A program made the translations under genes and the position numbers. From Octopus sinensis (Eukaryota): a stretch of 64,000 bases of DNA. The notes under the pieces were generated by a model. It made no database searches. It was not told the origin of the DNA and saw nothing but the letters and a program-made list of their open reading frames with translations. This document shows positions 1 through 64,000 of this stretch, piece by piece. The DNA lies in contig NC_043007.1 in assembly GCF_006345805.1 (NCBI RefSeq), positions 38,936,001 to 39,000,000 on the forward strand. The letters are read 5' to 3'. Numbering within the stretch: the stretch's first letter is position 1; each line of letters begins with the position of its first letter.

Positions 1-206
1 GCAAAATGCTTAGCGGTATTTTGTCTACTGTTACGTTCTGAGTTCAAATTCCTCCGAGGTCGACTTTGCTTTTCATCCTTTTGGGGTTGATAAATTAAGT
101 ACTGTACCAGTTATGCACTGGGGTCGATGTAATTGACTTAATCCCTTTGTCTGTCCTTGTTTGTCCCCTCTACGTTTAGCCCCTTGTGGGCAATAAAGAA
201 ATAAGG
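1..206 (+). mobile_element. SINE family B (Meta-domain-like core), 5'-truncated by window edge
   Basis: B box gagttcaaattcc and core gtcgactttgc(c/t)tttcatcct...gata aattaagtac. Same family recurs at about 5140, 11748, 12605, 13888, 16960, 17168, 33660, 33885, 34070, 62390, 63535. Confidence 0.8.
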
Positions 207-480
207 GACTATACTGTATCATATGTTCTTCCCTTTTTAGTATAATAGGATGTGAGCTGAAGGAAATGTGGCCACTCTTACAAACACCTCAATAAACTAC
301 ACAGAAACCCCTTAGCTGGCTTATCTGCACATGTTGGTAGAATCATTAGATCTTTAGATAGAATGCCTCAGGGTATTTGTTCTGACACACTACACCCAAG
401 GTTCAAATCCTGTTGAAGTCAACTTTACAACTTTTCAGTGTCGATAAAAATGTACCAATCCACAGCATTAGATCAACAAG

Positions 481-800
481 TGAGGGCGCGTGGCTTAGTG
501 GTTAGGGCATTCGGCTCATGATCGTAAGGTTGTGAGTTCAATTCCCGGCGACGCGTTGTGACCTTGAGCAAGACACTTTATTTCACGTTGCTCCAGTCCA
601 CTCAGCTGGCAAAAATGAGTTGTACTTGTATTTCAAAGGGTCAGCCTTGTCACTCTCTGTGTCACGCTGATTATCCCCGAGAACTACGTTAAGGGTACAC
701 GTGTCTGTGGAATGCTCAGCCATTTGCACGTTAATTTCACGAGCAAGCTGTTCCGTTGATCGTATCAGCTGGGACCCTCGTCGTCGTAACCGGCGGAGTC
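481..800 (+). mobile_element. tRNA-derived SINE family C (CORE/V-like core), near-intact copy
   Basis: A box tggcttagtgg, B box gagttcaattcc, then ccttgagcaagacactt core. Decayed copies at about 14832-15150 (+), 33050-33365 (-) and 53215-53465 (-). Confidence 0.8.
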
Positions 801-1403
801 TTTTTTTTAGATCAACAAAACTTTTGGAGGGTCAGGTTAGGTGTCTTATCGTATTATTTCCGGCTATTTTGCATTCTGACAACAATGCCTGTAATGACGA
901 TGGTGCCAAGATACATTGGTCAAAATTGGTAGTTTTTTTGTCTGGATAAGCATTGGTAGCAGTGGCATAGCTAATAGAGGAGACAGGGAAGTGACTACCA
1001 GCAATGAGCAGATCTTTCAAAATAAATACCTTTTCAACAATTTTTTTTTAGTTCTTTAGTTCACTTGTGTGATAGAAATCGAATCTCTTTTTCCTTTTTG
1101 TTAATTGCATGGCCATGAAAGAATGTTCTGGATTCATTACTTTATTTGGCTAACCTTCCGTGTTTTTGAACTGTCGGTCCAATCGCCTGTGATGAATTAT
1201 TGGCCACTGACACCTGAAGATCCAAAACAAACCCTGATGTCATGACCTCTTAACACAGGGTGATACCGTGGAATCTTATCCTTTTCATGTCACACCTATA
1301 TTGGTAGTTGTAAATTTTATGTGAAATCACGTTGTTACTGAAACATGACATTAACGAATGTGGAATGCAATTCATCATCATCATCATTTAACGTCTGCCT
1401 TCC

Positions 1404-2170
1404 ATGCTGGTTGCTTTTTACATGCCACTGGCACTAGGGCCAGTCAGGCTTAAATGGTGCTTTTTATATGCCAGTGATATGGGAGCCAGTCAGGCAGAAT
1501 TGACAATGACCACACTCGAATGGTGCTTTTTACATGCCACTGGCATGGGTGCCGGTCAGGTGGTACTGGCAATGACCATGCTTGAATGGTCTTTTTATGT
1601 GCCACCAGCATGGGAGCCAGTCAGGTGGTACTGGCAATGACCATGCTCAAATGGTGTTTTTACGTGCCACTGGCATGAGTGCCAGTCAGGCAGAACTGGC
1701 AATGACCATGCTCGAATGGTACTTTTTATGTGCCACTAGCACGGGAGCCAGTCAGGCACTACTGGCAATGACCACACTTGAATGGTGCTTTTTACGTGCC
1801 ACCGGCATGGGTGCCAATAAGGTGGTACTGGCAATGACCATGCTTAAATGGTGCTTTTTATGTGCCACTGGCATGGGTGCCAGTCAGGCGGTACTGGCAA
1901 TGACTACGCTTGAATGGTGCTTTTTACGTGCCACCAGCATGGGAGCCAGTCAGGTGGTACTAACAATGAACATGCTTGAATGGTCCTTTTTACGTGCCAC
2001 TGGCATGGGTGCCAGTCAGCCACTACTGGCAATGACCACGCTTGAATGGTGCTTTTTACGTGCCACCAGCTTGGGAGCCAGTCAGGCGCTACTGGCAATG
2101 ACCACACTTCATTGGTGTTTTTTATGTGCCACCGGCATGGGTGCCAGTCAGGTGGTACTGGCATTGGCCA
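1404..2170. repeat. 66-bp minisatellite (~12 units) forming the expanded end of a family-D SINE
   Basis: The gtgccac anchor recurs at about 1534, 1599, 1664, 1730, 1796, 1862, 1928, 1993, 2059, 2125. The same unit occurs 3-4 times in related elements at about 22440-22690 and 36060-36260. Confidence 0.9.
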
Positions 2171-2423
2171 CATCACATAGGTACATAATTTTAAAATGAA
2201 AACACAAGATAGTCTTGATTGGCCTTTCTTTGATTCATTAGTTTGCTTAGTTAGGACTGACCTAGGGTTAAACAGTTAAACAACAATAATTACAAAAGCA
2301 ATAGCATTTACTCAGTCCATTTTTCATATATTACTTTTTGATATTTGATTTTCAGTCAGAGGTTATAGGTATGTTCTCTCTGTCACTGTAGCTTTTACAG
2401 AAAAACAAGTCTGACTTGTTTAA

Positions 2424-2770
2424 TCCTCCTCATCATCAATATCCTCATCATCAATATCCTCATCATCATCATTGGCATCAGTGTTGATCATCATCATCAT
2501 CATCACTACTACCACTTCCACCACTATCATCATTGTTGTCATCATCATCATCATTATTGCTGCTACCACCATCACCACTGCTGCTGCCATTGCCATCACT
2601 ACCACCATCATCATCATCATTACCATTGCCACCGCCACCACCATTGCCCCTGCTACCGCCGCTGCCACAACCACCACCATCACCACCATCACCACCACCA
2701 CAACCACCTTCATCATCATCATCATCATCAATGTCATTATCATCATCGACATAGTCACCATTGTTATACA
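2424..2770. repeat. Compound trinucleotide microsatellite (CAT/CAC/CTG)
   Basis: Directly visible; source of the poly-I/T/M/V ORFs. Confidence 0.95.
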
Positions 2771-2947
2771 TCTGTTATTCCATTCTAGCATGGGCTGGGC
2801 AGTTTTTCTTGGTAGTGCTGTTGTAAAGCCAGAGGCCTTTCCAGTCACTGACCCTTCTGATTGCCTCTTACAACACCCAGGCTTGTAGTGTAGCCATTCC
2901 ACAACCAGGCTATCCACATTAATCTGTAAGCATCTGTCTTCTTTCAG

Positions 2948-3084
2948 GTGCCCTGGCATACCATGGTCACAGAGTTAAGATGTATGATAACAATACAGAA
3001 ACACTCAATAAAGCCTACTCCGTCATTGAAGAAGATAAAAACATGCTCCGACAAGAAGGACTGCTGCTACAAAAGAATTTCCTG
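2948..3084 (+). CDS. Gene 1 exon: Rossmann alphaA/beta2 region ([13 protein letters not shown]...)
   Basis: Acceptor tcttctttcag at 2946-2947, donor gtaatt at 3085. GHxVxxxD matches the beta2 strand of 3HCDH_N. Phase 1 in, phase 0 out. Confidence 0.9.
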
Positions 3085-4744
3085 GTAATTAATACTATTA
3101 ATTGTTCATTAATGGGTTTGGCTTTTACCTTCTTTACAAAAAGGTTGTTTTTGTTTCTTTCTGTCTTTTTGTTTAATAAGTTAATTCAGGAAAGAATGGC
3201 CAGATAATGGCCATGGCCTTTGCGGGCCCTCTTAGACAGGACAGGCTGACAATATAACTGCGCAAAAAAATATCAGGGGAACTTACATCATCTTCATCAT
3301 TGTTTTAAGTCTGCTTTTCATGTTAGTATCGGTTGGATTGATTGATACAGTCTGAAATAATTCTTATCTGGAGTTACATCCATTGTAAGTATGTTTGGTG
3401 AACCAGTTGCACTTATATGTTTTATTTCAGCTTGGCATTTAACAGATTGATGTCCTTCCTAATACCAACCACTTTACAGAGCTTTATAGGGTGTACTGAA
3501 TGCATTTTATTGTGGCACCAGCACTAGAGAGGTTGTCATGTTTTCCACAAGACCAGACCAGCTAGTCATCTCATTCATACTGTGCCTCTGCTTGTATACC
3601 AACCACTTTACAAAGCTTTACAGAGTGTACTAAATGCATTTTATTGTGGCACCAGCACTAGAGAGGTTGTCATGTTTTCCACAAGACCAGACCAGCTAGT
3701 CATCTCATTCATACTGTGCCTCCGCTTGTTTACCAACCACTTTACAAAGCTTTACAGAGTATACTAAATGCATTTTATTGTGGCACCAGCACTAGAAAGG
3801 TTGTCATGTTTTCCACAAGACTAACTGATTGTCTCATCCGTATTGTGTCTCTACTTGTTTACCAACTACCTTACAGTGTACTGGGTGCCTTTTATAATGG
3901 CCCCCAGCCAGGGCTGGATTGACACCCATTGAGGCACTAAGCACTTATAAGATTTTGGTACCCCCATAAAAGATTATTTAATTCAAAATATAAACAATAA
4001 CAAACCATGAAATAAATTTTTACTTTTCAAAACTAAACAAAACAGTAAGAGGGAAAATAATGTTTAATTTATATTGAAAAGTTTCCTCCTACTTTTTTGA
4101 ATTGCAAAGTCTTTGATCAGATCCTCACAATTAATCTTAGGTAACACATCTGCAGCTATACTTAGTAGAGATAAAGGCATCCTGAATATTATTTTAGCAA
4201 GCTTAAAGTGATTTCTTTTGTGCCATAAACCATTTACCGTTTCTGTGGTGCCCCTTCCTTCCCTTGATGCCCTAAGCACATACTTATTTTGCTTAATGGC
4301 TAATCCAGTGCTGGCCCCAGCACTAATGTGGTGTCCTTGTTCTCTGCAAGACAAAACGTCCCCAGTGTTCTATATTGTCCCTGTTAGTTCAGAAGAATGT
4401 GACCAATAGGAGAGAGGTTAACTGCAAAAGATGCATTAGCATTCTGCATGTTAAATACAAATATAGTAGGGATTATTTAATGAGTTGAGAAACTTTAATT
4501 AGTTAAGATTATCCATGCAATTAGTAGCAAAAACCTCCCTATAGTATTTAAAGGCTAAAAATAACAAAGGAGAAAAGTCCAATAAAATTACTTAATTGAA
4601 ATTATTGGAAAATATAGAAAACACAGAATGGGAGTAGATCCAGCCTATAACACCTCCTACTGAAAGCAGTGGACATGTTTTAGTCATATTAAACTTCCTC
4701 AGCAAAACATATTCTAATCAGTTGGCAAAACAAATAGTAACCTA

Positions 4745-4775
<31 letters not shown>

Positions 4776-5514
4776 GCCAGTTCAGATTGGAGCCTGGTGC
4801 AGCCATCTGGTTCGCCAGTCCTCAGTAAAATCGTCCAACCCATTCTAGCATGGAAAGTGGATGTTAAATGATGATGATGATGATGATATACACATACATA
4901 CATGGTTATGTGATTAAAAAGCTTGCCTTCCATCCATGTGGTCTTGAGTTCAGTTCCACTGCATGACACCTTGTGCAAGCATCTTCTACTGCAGCCTTGT
5001 GTAAACCAAAGCTTTGTGGTTGAATTTGGCTGACACAAACTGAAAGAAGCTCACCATGCATGTGTATATGTATGTGTGTGTGTGTGCATCTTTGTCTAAA
5101 TATTATTTGGTGATTGTAAATTATACAATGTTGATTGTATTGGCAAGCTGGTAGAAACGTTAGCACGTTGGGCAAAATGCTTAGCAGTATTTTGGCTGTC
5201 TTTATGTTCTGAGTTCAAATTTCACCGAGGTCGACTTTGCCTTTCATCCTTTCGGGGTTGATAAATTAAGTACCAGTTGTGTACTGGGGTCTATCTAGTT
5301 GACTGGCCCGCTCCCCCAAAATTTTGGGTCTTGTTGATTGTGTCCGATCTTCAGTGGAAACCATGCCCTCTCATAGAGAAATATTACTTTGCTTAGAAAC
5401 TAGTGTGGGGTGGTGACAAGAAGGGCATCAAGCTGTAGAAAATCTACTTCAGTAATTTCCATAAAGCATATGAAGCATGGAAAAGTAGATGTTAAATGAT
5501 GATGATGACGATGA

Positions 5515-5548
<34 letters not shown>

Positions 5549-5643
5549 GGTGATGATGATGATGGTGGTGGTGGTGGTGGTGGTGATGATGATGATAATG
5601 ATGATGGTGTTGGTGGTGGTGGTGTTGGTGGTTTTGGTAGTGG

Positions 5644-5685
<42 letters not shown>

Positions 5686-6148
5686 AAATATAGACATCAA
5701 TACTTGGAAGTTTAATATCTAAATTCTTAATCTTTATAATTTTGGCAGCAGGGAGTGCTAAATCCAAATTCTATTACAGACATAGCAGATCTTAGAAAAG
5801 TTTAAAGTGTACATTAATCTAAAAGTTCTGCCGATTCTTCATATCAAAGTGATGATTTATTCTTTCAGGGAACAATATATTACCTAAGTGGCCTCCAAGA
5901 AACAGTCAAAGATGCAGATTTTATATTCGAAGCAATTGTTGATGATCTTGAGATGAAACAAGACTTATTTCAAAGTAAGTACTAGACCAGTCAATACCTG
6001 GCCTAGGTTGACCATTCGTTTTGATTTTAAAAATAACCTCTGAAACTTAAGGGGTGGGTGTTTTCTAACGTGGTCCAAGGCTAACCAGGCCTTTCTGAGT
6101 AGATTTGGTACTTAGAAACTGATATGTGCATACGTGTGTGTGTGTGTG

Positions 6149-6183
<35 letters not shown>

Positions 6184-8354
6184 TAGTTTCCAGATGTTTC
6201 TTCAGGTTGGGTGGTATTGAACCTAATGCTCTGATGACAACAGGGCTAACCTTTATGTTTGACTCTTGTGGCTGCCACATTTTGGCAATCTAAATTTTCA
6301 GGTCTCCATATTTCTCAACCTTTTTCTCTTTCTTTTTCCTTTTTCTCTCTCTCTCTTCCTTCTTCTTCTTCTTCTTCTTCTTCTTCTTCTTCTCTTCTTC
6401 TTCTTCTTCTTCTCCTCCTCCTTCTCCTTCTTCTTCTTCTTCTTCTTCTTCTTCTTCTTCTTCTTGTTTTAATTTTTACTCCATGTATTCCTTATAACTT
6501 AGGTGCTTCACAAATGTGCAAGAATGATGCAGTGATTGCCACAAATTCACTCAAGTTCCACATCTCAGATATTGCCAAGAAATCTTCAAACAAAGAGGTA
6601 AGATGGCTGCAGTAATATCCAAAATATCTGAGGTAAATTATTGCTAGACTTCAACAAAGATTCTCGCAGACATCTTTAGATATGATTAATAAGTCTTATT
6701 CACCTTCCAATAACTTAAAGGTATGCCCCAACACATTTTCCCACCATCTTCTCTCCTTCTCATCTTTCTCTCTTTGCTTTTCTCATTTCTCTCTCCTGTC
6801 TTGTCTCTTTTCCCACAGCGGGGAGCCTTTACAGCCAGATACCTGCTTTGTCACTCTGTCATAGCTTAATGTGCCATCATGTGGCACAAAGTCACCTGTT
6901 CAAAACTGTTCCCCATTCAGTTGAGTGATCTTGTCTTGTGAGTTACTTAGTGACCTTGCTGATGCCGGTGCCATGTAAAATGCACCCGGAACACTCTGTA
7001 GAATGGTTAGCACTGGGAAGAGCATCTAACCAGAGAAACCTTGCCAAAGCAAGTAGTGGAGCTTGGCACAATCCTCTGGTTCACCAGCTCCTGTCAAACC
7101 ATCCAACCCATGCCAACATAAGAAATGGATATTAAATGGTGGTGGTGGTGATGATGATGATCACTAAATGAGCTTCACTATACAAGTGGTGTCATTCGTG
7201 TCCAATCTTCTGTGAAATGATGTTTGACACAAGGCCAAAAATTTGACGGGTGGAGACAAGTTGACTGCATTGACTCCTGTAATTGCCTGGTACTTTATTT
7301 TATTGACCTTGAAAAAATGAAAGCCAAAGTTGACCTCAGCAGGATTTGAACTCTTATAACATAGAGATCCAGGAAAAATGCCACTAAGTATTTTGTCTGA
7401 TGTGCTAATGATTCTGTCAGCTCACTGCCTTCTTTCATATTTTGGCTGAAGGCCAGTAATTTTAGGGGATAGGGGTTAGTTGATTACATTGTACTTGATG
7501 GTACAGTGTAATCACATCATCAACTAATTGATTGATATTTTGGTTTGCTGACCTCGAAAGAATGAACAAAAAAGATGACCCTGACAGAAACTGAAATGTG
7601 ATGACAAAGGGCTGTTACAAATACCATAAGGTATTTTGTTCTGGCTCCTTAAGTTCATATTCTGTTAGGGTCAACTTTGCCCTTCATCCCTCCTGAGTTG
7701 ATAAAATAAAGCACTAGTGAAGAACAACTAACTCTGGCCTTGTGCCTAATGGCGATGATGATGGTGGTGGTGGTGGTGGTGGTGGTGGTGGTGGTGAGGG
7801 GTGGTGGTGGCAGTGGCAATGCTCATAAAGAAAATAACAACAATTATGACTTCTTTTATTTGCCACAGGAACATTAGGCGAAGAGAATATTACATATCTA
7901 TTTATTTATCTCTCTATATATAAACGGCAGTTTGTCTGTATGTGTGTCTGTGTGTCTGTCAGGTTGTACCCTCACCCTGACCACGGCTTTCAACCGATTC
8001 TGATGAAACTTGACACACACATAGCCCAATGTCATAATTCAAAACTAACGCAGCGAAAATTTTGAAAAGTTCCCCCAGTTCTGAAAAGAATCGATAAATT
8101 TGACATGGGGTCGAGAATCTAAGCTTTTTATATGCAACACATTTTCTGTCTAGGGGACACAACTCGACCTTTTTATCGCCCAAAGGAACAGCTAGGAACA
8201 TCGTATACACAGAAGACATTGCAACCTACACATGCGCCTTCGTTCCCTAGAGGGAACGGACTAGATTGGGATTAGTCGTTGCCTACTAGGGGCTCTTACA
8301 TACCTGGGCAACGCCGGGCTATGCTGCTAGTCTACCTATATATCTGTGAATGTA

Positions 8355-8400
<46 letters not shown>

Positions 8401-9819
8401 TGTACACATACATGTCTATAATTGTATATGTGTGAGGGTGGATGTATTTGCTTACTTGTGTATCTATACGCACGCACACATACACACACATCTATATATG
8501 CATACATATATATCATATATGTATATATATATACATTTACATTAATAGTCTTTCAAATATGGCAATGTGGGAATTAAAAAAAGATCTTAATTTAATCAAT
8601 TAAAAAAAATTAAATCAGAATCTTATATGTATAAATGAAGATAATCATTTAATCTGATTTAAAATTAAACTCATCCAAAGAACAACTCATATACATAACT
8701 GACGTTTATTGGAAGACATAAATTGCAATGGAATGTTGACCAGATTAATATGTTCAGTAAATATCAACCTTTTGTTTATGTTTTCACGTATTTCTTTTAC
8801 TTTCTTTCACAGCAAATGATTGGTTTAAGGTTTTTATATCCTGTCTATTATATACCTGAAGTTGAGATCACTCTGAGCCAGCAGACTTCACCCGAAACTA
8901 TTGAAAAAGGTAAGGCCACAACAAGTTTCAGTCACGTTTCTAGCATAATTCTTTCTATTTTCAATAGCAGTCAATTGTTTGCTTCAAGAATGGACGAGGT
9001 ATTTCATTTCTATGCTTGTCACTTAACCTGTTGGTGACGTGTTGACAATGTAGCAATAAAAACTTCTTTGAAAAATAGGAAAAAAAAAATTATAATCTGT
9101 TGTGAATTCGTTACTATATATGTGTGGATAAAACCATATTCCCTCGGCAGTCTTCATTATGACCTCCACCTCTTCCACAACCTATTCCCTTCCCTCCCCT
9201 TCCCCTCCCTCTTTTCCTCCTCCTAGTCCCACCTCACCCCCATTCCACCTCAACTCTGCTTCCACTCTTGCCTCTCTCCCTCCTGCTTTTCCTCTTCATC
9301 CCCCCCCCCCCCGCTTCTCTCCCTCCTCCTTATCATTTCACAAATTTACTTTCCATGTTGGTATGGACTGGATGGGCCATCGAGTGCAAGTCAGTTCTTG
9401 TTTGGAAATACTGCTCGCCTATATGTGTCAGTGACCACATCTTGCTCATTACCTTTTATTTTGGCATGGTTCTATGGTTTCTACAATTGGATGCCCCTCC
9501 TATTAGTAACAATTTTACTAAGCATACTAAGATTTATTTTATCCTAGTACCAACATTGAAGAAGCTGTCATGTCCCCAAGATAAGACTGAACTAAAAGGG
9601 TCCTCTTAACTTTGTGTTGTTTCCACACATTTACCAATTGCCTTTATAGAGTGTACTCCATGTGTTTTATTGTGGCACAGCCCTAGTGAGTTTATCAAGT
9701 ATCAACAAGATAAAAAGCAAATCCACTGCATGGCACCTTGGGCAAGTGTCTTCTACTATAGTCTCGGGCCGACCAAAGTCTTGTGAGTGGATTTGGTAGA
9801 CGGAAACTGAAAGAAGCCC

Positions 9820-9869
<50 letters not shown>

Positions 9870-12826
9870 ATGGAGATGTACTTGCATAGCAAGTGACCTG
9901 ATCTGAGATCGTGTGCTGGAACAAAAACAATTGCAGCATGGAAGGTGTTTATAAGCCATTTAAGAAACACACAAAAACTGTTAGATTCACTTCAGCATTT
10001 AAATTTAATTTGCCAAAATATTTTTGTCGCTTTGAGACCACCACCTGTTCAGATGCAGCATGGAATTTTGTCAGTGAACAGGTCGCGGTCTCAAAGCGAC
10101 GAAAATATTTTGGCAAATTAAATTTAAATGTTGAAGTGAATTTAACGGTTTTTGTGTGTTTCTTAAATGGCTTACAAATACCTTCCATGCTGCAATTGTT
10201 TTTGTTCCAGCACACAATCTCAGATCAGGTCACTTGCTATGTGTATATACAACTGGCTTCTTTCAGTTTCCGTCTACCAAATCCACTCACAAGGCTTTGG
10301 TCACACCGAGGCTATAGTAGAAGATACTTGCCCAAGGTGCCACGCAGTGGGACTGAACCCGGAACCATGTGGTTTGTAAGCAAGCTACTTACCACACAGC
10401 CACTCCTACACCTATACACACACACACATATATATATACATACACACACTCATATATATACATATATATATATAAATATATGAAAGAATGGAGTTGAACG
10501 ACGAATTAACAAAATTCCTTTATTTTCGACATATGTTTCGAAGGCTGCATATTCCTAATTGCAAAGGAATAAGGAGTATATTATGCCGCTTTCTCATCAG
10601 GAAAAGCAAGGAACTTATGTCAACATCAAGATGCACAAAAAACTTTTAGATGACTGCTCACACGGAGCCCATAGTCGAAAATAAAGTAATTTTGTTAATT
10701 CGTCGTTCAACTCCATTCTTTCATATATTTATATTTAAAAAAAAAACATACAAATTTCCACACGAAAGCACGTAACTTCAAACGTGTCTTCTCTACTGTG
10801 AATTTGCTACCCAGGTATCAGTTAACCGAATTATCCATAAAAAGATAATTCATTCAACTACTCAAATATTCATATATATATATATACACTCATATATCTA
10901 TATGCATATGCACATGCACACTTATAAGCACTCATATATATACATACAAATACACACACACACACACATATATATATACATATAAAACATATAGAATGCT
11001 TATAACAAGTTATGTTTTCTTTGCATTTGACAGGAAGAAAGTTCTTGGAGAAAATGGGGAAGACATTATTCTTCAGATCTGGCAATGAACCATTGATTCT
11101 TAAGGAAGAGGAAAAGGAAACGAGAAAACAACGTAATTCATGATTTCAACATTCGAAACTATTGGCTGATTGCCTGATATGTTAGTGTTTTAGATGTAAT
11201 GCCTTTTATGGCATTTAGATATACATATTTCTTACAATGAGTTCATTAAGTTCAAGATCTACTGGTTTTGAGATTGTGTTTCCTCAGTTTGGGAGGTGGG
11301 GTGCTTAAATATGTACTGGTAGACTACTAATGTCAATGAAATTGGTCAATCACCTCACCCATTCAAAGAAGCCTTAAGATGCTGAACCTTATGAAGTAGA
11401 TGACAAGACCAAGCTATTTAGTGCATTACTGTACTTGGAAAGACATGCCCACCACAACAGAATTGAAATCCTAAAACCAGGGTGCCACATAAAATGCATT
11501 GGTGTGGGTGCTAGTGCCAAGTAAAAAGAACTAGTGATGCCACATGAAAAGCACCCAGTACATTCTGTGGTGTGGTTGGTATTCAGAAGGGCATCCAGCT
11601 GTAGCGGCCAAGCTAAAACAGACTATGGAACCTGGTGTGACCTCTGGCCACACCAGTTCCTGTCAAGCCTTCCAAACCATACCAGCATGGAAAATGGATG
11701 TTAAATGATGATGATGATGTTAGTATGTTAGAAATTGTCATCATAAAGGTGGCGAGCTGGCAGAAACATTAGCCTGCCGGGCGAAATGCTTAGTGGTATT
11801 TCGTCTGTTTTTACGTTCTGAGTTCAAATTCCACCAAGGTCGACTTTGCCTTTCATCCTTTTGGGGTTGAGAAATTAAGTAGTAGTTACACACTGGGGTC
11901 GATGTAATCGACTTAATCCCTCTGTCTGTCCTTGTTTGTCTCCTCTATGTCTAGCCCCCTGTGGGCAACAAAGAAATAAGAAATTGTCATCATTATCATC
12001 TTCATTGCCATTATCCTTGCTATTATTTTTCAGCTTTACGTTCTGAGTTCAAATGTTACTGAGGTCAATCTTGCCTTTTATCCGTTCAGGGTCAATAAAT
12101 TAAAATATTAGTCTAGTAGTAGCAGGGTCAGTCTAATTGACTAACATCCTTCTCTGAAGACTGCTGGCCTTATGCATAAAATAAAAACTGGTATCATAGC
12201 AGAATTATTAACATGTCTGACAAAACTGCTTAGCGACATTTCTTCTAGGTCCTTAATTCCTAAGTTCAAATTCTGCTGAGGTCAACTTTGCCTTTCATCT
12301 TTCCAGGGTCAATAAAATAAACTACCAGTCAAGTGCTGGTATTGATAGTAGTGACTAGCCATCTCTTCTCAAAACTGCTGGCCTTGTGCCAAGATTTAAA
12401 ACTATTCTTCTTTGGTCAATAAAATAAATACTTGTTGGGTGATGATGGGAGTTTGATGTAGTTGACTATCCTGTTTCCCTAATCTGTTTGGCCTGGCAGA
12501 ATCATTAGCATGCTAGACAAAATGCTCAACAGCAAGTACCAATCAAGTTCTGGGGTCGATGTAATTGACTTCCCTCTTTCCTGAAAAATTACCGGCCCTG
12601 TGCCAAAATTCAAAACAGAATCGTTAGCATGCTGGACGAAATGCTTAGTGGTATTTTGCCTATCATTATGTTCTGAGTTCAAATTCTGCCAAGGTTGGCT
12701 TTGCCTTTCATCCTTTTGGTGTTGACAGATTTTGTACCAGTGAAACATTGGGGTCGATGTAATCACGTAAACAACAAGTCCCCTCCTCCAAAATTTCAGG
12801 CCTTGGGCTTATAATAGAAAGGATTA

Positions 12827-12872
<46 letters not shown>

Positions 12873-13829
12873 GGAGTGGCTGCATGGTAAGTAGCTTGCT
12901 TACCAACCACATGGTTCCGGGTTCAGTCCTATTGCGTGGCACCTTAGCCGAGTGTCTTCTACTATAGCCTTGGGCTGACCAAAGCCTTGTGAGTGGATTT
13001 GGTAGACGAAAACTGAAAGAAGCCCGTCTTATATATATGTATATATATATGTATGTGTGTGTGTATATATCTGAGTTTGTCCACCTGACATTGCTTGACA
13101 ACTGATGCTGGTGTGTTACATCCCCGTATCTTAGCAGTTCGGCAAAAGAGACCAATAAACTAAGTACTAGGCTTACAAAGAATAAGTCCTGGAGACGATT
13201 TTCTCAACTAAAGGTGGTGCTCCAGCATGGCCACAGTCAAATGACTGAAACAAGTAAAAGAGTATTATTATTATTATTGAGTGAGAGAGCAGTTCATGCC
13301 ATCAAAGTGACACTGGGGTAAAATATACGAAGCCCAATATACCCATCATTACTCATCTGATAAGGGTACACCAGGCACATGCATCACAACCATATGTGCG
13401 CGACATGGTGATCTCATATCAAGGTAAACAGCACATGACCTTGCAGGTGGGGCCCAGTTAGAATTTTCTTCAGGTCGAGTAGCCCATCCCGCTCAAAAGG
13501 TCCCTGAATAAGGGTTGTTTAAGGATGTTGAAAGAACCACCCATGTTTCCAGAGGTGAATTATTCAAACCCCAAAGAATCCCTCTCAACACATGGCTATG
13601 ATGCTCCCCCACTACTTTTGCTTGTGATCAGAGATGCACATATCGTCAGCCACTAAGGGATATGTTGAACTGGTTAAGGTCAAACAACTGACAAGCAAAT
13701 CTGTGGTATTGAGCAGAATATTTGCTGTAGCCCATCTTTTATACCAAGACAAAACAATGTACATGATGACACTTCCAATCAGTTAAGATCAGAAGCCACG
13801 AGAGCCACTGCCTGGTACTGCATCAGGGC

Positions 13830-13879
<50 letters not shown>

Positions 13880-14091
13880 TATTATTAAGGCAGTGAGCTG
13901 GCAGAATCGTTAGCACGCTGGGTGAAATGCTTAGTGGAATTTCGTCTGTCGTTATATTCTGCGTTCAAATTCCATCAAGGCTGACTTTGTCTTTCATCCT
14001 TTTGGGGTCGATAAATTAAGTACCTGTTGCGTATTAGGGATGATCTAATTTTAGCCTCCTCCCCCCAAAATTTCTGACTTTGGTAGAAAGG

Positions 14092-14132
<41 letters not shown>

Positions 14133-15260
14133 CATTATTATTATTATTGCTTTCTTCACAGTTCGTCTAGAACAGATCAAAAATTCATTTGGAATGACAC
14201 ACTTATTTAAGAAAACAGTTCCAAAACTTTCCCATGATGGTAATGAAGCTCCTTCACAAGATGAAGCTGAGGGTAAGGCACTGAAGAAGGGATTTTATTT
14301 ATATATCTATTTATTTTGTTGCCTTTTTTTTTTTTTACTTGTTTCAGTCATTTTTGTGTGGCCATGTTGAGGCATTAGTTTTAATGAATAATAATAATTC
14401 CACACTGCAAAGATCACATCACAGAAGATTGAAGAGCTTTATTGGGAAAAAATTCCTCATCCACCTTATTCTCCCAACCTTGCTCCTTCAGACTACCATT
14501 TGTTTCGTAGTTTACAGAATCAATTGGGGGGGGGGGGACATAACTTTTGACAAGCCAGGAGGAGGTCGAAATTGAGATTTCAGAGTTCTTCGCTTTGAAA
14601 CCAAAAGGGTTTTACATTGATGGGATTAAAAAGCTTGTAAATACATGAAAGGAAGTCATAGATAATCAGGGAAAGTACATTGATGATTAAATTTCAATTA
14701 AATATAACATTTGATCACTTGTTTTCATTATTCAAAATTCAGACAGAACTTATGGAATGACCTGATATTTCATCAAACAAATGGGGATGAAAGGCAAAGT
14801 TGACCTGGGTGGCAGTTAATCTGGGAACCTGAAGGCACATAGCTTAGTGGTTAGTGTATCCAGCTTATGATTGCAAAGTTGAGAGTTCAGTTTCTGGTGT
14901 TGCATTGTGTCTTTGAGCAAGGCTCTTTATTTCACATTGCTCTAGTCCACTCAGCTGGCAAAAATGAGCAGTACCTGTGATTCAAAGGGCCAGCCTTGTT
15001 ATATTCTGTGTCATGCTGAATCCCTCTGAGTACTACATTAAGCTTATGTGTATCTGTGGAGTGCTCAGCCATTTGCATGTTAATTTTATGGATAAACTGT
15101 TTCATTGATTGGATCAGTTTGAGCCCTTGTCATTATAACTGACAGAGCACCATTTTTTTTTTGTTTGTTGGTTAGTTTCTCAACATCCCTAGTGGAAATT
15201 TTGTCCTTTAATTGCAAGGATAATCAAGCTTAATTACAGCTCACTATATTTCATGAGACT

Positions 15261-15310
<50 letters not shown>

Positions 15311-15600
15311 TTCTTTCTCTCTCACACACACATGTAGAAATTTGCTGTAGCTCTGATATAATATTAATCCTTATAACGTTACTGCTGCAAAGCTTTTGAC
15401 AGTTTCTAATCCCTTCCAGCGTTTGACCCCACCTCATTATTAAGTTATTAATCTGAGTATGCTGCATTTAATATTTAGCTGGGCTCTTCTCATGTGAATG
15501 TGTGTGTGTGTGTGTGCAAGTGTGTGCATATTTATAAATGTTTGTATGCATGTATATATATATATATATGCACATATATATTCATATGTACACATGTATA

Positions 15601-15658
<58 letters not shown>

Positions 15659-16891
15659 CACATATGTATATATACATATATACATACATATGTATATGTG
15701 TGTGTCTTTGTGTGTAAATGACACGCATTGTCTTCCAAAGATAGAAATTAAGTCCCTGGCTATATTCTTGGTTACATTTATGTTGAATTGCTCTCAGTAT
15801 TAAAACTGACAGCTACGCCACTTAACTAAAGATGGGATGTATTATATAGCTGCTGTGCACTTGAAGACCTTCTGTCCATCTGAAAACCCAGAGCCTACTA
15901 ATATTGATGCAATAAACCTTACATAGTACCTGGCTATTGATGATTGTAAATGAAGTCTGGATAGGGTGTTTTCCCTTACACCACAGTAGTCCAGCAAACA
16001 ACAGCAATATTCCTGTTCTGCTACATATTTGATAACCTGACCTGTTCTTGATCATTGATAATTGGCTTTGCCGATGCTTTGCTGAATACTCAATTCCCTG
16101 ACAATTGCCTCAATGAGCAAATATGTACAATATGACCTCTCCATGGTTCTTTGAGCCGTTACCAATCTCTGTTCTTCTCTCTTTGTTGTAGCCCATGTTT
16201 CACTACCATATAACATTGCAGGTAGAACTGTGCTATTGATGAGGTTGGCGCAGGTGGTCCTGTTCAACCTTTTCTTGAGCACATCCCTTATGACAATAAA
16301 CGTCTTCCATCCGGCCCTTACTCACATATACATTAATTTCTTATGAGTTATAGAAACAGTATTGGTTCAAAATAGAAATCTGTGTATCATACTTAGAGCA
16401 GATACATTGTTGAAAGCCTGACAAACTGAAATATTTATCTGAAGATAACAACTATTATAGATATATAGTGTTAGAAACTGCAGAAATATATGAGTAGTAG
16501 ATAAAAATTATACAGCAGCTGTTGTGACAGACACTCACACATAACTGTGTGTGTGTGTTGACTCTATAACATCAATGTACAAATGATGAAACATCCTCAG
16601 TGTCGTTATTACCTTTTGTGTTAATGTTCTTATTTTCATTGTTCTCATCAATGTTGTTATCACATGAAATTTAAGGCTCTCTTAAATTTGTTTTCTCCCA
16701 CAGGTATCCCATGCATTAGCAGCGAACAAGACTGTGCCATCTGTATGGCCAACACTCGGGACTGTCTGCTCTGTCCTTGTCATCACATGGTCACTTGTTA
16801 TGTTTGCTCAAACATGCTTCTCAACAAGCAGGATGGATGTCCAATATGTCGAAAAGACATCACAGAAATTGTCAAAGTGTATCATTCATAG
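2948..16891 (+). CDS. Multi-exon gene (5'-partial): 3-hydroxyacyl-CoA dehydrogenase-like NAD-binding domain fused to a C-terminal C3HC4 RING finger; join(2948..3084,5869..5974,6503..6597,8813..8909,11034..11132,14162..14272,16704..16891)
   Basis: Seven GT-AG-bounded exons (833 nt) splice in one frame to 276 aa plus stop: (G)[276 protein letters not shown]. Every junction phase is compatible. Confidence 0.88.
3463..3908. repeat. 134-bp tandem repeat, ~3.3 copies
   Basis: taccaaccactttac starts at 3463, 3597, 3731, with a degenerate fourth start at 3860. Confidence 0.9.
3909..4313 (-). mobile_element. Internally deleted hAT transposon
   Basis: Imperfect TIRs CAGGGCTGGATT / CAGCACTGGATT, 8-bp TSD cccccagc / gccccagc (7/8). 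Minus-strand peptide [33 protein letters not shown] resembles the C-terminal tail of hAT transposases. Confidence 0.85.
5495..5685. repeat. Compound (GAT)/(GGT)/(AGT) microsatellite
   Basis: Directly visible. Confidence 0.95.
5869..5974 (+). CDS. Gene 1 exon: [20 protein letters not shown] motif
   Basis: Acceptor ttattctttcag, donor gtaagt. Matches the family motif D(AC)D(LF)xxEAxxEx(L)xxKxxxF of 3-hydroxyacyl/3-hydroxybutyryl-CoA dehydrogenases. Confidence 0.93.
6355..6465. repeat. (CTT)n microsatellite just upstream of the 6503 acceptor
   Basis: Directly visible. Confidence 0.95.
6503..6597 (+). CDS. Gene 1 exon: [17 protein letters not shown] motif
   Basis: Acceptor ataacttag, donor gtaaga. 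Aligns with the family motif I(FL)ASNTSSLxITxIA. Confidence 0.9.
7909..8330 (+). mobile_element. Non-autonomous Helitron-like element
   Basis: 5' TC(TC)TATATATAAA start after A, gtctgt microsatellite near the 5' end, subterminal GC hairpin cctgggcaacgccggg (8303-8318), 3' CTAG followed by T. Confidence 0.7.
8813..8909 (+). CDS. Gene 1 exon: [17 protein letters not shown] motif
   Basis: Long pyrimidine tract plus cacag acceptor, donor gtaagg. Aligns with GLHFFNPVxxMxLVEV...TSxET. Confidence 0.92.
9885..10241. mobile_element. Foldback/MITE-like palindrome, 167-bp arms with 23-bp spacer
   Basis: 9885-10051 is the near-perfect reverse complement of 10075-10241. Confidence 0.9.
10471..10733. repeat. 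Inverted repeat, 60-bp arms, 143-bp spacer (Penelope-end-like sequence)
   Basis: tataaatatatgaaagaatggagttgaacgacgaattaacaaaatt.ctttattttcgac pairs with 10674-10733. Confidence 0.85.
11034..11132 (+). CDS. Gene 1 exon: end of Rossmann domain (FLEKMGKT) and start of helical linker
   Basis: Acceptor ttgcatttgacag, donor gtaatt. 99 nt, phase 1-1. FxxxxGK matches the end of 3HCDH_N. Confidence 0.85.
12873..13263 (+). mobile_element. tRNA-derived SINE family A (internal TA/TG microsatellite)
   Basis: A-box-like tggctgtgtgg, B box ggttcagtcc, tail aatgactgaaacaagtaaaagag. Other full copies at about 18826, 38308, 44791, 50066, 60956, 62616. Confidence 0.85.
13279..13831. mobile_element. ~550-bp interspersed element flanked on both sides by (ATT)n, copy 1
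   Basis: Colinear and highly similar to 31746-32301, with the same ends (gagtgagagagcag...catcagggcat). Confidence 0.85.
14162..14272 (+). CDS. Gene 1 exon: linker
   Basis: Acceptor gctttcttcacag, donor gtaagg. 111 nt, phase 1-1, open frame joining the flanking exons. Confidence 0.78.
14405..14766 (+). mobile_element. Mariner transposon 3' fragment with right TIR
   Basis: Encodes [28 protein letters not shown] (YSPDLAPSDY motif) ...[12 protein letters not shown]. Ends in aacttatggaatgacctgata, a mariner-type TIR ending in TA. Confidence 0.9.
16100..16325 (-). mobile_element. RTE-clade LINE fragment
   Basis: [16 protein letters not shown]...[34 protein letters not shown], the post-RT region typical of RTE ORFs. 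Confidence 0.85.
16704..16891 (+). CDS. Gene 1 terminal exon: RING-HC (C3HC4) zinc finger
   Basis: Acceptor ttttctccccacag-type tract. C-x2-C-x11-C-x-H-x3-C-x2-C-x10-C-x2-C, then a stop 13 residues later, as in C-terminal RING-HC E3 ligases (MGRN1/Neuralized/Mind-bomb style). Confidence 0.93.
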
Positions 16892-17584
16892 ACATTATTG
16901 CACTAACCATAACACATTATAATCACACATATTTTCATTATATTCAGATATAAAGGAGCAGCAAGCTGGTGGAATCATTAGCATGCCAGACAAAATGCTT
17001 AACAGCATTTCTTTCAAATCTTCATGTTCTGAGTTCAAATTCTGCCAAGGTTGACTTTGACTTTCATCCTTAGAATAAAGTGCCAGCCCAGCACTGGGGT
17101 TGGTGTGATCAACTTGCCCTCTCCCCTCAAAATTTTTAGCCTTGTGCCAAAATTAGAAACAGTTATAAAGGCGGTGAATTGGCAGACTCATTAACAATGC
17201 TGGATAAAATGCTTAAGAGCATTTCATCTGACTTTATGTTCTGAGCTGAAATACTGCCGAGGTCAGCGTTGCTTTTCATTCTTTTGGGGGTCAATAAAAT
17301 TAAGTATCAGTGGAGTACTGGGGTCAGTGTAATTGAGTACTCCACCCCAAAATTTCAGGCCTTGTGCCTATATTGGAAAATATTATATATAAGTATAGCA
17401 GATGAGGTGCAGATGAGGGCAGCTGCATCAAACTCTCATGCACCAAATGTCAATTGCTAAAAAGCATTCGTGAAGTAAAATCATGTAGCAACACCGAATG
17501 GTGGTGCTCCAGCATGGCCACAGCTGAAACTAGATGAAAAATGAAAAAAAAAATGAATTACGTTGCTGTTCTTTTATTTGTAAT

Positions 17585-17905
17585 CTATGGATTACAGTAA
17601 TCTATGGGATTACAACTGGAGGAATTAGGAGCCCAGAAATTGAGGCTGGTGAAGTTGTGGAAATTCTTTGACAGCCACTTCTGACCCTTTCTAGTTGTAT
17701 GGCAAAGAGCTAAATCCTGCTGCCACACATATGGCCTTCAAGCAGCAACCATCTCAAGCCAGGGTATGATGACAGTCTCCAGCAGTTAAACATAGCCATC
17801 TGAATGGAACCTGAGACTGTTCAAAGATGTCAGGGAAGCGTGATGTCAACCTCACTGGAGGCACATCCCAAGACCATCACAATTTGGGGGTACTTGGTGT
17901 TCATG
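17585..17905 (-). mobile_element. Decayed DD37D (maT-type) Tc1/mariner transposase fragment
   Basis: ...RPYVWQQD-(37 aa)-D in LALCHTTRKGQKWLSKNFHNFTSLNFWAPNSSSCNPID; in-frame stops upstream. Confidence 0.85.
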
Positions 17906-18305
17906 ATATGTAGGACACATTTTACTGCCTTTACAATTTTCAGTCAGTATTGTGATATATAGTGTGAATCACCAACATACAGTTGACTCTTTTCTGATAT
18001 TCAGATAGCTTCCTGTCCTCATGTGAGTTAACTATTTTCAACTACAACTTTAACCTTTATGCTGTCAAAAACCATTGGCTGTTCACTAATACATGAAGCT
18101 GTTCCTAATAAAAGGGGACATAAAAGTCATCCAATTTAGCCTGAACATTCTTGCACTCTTATTACAACATTAAGAGATTTTAACTCTTATTTCTAGCAAT
18201 GTAGGTGCTTTGGCACCTCACTCACATTTAATGACATTTAAATTTTTCCTTTATGGTATTATGTTATGCCTAGCTGTTTATATTAATTTTTAGCATATAC
18301 ATACA

Positions 18306-18349
<44 letters not shown>

Positions 18350-19172
18350 TATATGCATACATTTATAAGAAATAAGGCAGGGAGTATTAATAATACTTTC
18401 TCTTGGATAGATTTCTTTCATATGAATGCAAATTCTGAAAAAATACATATGCAGTAATTGTATTGATGCCATTTACCATTTTATTTATTTACATTCCAAT
18501 TTTCTCTGAGGTTCTTCTGCTTTTAATAACTATTTCTGTAAAGAGATTGTAATATGAAATATACTTTGGTATATTTAGGAAATCATATCTCTTTCAAAGT
18601 TTTGAATTTTATATATTGAATGATTTTGCAGTATATTTTTTTATTGCTTCCTGCTGAAAACTCTGGAGAGATGAAACTATCTTTTGAGTCCATTTTTAAA
18701 TATATTTTTATTGTAGTGAAATATTATCTTCAATGTCATTGTAATGCATTGTATTGAGATTTTTCGTTTTGCTACATATAATATAGTTAGCACATGCTTT
18801 GGCAATATTTATATATATTATATAGGCATGGCTGTGTGATAAGCAGCTTGCTTCCCAACGACATAGTTCTAGGTTCAGTCCCACTGCGTGGCACTTTGGG
18901 TAGCTATCTGTCAAAGCATTGTGTATGTATTTGGTAGACAGTAACTGAAAGAAGGCTGTACATATGTATATATGTCTGTTGGTTTTTTGGCCACTACCAG
19001 TTTGACAACTGGTGTTAGTGTATTTATGTTCCTGTAACTTAGCAGTTCAACAAAAGAGACTGATACAATAAGTGACAGGCTTAAAAAAGTAAGTACTGGG
19101 GTTGATTTATTTGACTAAAATTCTTCAGGGCAGTGCCCCAGTATGGCCACACTCAATGACTAAAACAAGAAC

Positions 19173-19216
<44 letters not shown>

Positions 19217-19451
19217 TCATCATTATCATCGTTTAACGTCCGCTTTCCATGCTAGCATGGGTTGGACGATTTTGACTGAGGGCTGGCAAACCAGATGGTT
19301 GCACCAGTCTCCAATCTTGATTTGGCAGAGTTTCCTCAGCTGGATGCCTTCCTAACGCCAACCACTCCGAGAGTATAGTGGGTGCTATATATATATATAA
19401 CAAAGTGAAGTTGTAAGATACCGCACAAGTGGAAATATATATGAAAGAACG

Positions 19452-19758
19452 TTTGAAAATACAATTTTAAAAGGTGTTTGTTCACTATACCGGTTTCACT
19501 TTTTTAGAAAAAGATTGTGAAAAGTAGCATGTAAAAGCTTTGTTGTGTTAAGTACTAGTTGTCACAAAATATTACAATACATATATGCATTCTATTACAA
19601 TACATATATACATATATACATGTATATATGTATTGTAATATTTTGTGACAACTAGTACTTAAGACAACAAAGCTTTTACATTTTACTTATGGCAATCTTT
19701 TTCTAAAAAAGTGATACCGGTCAAGTGAATAAACATCTTTTAAAATTGCATTTTCAAA
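19452..19758. repeat. ~300-bp imperfect palindrome (foldback)
   Basis: tttgaaaatacaatttt...cacaaaatattacaatacatata is mirrored by tatatgtattgtaatattttgtg...aaaattgcattttcaaa. Confidence 0.85.
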
Positions 19759-19876
19759 TCTTCTTTCATATATATATATATATATATATATATTCACACA
19801 CTCACACACACATGTATGTATGTATGTATGTATGTATGTATGTATGTATGTATGTATGTATGTATATGTATATGTA

Positions 19877-19923
<47 letters not shown>

Positions 19924-20111
19924 ATCCAAACAAGAAAGCACAAAAAAACACAACAATGCGAGGATGTGGAACAAATATAGTATTATTGGATGCTCAGGAA
20001 AGAAGGAGGGTTTAATGTTTCGAGCGGAGCTCTTCGGCGGAAACATAGGAGAAGGAAAGATCCAGAGAAGGGAAGACAGAGGAAAAAAATCGCCAACGGT
20101 ACACACGCGGT

Positions 20112-20165
<54 letters not shown>

Positions 20166-20498
20166 CATATATATCAGTAGACAGTAATGTAAAAACATTA
20201 CGGAGGATATATATATATATATTATATCTATATCTATATATATATTATGTAGATAACGTTAAAATCCAAGCTTGTCTTCCTAAAGAACAACTGCTTATTC
20301 TAGTACTCCAAAGTTGTATATTTGTTATATTTGTGTGAGGTATGCATAAAAGTTGAAAATTCTAGAAGATAATTTTTGCAAAGTGATTATGTACCAAAGT
20401 AGGAGATTGGAAAAAAAAAAAACTTTTGGTATCAATTTAATGCACAATATTTTTCCAGTCTTCGTTTTTTGCTGTGCACACACACACACACATGCACA

Positions 20499-20529
<31 letters not shown>

Positions 20530-21140
20530 CATGCATACACACACATGCACACACACACACACATGCACACACACACACACATGCACACACACACATGCAC
20601 ACACACACACACACACACATACACACGTATGTAAACATGTATGAATACATGTATGTATATCTGTATGTATATATGTATATATGTATGTATATATATATGT
20701 ATGTGTGTATATATATATATATATATATGTATGACATATGTGTACTATGTGTTTATTTATTTTGGTAGTGTTGACTTTAAGAGTCCCTCCTAGCATGTGG
20801 CATTTATGTATAGTAATGCCCTCAATATAAATAAATATATTTAAGAGAAAAATTGATGGGCTTATTCTCTTCTGAGGTTTTTCATGCTAACTACTTGATA
20901 AATTCTTATAAAGATTTTATCCTATTTTTAAATTGTATATATGTATGTATTTATATGTATGTTAGTTCAATTTGAAGATTCCACTAGAGTGGATGAAAGC
21001 GCTAATATATGATGTATGATTTATAAAAACATGTAACATACTAATAAATATCTGTAAATATAAAATCATCTGGATTTCTGAGTACCTCATTTCTTCTAAT
21101 ATATATTTATATATATGTATCTCTCTATATATACATATAT

Positions 21141-21187
<47 letters not shown>

Positions 21188-21504
21188 TGTATGTATGTAT
21201 GTATTTATCATATACATAGAGAGATACATACACACACACACAAAACACAGATGCAAAAGCATGCACATATAAGGATACACATCATAGAAGAGCAGAATGG
21301 GCTAAGTGGAACAGGAGCACACACAAAGACAGAAAGTGTCACTGAAAAGGTCACAGATGTGTGACAAAAGATTTGCAGACAGTAGTCATAAGTTGAAATA
21401 AGAACAGTAATAAACAAGTGAAGAATGAATATATAGTGCATGTGTTAAGGTTTGCAAAAAAAAAAAGAAAATCCTGAAATTCAACACTATATATGTGTGT
21501 GCAT

Positions 21505-22260
21505 CAGTGGCGATTCCAGCACTCGGGCTGTTCGGGCTTAGCCTAAGTATAAATTTAGTAAGTGGACATGTATTTGCAAGCTGATTTAATTTCTGCCAAC
21601 ATTGATTTCAAGTGTTTAATCTCAGCCAATTACTTGGGCTCCTTTTACTGAACCTGATTGCATTTATTTTCGATCAGCGTCTCGCATCATCTTAGAGGTG
21701 CCTTGTGTCAAAAAATATCATTTGTAGCGGATGTTCTCTCGACATCATTCACACGCGCCTGACTTAGGCTCAGAAGTTACAGCTCGAGTTGTTATCTATA
21801 AGCATAAAATTTAAAAGTAATTCAAATTCAATGTTTTCTTGGAACAATAAATTTCTATAGAGATTAGGATTTAAATTCCAATCTATGAAAAGTTTCCATT
21901 CTACAGTATTCTCAAAGGAACAAAAGATAATCCAGCAACTCAGGCTAATGCAAACGTGTCCGGTAGGTGTAAAAGACTAACTGGCATCTCTTGTCAAGAG
22001 TACAGGTGACAGTCAGATCTCCAATGTTTGTTGTGCACTATATTATCATTATTTGAGTGCTGTTATTCAGTTGTGTTTTGTAGGGTTACTTTATTTTCAC
22101 CCTTAACTTAGAAATGTAGAAAGACAGTGCTAAATATTAAAAAAAAGCCATTTTGGGCTAGAAATATTGTAGAAAAACATGAAATTCTTTGAGCAGGCAT
22201 GTGCCTTATGCGAAATCTGTGATGAGCCTGAGTGATACTGATGACCTGGAGTCACCTCTG
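21505..22260. mobile_element. Putative non-autonomous hAT-like DNA element
   Basis: Ends CAGTGGCGATTCCAG...CACTCGGGCT and reverse complement CAGAGGTGACTCCAG...CACTCAGGCT. No clean TSD found. Confidence 0.45.
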
Positions 22261-22923
22261 ATGTGTGTGTGTATACATATCATCATCATTATCATTTAAC
22301 GTTCACTTTCCATGCTGGCATGGGTCGGAAGGTTTGACTGAGTGCTGGCAAGCCAGAAGGCTGCACTAGGCTCCAATCTGATCTAGCAAAGTTTCTAGAG
22401 TTGGACACCCTCCCTAATGCCAACCATTCTGAGAGTGTAGTGTGTGCTTTCTATGTGCCACCGGCATGAGGGCCAATCATGTGGTACTGGCATTGACCAA
22501 GCTTGACTGGAGCTTTTTGTGTGCCACTGGCTTAGGAACCAGTCTGTCAGCACAGGCATCGACTATGCTCGAATGGTGCTTTTTATGTGCCACTGGCACA
22601 GGAGCCAGTGAGGCGTCACTGGCAATGAGCTCGCTCAAATGATGTTTTTTATGTGCCACCGGTATGGCTGCACATCAGGCAGTACTCTCATTGGCCACAA
22701 CAGTGACTTCACTTGACTGAACAGGTCTTTGCAAGGGCAATATATTGCCCAGTGATTGAAGGGTACTCTTAAATGGGCCGGTTATGTTGCACTGGCATAG
22801 GCCACGGTTATGGTCTCACTTGGCTTGCTGGATCTTTTCAAGCACAGCATATAGGTCACTTCTCATCGCCTCTGTGAAGTCAAACGCTTGAAGGTTGTGC
22901 TTCACCACCTCATCCTAGATCTT

Positions 22924-22971
<48 letters not shown>

Positions 22972-22988
22972 ATGTATGTATATGTATG

Positions 22989-23031
<43 letters not shown>

Positions 23032-24293
23032 ATATATATATATGTTTGTATATATATATATATATATGTATGTATATGTATATATATCATCTTAATGTCC
23101 AGGCCGAAGCTTGCACTGGACCTCTGTGACTGCTTTGGCAGGATTTTTATAGCTGGATGCCCTTCCTAACACCATCCACTCAGCAATACATGTATGTATG
23201 TGTGTATATATGTATATGTACGTATATATAGGTATGTATGTGTTTGTACATGTTTACACATATACATACACATATACACACACTCACACACATACATACA
23301 CACATATACACACACAAATACACACGAAGGCCTTCTGTATTTGTTTTTCTTTCATAGAATTCCTCTCATAAAGTATTGGTCAACCCAAAAGTTTGGTCAT
23401 GTCTGACCTTGGAAGTATAAAACAAGAACACAGCAGCAACAACAACAATAACATATCCTGTAGCAAAGTGGGATAATTCAGTGTGTAAAATATTCAGAAG
23501 TGAATTTAATAAACCAGTTTTAATGACCTCATGGTCTGGTTTACAATAATGACTTGGAGTAACAAAAACTGGTGTTGTTGCTTGTGGTTAATTTGTTGTT
23601 GTTGCTGTAGTTGTTGCTTATGGTTACTGCTGCTGTTGCTGTTGCTGCTGCTGTTACTGTTGCTGTTGTTGTTGCTGCTGTTGTTGTTGTTGTTGTTGTT
23701 GTTGTAGTTCTGGCTATTGTCAACACTGCCATTGTTGTTTTTTTTGTGTCAGCTACAATTGCTACTGTTGTTATTGTATTTGCTGTTGTATATCCACCAA
23801 GTGTGAAGGCACGTGGCCCAATGGTTAGGCTGTTGCACTCACAATTGCTAGGTTGTGAGTTCAACTCACTGGCTGGGCAGCGCATTGTGTTCTTATGCAA
23901 AACACTTCATTTCATGTTCTTCCAGTCCCCCCTTCTATCATTGGCCTGCTCACTTATCCAACAGGGGTGGCATAACTCGGAGGCTAAAACAATGTAAAAA
24001 CACATAGTAACCAGTGAAGTGTAACAACATTTGATAGCCTGGCCAATCACGTGATATCCAGTGATATCCGATAAGTACCAGTACTATTGTTATTGTCATT
24101 TAGCCCCAGGTCAGCTTGGATCCAGCCATAACCATGCCATATTTTTCTTAAATCAGGACTAGGGCATTCTTCAATGTTTACTGTCTTTATTAAAAAAAAT
24201 TTGTATGGGAATGATTTGAAGAAAATATTATCTGCCATAATGAATGATCAGATAGAGGCTTTCTCAGTGTCTTAATTTTTTTCCTCTGTCATT

Positions 24294-24322
24294 GTGTTAG
24301 TAACTACTACTACTACTACTAT

Positions 24323-24388
<66 letters not shown>

Positions 24389-24452
24389 GCTACTACTACT
24401 GCTACTGCTGCTGCTACTGCTGCTGCTGCTGCTACTACTACTACTACTACTA

Positions 24453-24486
<34 letters not shown>

Positions 24487-24708
24487 GCTACTGCTGCTGC
24501 TACTGCTGCTGCTGTTGTTGTTAAGCAACAAGATGGGTAAGGGTGATTAGGTGATGGTCTAGGGCTTAGGGGCGGGAGACCTCAGACCTTGGAAAAAAAA
24601 AACTTTGGTCATCTTGTAGTTGAGGGTTCTTTGTTGACGCCCGACACCACTGGGAGGTGACCCTAGAAGTCGCTGGAAATGGAGATCTCCAGGTCCAAAT
24701 TCTTGAAT

Positions 24709-24739
<31 letters not shown>

Positions 24740-24743
24740 ACTG

Positions 24744-24798
<55 letters not shown>

Positions 24799-25130
24799 CA
24801 CCTTTGCCACCACCACTACCACCACCACCACCACCACCACCACCACCACTACTACTATCACCATGACCTGTAACACCACTACAACAACAGTATTAACCAT
24901 TGCCACCATACCACTGCTACCACCATCATCATTATTACCACAAACATCACTGCTGCTACTAGTACTACAACTACTACAACTGACACTATCATTAAAGGTA
25001 TTACCACTAACACTTCTAAACCAACTACTACCATCAAGCACTACAAACACTACCAACCCCAACAGCAACACCAACACCAACATCAGCATCACCACTGCCA
25101 CCTACTGTAACATCAACAACAAAAAAGATG
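24294..25130. repeat. Large compound trinucleotide block (TAC/TGC/CAC/AAC) with a non-repetitive core at ~24530-24710
   Basis: Directly visible. Confidence 0.9.
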
Positions 25131-25853
25131 CAGTAAAAAATGATTTATTGAATTTCAGTCACCTCCATCTCTCACTTTCTATCTCTTTTGTACATACACA
25201 CACACACACAGAAAATGATAATGGTGATAATGGTTAGAGATATAGCCAGAGAGAGAAAGGGAGATATGAAGCATTATAAAAATATATACACATACATATA
25301 CATATATATATATATAATATATACATACATGCATAGATACATACATACAAATACATATATAGATATATATATATATATTATATATATATATGTATATATA
25401 TATGTATGTAAGTATGTATGATGTATGTTTGTATGTATGTATGCATGCATGCATGTATGTATGCATGTATGTATGCATGTATGTATGTATGTATGTATGT
25501 ATGTATGTATGTATATATATATATATGTATATTTGCATGCATATAATATATACATACATGCATAGATACATACATACAAATACATATATAGATATATATA
25601 TATATATCATCATCATCATCATCATTCAATGTACATGACACATGCTGGCATGTGTTGGACAAATACACAATCAGATACAGACAGACGACACACACACACA
25701 CACACACACACACATGCATGCATGCATGCACACACACACACACTCACTCTTACATATATACAAATACAAATATATATATATTATTTAAATCTCTCTCTCT
25801 CACTTGTTACTCACACACACACACACACGCACATGCATTTATAAAAATACATA

Positions 25854-25884
<31 letters not shown>

Positions 25885-26287
25885 ATGAATGACCATGAGA
25901 TTGCATCTAGAAAGTTCCCCTCTGGGGCACAAGTTTGGCCAAAGTTACTTATGGAAGACTTGCGGTCACAGCTTATTTCTACAGCTGAGTAAACTGGAGC
26001 AACTGAAATATAGTGTCTTGCTCAAGAACACAGCACACAGCTTGTTCTGGGAATTGAACTCACTGCCTTGTGATTGTGAGCCTGACGCTTGAACCACTGA
26101 GCCATGCACACACACACGTCTACACACACACACACACACGTCTACACACACACACACACACGTCTACACACACACACAGACACACACACTCATATACACA
26201 CACATACATGTAAGCATATATGTGTGTGTATGTGTGTGTCTGCTTGTCATTACTACCCTGCTACACCCCTCTTCCACCCTCTCAACC

Positions 26288-26318
<31 letters not shown>

Positions 26319-26886
26319 CCGTAGTAGACAATGCACCACTTGTAAAGTGACTTGTAATTTGAATAACTTAAACAAAAACAACCAACAACAACAGCACCCA
26401 CCTCACCTCATCTCACCCTCACCTCATCTCACCCTCACCTCATCTCACTCTCGTCTCACCCTCACCTTGCAGGACCTCACTCCATTCACTGCCACCGCCA
26501 TCACCTTCTCTCTATGATGCAATTCTTCTTATTGTTATAGTTCCTCACTTCTGTTGCCAGGCTTGTATTTCCACTCAGCATTGGGTGTTAGTTTTCAATG
26601 GTAATAGGGAACTTAAATAAACAGAGAAGACAAGAGAAGAAAAGAAGAAGAAAAAAAAAAAAGAAAGCAAGAAGTACAACATGAATAAAGAAAGAAAGAG
26701 AGAACAGACCTAGCAAAATATACTAAAAGACAGATTAGAAAGAGAGCTGTGAAAGGAGAAAAAGAGAAAATGAGAGAAGAAGCAAAGTAAGAAAGTCAGG
26801 TAAAAAAAAACAAAAAAAGCCAGGACCATTGCTAAAAAGAGATAGATTTATAGTCAACAAATAAACAGATAGATACTTACTCATGT

Positions 26887-26917
<31 letters not shown>

Positions 26918-27161
26918 CTCACACATTTACTTGCTCATACACATCATCACCTTTGTCAGCGTTGGCATCGTGGGCGGCAGTGGCTGCAATGACGGTGGCA
27001 GTGTAGCTGTGCAATAAGAAGTTTGCATCCCAACCAAGTGGTTCTCAGTTCAGTTTCACAGTGTGGAGACCTTGGGCAAATATCTTCTGTTATAGCCTTG
27101 GGCTGACCAAAGCCTTGCAAACAGATTTCATAGATGAAAACTCTAAGAAACCTGTTGTATA

Positions 27162-27218
<57 letters not shown>

Positions 27219-27498
27219 CGCAGGAGTTGCTGTGTGGTAAGCAGCTTGCTTCCCAGCCACATAGTTCCGGGTTCAGTCCCACTGCGTGGCACCTTGGGCA
27301 AGTGTCTTCTACTATAGCCTCGGGCTGACCAAAACCTTGTGAGTGGATTTAGTAGACAGAAACTGAAAGAAGCCAGTCATATATACTACCTGCATCAACT
27401 TGTTATAAAAGCAGATTGTAATTTTACCTTGTACTTATTCTTAGAGCAAGTTTTCAAGAGTGCAGTTTGATTTTAATAGTTACTTTTTCAAAGCTATA

Positions 27499-28510
27499 AT
27501 AGAAGTGACAAAAGAGCATATTTGGCATATTTTGCTTTATGAGTTCAATAAAGACAAAAGCGCAATGGAAAGTGCAAATATTATTAATGCAGTATATGGG
27601 GGTTGGACAATAAACGTAAGCCAGTGTCAACGGTGGTTCCAGAAATTCCAAGCTGGAAATTACAGCCTAGGAGAAGAGTTTCGTCCTGGAAGATCTGTAG
27701 AGCTCAATGAGGACGTCCTGCAAACCCTGGTGGAACAAAATCCCATAGTAACTGTTGAGGAACTAGCAACAACCTTTCATCAACACCTGCGTGCCATCAG
27801 AATAGACAGCAAATTGGATCAATGGGTTCCTCACAAACTTTCTGAGTCTAATCATAGTAGAGAGTGAATATGTGCTCTTCTTTGCTGTCATGTCTCACTA
27901 ATGAACCTTTTTTGGATGGAACAGTGACTAATAATGAGAAATGGGTTCTCTATAGAAATGTCAAACACTGAAGACTGCTTACTGAAAGAAGAAACACCAG
28001 CACTCCAAGCTAAAGAAGGTTTTCATCCATGTAAGGTGTTGTTATCTTTTTGGTGGGATATGACAGGTTTAACCCACTTTGAACTTTTAGACCTAAACCA
28101 AAATGCAACAAAGAAGATCTACTGTGAGCAACTTGAGTGGCTTAAGTCAGTGCTAGAAGAAAAACGACCGTCTTTGGTTTCAAGATGAAAAGTGTTCTTC
28201 CATCAGGATAATTTCAGCCACATTCAGTGAGGATGACATTCCAAAGGCTGGAGCAGTTTGAATGGAAAACGATGTCCCAACCACCATATTCAATGGACAT
28301 TGCCCCATCTGATTATCATTTATTCCGCAGGCTTCAAAATCATTTGGACAGAAAAATCATTTGAATGGAATTCTGTAGATGAAGTCAGAACAGTATTGGA
28401 AGAGTATTTTTTTGTCACAGACAAGTGAATTTTGGAACAGGGGCCTTGCAAATCTACCAGATAGATAGAAGAGCATTGTTGTAAATAAAGGAAAGTATAT
28501 TTTAGATTAA
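27499..28510 (+). pseudogene. Degenerate near-full-length mariner transposase
   Basis: HTH region (KEHIWHILLYEF...QRWFQKF), [42 protein letters not shown] motifs, broken by stops and frameshifts. Confidence 0.92.
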
Positions 28511-28721
28511 AAAAGAACTTTGTTTATCTTAATTTTGAAAAATAAAATAAGTTCCTATCCCTTGGATAACATTGGTGGCGTGGAGATGAGGGAGGCTGGT
28601 ATGCATGGGTGACTGCTGTTCTTCCATAAACAACCTTGCTCAAACTTGTGCCATGGAGGGGAACTTTCTAGGTGCAATCCCATGGTCATTCATGACTGAA
28701 GGGGGTCTTCACTCTTTTATC

Positions 28722-28794
<73 letters not shown>

Positions 28795-28796
28795 AT

Positions 28797-28829
<33 letters not shown>

Positions 28830-28860
28830 CATACATGCATGCATGCATACATACATACAT

Positions 28861-28891
<31 letters not shown>

Positions 28892-28895
28892 TATA

Positions 28896-29762
28896 TGAGA
28901 AGGTATCCAAAGTAACTGGAAATGTTGTCTGTGGGACAAACCCTTTGTAGGTTAGGCTTCTGTTGCAAGAAGCCACTTGGTATGACCCTTAGGCATCAGT
29001 CTGTCATACAGCCACATGGTGCATCTTTGTTTTGCAGTGCTTCTCTCCTGTTCATTGGTTTTTGTGATGGCTGAAACAAAGAAACAGTGTGCTTGCATGA
29101 AATTCTGTTTTCTGTTGGGGAAAATGGTGGCCAAATCAGTTGTCATACTTCAAACAGCTTACAAGGATGCTGCCATCAATAAAACACTAGTTTATGAGTG
29201 GTTTTCATGCTTTAGGAAAGGTCATTGTTGCTTGAAGAAAAAACCTCATTCAGGACAATCATTGACCTTCTGAACGAATGAAAATATATGAAAATTCATG
29301 AAGTGATCTTGGAGGACTGTCACTGAACAGTTGATGAACTTGTTGATATGACTGGTGTACCTGGAGCTTCTGCCAATGAATTTTGAATGAAGAAATGCAA
29401 ATATAAAGATTTGCTGCAAAATTTGGGCCTTGCTTGCTCACGGATGATCAAAAGCAGTCATGGCTGAATGCTTGTTGAGAACTGAAAGAACATCTGAACC
29501 GTTTCTTTGAAGGTCATCACTGGTGAAGGAAGCTGGTGCTTGCAATTTGCAGATGTGGAAGCGGTGAAGAAAAAAATGATGAAGGCATGTAAAGGCATCA
29601 CTTCACAAAAGTTCCAGCACTGCTTCGAATAATGGTAAATGCACTTAGACCAATGCATTGCTTCAAATGGAGAATACTTTGAAGGCAATAAAAGAGTAAA
29701 CATGTAAAACTAAATGAATAAAATAATATTGCAAGATTCCGGTTTTTTTGGGTACCTTCTTG
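28896..29762 (+). mobile_element. Internally deleted mariner element with both TIRs and TA TSD
   Basis: TA-TGAGAAGGTATCCAAAGTAACTGGAA versus reverse complement TA-CAAGAAGGTACCCAAAAAAACCGGAA. N-terminal peptide KQCACMKFCFLLGK...VYEWFSCFRKG and C-terminal FADVEAVKKK...CIASNGEYFEGN. Confidence 0.88.
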
Positions 29763-30119
29763 TACATATATATATGTATATTATGCATATGCACGTGTAT
29801 ATATATGTGTACTTGTGTTTGTCCCCACCCCAACCACCACTTGGCAACGGTTGTTGGTTTGTTTATATTCCCATAAATTAGCAGTTTTATAGTTCATGAT
29901 ACATATGTATATGTATGTGTTTACATACACACACACAAACACACATATATTTGTATATGCATATATACTTTTGTGCATATATATATATTATCCATATGTG
30001 TGTTGGTGTGTGTATGTATATCTATATACTTTGCCTGTTTGTATATATGTAGTGTGTTCATAGTGAAACAAGTAGATAGATATAAGTGGATGGAGAGAGG
30101 TAGGTGATATAAATGGCTC

Positions 30120-30880
<761 letters not shown>

Positions 30881-31745
30881 TAGGTGTTGCTTAGTCTATC
30901 TAGTTTGACTGGTATTTATAGTTTTATGAAGAGTATGTTGTTCCTGTTGTTGTTGTTGTTGTTGTTGTAGTTTCTTTCTGTTACCCTCTGAATGTCTACC
31001 CCTCCCCATCACTTACACTATCTCTGTTTGTCTGTCCTGTCTGCCTGTCTGCCTGTTTGTCTGTCTTTTTTTTTTCTGAGAATTTTTCAAAACTACTTTA
31101 AAATGTTAAGAAAGAAGGTGGTGGAATGGAAGAAAAGAGGCCAATATTCAACAAATAAATGTGATTTTGGGTTGTTGTTGTTGTCATTGTCGTTGTTGTC
31201 ATTTTGTTATGCAGTTGTTGTTGCTTTATTTGTAAGGTGTGTGAATGCGGTGAGGATGGCTTGTATGTATGAATGGGCCTACTCTGAACTTTCACTTGCA
31301 AACCAGAGGAGGTGAGAAGGAGAGATGTGCCTGCTGGGGGATCATCTGGCGATGCAATAACCAGAATGTGTAGGGTTCCTCGGTTGTCCTTGTGAGGAAT
31401 TCCCCACTTTTGGGGGAATTTTTATTGTTTAATTATTTTGTTAATTGTCTTTGCTACTTATTGAATACACTGTATTGTTCAGCACCCCACTTGACCTTTG
31501 TATTGTATCATCCATATTTGTTTTGTGTTTGGCCCTTGTGGAAAATAAAAGCACCCACTACACTCACGGAGTGGTTGGTGTTAGGAAGGGCATCCAGCTG
31601 TAGAAACATTGCCAGATAAGACTGGAGCCTGGTGCAGCCTTCTGGCTTCCCAGATCCCCGGTCGAACCGTCCAACCCATGCTAGCATGGAGAACGGACGT
31701 TAAACGATGATAATGATGATGATGATGATTATTATTATTATTATT

Positions 31746-32301
31746 GAGTGAGAGAGCAGTGCATGCCATCAAAGTAACACTGGGGTAAAATATACAAAGC
31801 CCAGTATACCCATCATGACTACCCATCTGATAAAGGTACACCAGGTACATGCGTCACAACCATATGTGCGTGACATGGTGATCTCATATCAAGATAAACA
31901 GTGCATGACCTTGCATGTGGGGCCCAGTTAGAATTTTCTTCTGGTCGAGTAACTCATCCTGCTCAAAAGGTCCCTGAATAAGGGTTGTTTAAGGATATTG
32001 AACAAAACATCAATGTTTCCAGAGGTGAATTATTCAAACCCCAAAGAATCCCTCTCAACACATGGCTATGATGCTCCCCCACTGCTTCTGCTCATGATCA
32101 GAGATGCACATATCGTCAGCCACTAACGGACATGGCTAACTGGTTATGGTCAAACAACTGACAAGCAAATCTGTGGTATTGAGCAGAATATTTGCTGTAG
32201 CCCATCTTTTAAACCAAGACAAAACAATGTACATGATAACACTTCTAATCAGTTAAGATCAGAAGCCATGAGAGCCACTGCTTGATACTGCATCAGGGCA
32301 T
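31746..32301. mobile_element. ~550-bp (ATT)n-flanked element, copy 2
   Basis: Colinear with 13279-13831. Confidence 0.85.
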
Positions 32302-32305
32302 AAAC

Positions 32306-32340
<35 letters not shown>

Positions 32341-32354
32341 GTTATTATTATTAT

Positions 32355-32674
32355 TACCTTCGCCTTAGCAAAGGCAGAGGTATTGTTTTTAGTCCCATTT
32401 ATTTGTTGGTTTATCTGTCCGTGGACAAGATATCTCAAGAACTGCTTGATGGATTCAAATGAAACTTCCAAAGATGTTTGGCCTCGTGACTGGTATGAAC
32501 AGATTAGATTTTGGGATCAATCTGGTACTGGACAAAGATTCTGGATTATTTGTTATATTTACTTTACTTTATGGGAAGTATTATAAGATATTCTCATTTT
32601 AAAAATCATCTCTGGCTAATTGCTGAGAGGACATTGGTGTTGCCTTGGTGGAGGATTGCACTCTCTGAGTGCAC

Positions 32675-32675
<1 letters not shown>
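32355..32675 (+). mobile_element. Helentron-associated (HINE/DINE-1-like) non-autonomous element within (ATT)n
   Basis: Subterminal inverted motifs accttcgcc / ggtggagga, gtttatctgtc repeat-like segment, 3' cactctctgagtgc palindrome-like end. Confidence 0.6.
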
Positions 32676-32708
<33 letters not shown>

Positions 32709-34659
32709 AAGTGGAAATTGAAGTAAATGCTTTGACTTAGATTTGTCATGTGCCCTAGGATTCTAAATGCTGGAGTTTAACCCAGTTACCATAGTGTATA
32801 AGTGAGTGAGATTACAACACTATTCCATGAATGGGAGGCCAGTCCAATGCAGAGTTAATTTCCTAGCCATTACTGAATCTCATTTACAGCCAAGTGGATT
32901 GGAGTAACATGGAATGAAAAGCTTAAGAGTTTTTTTGATGAATACAATACACCACCTGATCTGGGAATTGAACCACACTCTTATGAATGTGAGTGCAGCA
33001 CCCCAACCACTAGGCCAACAGATAAAGCTATAAATAATTCTTTCTGCTACTGGTACTCTGACAACAAGAGCTCTAGTTGATCTGATCAATGGAACAGCCT
33101 GCTCATGAGATTAACATGCAAGTGGTTGAGCACTCCACAAACATGTGTACCCTTAATGTAGTTCTCAGGGAGATTCAGAATGACACAGAATATGATAAGG
33201 CTGGCCCTTTGAAATACAGGGACTACTCATTTTTGCTAGGTTAGTGGACTGGAGCAATGTGAAATAAATTGTCTTGCTGATGGAAACAGTTTGCTACCAG
33301 GTAGTGAACTCATGACCTTATGATTGTAAACCGAATGCACAAACCACCTAACCATGCACCTTCACAAATAATGCTTTCTACAATAGGCATAAAGCCTGAA
33401 ATTGTTGGAGATCTCAGTGCTTGACTGGTACTTATTCCATTGACTCTGAATGGACTCTGAATGACACATGCACTATATATTCATTCTTCACTCGTTTATT
33501 ACTGTTCTTATTTCAACTTATGTCCATTGTCTGGACATCTTTTGTCACACATCTGTGACCTCTTCAGCGACCCTTTCCATCCATGTATATTCTCCTGCTC
33601 TGCTTAATTCATTCTGTACTTCTATTATATTGATTTCTAACATATGAACACAGTCACAGATATTCTTTTCTACTCTAGGCACAAGGCTTGAAATTTTTGG
33701 GGAGGTGGCCAGTCGATTAGATCGACCCCAATATGTATCTAGTACTTGAGTTATCGACCCCCAAAAGGATGAAAGGCAAAGTCGACCTTGGCAGAATTTG
33801 AACTCAGAATGTAAAGACAGATGAAATACTGCAAAGCATTTTGCCTGGTGTGCTAATGTTTCTGCCAGCTCGCCACCTTAAATATTCTTTTCTACTCTAG
33901 GCACAAGGCTCGAAATTTTTGCAGAGCTAGCCAGTCAATTAGATCGACCCCAGTATGTAAATGGTACTTAATTTATTGACCCTGAAAGGATGAAAGGCAA
34001 TGTCGACCTCAGCAGAATTTGAACGCAGAACGTAAAGACAAACAAAATATCGCTAAGCATTTTACAGGGTGAAATGCTTGGTGGTATTTCATCTGCTGTT
34101 ACATTCTGAGTTCAAATTCCGGCAAGGTCGACTTTGCCTTTTATCCTTTCGGGGTCGATTAAATAAGTATCAGTTATGCACTGGGGTTGATATAATCGAC
34201 TTAATCCGTTTGTCCTTGTTTGTCCTCTCTGTGTTTAGCCCCTTGTGGGTAGTAAAGAAATAGGTATTTCGTCTGTCTTTACGTTCTGAGTTCAAATTCC
34301 ACCAAGGTTGACTTTCCGCTGAGGATTAACATTTCTGCCAGCTCGCTGCCTTACACGGTCACTGATTGAATTTGGAAGAATAATTGACTGACCACATTGG
34401 GATATAACAGAACTGATAGAGCACCAGACCATGATGTTCATTTATTGCTCTGTTGCAAAATATGTTCAATCTTATATTGGTTTTATAGTTTGATTTAGTT
34501 ACTCATAGAGGATGGTCCTATATAAACCTGGGGTTAAAAAACAACAATATTTTCCCATCCCCACTGTCCTTAAGATAAATTCCAATACCAGTAATGTACC
34601 AGGGAAGAGTGGGAATGGAGGTGGAAGATTAATTCAGTGAAAAGACTATACCTCCTTCA

Positions 34660-35240
34660 CCACCTGCAATAATAACAACAGTAGCGGCACGACAACGACC
34701 ACGACGACTACCACGACCACCACAACAACCACAACGACCACTACCACGACGATGACGACCACCACCACCATCATGACCACGACAACCAACACCACCAACA
34801 CCACCACCACCACCACTAGAATCACTACCACAACCCCACCACCAAAACCACCACCACAATCACTACCACAACCCCACCACCAACACCACCAGCACCGCTG
34901 CTACCATCACCACCACCATCATCACTATCACCACAACAACAACCACAACTATGACCACCAACACCATAACCATTACCACAGCCACTGCCACCACAAATCC
35001 TGTTACAACCACCACCACCACCACCACCACCACCACCACCATTACCACAGCCACTGTCACCACCGCTGCTGTCACAACCACCACCACTATCACCACCATC
35101 ATCATCACTACCATAACTGCTGTGGCCACACCACCATAGCCATGACTTGCTATCACCACAGCTACTGCCTCCACGATGACAACGATGATGCCAACCACCA
35201 TCACCACCACCACCACCACCACCATCACCACCACCACCAT
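34660..35240. repeat. Compound (CAC/CAA/CAT/GAC) microsatellite
   Basis: Directly visible; source of the poly-H/T/V ORFs. Confidence 0.95.
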
Positions 35241-35858
35241 ATTATCTACTAATTAGTGGTCTGGAGCTGTCCAAATGTGAAAAAAACTTTTCTTGGTAAA
35301 GAAGATAAAAATAGTTATGGACAAACAAAAAGATAAAAAAAGAAGGTTGAAAAGAATGAAAGACCTTCATCCACTTCCTAAAGAAATGTTGGTGGCCATG
35401 GATATTATTAAGATCTTGTTGATTCATGAGTGACTTTGTGTTTGTTGTTATTATTATTGTTGTTGTTTAGCAACCTATGTAAACAGATCAATGAGGCATT
35501 CTATCTTGTCTCTTTTAATTGATGATATTAACGCTGTTTACATTTGTTAAATACATACATGTGTGTGTATGTGTGTGTGTGTATGTGTATGTGTGTGTGT
35601 GTGTGTATGTGTGTGTGTGTGTGTGTGTGTGATTGTGTGTTCACATGTATATTTATATGTGTGTGAGTGTGTATCTGTGTATATTCTTTTATTCTTTTAC
35701 TTGTTTCAGTCATTTGATTGTGCCCATGCTGGAGCATTGCCTTAAAAAGGTTTCTCTAGTCAAAGAAGTAATGTAACATATTATATAGATAAATTTCCTC
35801 TATTTACATAATATTGAGGTCTCTTTCTTTCTTTTGTTATCTTATATATTACGTTTTA

Positions 35859-35926
<68 letters not shown>

Positions 35927-36488
35927 CAGATAGATAGATAGATAGATCATCATCATCATCGTTTAGCGTCCGCCTTCCATACCAGGCCCAGTCTGATCTG
36001 GCAATGTTTCTACAGCTGGATGCCGTTCCTAATGCCAACCACTCTGTGAGTGTAGTGGGTGCTTTTTATGTGCCAGTGGCACAGGTGCCAGACGAGGCTG
36101 GCAAACGGCCACGATCGGATGGTGCTTTTTACGTGCCACCGGCATGGGGGCCAGGTGAGGCTGGCAATGGCCACGATCGGATGGTGCTTTTTATGTGCCA
36201 CCGGCATGAGGCCAGTCGGGGCGGCGCTGGCAACGGCTATGTTCAGATGGTTCTCTTACATACCACCGGCACTGGTATCACAGCTGCAATTTCCATTGAT
36301 GTTGATCGATTTCGATTTTGATTTTCACTTGCCTCAACACGTCTTCACAAGTAGAGTTTTGTGTCCCAAGATGGAAAGGTATGCATAAGTGGACTGGCTA
36401 CATCCCATGTAGAGGCTACGGGTTATGGTCTCACTTGTCCTGCCGGATAGATATATATATAGATATAGATATATATAAGATACATATC

Positions 36489-36519
<31 letters not shown>

Positions 36520-36954
36520 GTCTATCTATCTATATATATATATATATATATAGGTATACAATTGTGTATATGTATATATATTGTAATCTTCTAATACTGA
36601 GACATGTGTAGTTCCTTCATATTTAATAAATATAAGTATTAACTAAAGTATGATATAATTAATGAAGTACATTATATAGCTGGTAATTTAGGTTATATCT
36701 TCAAGTGTTATTTCGTGATGTGCGAACTGATACCATGAGTTTCCTGTCAGATATACTTATTAGATTATTTTTGTATTATCTGAAATAGAATACCTGCATA
36801 TTGATTAATCCCCCAAAAATTGAGTATATATATGAGGGGTTTAGTTCACTGGTGATCTAAATGAATAGATTCACTGTGTAAGTGCTATAATTGGTAATCC
36901 ATTTGGTTCCAAGTTCACAGCTGAGGCTGTAGTAGGCTTCTGAGTTAGCAGGTA

Positions 36955-37530
36955 TATAGTAAAGGAAAAGGAAAACAAAACCAAGACAGGACAAGTGTCT
37001 AATTAGAGTAAGATGAATCTGAAGTAATTAATTAATTAATTAATTGAATGTCTTACAGCTGTTTCTGGATGTCTTACACCTGTTTCTGTTGGATGTCTTA
37101 CAGCTGATTCTGGGATATCCCAAGTAATTTTTAATGTTGCATTCAAAAGATTGCCAAAATACTGCCTGGATGGCTCGACCTTTATACCTTCTGGAAGAAG
37201 ATGAGCTGTGAACTTTATTCTCTCGTCTCTATTCTTCTATCTACTGCTTTACTCTTTATTCTTCTATCTAATATTTTATTCCTTTATACACTGTGAATTC
37301 TCTGTCTAGAACTTTCCTACATATTCACCTTGTCTTTGATGATGGAATATTCAGTATATGGAGATGCTCACCTATCACTTGGGATATCCCAGAAACAGCT
37401 GTAAGATATCCGATAGTTAATTAATTAAATAATTACTTCAAATTCACCTTACTTTAATCAAAAATTCTAAATGACTTGAGACACTCACCCTGCCTAGGTT
37501 TTCTTGTTTTTTTCCCACTAATATTTATAT
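36955..37530. repeat. Imperfect foldback, ~150-bp arms (Penelope-end-like)
   Basis: gaagtaattaattaattaatt...tcttacagctgtttctgga pairs with tcccagaaacagctgtaaga...ttaattaattaaataattacttc. Confidence 0.7.
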
Positions 37531-38055
37531 ATATACGATGGACTTCTTTCAGTTTCTGTCTATAAAATCCACTCACAAAGTTTTGGTTGGCCTGAAGCTA
37601 TGGTTAAAGACACTTGTCCAAGGTGTCATGCAGTGAGACTGAACCCAGAACCATGTGGTTGGGAAGCAAGCTTCTTAGCACACAGCCACACCTATATATA
37701 TATATGTATGTGTGTGTATGTGAATATAGTGTATGAATGAATATATATATATTGTTCAAATTTACAGAAAATAATGGATGAAGACAGGTGAGGAAACAAC
37801 AAGGACATGTATTAGTTTGATACTCAGGAAGAATGGAAAAGTCTTTGATGTTTCAAGCCTATGCTCTTCAACAGAAAATGTTGAGAGGAAAAAATGGAGA
37901 GAGAACAAAAAAAAGAAAATGGAGAGAGAAAAAATATGTAGGGATTAATGGTTCAACATGAGAAAATGACTAGAAGAAAGAGGCTGAGTGGTAGGGAAAT
38001 AATAACGGTGACCCAGCTGAACCATATATGTATGCATGTATGTATGCATGTATGT

Positions 38056-38145
<90 letters not shown>

Positions 38146-39020
38146 ACATACATACATATATGTATGAATATAAACAAGAGTGTATATGAGAGTTTCTCGG
38201 ATGGTAGCTAGTGCAGTATAGTTTGTTCAAACACAACATTAAAGTGGGGATAGATATTACATCTCAGTGTTAATACAACCTCTATTGCTAATATATATAG
38301 ACATAAGAGTAGCTGTGTGGTAAGTAGCTTGCTTACCAACCACATGGTTCCGGGTTCAGTCACACAGTATGGCACCTTGGGCAAGTGTCTTCTACTATAG
38401 CCTCGGGCCGACCAAAGCCTTGTGAGTGGATTTGTCAGACGGAAACTGAAAGAAGCCTGTCGTATATATTTATATATAAATGTATGTGTGTGTATATGTT
38501 TGTGTGTCTGTGTTTGTCTTCCCAACATCACTTGACAACCGATGCTGGTGTGTTTACGTTCCTGTAACTTAGCGGTTCGGCAAAAGAGACTGATAGAATA
38601 AGTACTAGGTTTACAAAGGATAAGACCTGGGGTCGATTTGCTCGACTAAAGGTGGTGCTCCAGCATGGCTGCAATCAAATGACTGAAACAAGTAAAAGAG
38701 TAAAATAGTAAAGAGTATGTGTGTGTGTGTGTGTGTATTGTGTATAAGTATGCACACACACACACACACACACATGCACAACACACATATTTAATTACTT
38801 CTATTCTATGGTCTCTAACTACGAAGCCAGCTAAAGCAATTCCTGTAAATATCACCATTAGACATTTCTCAAAGTCTTTGTATTTTTTGTTTCTTGTCTA
38901 ATCACCCGGCAAGAAAATGTCTTGTCACATCATGTTGTGATCTACTCTACTTTACCCTATAAATTACTGGAAAACTGTCTTTTGTCATTGACCAATCAAT
39001 AAAACATATAGGTTAATTAT

Positions 39021-39475
39021 TCAACTCATCATCAACATCGCCAACATCATCACTGTTGCAATCCTCATTATCGACAGCATCACCGTTGCCTTCATCATTA
39101 TCATCATCATTGTCGTATTCATCATCCACATCATCCTCATCATCATCATTTTCGTCCTAATCTTAATTAACATTATTGCCATTGTCATAATCATCATCAT
39201 TCTCTTCGTTATTGTCATCATCATCAATGCCTGCATCATCATCATCATCATCATCCACATTCTTCTTTGTCTTCTTCTTCTTCTTCTTCTTCTTCTCTTC
39301 TTCTTCTTCTTCTTCTTCTTCTTCTTCTTCTTCTTCGTCTTCTTCTTCGTCTTCTTCTTCATCATCATCGTCATCGTCGTCGTCGTCGTTGTCATCATCG
39401 TCGTCGTCGTCGTCGTAGTCGTCATCATCATCATCATCATCATCACCATCATGATAATTATCGTCGTTGTTCTTC
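39021..39475. repeat. Compound (CAT/CTT/CGT) microsatellite
   Basis: Directly visible. Confidence 0.95.
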
Positions 39476-39805
39476 TATGGTCTTTATGCTCTGAGTTCAA
39501 ATACTGCTTAGGTCAATTTTGCCTTCCATTCTTTTGGGGATTGGTAAAATAGAAACCAGTTGAGCACTGAGACTGATATTATCGGTTTGTTCCCTCCCCT
39601 CTAAATTATTGGCTTTGTGCCAAAGTTAGACAGAATTATTAGCATTGTCATTATTATCCTTATCATCTTCATCATCATCATAATCATCATCATTTAACGT
39701 CCACATTCCATGCTGGCATGGATTGGACAGTTTGACAAGATCTGATGTGTCCAAGGACTGTATCAAGTTCCAATACACACACACACACACTCATATGTAC
39801 ATATA

Positions 39806-39936
39806 CAGGGTGTCCCAAAAAAATGTATACACATAGTGGTTCGGCAAAAGAGAACGATAGAATAAGTACTAGGCTTACAAAGAATAACAAATTTACAATT
39901 ATTTAAGGTGTGTATACATTTTTTTGGGATACCCTG
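39806..39936. mobile_element. 131-bp Tc1/mariner-type MITE
   Basis: TA-CAGGGTGTCCCAAAAAAATGTATACAC ... GTGTATACATTTTTTTGGGATACCCTG-TA. Confidence 0.88.
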
Positions 39937-40258
39937 TATATACATATGCATACGCAGACACACACACACAAATATAAGTGTTAAGACTGGTCTCTCTGGT
40001 GGTATAAAGCACTTGTGACAGCACCATGTAAAGGCTCCTATGTGGTGCCACTTAAAGCCACCCAGCACACTCTGCAAAGTGGTTGGCATTAGGAAGGGCA
40101 TCTAGCAGTAGCAACAATGCCAAATCAGACTGGAGTCTGGTGCAGCTCCCCAGCTTGCCAGCTCTGGTCCAACCATCCAACCCATGTGATCATGGATAAC
40201 GAGCGTTAAATGATGATGGTGATGATGATGTACATATCTATCCATCCATCCATCCATC

Positions 40259-40289
<31 letters not shown>

Positions 40290-40300
40290 CTATCTCTCTA

Positions 40301-40376
<76 letters not shown>

Positions 40377-41164
40377 CACACACACATGTGTTTGTGTATG
40401 TATATGTGTGTATGTGTGAGTATATGTGCTTTGTGTGTGTGAAAATGCATGTATCTATACCACACAAAGTATTTAATTCAAAAAGATTACAAAAAATGTT
40501 AAATAATATATTGAAATTAGTTTTAAATTTCGAAAAAAATTATTTTTAATTTAGGCACACACCTATCAATTTTGCAGGGATAGGACTAATCAATACTGTT
40601 TATCTGGTACTTTATCTTATCGACCCCGAAAGGCTTGCAAAGGGGTTGGAAGACCATCAAGAAGAGGCTGGAAGATCTGCAAAAAAGTAACTGGAAATCC
40701 CATGCAAAGAGTCTGGATATTTCTCATGAACAGATTAGATGTCCCTGAAGTACCGAAATGGTAAAACTGCTGCTCAGAACCCTGCTCAGTTCTGCGCTGG
40801 ATTAGATCACCTTTTTTCATGCTACCTAACCTTATTGGACACTATTATTGGTAACACTGAGGATAAGTCGATTTTATTTGTTTTTGCTTCTGCTCTGATT
40901 ATACTTGACTTATGCCTAGTGATGGTAGGGTAACAGCACCAGCAGCAGGTGTAGCAATGTCAACAGCCATGGTCTTCGCCTTTTGTTTTTTTTTAAAGTT
41001 CTTGGTCTCTTCTTCTGTGCAGAAGTCATTCAAAGGTCTTTTGCTTCCACATATGCAACAACTGGGCCTTCTACATCACATCACCTGTTTGACTGACCTC
41101 CTCTTTACTACCCTCAGTGCTGTATAATTCCTTGTTAGCCCGGTGATCTTTTGAGTTATCCCAT

Positions 41165-41500
41165 TTATGGTGACCTCATCCAATTATACCTTGACTCCTA
41201 TCTGGCTATATGTTGATCCATACTGATCACATGTTAAACCCCTTCTCATCACATTTACTCCCCTTGGCCACAGGTTGACCTCATCTGGCCACATGGTAAC
41301 TTCACTTGATCACATGCTGACCCTATCTGACCATATGTTGACTAACCCCTCTAGCTATTTGTTGATCCCTTCTAACCTCATGTTGATCCTGCTTGATCAC
41401 ATGTGGATCCCTTCCTGAGCACAGACTGATCCCTTCTTACTACAGGTTGACACCACTTGATAAATTGTTGACCTCCACCTAACAATATGTTGATCCCTTA
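41165..41500. repeat. Degenerate ~21-22-bp minisatellite (consensus like ctgaccacatgttgacccctt)
   Basis: Recurrent catgttgacc/gatcc motifs at ~21-bp spacing; similar sequence resumes at ~42050-42110 after the MITE. Confidence 0.65.
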
Positions 41501-41504
41501 AATA

Positions 41505-41943
41505 CAGGGTGGGTCAGAAGTCATGCACACTATAAGTTTGATATGCTCCAGAATTATCCAAGACACGCATCAATTTTTAAAAAATTGAACTAAACAAATA
41601 GAATAATGATGAAACACATACTTGCATATAATGAACAAGATTAATAATAATAACCTTTTTTTATTTATGTGCCCTTTTCAAGCCTAGCCAGGCTCATGGG
41701 CCCGATTTCCCGGTTTCTATGATGTATGTGTTCCCCCAGTTGGACTCGAGAAACAGGAAGAAAGTGTGAGAGAAAGTTGTGGCGAAAGAGTACAAGAGAG
41801 GTCGCCCCCCCCCTGCTGGAGTCTCGTGGAACTTTAGGTGTTTTCGCTCAATAAACATACACAACGCCTGGTCTGGGAATCAAAGCTGCGATCCTCCGAC
41901 CGCGAGTACGCTGCCCTAACCACTGGGCCATTGCGCCTCTTCC

Positions 41944-41988
<45 letters not shown>

Positions 41989-42045
41989 TAGCATAATATA
42001 AATACAATGTCAAATATTTTGGTGCGTGACTTTTGACCCACCTTG
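41505..42045. mobile_element. Tc1/mariner-type MITE carrying a nested SINE
   Basis: TA-CAGGGTGGGTCAGAAGTCATGCAC versus reverse complement TA-CAAGGTGGGTCAAAAGTCACGCAC. Minus-strand tRNA-headed SINE at ~41680-41940 next to (AAT)n. Confidence 0.85.
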
Positions 42046-42409
42046 TATATGATGACCCCAAACCCCCCACCCTGACCAGAAGGTGATCACCTTCGGACTA
42101 CATGGTATGTACCACAAGGCCCAGTGGGTAACATATTGTCTTGACTTGCAAGTTTGCCATATTTGCTGGCAAGTCTAGTGGGGATTACTGACTTAGAAGA
42201 ACTGTACTTTTTGCCTGCAGCAAACCAAGTATCATATTGCTCCCCCGTGTTACAGAAGTGTCACTCTCCGGAAAATCTTGATGTAATATTGATGTTCCTT
42301 CACATGAAATCTATTTTCCCATTGGATTTCTGTTTCATGAAATCAACGAGATAATACAGAGTGACCCAAAAGTAGGTTTACATATTCAACTATCTCTTTC
42401 GCATTCATA

Positions 42410-42580
42410 TATCACTTGATCACTTTGACCGACCAGTCTGTCAGGCGTCCATTTGACACCACTGGTCACAGCACGCTGTCCACTCCTCTCTGGATCGCGC
42501 CTATCTCATCCACGTGATCCCAATCGTCCTCTTGAATCGTCACTCCACCGTCGTGGAGGTCTTCTGGGTGGTCTTTCGCA
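42410..42580 (-). mobile_element. RTE LINE 3'-end fragment
   Basis: RPPRRPPRRWSDD...W...ARSREEW, the RTE C-terminal RxxGRPxxRWxD...DRxxW motif, with frameshift. Confidence 0.7.
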
Positions 42581-43895
42581 TTAATATATTAACAGTTTAA
42601 ATCTTAATTATAAAAAAATATGAAACCATTATTCTATGCTAGTCAATTTTGTCAAGCTCCCTTTTCAGTTTGTAAGATAGAAATTTAAATGTAAAAAAAT
42701 GTTTTAAAAATCTAAAGTGCCTACGTGATAACTGTTTGGAGGCACGTGGCTTAGTGGTTAGGGTGATCATAAGGTTGTGGTTTCGATTCCTGGACCGGGC
42801 GGCGCATTGTGTTCTTGAGCAAAACACTTCATTTCACGTTGCCCCAGTTCACTCAGCTGACAAAAATGAGTGAAGCTGCGATGGACTGGCGTCCCGTCCA
42901 GCTGGGGAACACATACGCCATTGAAACCGGAAAACCGGGTCCATGAGCCTGGCTAGGCTTTAAAAAGGGCGCATTTGTGGAGTCGCAATGGCAGCGGATT
43001 CTCGGCAGGAGGATCGTGGTTTCGATTCCCAAATCGGGTGTTGTGTGTGTTTATTGAGCGAAAACACCTAAAGCTCCACGAGGCTCTAGTAGGGGGTGGT
43101 GACGACCCCTGTTGTACTCTTTCGCCACAACTTTCTCTCACTCTCTCTTCCCGTTTCTTGAGTAACGCTGCGATTGACTGGTGTCCCGTCCAGCTGGGGG
43201 GAACACACACACGCCACAGAAACCGGGAAACCGGGCCCATGAGCCTGACTAGGCTTGAAAAGGGCGACGTTTATCGTTTTTTTACGTGATAACTGTAAAC
43301 CTACTCTTGGGCCTACCTGAACATTTTGTTTTATGGAATTCCTCAAGATTTTTCAGGAGAGCAACGCTTCTGTGACATGGTGCTGTTGGTGGAAGGATGC
43401 TTGTAGTTTCTTTCACACTTATACTGACAATCTCTGTGTCTCTGAAAATGTTATGGTGACTGTTCTTTCCTTTTTGATAAAGTCATATTTACATATCAGT
43501 CTATTGCTGTTATTTAGCCTTAGCTCAGCCTGATCAAGCAGACCTACTCTACTCTGCTATCAAAGGTATTCCGGCCATGACCATTCAGTCTTTTTCCTAT
43601 ATACAAGGAACCCAGGCCCCCGTTATCAAACGTATAATTTTCTAAGACAGTAAGGTGTCGGTGGTGGTGGGATATTTTGAAGGAGCTCTGGCTAGTACAT
43701 CTAACCAGTCAAGCAACTCCACACTGCCCCCTCCCACGCACATTTGCTGTGAGCTGATTTAATAAACGGTGATGGTCATCTAAAATCTTATCAATGTTTT
43801 ACAAGATTGTGGTTTGTTGTTCATGATTAGATTGTTTTGAAACGTTCATGTCTATGCAATATATATTATCAATGATAGCTGGCTGTAATGTATGT

Positions 43896-43943
<48 letters not shown>

Positions 43944-43944
43944 G

Positions 43945-43983
<39 letters not shown>

Positions 43984-45975
43984 CACTAATTTGGTATAAT
44001 TAACACTAATTAGGTATAATGTATGCTGTGTTCTATTTAATGAATTCTTGTGATAGCATGTTTATCCCTTTTATTACGAAATAAATAGCAATTTATTATT
44101 ATTATTTTATTTGTTTCAGTCAGTGGACTACGGCCATGCTGGGGCCCCGCTTAGAAGAGTTTAGTCAATCAAATTGATCCCCACTACTTTTTCTTAAGTC
44201 TGATATTTATTCTCTCGTTCTCTTATACGGAAATGCTAAGTGACTAAATTACAAGGATGTAAACAAACAAACACTGGCTGTCAAGTGGTGGTGGGACGAA
44301 CACAGATGTGCACGCGCGCATACATACACACATACACACACACATACACACACATTAGCGACAGAAAAAGTGTTATTTTAAAATAGCATTCTGTACATCA
44401 TATTGTAACAGATATACTGTACAAAGACTCGAACCTGCGATTTTTGTCTTAAGAAAGCATCTCGTTGAGATGTGTGGTTCAAAAACCACTGAAATTTATC
44501 TGTAGCAGACGAAAAGTGTGTAGCAACATTATTGAAATTGCTAAAAACGTATTTCTGCTTTCTTGAGCGTCGTCAACTAGCAAGCATCCACTCGCAACTG
44601 CATGCTAAAAACAAATCTAGTTTTCAATGATATAAGAAAACAATGATTACTGATAAATCACTGATGTCGCTATTAGTCAGCAAGCTGAATAAAAATTCGT
44701 AATTAGCGACGAAAGTAGTATTAGTTTGTCTTTACGAGCTGTTTTCTCGAGACGAATACCGCGTACAGCAATTACAAGAACGGATAGGCGCAGGAGTGGC
44801 TGTGTGGTAAGTAGCTTGTTTACCAACCACATGGTTCCGGGTTCAGTCCCACTGCGTGGCACCTTGGGCAAGTGTCTTCTACTATAGCCTCGGGCCGACC
44901 AAAGCCTTGTGAGTGGATTTGGTAGACGGAAACTGAAAGAAGCCCGTCGTATATATGTATATATATATATGTATGTGTGTGTGTTTGTGTGTCTGTGTTT
45001 GTCCCCTAGCATTGCTTGACAACCGATGCTGGTGAGTTTATGTCCCCGTTACTTAGCGGTTCGGCAAAAGAGACCGATAGAATAAGTACTGGGCTTACAA
45101 AAGAATAAGTTCCGGGGTCGAGTGGCTCGATTAAAGGCGGTGCTCCAGCATGGCCGCAGTCAAATGACTGAAACAAGTAAAAGAGTAAAAGAGGATAAAC
45201 AAGAAGAATATTATCTATTAAACAAGAAATGAGAAGGGAAATTACAAACGTTAGAATAATACTTATTACTTGGTTTAGTTTACCGTAGTTTACTTTGTGA
45301 AGAAGCTCAATCAAATTAAAAGATTATACAATGGTGTCCAATAACTTGAAGACACTAATATATAATCTACTTTCAGAAAATAATGGCAGAATAGAAAGGC
45401 TTTTAGATGTCAAAGAAATGTCTTCCAATTAATTAGTCTTGCAAGAAATGTAGGAGAGACTCTATTAATTACCTCCGTTAATATACATACATATTATGCA
45501 AGTATGTATGTATGTATGTATGTATGTATGTATGTATGTATGTATGTATGTATGTATGTATGTATGTATGTATGTATGTATGTCATTATTCAGTTTATTT
45601 GAAGATTTCTTGCCAATAGAGAAATAACCGGTTTCTAACCTAGATCCAAGGCTCCTTCATTGGAATTTCAACATCAATACAGGGTATATTTGTATGTATG
45701 TATGTATGTATGTATGTATGTATGTATGCATGTATGTATGTATGTATGTACGTGCAGATTTGTATGTTTTATGTATGTATTCTCATGCATATAGTTGCAT
45801 ATCTAGACATGCTCATATATATTTAAATGATAAACTTCAGGAAAGTTTTACAGATTTATACCGTTCCAGTGATGGACTGGATCAGTAGTCTTCGAATTAG
45901 CTTTCTCCTTTCTGGTTTCGAGAAGTCTAATTTCTCAAGATTGGTATCTCTTTTGTGTGTGTGTGTGTGTTTGTA

Positions 45976-46029
<54 letters not shown>

Positions 46030-46154
46030 ATTGTATAGGGTACAATTACACTTAAGGGCGCAGAAGCTATCGTGTCTGTATGCTGAAAGAGGACGCATGA
46101 ATTCGTCCCACCACTTTAAATGTTCACTCCACGTATCCACTCAAGTTGAAAGCG

Positions 46155-46316
46155 GGGAAGTAAACTGACTAAAAATTCATAAAGTAATTCAGTTAGTTTT
46201 GGATTGATCAATTTCTGGATTAGTATATTAACTCTAATCCAGCAAAAATGATCCAGAAATTTATCAATCCAAAACTAACTGAATTATTTTACAAATTTTT
46301 AGTCAGTCTACTTTCC
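46155..46316. repeat. Hairpin, ~60-65-bp arms with ~30-bp spacer
   Basis: gtaaactgactaaaaatt...atttctggat pairs with atccagaaat...tttttagtcagtctac. Confidence 0.8.
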
Positions 46317-46584
46317 TACATTTGCTCTACATAGACATATAACTTTTTTGAATCTGAATAATCCCGGGATTCAAAACCTGACCTTCATTTGGTTCTTGAA
46401 CATCCAGCGTTGGGATCTGATTTAAAAGCATTTGGGTTGCTATTTCTAGCAGGTTATACTTGACTGATTCACGCCATTTTGGTGGCGGTTGTCAGAGATT
46501 AAGGGAGAGATAACTGACATTCGCTTCGTTGAGATAAGAACTCTGGGACAAATTGGCCAACAGTTGGAATTCAACTCGGGACTG

Positions 46585-46994
46585 GGATCTTTTCGGTTTG
46601 AACGGCAGTTTTTAACATAATTTCTAGGTAACTAAAAATTTAAAACTTCGTATACTGGTAGGATGTGTTTATAAAACATCTTTTTCTCTTGGCTTTATTG
46701 AGAAAATTCTATAGTTTGTAAGATATTTGTTGTTTTTTTTCTTCAATTTCAGCAATTTCAACCAATCAATGACGTTCATTGAAGTAAACAACATTCTGTG
46801 CTGTATGAATATGTCCATCCTTTAAGAAACAGATTGGGTTTATTTACATTTGTGAAGAAAAAAAGATAGCCTTCCTCCCACCCCTAACCCTAAAACAGAT
46901 TGAAATGCAATAGATCGATACTAGGGTCATAATTATGGGTGACAATTTCATATGACACCGCTAGAAAAAACTGCCGTTCAAACCGAAATGATCC
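46585..46994. mobile_element. 410-bp MITE with 29-bp TIRs and perfect 8-bp TSD (Merlin- or hAT-like)
   Basis: CGGGACTG-GGATCTTTTCGGTTTGAACGGCAGTTTTT ... AAAAACTGCCGTTCAAACCGAAATGATCC-CGGGACTG. Confidence 0.9.
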
Positions 46995-47957
46995 CGGGAC
47001 TGGAATAATAGAATGATTGCATTGCAGAATTAATTCTCATCCGTTTTTAACCTCTGATCAAACGCAACCGGGACATTTAGTCATTATAGACGTATTATAG
47101 TCATGCTATTTAGCGTTCTTTAGTTTTGGGTCACAGGTCCAATTAGCCCTCTGCAGGAGTTAGCATAAAAGTTCGCACGGAGTGCGGCTTTTAAACTAGT
47201 TTTAAACACATGTGAAATAAAATCGATGCATTAATAAATAAAAAATATCTCATTTAAATTAAACTCTATCGAAATATGATTACATGCAACTACATAATGA
47301 AATATGAATAAAATTATGGAACAAAGATAAATATGCTAAAATTTACGAATAGAACCCACAAATTAACATACATACATACATACATACATATACATACACA
47401 ATATACACTCATAGTCTGCTTAAGTATACATGAAGTTTGTACTCGAATAAGACATAAATGCAGCAGAATGCTAGAATCTAAAAGTACATGTAAATAATCG
47501 TATGCGTACGTACACATACAATCATACATGCATGCATATATATAACGGGAAGCTTTATGAAAATAAACAAAAGACGAAAGCAGGTGGAATACAAACAAAC
47601 AATTGTATTTGTATGGCGTTCAGGAATATAAATAAAACAAGTCTTTTACGTTTCGAGCCTACGCTCTTCAACAGAAAGATACACAGAAAAGAAACACAGA
47701 GAGAAAAAAAATGCGTGCAGAGGCTAGCGAATCAACATGGCGATCTGATTTCGGCCAGAAGTCAAAGATCAAACGTGAGACGCAAGAGCGAAATTAGGGG
47801 AGATAACAGGGTTAAATGACCTCGCCCCAACATAAGTGTGTGTGTGTATGAGAGAGTATGTAGTGCGTATGAGAGGTCTGGACGTGTGTATGTATATATG
47901 ATGTGATGTGTAAAGTCGTGCAATGCATACAAGCGTGCGTACACACATATGCTCACT

Positions 47958-48073
<116 letters not shown>

Positions 48074-48559
48074 TATCTGTACTCATTTGTGTGTGTATAA
48101 AAGATATAGTTGAAGGGACATACAACGTGAGAAAATAATGCATTAGTATATAAATAATTATATGTAGGATAGAAATCACAGACAGAGGTAAGATTAAATG
48201 CAAACCAAGTGCACGTGCGGTAAGTTAATAGCAAGACAATGCAGGATTAACAAGATCTATAAAGGATTCGTATACATATACATATAAACAAAGAAAAACG
48301 TAAAAAACACAGATTGGAGCAAAAATCAAAGGCTGGCAAAAGTGTTGGGAATTAATTATTTACACTCTACTCCAGATAAATTACAATATAATGTTTTCTA
48401 TTTGTGTATCTAATGAATCAGATATTGTTAAAAGGCCATAGATAGTGGTAGCAAAAGAACATACTATTTGTTGAAGTAATCCCAATTTGTGAATTGTTAA
48501 ACTACTTAGACAGTAGATCAATGGGATTATAGTATTATATTACCTATTGTGGAGAGTAA

Positions 48560-49900
48560 ATGGCCTGAACTTCTAACAGGCTTGACTATTTTATGTTCGC
48601 AACAAGTAATTCTATGTGAGTGTCTGTTTCTAGAGCAAGCTTTAGTAAAATTAATTTCAAAGCTTTCAGTTATACAGTTGTTGCAATGTCATTTGGTTTT
48701 AGAATATGATTTTGCTTTAAAAGGCATGATCAATTGTTATTTCTTTAGAGTGGAATTCGAAACTTGTGTATAGTGACTGAAGCAGAGATTTAATGAATTA
48801 GAGGCGAATCTAATGTCTACTTTATATAAGTTATTGTTTCGCACCATACATTGGGATACTACATCGTTAGCAAGGCAATTGGAATTGACGGGTTAATAAT
48901 TAAGATTGATGAAAATGTTGGTTTAGTTTGTATTTGAGCAAATCTAGGTGTTGTAAAATACGACACTGTAGCAGTGCTTTTATTGATAAATTTATTGTAA
49001 TTGTGCTGTGGTGGGAAGTGTTTCTTAAGTAATTTGAAGAAAATTTTAGCAAGAGAAAAAGCTATCTACATTAAACGACGGGTTGAACTAGTTGTATATT
49101 TTCAAATTTGTATGGTTTACAGTTCGCGTGAGTTATTCAATGCACATAGCTTATTCATTGAAACCACTTCTTACATTTATTCGTTGTAATATAAGGTTGA
49201 ACCACCGAAATTTTGTTTATTTGTTGGAGAATTAGAAGGTTCAAGGGCAATATGCTTAGCCATATTCTTAATATTCTTAATGTGTTTTCATTATTTATGA
49301 ATATAAATTAAAGTTTCATTATGTTTACGATATGGGTAGTACAAAGATTTGGTTAGGTTAAAAGTAACGACTAGCAAGTTAGCTATAAGATTAGTTTTAA
49401 GTTATAAGATTAGTTTGGTGACTAATAGCTTAAAAGTTTTGAAGAAGAGATGTATCGATCAGCTACAAGTTACAACTAAAGATAGACAACTGGGCCATCA
49501 TCTCGGTGCAAACCTCCTTCAATATGGGTGAAGTCAGTTTTAAGTTAGAAAGAATGATCGTTCGAGGTTGTATCGAAGAATGTACTGAGCTGCTTTGTCT
49601 AAAAAAGAATTTTTGTAGTCTACCATAACTTTATTCACATGGGGAATACTGTCTATTTATAAATCGATGAAGTTACTAATGGATTTGAGGAAATAAAGGG
49701 CATTAAGAAACAGTGAGTTTGTGGTAGAAGAAATTTATTCTTAATATCTAATAGAAAAATTTCGTACTACGATTATGTGGTAGAGATCTGAACCATTCCT
49801 TAAGAGCAAAGGTATTATTCCATGATTTATTAATTCCATTAATTTTGCTATATTATAAGCCGAAAAAACTTAGAAAAACTTGCAACGTTTTTTTAGAAAA
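48560..49900 (-). mobile_element. Heavily decayed Penelope-like retroelement (RT + linker + GIY-YIG)
   Basis: Minus-strand peptides across frameshifts: FLLDIKN(F) (RT motif), GGLHRDDG (YxDD-equivalent, ~49495-49515), FNPSFN, FFKLLKKHFPPQHNYNKFINKSTATVSY (linker), PVNSNCLANDVVSQC and CNNCITESFEI...CCEHK (GIY-YIG region). Confidence 0.8.
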
Positions 49901-50767
49901 TTTTGAACTTTCTATCATATAATAATTTGCAAGACGTTACTCTCAACTTAACCAAACCATTGTTATTCTTATCGCAAACTTGATATAACTGTTTTTAAAA
50001 AACTAACCGTTCAAAAATATTTTTATCAATCTGATGAAAATTATTTAAAAATTTTCTAATAGGTGCAGGAGTGGCTGTGTGGTAAGTAGCTTGCTTGCCA
50101 ACCACATGGTTCCGGGTTCAGTCCTGTTGCGTGGCACCTTGGGCAAGTGTCTTCTACTATAGCCTCGGGCCAACCAAAGCCTTGTAAGCGGCCTTGGTAG
50201 AAGGAAACTGAAAGAAGCTCGTCTTATATATATATGTGTGTGTGTGCCTTTGTGTCTGTGTTTGTACCCCCAACGTTGCTTGACAACCGATACTGGTGTG
50301 TTTACGCCCCCGTAACTTAACGGTTCGGCAAAAGCACACGGATAGAATAAGTACTAGGCTTACAAAGAATAAGTCCTAGAGTCTATTTGCTTGACTAAAG
50401 GTGGTGCTTCAGCATGGCCGCAGTCGAATGACTGAAACAAGTAAAAGAATAAAAGAAAAATATTTGAGCCAATAAGCAAAATTTTCACCGATTCGTCCTT
50501 GTAATTCAATGAAGTCCTCTCTCGAAATGGTTTCAATGAGAAAATTAAGAACAATGTAGCTTTCACATAAAGTGTTAGTCACAGAATTAAATTGATACAA
50601 CCCTTCCTTTAATTTTACGGTTGCTACCTCCCAATATCTAAAATTTTCGTCGAGTCATTGCAGAAACATTTGCCGTCACAACACAACTACTTCAATAAAA
50701 ACACCATCAAAATATCTTATTCACTAAACCTAAATATGCTTAATCACACGCCTCATTTTATCTTTCT

Positions 50768-52785
50768 GTGGAAGCACTCCGTCGGTTACGGCGATGAGGG
50801 TTCCGGTTGATCCGAATCAACGGAACAGCCTGCTCGTGAAATTAACGTGTAAATGGCTGAGCACTCCACAGACACGTGCTCCCTTAACGTAGTTCTCGGG
50901 GATATTCAGCGTGACACAGAGAGTGACAAGGCCGGCCCTTTGAAATACAGGTACAACAGAAACAGGAAGTAAGAGTGAGAGAAAGTTGTGGTGAAAGAGT
51001 ACAGCAGGGATCACCACCATCCCCTGCCGGAGCCTCGTGGAGCATTTTTAGGTGTTTTCGCTCAATAAACACTCACAACGCCCGGTCTGGGAATCGAAAC
51101 CGCGAATCCGCTGCCCTAACCACTGGGCCATTGCGTCTCCACTATCTTTCTGTACTGAACCAACCGAACTATTAAACATTCCATTAGTCCTAATATTTGC
51201 TTTCTAAATTACAATCGTTTTCCTTAAAATATAGTATACACCAATAAACTGTACAAGCCAATAAGTTATACATTGAACTCATATCAAATCTATTTAAGCT
51301 CTACTACAGCAAGAATACTATGGTGGAAGCACTCCGTCGGTTACGACGATGAGGGTTCCGGTTGATCCGATCAACGGAACAGCCTGCTCGTGAAATTAAC
51401 GTGTAAGTGGCTGAGCACTCCACAGACACGTGTACCCTTAACGTAGTTCTCGGGGATATTCAGCGTGACACAGAGAGTGACAAGGCCGGCTCTTTGAAAT
51501 ACAGGTACAACAGAAACAGGAAGTAAGAGTGAGAGAAAGTTGTGGTGAAAGAGTACAGCAGGGATCACCACCATCCCCTGCCGGAGCCTCGTGGAGCTCT
51601 TTTAGGTGTTTTCGCTCAATAAACACTCACAACGCCCGGTCTGGGAATCGAAACCGCGATCCTATGACCGCGAATCCGCTGCCCTAACCACTGGGCCATT
51701 GCATCTCCACTATCTTTCTGTACTGAACCAACCGAACTATTAAATATTCCATTAGTCCTAATATTTGCTTTCTAAATTGCAATCGTTTTCCTTAAAATAT
51801 AGTATACACCAATAAACTGTACAAGCCAATAAGTTATACATTGAACTCATATCAAATCCATTTAAGCTCTACTACAGCAAGAATACTATGGTGGAAGCAC
51901 TCCGTCGGTTACGACGATGAGGGTTCCGGTTGATCCGATCAACGGAACAGCCTGCTCGTGAAATTAACGTGTAAGTGGCTGAGCACTCCACAGACACGTG
52001 TACCCTTAACGTAGTTCTCGGGGATATTCAGCGTGACACAGAGAGTGACAAGGCCGGCTCTTTGAAATACAGGTACAACAGAAACAGGAAGTAAGAGTGA
52101 GAGAAAGTTGTGGTGAAAGAGTACAGCAGGGATCACCACCATCCCCTGCCGGAGCCTCGTGGAGCTCTTTTAGGTGTTTTCGCTCAATAACACTCACAAC
52201 GCCCGTCTGGGAATCGAAACCGCGATCCTATGACCGCGAATCCGCTGCCCTAACCACTGGGCCATTGCATCTCCACTATCTTTCTGTACTGAACCAACCG
52301 AACTATTAAATATTCCATTAGTCCTAATATTTGCTTTCTAAATTGCAATCGTTTTCCTTAAAATATAGTATACACCAATAAACTGTACAAGCCAATAAGT
52401 TATACATTGAACTCATATCAAATCCATTTAAGCTCTACTACAGCAAGAATACTATGGTGGAAGCACTCCGTCGGTTACGACGATGAGGGTTCCGGTTGAT
52501 CCGAATCAACGGAACAGCCTGCTCGTGAAATTAACGTGTAAGTGGCTGAGCACTCCACAGACACGTGCACTCTTAACGTAGTTCTCGGGGATATTCAGCG
52601 TGACACAGAGTGTGACAAGGCCGGCCCCTTGAAATACAGGTACAACAGAAACAGGAAGTAAGAGTGAGAGAAAGTTGTGGTGAAAGAGTACAGCAGGGAT
52701 CACCACCATCCCCTGCCGGAGCCTCGTGGAGCTTTAGATGTTTTCGCTCAATAAACACTCACAACGCCCGGTCTGGGAATCGAAA
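50768..52785 (-). repeat. Tandem array of ~3.6 units (555/568/566 bp), each a full tRNA-headed SINE plus ~200 bp of flanking DNA
   Basis: gtggaagcactccgtcgg starts at 50768, 51323, 51891, 52457; the fourth unit stops at ~52785. Confidence 0.93.
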
Positions 52786-53015
52786 AAAGCAAGAATACAC
52801 ATACGTTTTAAAACTAATTCAAAGCGTTGATACTTTTCTTCTCCAGTTGTTACATTCGAAGTTTGAAGATTAAGAATAAAAATACGAGTTAATATAGCAC
52901 ATTTCATCCAAAGTAAAGGCGTCTGCGCAACTGGGAGCCTTAGAATATTTTTTGTCAGCACTCACACATCCAACAGACAGCCAGAAAGAATATATAATTT
53001 TCTTATTGTTAAACC

Positions 53016-53049
<34 letters not shown>

Positions 53050-54698
53050 GCGCGCGCGCACGTCACTGCTGGGTGGGATTAAAGGTGAGTTATCTCGCCT
53101 GTCCATGACTTTCAGTTGTTTTAACACCCGGCGTTTTGAGAAAGTATTCTCCACCAGCAAATACGCTAATCAAATATGTTAAGTATTTGTAGTTGATAAT
53201 GTATATATATATATATAAATGTTCCGCCTCGAGCCATGCCAGGCTCATAAGGGCCGGTTTCCCGGTTTCAGTGGCGTAGAAATTCCCCACCTGGACGGGA
53301 CGCCGGTCCGTCGCATGATTACTCATTTTTGTCAGCTGAGTGGACTGGAGCAACGTGAAAATGAAGTGTTTTGCTCAAGAACACAACACATTGCCCGGTC
53401 CAGGAATCGAAACCACAACCTTACGATCATGAGTTCAACACCCTAACCACTAAGCCATGTACCTCCACACATACATACATGTGTGTATGTGTGTATCTAT
53501 GTGCGTGTGTTTGTGTGAGTGTGTAAGTATACATGCATACATATCTAACTACATAACACACACAAATACGTAATACACAGGTACAGGGTGCAGCAGAAAA
53601 ACCTCCCACTCTTATTGTTTCTTTACATAATTAGCTAGTGAAGTTAGGAAGGTGAAGGTAGTAACTGTGTCTTCAGATAGCTAATATTTTGCTCTTTTCT
53701 GTGTTTTTAAGTATCATACTTTGGACCGATGTACACCGCGCGCTTGCTCCTGAAACGATTGTCACCTTCTGGTCGTTTTTTGGTTGCTTTTTTTTTGTCA
53801 CAGCCTGTATATGTTTAATGCAGCTATATTTGAATTTACTTATACGTGTTTCATCGGATATAGACGCACTCATATGTTTTTCCAGTGCGTGTCTGTGCAG
53901 TTGTGCATATTTCTAATTTCTTACAATTTACTCTTTAGAATTTTATACATACCTTCGTTCTGTCGTTATTTCCAGTGCTTAAAAGTATATTCCTGTATTT
54001 AATTCTTATTCACTAACTTACTGTAACTCTAAGCTTTAATTTTTAATATCCTCCAGGATATTAAAGAGGTTGAGTAAAGCGTGAAATTACAACCGTTATA
54101 TTCTACATCAATATTAATTAACGAATACTGTTAGTTGGTCTTTAATCCTAATTTAATTCTATTTTCATGCAAATAAGACTAACGAAATTTAATAGCATTT
54201 TTCTGACATTATAGATAAACACTTCTCATCGTTTTGATCTTTTTTTCTTTTTGCTCAAATTTAAACTTTAGCTTCCAAAATTTATTCGTGCACTCGCGAT
54301 TTCGGAAAATTTCATGGCCACTCCTCTTGAAATAGGAATATTTGTTGCTTCCTTTATAAATCAAATAATAATTGTCTATGGCAACGTGAAGTATACTAAC
54401 CATCTCAATATGGCTAACCACTAAGGGTGGGTGTTACTGTAGCTTTTAGCCCCAGGAGATCATCGTCTCCAGCTGGCTTTAGGCACACTTTCTGTGCTCT
54501 TATGGTATTTGCAAAGAGAGGTCATCCCTCTCTCGTAAACCTAAGTGATACGCACGAACTGCAGTTTCGAGGTATTTGCCTCTTGTCAACGTACGGCAAT
54601 CACCGGTTTTCGATGAAGGGAGACCTGTTTGCAAATATTTATTTAATGTTTTTCCCAGTAACTTCCGTCACTGATTTCGAAAAACTGTCTGCAAGCAA

Positions 54699-54827
54699 TA
54701 ATAAATCTCTGAACGAGATGTAAACAGTAACCGCTCGACAACCCTTAATGGTTAGCCATATTGAGATGGCTAGTATACTTTACGTTGTCGAGCGGTTACT
54801 GTTTCCTTCTCGTTCAGAGATTTATTA
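54699..54827. other. 129-nt hairpin (43-bp stem, inner 7-bp stem) whose loop is an inverted copy of 54382-54428
   Basis: Arms 54699-54741 and 54784-54827 are nearly perfectly complementary. 54741-54787 is the reverse complement of 54382-54428. Confidence 0.85.
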
Positions 54828-55318
54828 ATTATCGTCTATGTTATATATAAATTCGAATACAACACCGTTATATTTTAGTCTTTATTCTTTATCCTAATAT
54901 GTAATTTAACAATTTTAATTTCACACCTTACTGAACCACTTTTTCGTCTCCACACCTCGTTTTACTGTCTCTTCCTTTATTTAAATTTTATCTCATTTTC
55001 TTCGTGTTTCTTTTCATTTTACTTTTCTTCTTGGTCGCTGACTATTTTACACATATGTACACGCTTTGCTACGATTTTTTTCAAATTACAGATGAAACAA
55101 ATTTGTAAGCAATTGTATTTATAAATACCAAACACATAGTGGAATGTATAAAATTTGACCATTTTTTTCCTCTGAAAGGATTGGCCTGCTTAAATCCTGT
55201 CATTAAACACGAGCTTCTTTCATTCTCATCTTACTGGAAAACGGACACATTAAAATTTATATTTTTCTTTATTCATTTCTTTGATTGTAGTGGAGCAATC
55301 CTCTATATTGAGTTACAC

Positions 55319-55369
<51 letters not shown>

Positions 55370-56339
55370 TCATTTCAATTTTATCTTTAAAATGTAAAAT
55401 GATATCTAAAATATAACATTTGTGTGGGGGGTTTCTAGTTATTTTATTTATTTCCTTTTTATTTCGGTCCTTGTTTTTTTGTTGAGTAGAAACAGTCTTA
55501 AGCAATCTGCAACCATTATAATTATTGTTTTTATTTCATTCTTGTTTTAAAATAAATTTCACCATTATATCAAAATATATACATGCTTTTTTCTCCATTT
55601 CACGTTTTTAAAAAATTTCATGTATTTACTTTTGTTGGTGTTATTGTTTTTATTATTGTATTCAATATTCAACCGAGTACTCCGATGCAATGTGTAACAT
55701 TAAAAAATATACAACGAAGTCCGTTGTGCATATCGAAAGAGTCAGATTTTCGGCTCAGCTCTGATATCAATGCTGTACCACAATTCTATTATTTTTTTAA
55801 AATATAACTATATTAAGGATTTCTCACAAGTCGAATAGGTCGGAGGAGGATGTGGTGGTGGTGATATGTGCTTATGAACGGCTTTCAGTCAATGAATGGT
55901 TCCTATTTTATCGAGTTCAACAACTCCTGTGGGATGCCAGCCTAAACTGACTCGCCACTTTCCGGTGGGATTTGAATGTAAAACGTTGAGAAACAGACAG
56001 AAATGAATATATCGCTAGACATTCACTTTGATGCTTTTTTGTGTCTGCTACCTCATCACCGTACATATTAAATAATAATAATAATAATAATAATGATAAT
56101 AATAATAGTAATAATAATAATAATAATAATGGTAATAATAATATGGTACAATGCCACAACGTGGTATGGCAAATTTGTAGTCGATGGAGATCGACTACCC
56201 ACCCACTTCCCATCCTCACACTTCGGTAAATTACGAAGGTAAATAAAAAATATCAATTTCTGGCAGAATTAGAATGCAGAAACGTAAAAAGAAAAGAATC
56301 AAACGAAGGGCGGTGTGTGCGCACGCACACACATACGCG

Positions 56340-56374
<35 letters not shown>

Positions 56375-57068
56375 AATTTAGTTAGGTGTTAAATAACCAC
56401 CTAAGAGATATTGGATATCCAAAGAATTTACTGGTTTTCTTACCTATATAAATTCAAGAAGATATGTCTATCTGATGAAACGTCATTATATTTAAAATGA
56501 TATTTTATTACTCTTGAAAAACCTGTTTTTCTTAATGGTGTAGAAACAGCTGTAATGTCTCATTTGTTTGTATAAAATAATATAATTGAATTGAATTTAT
56601 CATTTAATGATTAACTTATTTAAGAGTTCAATTTATTATTTTGGTTTCCATTTTTAATATGTGTGTGTGTGTGTATATATATATATACATAGATTTATAC
56701 ACACACACATACATATACATTTATATCTATATCTATATGTACATATATATATATATGTATATGTATATATATATATACACACACACACACAAATTGCCTC
56801 TCATAACTAATCATAAGAACTGCTTTTAGCAAAATCATAAACCCCGAATTTACGAAAGGAATTTAATCGATATCATCAGTCCGAGTACTTTATTTAATCG
56901 ACCCCGAAAGGATAAAGGGCAAAATAAACACAGAATATGCAGAGAAGAGAAGCACAACTCTCTCTCTTTCTCTCTTAGTCTTTCTCTCTATACATATATA
57001 TACGTATATGTATGCATGTATGTATAAATGTATATGGTAGTGTACTGTTTCTTTTTATACATTCACTA

Positions 57069-57118
<50 letters not shown>

Positions 57119-57309
57119 GCACATCCACTATTTATCCCGTTGTGTTTCTCTCTGCCTATTTTTACCTCTCAGTAGAAGGACAAATATCCGAAACGTTAAG
57201 ATGCTTTCATTCCAGCTTCTCAAGTGTTAAACTAATAACGTATTCATCAAACTTTGTCCTTTCGGCGTTTTATTGTTTTATCTTTTTAATGTTTTTTTGA
57301 TATTACACT

Positions 57310-57328
57310 ACATACACACACACATACG

Positions 57329-57360
<32 letters not shown>

Positions 57361-57376
57361 ATATACATATATATAT

Positions 57377-57423
<47 letters not shown>

Positions 57424-57652
57424 CATATATATACATGTATATATATATATATATATTATATATAATATATATATATACATATATATATATACATATATAT
57501 ATACATATATATATAATATATACATACATATATATATATATATATACATCGACTCTTTATGAACATATGCATACACACATATATATGTACATATGTGTAT
57601 TTGTATGAATGTATATACATATGTGTATATATATATAATATAAATAATATAT

Positions 57653-57698
<46 letters not shown>

Positions 57699-57710
57699 CA
57701 TACATATACA
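57310..57710. repeat. Long interrupted (TA)n tract downstream of gene 2
   Basis: Directly visible. Confidence 0.95.
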
Positions 57711-57975
57711 TGCCATAACAGTGTTCCTGCCATTATTTCACCGCCTTTCTTAAGTAATCATAATAATTACAGTAATAGTCTTTGTTAATAGAGGATGATG
57801 TAAAAGAAGAAGAAAAATAAATCCTTGATTAATCCAAACTGAGATTGTGGATTTGTGAAGGTTTCAGTTGGTGTGAGGTAGGTAACAAAGTCCAGTTTTT
57901 GTTTTTGTTGTTGTTGTTGTTATTTTGAGGATGGGTTATCAATGTCAATGTCATTTGACGTACAGGTGGCTATTC

Positions 57976-60851
57976 TTAAAAGGGGTCAAACGATGACGTG
58001 TCATGACTATCCCAGCTAGAGTCTGTTGATGTTACGGTATCGTTATCATGAGTGTCATGATTAGAAGTGTTGTATGAGATGGTAATTGGTCGCGGTTCAA
58101 ACTTCGCTGGAGTAGTAATATTTAGAATTTCTAACTTGGCTGGGTTTGTTTTAGTCTCGTCTGACGACACTGAGAAATTTGAATCAGAAAATGAAGGACG
58201 AGATAAAGTCTCAGAGGCTGGGGATAAGTCTTTTCCGTTAAATTTCAAATGCTTATCGGAAGCAGCTTTCAAGTTATCTTCATTGATTTCCGACCACGAA
58301 GAAACAATACGGCTGGTGTCAACAGTTTGAGGTGAGGAAGCATCCTCTCGATGGTCTTCTCCATCTAAATGATTTAGTGTTGTATCGTTATGTGCTTCTA
58401 GGGAAGTTGGCAGTAATTCGTCGTTGCCAGTGGATATTTTTAAAGAAATCGGGTTTGTCAGCGTACTTTTTGGAGACAAGCTTTGTGTGTCAGTTGATTG
58501 TTCGTCTTCCGTCATTTCAAAAAACGCCTCGTCTTTCTTGTTGTGTTCTTCATCACTGTCGGTTGATATATGTATGTCACGAGGAGAAATGTTGCGATCA
58601 GATAAATCTGGATTGTTCTCTTGTGAACTATCCAAGCTTATATCTGAATGATTCCTGTGAGTGCTGGACACGTCAGCTGGAGACTCAGTATGCAAAATAC
58701 CTTGCACTTTTTTTATTGCTTTACTGAAAAATCCATCCTGCTGTTTTCCTTTGGTCTCTGAACTATTAGGTGAATTAAAGTCTGTATTGCCTGCTTCTGT
58801 TGTGGTTTCTGAAACATTAGGTTTACTATTGGACGTCATGTCTTCTTTGATGAAACTGTTTATATTGGAGTCGCTGGATTCGTTCAGAGTAAATTTTGTA
58901 TCGGTTTCAATCGTCATGTCATGGTTTGAAAATTTTAATGCTGAATCTGTTTTAATAGAATCATTGTCTGAGTGATATGGTGAGGCTTCAGAAGTATGAA
59001 ATTTCTTAGCAGCTAATTTGGGAGAATATGAATCGTCAGTCTCGCTCATTAAGGAGGAATTGTCATCTAGGCGTAAAAAGCCTGTTATAAATGGTGAAGT
59101 AAGCATTGGGTTTCGTGTCTTATAACCTGTGTTTTCACTTTCATTAATTTCTACCCCAAATTTTTTATCTTCATCTTTAACATGCTCATTTTTCTTATTT
59201 CCAAAAGTATCAAAATTCATATCAGTTGAAGATGAACTGCCTGTGCTCTCATCCAGTTTCAAACTTGTGACTTTGGTGGGTTTTTTTATAAGCGACTGTA
59301 TACTAAACTCATCGTCACCAAACAATGGCATAGGAAAGCTAGTGTCTACATTGTTTTCTGAATCATGGTTTCGGTCCCAAATCTTATTCTTAAAATTGTC
59401 GTCTGTCGATAATAAACCTTTAGCCCTTTTTACTACAGAATCATCTTCATTAGTTTCCAGTTCATCCGAAGATAGATGGAGGTCAACGTTATTTTGAAGA
59501 TCTCTACTGGGTAGATTTATCACGTCATGATCTTTTGTTAGTTCCATTCTGGTGGGAATGTCAGGTGGATCTAACTGTATGATCGCAGTTTCGTCATGGC
59601 TTGGTATTTTCATCATCTCAGAATCAGAGGCATCGCTGTCACTGTCTGCAATATATTTGCTAAAACTATTTTCTACGACATCCTCTTTTCTAACGAATTT
59701 TACAGGCATTGTAAATAAGTTTTCTGTAGAAGATTTAAAATGTGCCATATCTGTTTTAGGTTCTTGTATTTCATTCAAATCGGTAAAATTACCGTCAAAG
59801 GAAGGGATTTCTGAGGGATTTTTAAAAGGGGACTTGAGAGAAACATCCTTTTTAATTGGTGTGATCTCTGCTTCCAGAGATGGGTTTTCCTTAAAAACAG
59901 TCTCAGAATTTAAACTAAAAGGCTTAACATCAGTAAAATCGTTACCCACTGATAGATTATCAGGTATAATTCCATTTGTGATATTTTTGTTTGGTATGTC
60001 CTTTCTGATGTTTGGATTTTGAGACATAGCAGTCTGATTTGTTGCCACAGAGATTGTGTCTTCGATAGGTGTTTTATTACTAGACAGTTTCTCCGGATTG
60101 AAGCGTGGTATATTACTCTTGTCATTTATTTTATCATATAATTCAGAAAAATGAGCTGAATAACGTATACTTCTTTCTAGTTCTGCAAATTCACTTTCTG
60201 AATTTAGAGAGCGTTTTCTTTCGTTATCTGGGACTTCCAATTCTAGTCCCGTTGATTTTTCTTCTGCTTCGTGTTTCAAATCTAAAAATTCTTTATCATA
60301 CTTGGAAAACTGCAAATCCATTTTGTCATCGATATTTGAAATATCTTCTCTGGATCTTAACCTGCCGTCTACGTTTCTATCGGCTTGTGAAGCCAGAGAA
60401 GGAAAGCGTAGGTTTTGTGAATTTACCAGATTGTCTTTTTCTGGCAGAATTTTTTTCTCTTTATCAAATTTGCCATCCCTTTCTTTATCCGAATGGACTA
60501 CTACTTCTAATGTACCCGGGCTTAGTGATATATCACTCTCAGAATTGAAGAGACTGCTATTTGTAGAACCACGCATTTTGACTATAGATGGACTTTTTCC
60601 TCGAACTTTCAATTCGTTGTAGGGTACTTTTGGTGGTGGTTCCTTAACAATTTCGTAGAGATCATTTGCTGAGTGACTACGAAGAACAGGATGCAAAATG
60701 GGAGCCTTCGTAATGATTGGTCTATTTGGTACTGCCTTCTGTTTTTCAACAGTGACTTTAACTGGGTAAGGAGAGGCATATCCTAAGATGGCGAGAGCGT
60801 CCTTGAAAACAATATTTTTGAATGATATTGAAACTTCCTTGATTAAGTCAC
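57976..60851 (-). CDS. Gene 2 giant terminal exon: C-terminal part of periaxin/AHNAK-like PDZ domain plus ~920-aa acidic Ser/Asp/Glu-rich disordered tail
   Basis: Acceptor ttttatttcag at 60852-60853, phase 1 (G|GT) matching the 63078 donor. GDLIKEVSISFKNIVFKDALAILGYASPYPVKVTVEK resembles periaxin [33 protein letters not shown]. Uninterrupted 2876-nt frame ending in TAA. The two exons give 1006 aa. Confidence 0.9.
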
Positions 60852-61304
60852 CTGAAATAAAATAAAACAAGATTAGATATACATATAGTTTATCATTATA
60901 TAATAATATTACTGTAAAATAAATTTTAAATTAAATTGTAAACATCACAATTATAGGAGTGGCTGTGTGGTAAGTAGCTTGTTTACCAACCACGTGGTTC
61001 CGGGTTCAGTCCCACTGCGTTGCACCTTGGGCAAGCCTCGGGCCGACCAAAGCCTTGTGAGTAGATTTGGTAGACGGAAACTGAAAGAAGCCCGTCGTAT
61101 ATATATATGCGTGTGTGTGTTTGTGTGTTTGTCAACCGATGCTGGTGTGTTTATGTCCCCATCACTTAGCAGTTCTGCAAAAGAGACCGATAGAATAAGT
61201 ACTGGGCTTACAAAAGAATAAGTCCCGGGGTCGAGTTGCTCGATTAAAGGCGGTACTCCAGCATGGCCGCAGTCAAATGACTGAAACAAGTAAAAGAGTA
61301 AAGA

Positions 61305-61369
<65 letters not shown>

Positions 61370-61559
61370 TACACACACTGCTGTAATTCTTACAACTTTA
61401 ATAAAATGTTGTAGTGCGAAACAATTGTACCAAATTACCGGGGTCATTCTTGCTGCTTATTTTTTATTATAATCACCCCGCAAATTTTTATGGGTAACAC
61501 CATACAAAATTCTGGAGCATCTAAATTAAGTACCATATTCATTTGAATCTAAATTGTTG

Positions 61560-61700
61560 CTGTATATATATATATATATATATATATTATATTATATTAA
61601 GATATATATATATGTATATTTATATATATATACATACATATTTATATTATACATATTTCATATATATCATATATATATATATAATATATATATATACGTA

Positions 61701-61744
<44 letters not shown>

Positions 61745-61747
61745 GTA

Positions 61748-61781
<34 letters not shown>

Positions 61782-61841
61782 GTATACTATATATATATAT
61801 ATTATATATATATATATATATACGTATACTATATATTATAT

Positions 61842-61927
<86 letters not shown>

Positions 61928-61970
61928 ATACATACATACATACATACATACATACATACACACATACATA
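61560..61970. repeat. Long (TA)n tract with recurring tatacgtatac units, in the gene 2 intron
   Basis: Directly visible. Confidence 0.95.
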
Positions 61971-63077
61971 TGAGTAACTGTGTTGTATGAAGTATGCTTC
62001 CCATCCACATGGCTCTGGCTTCAGTCACACTGCGTGGTACCTTGGGCAAGTGTCTTACTATCAACTTAGGCCGACCAAAGCCTTGTGAGTGGATTTACTA
62101 TTTCAAAGATATTTCGGGTACAAACAAACAGCTTCTAGAGTTTTAGTATTATTAAGATATATATATATAGATATATATATATATATAATATATATATATA
62201 TATACCCTCTCCTTCTGGATCTTTTCCTGCTAAGCTCAAACTCTAACAAGGTCAACATTGTTTTTCATTATTTCGAGGTAAATAAAATAAGTACCAGTTA
62301 AATCAAGGGATAAATGTAATTGACTAGCCCCTCCTCTCAAAACTCTTGGACTTGTGTATATATTAGACAGATCATTATTATTAATAAGGTGGTGAGCTGG
62401 CACAATTGTTACTGTGGTTGGAAAAATGTCTTGTGGCATTTCTTCCAGTTTTAGGTTCTGAGTTCAAATTCCACTGTTGTTATCTTTGCCTGTCATCCTT
62501 TTGGGGTCGATAAAACAAGTACCAGTTGGGTATTGAGGTCGATGTAATTAACTAATCCCTCCTAAAACTTTGGGCCTTGTGCTTATTGTAGAAAGGATTA
62601 TCATTATTATGAAACCGGAGTGGCTGTGTGGTAAATAGCTTGTTTACCAACCACATGGTTCCAGGTTCAGTCCCACTGCGTGGCACCTTGGGTAAGTGTC
62701 TTCTACTATAGCCTCGGGTCGACCAAAGCCTTGTGAGTGGATTTGGTAGACGGAAACTGAAAGAAGCCCGTCGTATATATGTATATATATATATGTATGT
62801 GTGTGTGTTTGTGTGTCTGTGTTTGTCCCCCTAGCATTGCTTGACAACAGATGCTGGTGTGTTTATGTCCCCGTCACTTAGCGGTTCGGCAAAAAGAGAC
62901 CGATAGAATAAGTACTGGGCTTACAAAGAATAAGTCCCAGGGTTGAGTTGCTCGATTAAAGGCGGAGCTCCAGCATGGCCGCAGTCAAGTGACTGAAACA
63001 AGTAAAAGAGAGAGAAAGAGAAAGAGATGTGTATGTTCATAGAACCCCTAGAAATGGTGAAACTCTTGGCTACTTAC

Positions 63078-63222
63078 CGGCTTTTAACTTCCCTGATTCC
63101 TTTGCTGGTCCTCTGTTTCTTACCTCATCAATATATATCCCATTTCTCATATTACCTGATATGTTGAAACCAAGACCAGTGAAATCCTGGCTTAACAAAT
63201 CCGCACTTATAACTTCTGGCTC
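63078..63222 (-). CDS. Gene 2 exon: N-terminal part of PDZ domain
   Basis: Minus-strand acceptor ttgtctgttttag, donor gtaagt. Encodes EPEVISADLLSQDFTGLGFNISGNMRNGIYIDEVRNRGPAKESGKLKA(G), with the GLGF carboxylate-binding loop and the GPA..SGKL..GD motif. Phase 1 out. Not in the supplied ORF track in this frame. Confidence 0.92.
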
Positions 63223-64000
63223 CTAAAACAGACAAAAAGAAAGAAAGAAAGAAAACAAAAAAACAATGAAAATAATTTATTGGATGACAATCAATCTCAA
63301 ATAACTCACAAGCATTTAGTTTTATTTCATTTTGTCAAGTTACATAGAAGCCTACTAGAAATATATAGCCTCCTAGCTGAAAACAATGCTCAGCTGAAAT
63401 GCAAAATGTTGGTGGTTCTTGACATGGCTACAGCAAATTGTGTGAAACAAAGAATAAAAAAATAAGCCTAATAGTAAAAGAAATAACAGGAAAATATTTT
63501 ATTTTCAATATTTCAATCAAAAATGTAAGGCAACAACCTGGCAGAATCGTTAGCACACTGGGCAAAATGCTTAGCGACATTTCATCCGCTTGCACATTCT
63601 AAGTTCAAATCCTCCCAAGGTCAACATTGCCTTTCAGGGTCAATAAAACGAGTACTAGTCGAATACTGGGGTCGATGTAATCAACTTGTCCTCTCCCATC
63701 AAATTGCTCATCTTGCATCAAAATTTGAAATCAATATTTCGGTCTAAAATATAACATATTCAAAAGATAAAGGACATTAGTATCGTGAAGACAGCACTAA
63801 TATCACTCTCCTTGTTCATCTCTAACTGAGCTGGAATTTGGATGTAAATGCAATTTAGGAAACATATGGCAACCTACATCTTATAAAATCTCAATTTGTG
63901 TTTTAACACCATTTAAAAAAAATAAGAGATATCTAATTTTCTAAGAATTTGCACAAATTTATTTGGAATCTTGTTTGCCACACTTTCAGCACCAGTGATG

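What the first reader, a model, noticed from the sequence alone, without database searches (positions are those of the whole stretch)
2948..16891. Dehydrogenase Rossmann domain fused to a RING E3 ligase domain: candidate metabolite-gated ubiquitin ligase
Seen: seven phase-compatible exons join a 3HCDH_N-type fold directly to a terminal C3HC4 RING. Established: HADH/Hbd/CRYL1-family enzymes follow the Rossmann domain with an all-helical dimerisation domain starting (P)GF(I/V)xNR. Here that domain is absent and is replaced by a charged helical linker and a RING of the C-terminal E3-ligase type. Inference: the Rossmann domain acts as a ligand (NAD(H)/acyl-CoA) sensor or substrate receptor for the ligase, coupling redox or fatty-acid state to ubiquitination. 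I know of no experimental characterisation of this architecture but cannot check databases. Automatic annotation would probably label it a dehydrogenase.
Basis: partly seen in the sequence, partly recalled or inferred. Interest (0 to 1): 0.85.

Follow-up and report, generated by a model that had tools for sequence, protein, structure and literature searches.

The report
Dead dehydrogenase fused to ubiquitin ligase
An octopus gene joins an NAD-binding dehydrogenase domain that has lost its catalytic residues to a RING ubiquitin-ligase domain; the same protein is found from green algae and choanoflagellates to amphioxus, was not found in vertebrates, insects or nematodes, and no published study of it turned up.

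Summary
Seven + strand exons (2948-16891) with canonical, phase-compatible splice sites give 276 aa. These equal residues 18-293 of Octopus sinensis XP_029642294.1, which RefSeq names "probable 3-hydroxybutyryl-CoA dehydrogenase". The first coding exon, which carries GxGxxG, lies about 36 kb upstream of the window. Pfam finds 3HCDH_N plus zf-C3HC4_3 and no 3HCDH C-domain, in the protein or in nearby open frames. Cuttlefish-like cDNA contigs carry the uninterrupted 293-aa ORF.

The family is wider than Metazoa. It includes molluscs, annelids, echinoderms, amphioxus, chelicerates, cnidarians, sponges and Trichoplax, and also choanoflagellates, a haptophyte and a green alga. No vertebrate, insect or nematode member appeared.

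Across 126 members the NAD-contact residues are kept. The catalytic His is always Arg, the catalytic Ser is Leu/Met/Ile, and the C-domain Asn is mostly Glu. The RING keeps a linchpin Arg and an IAP/MUL1-like 13-residue tail with Tyr/Phe at -3.

Best reading: a pseudo-dehydrogenase that still binds NAD(H) or a related adenine nucleotide, attached to an active and probably dimeric RING E3. Ligand gating of the ligase is plausible but untested. Six literature searches aimed at this architecture or these genes found no study of it. Verdict: new variant of a known kind, interest about 0.68.

The parts
2948..3084 (+). Coding exon 2 (residues 17-62): end of helix alpha1, strand beta2 with Asp30 (codon 2986-2988), long helix
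   Evidence: Canonical acceptor and donor, phase 1 start; tblastn to cephalopod orthologues; matches XP_029642294.1
5869..5974 (+). Coding exon 3 (residues 63-98): FIFEA...K motif with Glu83, Asp87 and Lys92, which are NAD ribose and adenine-pocket contacts in Hbd
   Evidence: conservation; residue roles from PMC11476959
6503..6597 (+). Coding exon 4 (residues 98-129): ATNSL segment. Asn112 is kept; Leu114 (6550-6552) stands where enzymes have the catalytic Ser
8813..8909 (+). Coding exon 5 (residues 130-162): [15 protein letters not shown]. Arg135 (8828-8830) replaces the catalytic His; Glu147 (8864-8866) is kept
11034..11132 (+). Coding exon 6 (residues 162-195): [10 protein letters not shown] strand beta8, the EPLILKE remnant of PGF(I/V)xNR, and the start of the charged helix 186-205
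14162..14272 (+). Coding exon 7 (residues 195-232): end of the helix and a disordered linker carrying the metazoan motif P215-x-L217-x-H219-x-G-N
16704..16891 (+). Coding exon 8 (residues 232-293 plus stop): C3HC4 RING (Cys242 codon 16733-16735 to Cys280 codon 16847-16849), linchpin Arg281 (16850-16852), 13-residue tail with Lys289 and Tyr291 (16880-16882), TAG at 16889-16891
   Evidence: Pfam zf-C3HC4_3; PDB sequence matches to MDM2/MDM4, MUL1, MEX3C and IAP RINGs; conservation

Best explanation
The gene encodes a 293-aa cytosolic or nuclear RING E3 ubiquitin ligase whose N-terminal 180 residues are a pseudo-dehydrogenase. This domain has the 3-hydroxyacyl-CoA-dehydrogenase-type Rossmann fold. 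It keeps the machinery for binding NAD(H) or a closely related adenine dinucleotide. It has lost the Ser/His catalytic residues, the Asn, and the whole C-terminal domain that in real enzymes closes over the acyl-CoA and makes the dimer.

Shown: the architecture, its expression as one mRNA in a related cephalopod, its conservation across eukaryotes, the residue replacements, and the fold.

Inferred: (a) the domain binds the dinucleotide but does not oxidise or reduce 3-hydroxyacyl-CoA. (b) The C-terminal RING is catalytically competent and works as an IAP/MDM2/MUL1-like homodimer, with the tail Tyr/Phe of one protomer supporting the E2~Ub bound to the other. (c) Occupancy of the Rossmann site changes what the ligase does. 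It could alter docking of the helix, linker or RING, change the oligomeric state, or create a substrate-binding surface where the C-domain used to sit. Ubiquitination would then follow NAD(H) or nucleotide state.
For: Gene model and identity to RefSeq.

One mRNA: four independent ~2-kb Logan contigs hold an uninterrupted 293-aa ORF that runs from MKVAVIGCG to the RING, with in-frame stops just before the ATG.

Architecture: PF02737+PF13920 at about 290 aa recurs in the large majority of the 126 clusters; a few listed hits are short or truncated and show only one of the two domains. There are 111 representatives at E<=1e-30. Named taxa run from molluscs to amphioxus, sponges, Trichoplax, choanoflagellates, Emiliania and Cymbomonas.

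Fold: AF2 mean pLDDT is 87.5. The Rossmann domain covers residues 1-180, followed by a helix at 186-205, a disordered stretch at 206-236, and the RING at 240-293. Foldseek matches only the N-domains of Hbd, HADH and CRYL1, over about 180 residues at 2-3 A.

NAD ligands kept in 126 members, as in 30 canonical enzymes: G7, G9, G12, E83 and K92 at 100%, D30 at 91%, E/D87 at 100%, N112 at 86%. Their roles in Hbd are Asp31, Glu90, Lys95 and Asn115 (PMC11476959).

Catalysis lost: none of 189 RING-bearing sequences has His at the catalytic position; all have Arg except one Gln and one Trp. The Ser position is Leu/Met/Ile in 125 of the 126 members compared (one Val), against Ser in 30 of 30 enzymes. 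The Asn position is mostly Glu. No PF00725 is found in the protein or in + strand frames 11133-26000.

RING competence: eight ligands are invariant, linchpin R281 is 61/61, I/V244 and P278 are conserved, and Tyr/Phe291 is 59/61. A basic residue at -5 occurs in 56/61 and the tail is exactly 13 residues in 156/189. These match cIAP1 Arg614/Phe616 and the linchpin concept (PMC6349121; PMC12326332).

The family's Rossmann domains form one clade against the nearest enzymes in a rough NJ tree.
Against: There is no binding, activity or structural experiment. The AF2 model is apo and monomeric, and its coordinates and PAE were not available, so the contact between the helix or RING and the old active site is unknown. 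Conserved NAD ligands could reflect a permanently bound structural cofactor rather than a sensed one. The hydrophobic residue at the Ser position and the Arg at the His position may reshape or fill the nicotinamide subsite, so the true ligand could be ADP-ribose, ADP or something else. RefSeq lists isoforms with alternative first exons that lack GxGxxG; if these are real, nucleotide binding is not needed for every function. The F/E sets were picked by Arg versus His, so that one column is circular; the other columns are not.
Confidence: 0.5

Rival explanations
1. Scaffold reading. The Rossmann domain is only a substrate-recognition or oligomerisation module, either empty or holding a permanently bound structural NAD. 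The protein is a constitutive RING E3 whose specificity comes from protein-protein contacts on the surface the C-domain used to cover. Nothing is sensed.
For: The same data establish the architecture and an apparently competent RING. Invariant R135, F174 and R176 and the metazoan linker motif could equally be protein-contact residues. Isoforms without GxGxxG are annotated.
Against: The Gly-loop, Asp30, Glu83, Glu/Asp87 and Lys92 are kept across 126 sequences spanning algae to animals. This is more than fold maintenance usually requires. A structural cofactor is possible but uncommon for this enzyme family, where NAD exchanges each turnover (established knowledge).
Confidence: 0.28
2. Reader of nucleotide-modified proteins. 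The open Rossmann site binds the ADP-ribose (or CoA/ADP) moiety carried by a modified protein and so recruits mono- or poly-ADP-ribosylated (or CoAlated) substrates to the RING. This would work like RNF146 WWE or Deltex DTC, but with a different fold.
For: ADP- and ribose-contact residues are kept while the nicotinamide/substrate side is remodelled (S to L/M/I, H to R) and left uncovered by loss of the C-domain. There are precedents for ADP-ribose readers next to RINGs (PMC11269756; PMC7442474).
Against: There is no direct evidence. Rossmann dinucleotide sites bury the pyrophosphate and ribose deeply, which makes access for a protein-linked ADP-ribose sterically uncertain (inference).
Confidence: 0.12
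3. The protein is still an oxidoreductase with a non-canonical mechanism or substrate, and the RING serves its own regulation or localisation, as the automatic annotation implies.
For: Strong 3HCDH_N match; Glu147 and the NAD ligands are retained; database names.
Against: The general acid/base His is absent in all 189 RING-bearing sequences. The Ser that bridges NAD and substrate is hydrophobic. The Asn and the whole C-domain that form the substrate cleft and the dimer are missing (residue roles in PMC11476959).
Confidence: 0.05
4. Gene-model artefact. The RING exon belongs to another gene, or an unseen exon supplies a normal C-domain.
For: None found. This is only the general risk attached to predicted models.
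Against: cDNA-type contigs from four sequencing runs carry the joined ORF. The same join occurs in about 120 clusters from many phyla. Pfam finds no 3HCDH C-domain in + strand frames 11133-26000. All RefSeq isoforms end in the RING.
Confidence: 0.01

Closest known systems
3-hydroxyacyl-CoA dehydrogenase family (HADH, bacterial Hbd, CRYL1/L-gulonate 3-dehydrogenase, FHMPC dehydrogenase)
   Same: N-terminal eight-stranded Rossmann domain (PF02737). GxGxxG, Asp at the end of beta2, and the Glu/Lys/Asn ribose contacts are present. The Glu of the His/Glu pair is kept. A remnant of the PGF(I/V)xNR hinge survives. Evidence: PDB sequence E 6e-19 to C. elegans HADH and Foldseek 1e-18 to Hbd, HADH and CRYL1.
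   Different: Only about 25% identity. There is no PF00725 helical dimerisation domain. His is Arg, Ser is Leu/Met/Ile, and Asn is Glu. A RING is attached. The family forms its own clade.
C-terminal dimeric RING E3s of the zf-C3HC4_3 type (cIAP1/2, XIAP, BIRC7, MDM2/MDMX, MUL1, MEX3C)
   Same: C3HC4 spacing, with the RING at the extreme C-terminus. The tail is 13 residues after the last Cys. An aromatic residue sits at -3 and a basic residue at -5, as in cIAP1 Arg614/Phe616. The MUL1 tail ITRVIPLYNS compares with [10 protein letters not shown] here.
   Different: The N-terminal partner domain is entirely different. Dimerisation and activity are untested here. Arg linchpin is present, whereas XIAP has Tyr.
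RNF146 (Iduna) and Deltex DTC-RING: RING ligases controlled by an ADP-ribose-type ligand
   Same: The concept is the same: an adenine-nucleotide-derived ligand bound by a neighbouring domain switches on or directs a RING (PMC11269756; PMC7442474).
   Different: They use WWE or DTC folds, not a Rossmann fold. Their ligand is iso-ADP-ribose or ADP-ribose on proteins. There is no sequence relationship. Gating is demonstrated for them and only inferred here.
Dehydrogenase-fold NAD(P)H sensors (CtBP, NmrA/HSCARG-NMRAL1, bacterial Rex). Recalled from established knowledge; not tested here.
   Same: A Rossmann dehydrogenase fold reused to report dinucleotide state instead of, or in addition to, catalysis.
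   Different: They belong to different dehydrogenase superfamilies (D-2-hydroxyacid DH, SDR-like, Rex). Their outputs are transcription or protein binding, not an in-cis ubiquitin ligase.

Membership tests
3-hydroxyacyl-CoA dehydrogenase family (3HCDH) | N-terminal NAD-binding Rossmann domain (Pfam PF02737) | tested here: met
   Pfam 2.5e-33, profile positions 18-173 of 180; Foldseek to the N-domains of Hbd, HADH and CRYL1
3-hydroxyacyl-CoA dehydrogenase family (3HCDH) | Dinucleotide-binding residues: GxGxxG, acidic residue at the end of beta2, Glu/Lys/Asn ribose contacts | tested here: met
   G7, G9, G12, E83 and K92 at 100%, D30 at 91%, E/D87 at 100%, N112 at 86% of 126 members. GxGxxG is encoded by exon 1, outside the window. 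Residue roles from PMC11476959.
3-hydroxyacyl-CoA dehydrogenase family (3HCDH) | C-terminal all-helical dimerisation and substrate-cleft domain (Pfam PF00725) | tested here: not met
   Absent from the protein, from all relatives, from the AF2 model, and from + strand open frames 11133-26000
3-hydroxyacyl-CoA dehydrogenase family (3HCDH) | Catalytic His of the HxFxPxxxMxLxE motif (HADH His158 / Hbd His136) | tested here: not met
   Arg135 in 61/61. None of 189 RING-bearing sequences has His. Alignment to PDB enzymes.
3-hydroxyacyl-CoA dehydrogenase family (3HCDH) | Glu partner of the His/Glu pair | tested here: met
   Glu147 in 61/61 and 121/126
3-hydroxyacyl-CoA dehydrogenase family (3HCDH) | Substrate-contact Ser (HADH Ser137) and Asn (HADH Asn208) | tested here: not met
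   The Ser position is Leu/Met/Ile in 125 of 126 members (one Val), against Ser in 30/30 enzymes. The Asn position is Glu/Pro/Asp/Gln, against Asn in 26/30 enzymes.
3-hydroxyacyl-CoA dehydrogenase family (3HCDH) | NAD-dependent oxidation of a 3-hydroxyacyl substrate | not testable with these tools
   Needs an enzyme assay
RING-type E3 ligases, zf-C3HC4_3 / IAP-MDM2-MUL1-like C-terminal RING | Eight zinc ligands in C3HC4 order and spacing | tested here: met
   C242, C245, C257, H259, C263, C266, C277 and C280 are invariant; Pfam PF13920 5.6e-13
RING-type E3 ligases, zf-C3HC4_3 / IAP-MDM2-MUL1-like C-terminal RING | E2~Ub-activating linchpin Arg after the last Cys, and the hydrophobic E2-contact residues | tested here: met
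   R281 61/61, I/V244 61/61, P278 61/61, L270 61/61. Linchpin concept from PMC12326332. E2-contact roles from established knowledge.
RING-type E3 ligases, zf-C3HC4_3 / IAP-MDM2-MUL1-like C-terminal RING | Short C-terminal tail with Phe/Tyr that acts in trans in RING dimers | tested here: met
   The tail is 13 residues in 156/189. Tyr/Phe291 is 59/61 and Arg/Lys289 is 56/61. The equivalents are cIAP1 Phe616 and Arg614 (PMC6349121). C-termini align with MUL1, MDM2 and IAP chains.
RING-type E3 ligases, zf-C3HC4_3 / IAP-MDM2-MUL1-like C-terminal RING | RING homodimerisation and ubiquitin transfer with an E2 | not testable with these tools
   Only single-chain prediction is offered; biochemical assays are needed
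Ligand-gated RING E3s (RNF146 type) | Small-molecule or PTM ligand bound by a domain next to the RING | tested here: inconclusive
   A conserved dinucleotide site is inferred from sequence; binding has not been measured
Ligand-gated RING E3s (RNF146 type) | Ligand-dependent change in E3 activity | not testable with these tools
   Needs in vitro ubiquitination with and without ligand

The most novel reading that the evidence does not exclude
An ancient, eukaryote-wide RING ligase reads NAD+/NADH (or free or protein-linked ADP-ribose) directly through a disabled 3HCDH Rossmann domain and turns that reading into ubiquitination. This would be a one-polypeptide link between redox or nucleotide state and protein turnover. 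It was not found in any of the classical model organisms among the named hits, and so may have been overlooked.
Probability: 0.3. Interest if true: 0.85.

Novelty: new variant of a known kind. Interest (0 to 1): 0.68.

Why it matters
RING ligases that are switched by a small metabolite are few and well studied; the examples cited here respond to ADP-ribose ligands (RNF146, Deltex). None cited here reads NAD(H) through a dehydrogenase fold. This family is short (about 290 aa), soluble-looking and extremely conserved, with 50-60% identity between octopus and echinoderms. It carries a clear signature of a binding site kept and chemistry removed. It is therefore a clean test case for how pseudoenzymes become sensors.

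Vertebrates, insects, nematodes, yeast and land plants did not appear among the named hits. That would explain why the family has no literature. It also means databases propagate a misleading enzyme name: 3-hydroxybutyryl-CoA dehydrogenase, L-carnitine dehydrogenase, or AIM1-like. If gating is real, it gives a directly testable route from redox or nucleotide state to proteolysis in marine invertebrates and protists. If gating is not real, the family is still an unassigned conserved E3 that needs renaming.

Tried and rejected
1. I looked for the first coding exon and for the alternative first exons of the RefSeq isoforms in all six frames of the window. None was found. Exon 1 was then located in the fetched O. 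sinensis locus, about 36 kb upstream.

2. I looked for a hidden 3HCDH C-domain exon. A Pfam scan of + strand open frames of at least 28 aa between 11133 and 26000 found only the RING. Very short exons and low-complexity frames were left out, so the test is not absolute. A direct translation request failed because of stop codons.

3. A profile search with 30 protist-type members, meant to name more non-animal taxa, was swamped by bacterial 3HCDH enzymes and added almost no names.

4. A search with the amphioxus protein, meant to find vertebrate or tunicate orthologues, returned only Branchiostoma and invertebrates.

5. Six literature searches on 3HCDH plus RING, gene and locus identifiers, Rossmann plus RING plus NADH sensor, and pseudo-dehydrogenase found nothing about this family.

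6. Model coordinates and PAE are not exposed. Contacts between the helix, linker or RING and the old active site could therefore not be examined. Homodimer modelling was not attempted, because only single listed sequences may be submitted.

7. The artefact reading (two genes fused) and the active-enzyme reading were rejected for the reasons given under the rival explanations.

Full report
WHAT IS IN THE SEQUENCE. The window is AT-rich, repeat-laden eukaryotic DNA. On the + strand between 2948 and 16891 there are seven open segments: 2948-3084, 5869-5974, 6503-6597, 8813-8909, 11034-11132, 14162-14272 and 16704-16891. Each is bounded by a polypyrimidine-AG acceptor and a GT donor, and their phases fit. 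Joined, they give 276 residues ending at a TAG.

Pfam places 3HCDH_N on residues 2-155 (2.5e-33, profile positions 18-173 of 180) and zf-C3HC4_3 on residues 222-269 (5.6e-13). There is no 3HCDH C-terminal domain.

The first of these exons starts in phase 1, at profile position 18. An upstream exon must therefore encode strand beta1 and the glycine loop. That exon is not in the window in any frame.

IDENTITY OF THE LOCUS. The window is 100% identical to Octopus sinensis chromosome record CM016869.1, from about 38,936,001. The 276 residues equal residues 18-293 of RefSeq XP_029642294.1, named 'probable 3-hydroxybutyryl-CoA dehydrogenase isoform X1'.

The annotated gene spans 52.9 kb. Coding exon 1 (MKVAVLGCGILGVKIAG, ending in phase 1) sits about 36 kb upstream of window position 1, so intron 1 is about 38.9 kb. 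Other annotated isoforms in O. sinensis, O. bimaculoides and O. vulgaris differ only in the first exon and lack GxGxxG. All of them end in the RING.

IS THE JOIN REAL? Four Logan contigs of 1.9-2.3 kb come from four sequencing runs. Each carries an uninterrupted 882-nt ORF for a 293-aa cuttlefish-like orthologue (73% identical). The ORF runs from MKVAVIGCG to ...VKVYHS*, with in-frame stops directly before the ATG. In a lineage where the gene is spread over tens of kilobases, this is spliced mRNA.

The same roughly 290-aa PF02737+PF13920 protein was returned for the large majority of 126 clusters; a few listed hits are short or truncated and show only one of the two domains. No 3HCDH C-domain signal exists in + strand open frames from 11133 to 26000. 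Octopus long-read RNA would finish the job.

HOW WIDE IS THE FAMILY? Named members include:
- molluscs, annelids, a brachiopod, nemerteans, a priapulid, spiders and a sea spider;
- hemichordates, echinoderms, a flatworm, rotifers, cnidarians, Oscarella and Trichoplax;
- three Branchiostoma species, a calcareous sponge, a jellyfish and a millipede;
- outside animals, two choanoflagellates, the haptophyte Emiliania huxleyi and the green alga Cymbomonas.

A profile search of 1.84 billion representatives gave 111 at E<=1e-30. Many of these are divergent full-length members from unnamed marine data. No vertebrate, tunicate, insect, crustacean, nematode, fungal or land-plant protein appeared among the named hits, even with amphioxus as query. 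This is absence of evidence within the sensitivity of these searches, not a census.

Variants exist: a tandem double unit (P0148), a millipede protein with a PX-like N-terminal extension (P0126), kinase-lobe fusions (P0189, P0215), and a long C-terminal extension in Seison (P0145). In a rough NJ tree the family's Rossmann domains form one clade against the 30 nearest canonical enzymes.

WHAT THE ROSSMANN DOMAIN HAS KEPT AND LOST. In Hbd, NAD+ is held by the glycine loop, Asp31, Glu90, Lys95, Asn115 and Ser117. Ser117, His136 and Glu148 form the catalytic triad within HxFxPxxxMxLxE. Asn186 of the C-domain contacts the acyl group, and the C-domain makes the dimer (PMC11476959). PDB entries for human HADH S137, E170 and N208 mutants confirm which residues matter.

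I compared 126 family members with 30 canonical enzymes.
- Kept: G7, G9, G12, E83 and K92 are 100% conserved, E/D87 100%, D30 91%, N112 86% and E147 96%.
- Lost: the Ser position is Leu/Met/Ile in 125 of the 126 members (one Val), against Ser in all 30 enzymes. The Asn position is mostly Glu.
- The hinge PGF(I/V)xNR survives only as EPLIL(S/T)E.
- The His position is Arg in every one of 189 RING-bearing sequences, except one Gln and one Trp. It is invariant in the 61-sequence alignment.

The two sets were chosen by Arg versus His, so that one column is circular. The count over all RING-bearing sequences is not.

The AF2 model has mean pLDDT 87.5. It shows a complete eight-stranded N-domain (1-180), one long charged helix (186-205) where the first C-domain helix would start, a disordered stretch (206-236) and the RING. 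Foldseek aligns only about 180 residues to the N-domains of Hbd, HADH and CRYL1, at 2-3 A.

The simplest reading is that the binding site for the dinucleotide has been preserved for over half a billion years, while the chemistry and the acyl-CoA cleft have been removed. That favours NAD(H) or ADP-ribose over acyl-CoA as the ligand.

WHAT THE RING LOOKS LIKE. The eight ligands are invariant, as are Pro278, Leu270 and Arg281 directly after the last Cys. Arg at that position is the 'linchpin' that stabilises the closed E2~Ub conformation (PMC12326332).

The closest solved RINGs are MDM4/MDM2, MUL1, MEX3C, cIAP1/2 and XIAP. All are C-terminal RINGs whose chains end where this protein ends. The tail after the last Cys is exactly 13 residues in 156 of 189 sequences. 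Tyr/Phe at -3 occurs in 59/61 and Arg/Lys at -5 in 56/61.

In cIAP1 the equivalent Phe616 and Arg614 of one protomer pack on the donor ubiquitin held by the other. Mutation of that aromatic residue abolishes activity in cIAP1, BIRC7, RNF4 and MDM2-MDMX (PMC6349121). I therefore infer an active, homodimeric RING. It would take over the dimer-forming role that the lost C-domain has in the enzymes. This is inference from sequence only.

MECHANISM AND ITS RIVALS. Best-supported reading, confidence about 0.5: a pseudo-dehydrogenase that binds NAD(H) or a related adenine nucleotide, attached to a competent dimeric RING, with site occupancy modulating ligase output. The modulation step is the weakest link; I put it at about 0.3-0.35 on its own.

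Rivals:
- a constitutive E3 that uses the Rossmann domain as a protein-binding scaffold, possibly with a structural cofactor (0.28);
- a reader of ADP-ribosylated or otherwise nucleotide-tagged proteins (0.12), analogous in logic to RNF146 and Deltex;
- a still-active unusual oxidoreductase (0.05);
- an annotation artefact (0.01).

Unexplained features are recorded in the notebook: the metazoan linker motif P-x-L-x-H-x-G-N, the invariant Arg135/Glu147 pair and the invariant F174/R176, and the GxGxxG-less isoforms.

COMPARISON WITH KNOWN FAMILIES AND NOVELTY. The protein fails membership of the 3HCDH enzyme family on three defining features that were tested here: the C-domain, the catalytic His, and the Ser/Asn contacts. 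It should not carry an enzyme name. It meets every sequence-level criterion of a C-terminal IAP/MDM2/MUL1-type RING.

It resembles RNF146 and Deltex only in logic, and CtBP and NmrA only in the idea of a dehydrogenase fold turned sensor (the latter from general knowledge). The architecture is visible in public databases, but six full-text searches aimed at it found no paper on it. I rate it a new variant of a known kind (a RING E3 with a ligand-binding accessory domain), real and conserved, with function unproven. Interest is 0.68.

Noticed in passing
Outside the window: L005 2001-2049 (exon 1) and L005 15133 (alternative first exon): RefSeq isoforms of this gene in three Octopus species use alternative first exons that remove strand beta1 and GxGxxG (P0001, P0122, P0124, P0125). 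They are either nucleotide-blind isoforms or annotation noise.
   Followed up: partly
window 14221-14244 (linker, residues 215-222): A short motif is conserved across animal phyla inside a predicted disordered linker: [IVL]-P-x-L-x-H-x-G-N. It is not kept in protist members, and its partner is unknown.
   Followed up: partly
window 1448-2171 and 3462-3821: A 66-bp minisatellite (11 copies, 83% matches) lies in intron 1. A 134-bp repeat (2.7 copies, 96% matches) lies in the next intron.
   Followed up: no
window 11668-11978, 12872-13264, 38307-38715, 44785-45193, 62617-63027 and others: A SINE-like element of about 400 bp is present in many copies, in both orientations, at 82-94% identity to copies elsewhere in the gene. 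Several copies sit in this gene's introns.
   Followed up: no
window 27460-27867 (+): A 135-aa ORF carries the HTH_48 domain of Mos1/mariner transposases (1.2e-16). It is a transposon remnant downstream of the gene.
   Followed up: partly
window 57976-60870 (-): An uninterrupted 964-aa ORF lies on the minus strand. It is Ser/Asp/Asn-rich and has no Pfam match. It is probably a large coding exon of the neighbouring gene.
   Followed up: partly
window 16052-16282 (-): An antisense ORF in the last intron (…[22 protein letters not shown]…) looks from memory like the tail of a LINE reverse transcriptase. It has no Pfam hit.
   Followed up: partly
P0004 compared with P0003 / L001-L004: The Acanthosepion pharaonis genome model has a 6-aa insert (AAFFLP) before the RING that is absent from the cDNA-type contigs of the near-identical protein. 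This is probably a mis-called splice site.
   Followed up: partly
P0148, P0126, P0189/P0215, P0145 (representative library): Architectural variants of the family exist: two Rossmann+RING units in tandem, a PX-like N-terminal extension in a millipede, kinase-lobe-like N-terminal pieces, and a 290-aa C-terminal extension in the rotifer Seison.
   Followed up: partly

What the first reader, a model, noticed from the sequence alone, without database searches (positions are those of the whole stretch)
5869..8909. Catalytic His and Ser are substituted while NAD-contact positions are kept: pseudoenzyme signature
Seen, aligned by eye to human HADH: GLHFFNPV becomes GLRFLYPV (His158 to Arg, Asn161 to Tyr); ASNTSSL becomes ATNSLKF (Ser137 to Leu). 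Glu170 (EVEI), the beta2 acidic residue (KMYD) and the E110/K115 pair (here D...K in IVDDLEMK) are retained. Established: His158-Glu170 and Ser137 form the HADH catalytic apparatus; the beta2 Asp and E110/K115 contact NAD ribose. Inference: dead dehydrogenase that may still bind dinucleotide. The GxGxxG exon is not in the window, so cofactor binding cannot be fully assessed.
Basis: partly seen in the sequence, partly recalled or inferred. Interest (0 to 1): 0.7.

Follow-up and report, generated by a model that had tools for sequence, protein, structure and literature searches.

The report
Dead dehydrogenase domain fused to RING ligase
The flagged exons belong to an intact octopus gene in which a catalytically dead but well-conserved NAD-binding dehydrogenase domain is fused to a RING ubiquitin-ligase domain; this two-domain family occurs across eukaryotes, has apparently never been studied, and is mislabelled in databases as a metabolic enzyme.

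Summary
Three + strand exons (5869-5974, 6503-6597, 8813-8909) encode the middle of a 3-hydroxyacyl-CoA dehydrogenase (HADH)-type NAD-binding domain. In it, catalytic His158 is Arg, Ser137 is Leu and Asn161 is Tyr, while Glu170, Lys115, the E110 acid and the beta2 Asp are kept.

This is not decay. Arg is invariant and Ser137 is always Leu, Met or Ile in more than 100 relatives. dN/dS against Octopus bimaculoides is 0.058, and 0.016 in this domain.

Three downstream exons (11034-11132, 14162-14272, 16704-16891) replace the whole C-terminal substrate-binding and dimerisation domain with a disordered linker and a C-terminal MDM2/MUL1/IAP-type RING finger.

The GxGxxG exon lies outside the window. 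It is present in the O. bimaculoides orthologue (MKVAVLGCGILGVKIAG) and conserved family-wide.

The Arg-type domain plus an E3 domain occurs in animals from sponges to echinoderms, and in Acanthamoeba, a prasinophyte and a dictyochophyte. Among 271 collected sequences, none combines His with a RING.

Best reading: a RING E3 ligase whose non-catalytic Rossmann module still binds NAD(H) as a regulatory or targeting ligand. That part is inferred. I found no literature on the family.

The parts
2948..3084 (+). Exon 2 of the orthologous 8-exon gene and the first exon inside the window. It encodes (G)[45 protein letters not shown]: the end of helix 1, strand beta2 with the acidic residue that reads the adenine ribose (Asp, codon 2986-2988), and helix 2.
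   Evidence: tblastn with family members; sequence and splice sites; 97% identical to O. bimaculoides L002:35617-35753.
5869..5974 (+). Exon 3. It encodes [35 protein letters not shown] and carries the E106, E110 and K115 equivalents (Glu, Asp, Lys).
6503..6597 (+). Exon 4. It encodes (S)[31 protein letters not shown]. The N135-T136-S137 motif reads N-S-L, so the catalytic Ser is lost (Leu codon 6550-6552).
8813..8909 (+). Exon 5. It encodes [32 protein letters not shown]. The enzyme signature HxFxPxxxMxLxE reads [13 protein letters not shown]. Catalytic His is Arg (8828-8830), Asn161 is Tyr, and Glu170 is kept (8864-8866).
   Evidence: signature from PMC11476959.
11034..11132 (+). Exon 6. It encodes (G)[32 protein letters not shown]: the last strand of the Rossmann sheet and the start of one long helix. 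The Asn208 position is Lys here and Ser or Thr in most relatives.
   Evidence: tblastn with the oyster transcript ORF; splice sites and phase; AF2 secondary structure.
14162..14272 (+). Exon 7. It encodes (L)[36 protein letters not shown]: the end of the helix and the disordered linker, which holds a conserved short motif (V/I)PxLxHxGN.
   Evidence: P215 invariant, L217 nearly invariant; pLDDT below 50 for residues 206-237.
16704..16891 (+). Exon 8, the last exon. It encodes (G)[61 protein letters not shown] and the stop (TAG, 16889-16891). This is a C3HC4 RING finger at the extreme C terminus.
   Evidence: Pfam zf-C3HC4_3 at E=5.7e-13; closest solved RINGs are MDM4/MDM2, MUL1, MEX3C, MGRN1 and IAPs; all eight zinc ligands and the Arg after the last Cys are invariant in 72 sequences.

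Best explanation
**Shown.**
- The flagged exons are exons 3-5 of an intact eight-exon gene. Seven of the eight exons lie in the window, between 2948 and 16891 on the + strand.
- The protein is about 293 aa and has two domains.
- Residues ~1-205 form a complete HADH-type Rossmann NAD-binding domain that has lost every residue doing the chemistry: His158 is Arg, Ser137 is Leu, Asn208 is Lys or Ser, and Asn161 is Tyr.
- It has also lost the entire C-terminal helical domain, which in real enzymes forms the acyl-CoA cleft and the dimer.
- A ~30-residue disordered linker and a C-terminal MDM2/MUL1/IAP-type RING finger stand in its place.
- The octopus gene belongs to an old, widespread eukaryotic family in which this Arg-type domain is always joined to an E3 domain: RING, or U-box in one lineage.

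**Inferred.**
- The protein is a RING E3 ubiquitin ligase. It probably dimerises through its RING, as its closest solved relatives do.
- The Rossmann module no longer oxidises anything but still binds a dinucleotide, most likely NAD+ or NADH given the beta2 Asp.
- Ligand occupancy or redox state then tunes ligase activity or substrate choice.
- The invariant Arg-Glu pair, sitting where His-Glu sat next to the nicotinamide, may read the ligand or a partner.
For: **Gene model.** Phases are consistent, all seven exons have GT-AG borders, and the reading frame is open to the stop. The product is 98% identical to the O. bimaculoides protein, 85% to Argonauta, and 38-62% to relatives from chiton to Trichoplax. 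Almost all of these are ~290 aa with PF02737 plus PF13920.

**Domains.** Pfam gives 3HCDH_N at 2e-33, covering profile positions 18-173 of 180, and zf-C3HC4_3 at 6e-13, with no 3HCDH_C.

**Residues.** In 117 relatives aligned to HADH, H158 is always R and S137 is always L, M or I. N161 is Y, F or H. E170 and K115 are invariant, E110 is D or E, D45 is D (Ser in a bivalve subgroup), and GxGxxG is kept. GxGxxG is invariant in the 72-sequence alignment.

**Co-occurrence with an E3 domain** (271 sequences):
- Arg plus RING: 164.
- His without RING: 48.
- His plus RING: 0.

**NAD contacts.** Four of the five NAD hydrogen-bonding side chains of a solved Hbd are retained (PMC11476959).

**Selection.** dN/dS against O. 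bimaculoides is 0.058 overall (dS 0.157), 0.016 in the Rossmann part and 0.057 in the RING.

**Structure.** The AF2 model has mean pLDDT 87, and both domains are above 90. Foldseek's best hits are NAD domains of Hbd, HADH and MFE1, at rmsd 1.7-2.7 A over ~180 residues.

**RING competence.** All eight ligands are present, the CPICR Arg is invariant, the domain is at the extreme C terminus with a hydrophobic tail, and the nearest solved RINGs are MDM4/MDM2, MUL1 and MEX3C.

**Architectural variants keep the pairing.** These are 3HCDH_N plus U-box, kinase plus 3HCDH_N plus RING, and a tandem (3HCDH_N plus RING) x2.

**Taxa.** The family includes a sponge, a jellyfish, a rotifer, Acanthamoeba, Pterosperma and Octactis.

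**Precedent.** An E3 that senses a dinucleotide already exists: MARCHF6 and NADPH (PMC9583509).
Against: - No binding or ligase assay exists for any member. NAD binding is inferred from conserved positions only.
- Invariant glycines and buried acids can also be kept for folding alone.
- Arg in place of His, and a bulky Leu or Met in place of Ser137, sit next to the nicotinamide site. They could occlude it or change what is bound.
- A bivalve subgroup has Ser at the beta2 Asp position. This argues against a single universal ligand.
- I could not inspect model coordinates, so no pocket geometry was measured.
- Nothing shows that ligand state is coupled to RING output.
- The window itself lacks the GxGxxG exon. 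For this species, that motif is inferred from the sister species.
Confidence: 0.55

Rival explanations
1. This is the first reader's reading taken literally: a stand-alone dead HADH paralogue, a pseudo-dehydrogenase that may bind dinucleotide with no other activity.
For: The catalytic substitutions and the retained NAD-contact residues are real. Short 163-165 aa Rossmann-only models exist for Biomphalaria, Dimorphilus and an oyster transcript.
Against: - The window gene continues in frame into a linker and RING.
- Full-length two-domain proteins are the rule in more than 100 species.
- The short models all stop exactly at the exon 5/6 boundary by reading into the intron. Biomphalaria also has the 296-aa form.
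- There is no 3HCDH_C domain.
Confidence: 0.05
2. The protein is a RING E3 ligase in which the Rossmann domain is only a protein-protein interaction or substrate-receptor scaffold. It binds no nucleotide, and the conserved motifs are kept for folding.
For: - Many pseudoenzymes act as scaffolds.
- Arg135, Leu114 and Tyr/Phe138 crowd the former active site.
- Some members have Ser, Leu or Ala at the beta2 Asp position.
Against: Invariance falls specifically on ligand-contact positions, across lineages as distant as animals, Amoebozoa, green algae and stramenopiles. These positions are the three GxGxxG glycines, Lys115 and the E110 acid, with N135 mostly kept. This is more than fold maintenance usually requires. 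The surrounding surface positions vary freely.
Confidence: 0.22
3. The Rossmann domain is still catalytic but with new chemistry. It uses NAD+ together with the RING-recruited E2~ubiquitin, for example an NAD-consuming modification of ubiquitin or of a substrate. Functionally this would parallel the Deltex RING-DTC pair (comparison from my own knowledge).
For: There is an obligatory pairing of an NAD-type domain with an E3 domain, including a swap to U-box. An invariant Arg-Glu pair sits at the former catalytic centre.
Against: Rossmann dehydrogenase folds are not known to cleave the nicotinamide-ribose bond. There is no second lobe to form a substrate cleft. There are no data.
Confidence: 0.07
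4. The gene encodes an active 3-hydroxybutyryl-CoA or 3-hydroxyacyl-CoA dehydrogenase, as the database names say.
For: Automatic names such as 'probable 3-hydroxybutyryl-CoA dehydrogenase', 'lambda-crystallin homolog' and 'L-carnitine dehydrogenase'.
Against: The proton-abstracting His, the essential Ser, Asn208 and the whole CoA-binding and dimerisation domain are absent. The roles of these residues are described in PMC10988713, PMC6333283 and PMC11476959.
Confidence: 0.02
5. The substitutions reflect lineage-specific decay, a pseudogene or a sequencing error in this octopus.
Against: - The same substitutions occur in every relative.
- The ORF is intact and the splice sites are canonical.
- dN/dS is 0.058, with 24 synonymous against 6 non-synonymous differences.
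Confidence: 0.01

Closest known systems
3-hydroxyacyl-CoA dehydrogenase family (human HADH, clostridial Hbd, MFE1/FadB HAD part, CRYL1)
   Same: - It has the same N-terminal Rossmann NAD-binding fold (Pfam 3HCDH_N; Foldseek rmsd 1.7-2.7 A over ~180 residues).
- It keeps GxGxxG, the beta2 Asp, the E110/K115 pair, N135 and Glu170.
   Different: - His158 is Arg, Ser137 is Leu/Met/Ile, Asn161 is Tyr/Phe/His, and Asn208 is lost.
- There is no 3HCDH_C domain, so no acyl-CoA cleft and no enzyme-type dimer.
- A RING finger is attached.
- It is homologous to the enzymes but is not a member of the enzyme family in function.
C-terminal dimeric RING E3s of the zf-C3HC4_3 type (MDM2/MDMX, MUL1, MEX3C, MGRN1, XIAP/cIAP)
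   Same: - It has a C3HC4 RING at the extreme C terminus.
- It has the CPxCR linchpin Arg.
- It has a hydrophobic tail (…VKVYHS; rotifer members end in KIFMS).
- These are its best sequence matches in the PDB.
   Different: - The N-terminal partner domain is a pseudo-dehydrogenase rather than BIR, p53-binding, KH or transmembrane modules.
- Dimerisation and E2 use are untested.
Dinucleotide-sensing regulators without redox turnover (CtBP, NmrA/HSCARG and bacterial Rex from my own knowledge; pseudoenzyme GFOD1, PMC11612644)
   Same: A Rossmann domain retained as a ligand-binding module, with catalysis lost or irrelevant.
   Different: - The fold families differ (D-2-hydroxyacid dehydrogenase, SDR, Gfo/Idh/MocA).
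- None carries a covalently linked E3 domain.
- Binding here is only inferred.
MARCHF6, an E3 ligase reported to sense NADPH (PMC9583509); also RNF146 and Deltex, RING E3s regulated by or using ADP-ribose/NAD (my own knowledge)
   Same: The concept is the same: a RING E3 whose activity is set by direct binding of a nicotinamide or adenine dinucleotide-type ligand.
   Different: - The ligand-binding modules are unrelated (a C-terminal regulatory region, WWE, DTC).
- No Rossmann domain is involved.
- These are vertebrate proteins with experimental support.

Membership tests
3-hydroxyacyl-CoA dehydrogenase enzymes (EC 1.1.1.35/1.1.1.157; Pfam 3HCDH_N + 3HCDH_C) | N-terminal Rossmann NAD-binding domain (PF02737) | tested here: met
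   Pfam E=2e-33 for the window protein and 1e-40 for Argonauta. Foldseek top hits are Hbd, HADH and MFE1.
3-hydroxyacyl-CoA dehydrogenase enzymes (EC 1.1.1.35/1.1.1.157; Pfam 3HCDH_N + 3HCDH_C) | GxGxxG dinucleotide-binding loop | tested here: inconclusive
   The exon is not in the window. The motif is present in the O. bimaculoides orthologous locus at L002:12783-12833 (GCGILG) and invariant in 72 family members.
3-hydroxyacyl-CoA dehydrogenase enzymes (EC 1.1.1.35/1.1.1.157; Pfam 3HCDH_N + 3HCDH_C) | Catalytic His158-Glu170 dyad (signature HxFxPxxxMxLxE) | tested here: not met
   His is Arg in the window (8828-8830) and in every RING-bearing relative except two: P0152 has Gln and the fragment P0211 has Trp. 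Glu is kept.
3-hydroxyacyl-CoA dehydrogenase enzymes (EC 1.1.1.35/1.1.1.157; Pfam 3HCDH_N + 3HCDH_C) | Catalytic Ser137 and Asn208 | tested here: not met
   Ser137 is Leu here (6550-6552) and Leu, Met or Ile family-wide. The Asn208 position is Lys here and mostly Ser or Thr elsewhere.
3-hydroxyacyl-CoA dehydrogenase enzymes (EC 1.1.1.35/1.1.1.157; Pfam 3HCDH_N + 3HCDH_C) | C-terminal helical domain (PF00725) forming the acyl-CoA cleft and the dimer | tested here: not met
   There is no 3HCDH_C hit. The AF2 model shows one helix, then disorder, then the RING.
RING-type E3 ubiquitin ligases, zf-C3HC4_3 subgroup | Eight zinc ligands in C3HC4 spacing | tested here: met
   Pfam PF13920 E=5.7e-13. 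C242, C245, C257, H259, C263, C266, C277 and C280 are invariant.
RING-type E3 ubiquitin ligases, zf-C3HC4_3 subgroup | E2~Ub-activating linchpin basic residue after the last Cys, and C-terminal tail typical of dimeric RINGs | tested here: met
   The Arg of CPICR is invariant. The domain ends the protein with …VKVYHS. The nearest solved RINGs are MDM4/MDM2, MUL1, MEX3C and IAPs. The functional role of these features is from my own knowledge.
RING-type E3 ubiquitin ligases, zf-C3HC4_3 subgroup | Ubiquitin-ligase activity with an E2 | not testable with these tools
   This needs an in vitro ubiquitination assay.
Pseudoenzymes (pseudo-dehydrogenase) | Homologous to an enzyme family, with catalytic residues missing, the loss fixed across the lineage, and purifying selection | tested here: met
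   Searches show fixation. One search gives dN/dS 0.016 in the domain.
Pseudoenzymes (pseudo-dehydrogenase) | Demonstrated lack of the ancestral activity | not testable with these tools
   This needs an enzyme assay.
Dinucleotide-sensing regulators / ligand-gated E3s | Ligand-contact residues retained | tested here: met
   The GxGxxG, Asp31, Glu90, Lys95 and Asn115 equivalents are kept. Only the Ser117 equivalent is lost (residue list from PMC11476959).
Dinucleotide-sensing regulators / ligand-gated E3s | Measured ligand binding and ligand-dependent output | not testable with these tools
   This needs ITC or DSF, and ligase assays with and without NAD+/NADH.

The most novel reading that the evidence does not exclude
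The protein is a founding member of an ancient eukaryotic class of redox-gated ubiquitin ligases. The dead HADH-type Rossmann domain reads the NAD+/NADH state (or a related dinucleotide) and switches an attached RING or U-box on or off. This would couple cellular redox or metabolic state directly to protein ubiquitination. The system would be old in eukaryotes and, judging from the hits here, lost from vertebrates, insects and nematodes.
Probability: 0.3. Interest if true: 0.8.

Novelty: new variant of a known kind. Interest (0 to 1): 0.62.

Why it matters
**Annotation.** Hundreds of genomes label this gene as a beta-oxidation or butyrate-pathway enzyme ('3-hydroxybutyryl-CoA dehydrogenase-like', 'lambda-crystallin homolog', 'L-carnitine dehydrogenase'). 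It cannot be that enzyme. Metabolic reconstructions for molluscs, echinoderms, cnidarians and protists that count it are wrong.

**Biology.** An invariant pairing of an NAD-type pseudoenzyme domain with an E3 domain persists across animals, Amoebozoa, green algae and stramenopiles. It holds even through domain swaps (U-box) and added domains (kinase, PX). This is strong comparative evidence for a conserved, unstudied link between a small-molecule-binding module and ubiquitination.

**Why it has been missed.** No vertebrate, insect, nematode, fungal or land-plant member appeared among the hits. That would explain why it has escaped attention.

**Testability.** The protein is small (~290 aa) and soluble-looking, and should be easy to test.

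Tried and rejected
1. **First exon.** I looked for it in the window. There is no GxGxxG in the + frames of 1-2950. tblastn found neither the canonical nor the O. bimaculoides alternative N terminus. The exon is genuinely outside the window.
2. **Dimorphilus locus.** Look-up of the P0002 locus returned nothing on record.
3. **Truncated protein idea.** The first homologue search, with the 99-aa fragment, returned only 69-174 aa models. This briefly suggested a truncated Rossmann-only protein. I rejected it after the oyster transcript L001 showed a RING ORF 30 nt downstream in a compatible frame, and after the full-length search.
4. **L001 insert.** L001 carries 28 extra nucleotides (553-580, GT…AG, with an in-frame stop) between the two exon equivalents. 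That is too short for a normal intron. I could not decide between an assembly artefact, a retained fragment and a poison exon.
5. **MAFFT misalignment.** MAFFT --add --keeplength dropped HADH residues and misaligned the segment after residue ~171. There I relied on Pfam profile coordinates and AF2 secondary structure instead.
6. **Model coordinates.** These are not exposed to scripts. No distances around Arg135, Glu147 or the nucleotide pocket could be measured.
7. **Literature.** Searches for the architecture or for a Rossmann-type NADH-sensing E3 found nothing relevant.
8. **tRNA scan.** ARAGORN found no tRNA genes in the window, although 481-560 looks tRNA-like by eye.
9. **Decay, pseudogene and active-enzyme readings.** All were rejected.
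Full report
**What is in the sequence.**

The window is animal genomic DNA. It has long introns full of microsatellites and about 37% GC.

- 5869-5974
- 6503-6597
- 8813-8909

Joined in frame, they give [99 protein letters not shown]. This 99-aa piece matches Pfam 3HCDH_N at E=7e-24. It also matches solved HADH, Hbd and FadB enzymes, the best being C. elegans HADH 4j0e at E=1e-13.

**Checking the residue claims.**

I wrote human HADH from memory and checked it against the PDB. It matches 1f0y_A at 301 of 302 positions and in register, so mature numbering can be used.

| HADH residue | Residue in the window | Codon coordinates |
|---|---|---|
| His158 | Arg | 8828-8830 |
| Asn161 | Tyr | 8837-8839 |
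| Ser137 | Leu | 6550-6552 |
| Glu170 | Glu | 8864-8866 |
| Lys115 | Lys | 5956-5958 |
| Glu110 | Asp | 5941-5943 |
| Asp45 (beta2 acid) | Asp | 2986-2988 |

These assignments come from the HMMER alignment and a MAFFT alignment. The Asp45 equivalent lies in an upstream exon (2948-3084) that is in the window.

The roles of these residues are documented:
- His158 takes the proton and is anchored by Glu170.
- Asn208 and Met26 sandwich the reacting groups (PMC10988713).
- Ser137 is essential, and the helical C-domain makes the dimer (PMC6333283).
- In a solved Hbd, NAD is held by the GxGxxG backbone and by Asp31, Glu90, Lys95, Asn115 and Ser117 (PMC11476959).

**The gene is larger than the finding.**

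A first homologue search with the fragment returned only short (69-174 aa) models, all sharing the striking motif GLRFL(Y/F)PVYYIPEVE. One of them sits on an oyster transcript contig (L001). There, a RING-finger ORF follows 30 nt later in a compatible frame.

tblastn of that ORF on the window found three more + strand exons. Their borders and phases fit:
- 11034-11132
- 14162-14272
- 16704-16891, ending in TAG

The seven exons give a 277-aa open frame. Pfam finds 3HCDH_N (E=2e-33, profile positions 18-173 of 180) and zf-C3HC4_3 (E=6e-13), with no 3HCDH_C.

The first exon is not in the window. In the O. bimaculoides locus L002, a canonical first exon MKVAVLGCGILGVKIAG lies at 12783-12833. That is 22.8 kb upstream of the exon matching window 2948-3084.

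The window protein is 98% identical to the O. bimaculoides protein. The window therefore comes from a closely related but different octopus.

**The substitutions are fixed, not decay.**

The full-length search found 127 relatives. Nearly all are ~290 aa with PF02737 plus PF13920. They come from cephalopods, chiton, bivalves, gastropods, annelids, brachiopod, nemerteans, priapulid, spiders and mites, rotifers, hemichordates, echinoderms, corals, Nematostella and Trichoplax.

Aligned to HADH:

| HADH position | State in the relatives |
|---|---|
| His158 | Arg in every sequence |
| Ser137 | Leu, Met or Ile, never Ser |
| Asn161 | Tyr, Phe or His |
| Glu170 | invariant |
| Lys115 | invariant |
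| Glu110 | Asp or Glu |
| Asp45 | Asp, except Ser in a group of bivalves |
| GxGxxG | present wherever the N terminus is complete |

In a curated 72-sequence alignment, the invariant columns are:
- the three GxGxxG glycines
- the E106 and K115 equivalents
- Arg135, Leu137, Pro139, Val140, Glu145 and Glu147
- an FxRxG motif
- all eight RING ligands and the Arg after the last Cys

Against O. bimaculoides, the shared coding sequence has 24 synonymous and 6 non-synonymous differences:

| Region | dN/dS |
|---|---|
| Whole coding sequence (dS 0.157) | 0.058 |
| Rossmann part | 0.016 |
| Linker | 0.19 |
| RING | 0.057 |

Decay or error is excluded.

**Structure.**

An AlphaFold2 model of the complete Argonauta orthologue (85% identical), built with the 72-sequence alignment, has mean pLDDT 87:
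- Residues 1-205 are a confident Rossmann domain plus one long helix.
- Residues 206-237 are disordered.
- Residues 238-293 are a confident RING.

Foldseek against the PDB returns only NAD-binding domains of Hbd, HADH, MFE1, CRYL1 and FadB at the top. An example is 9fbd at rmsd 1.7 A over 182 columns.

Sequence and secondary structure show the Rossmann domain is complete to its last strand: GKTLFF aligns with GKHPVS of HADH. The helix that carries Asn208 in enzymes is present, but it has Lys, Ser or Thr at that position. After it, the enzyme's helical domain is simply absent.

**The RING.**

Its nearest solved relatives are MDM4/MDM2, MUL1, MEX3C, MGRN1 and the IAPs. From my own knowledge, these are C-terminal RINGs that mostly work as dimers and use their last residues to activate E2~ubiquitin.

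The family ends in …(R/K)V(Y/F)HS. Rotifer members end in KIFMS. The CPICR arginine is invariant. By sequence, this is a competent E3 domain.

**How far the family reaches.**

A profile search of 1.84 billion cluster representatives gave 105 clusters at E≤1e-30.

| Residue at the His158 column | E3 domain aligned | Count | Notes |
|---|---|---|---|
| Arg | RING | 164 | |
| Arg | no aligned RING | 39 | fragments, truncated models, or variants |
| His | no RING | 48 | ordinary enzymes with NTS/H/N/E, often tandem bacterial forms |
| His | RING | 0 | |

Exact-sequence look-ups put Arg-type members in these organisms:
- the sponge Sycon
- the jellyfish Sanderia (a divergent paralogue)
- the rotifer Seison
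- the millipede Chamberlinius
- Acanthamoeba castellanii (XP_004356735)
- the prasinophyte Pterosperma
- the dictyochophyte Octactis

Pfam on unusual members shows these architectures:
- 3HCDH_N plus U-box
- protein kinase plus 3HCDH_N plus RING
- PX plus 3HCDH_N plus RING
- a tandem (3HCDH_N plus RING) x2

The Arg-type domain therefore travels with an E3 domain across much of eukaryote diversity, even when the E3 domain type changes. No vertebrate, insect, nematode, fungal or land-plant protein appeared among the named hits. That is suggestive of absence, not proof.

**Mechanism, with shown and inferred steps marked.**

Shown:
- the gene structure
- the two-domain architecture
- loss of every catalytic element of the enzyme family, and of its second domain
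- retention of ligand-contact positions
- strong constraint
- the obligatory E3 partner

Inferred (about 0.8): it is a RING E3 ligase.

Inferred (about 0.6): the Rossmann module still binds a dinucleotide, probably NAD(H) because of the beta2 Asp.

Inferred (about 0.3-0.4): ligand or redox state regulates ligase activity or substrate choice. The invariant Arg-Glu pair at the old active centre would take part.

Precedents exist for the concept but not for this fold. MARCHF6 senses NADPH (PMC9583509). Pseudo-oxidoreductases such as GFOD1 keep NAD binding (PMC11612644). From my own knowledge, CtBP, NmrA/HSCARG, RNF146 and Deltex are further parallels.

The main rival is that the domain is a ligand-free scaffold (0.22). 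A neo-enzymatic role is possible but unsupported (0.07).

**Comparison and novelty.**

The protein is homologous to 3-hydroxyacyl-CoA dehydrogenases. It fails three of that enzyme family's defining features that were tested: the catalytic dyad, Ser137 and Asn208, and the C-domain. It should not be filed or named as one.

By sequence criteria it is a member of the zf-C3HC4_3 RING E3s.

The architecture is visible in databases as automatic predictions. I found no paper that describes or tests it.

I rate it a new variant of a known kind: a ligand-module-bearing RING E3 and a pseudoenzyme. Interest is moderate to high because of its breadth, its constraint and its easy testability.

Noticed in passing
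L002:10001-10066 versus L002:12783-12833: The annotated O. bimaculoides 'isoform X1' (P0012) starts with an alternative first exon (MFKNSIYKHYYGLLSPKKQLL) that lacks strand beta1 and GxGxxG. The canonical first exon (MKVAVLGCGILGVKIAG) lies 2.8 kb downstream of it. A GxGxxG-less isoform, if real, could not bind dinucleotide.
   Followed up: partly
L001:553-580; also P0002, P0004, P0005: Rossmann-only models of 163-165 aa from a snail, an annelid and an oyster all stop at the exon 5/6 boundary by reading into the intron. The oyster transcript contig carries a 28-nt GT…AG insert with an in-frame stop at that junction. This could be a retained fragment, a poison exon or an assembly artefact. The recurrence in three phyla is unexplained.
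   Followed up: partly
window 14162-14272 (exon 7); residues 213-221 of P0013: A conserved short motif (V/I)PxLxHxGN lies inside the otherwise variable, predicted-disordered linker. It reads VPKLSHDGN in the window. Pro is invariant and Leu nearly so in 72 sequences. It is possibly a docking or degron-like motif. It is absent from the protist members I looked at.
   Followed up: no
P0037, P0042, P0043, P0058, P0059, P0062, P0066, P0073 (bivalves such as Ruditapes, Mercenaria, Mya, Mactra, Dreissena): This bivalve subgroup has Ser instead of Asp at the beta2 position that normally selects NAD over NADP. It also ends in RVYSG instead of RVYHS. This may reflect a change of ligand preference.
   Followed up: no
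P0231/P0277, P0200/P0234, P0129, P0156: Relatives show several architectural variants of the Arg-type domain: with a U-box instead of a RING, with an N-terminal protein kinase, with a PX domain (a millipede model that may be a fused gene model), and as a tandem duplication of the whole Rossmann-RING unit.
   Followed up: partly
window 1448-2171: A tandem array of a 66-bp unit, 11 copies at 83% match, lies in the intron upstream of exon 2. It produces a spurious 205-aa ORF.
   Followed up: no
window 27460-27867 (+): A fragment of a mariner/Mos1-type transposase (Pfam HTH_48, E=1e-16), presumably a decayed transposon.
   Followed up: partly
window 57976-60870 (-): A 964-aa open reading frame on the minus strand, Ser/Asn/Asp-rich, with no Pfam domain. 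It is far longer than chance allows, so it is probably a large exon of a neighbouring gene that encodes a disordered protein.
   Followed up: partly
window ~10266-10364, 12915-13013, 27058-27138, 44832-44933, 50107-50208: Repeated copies of an interspersed element surfaced as weak tblastn hits. Their translations read like …[23 protein letters not shown]…. The introns are also dense in tri- and dinucleotide microsatellites (for example 5500-5690, 6130-6185 and 6330-6465).
   Followed up: no
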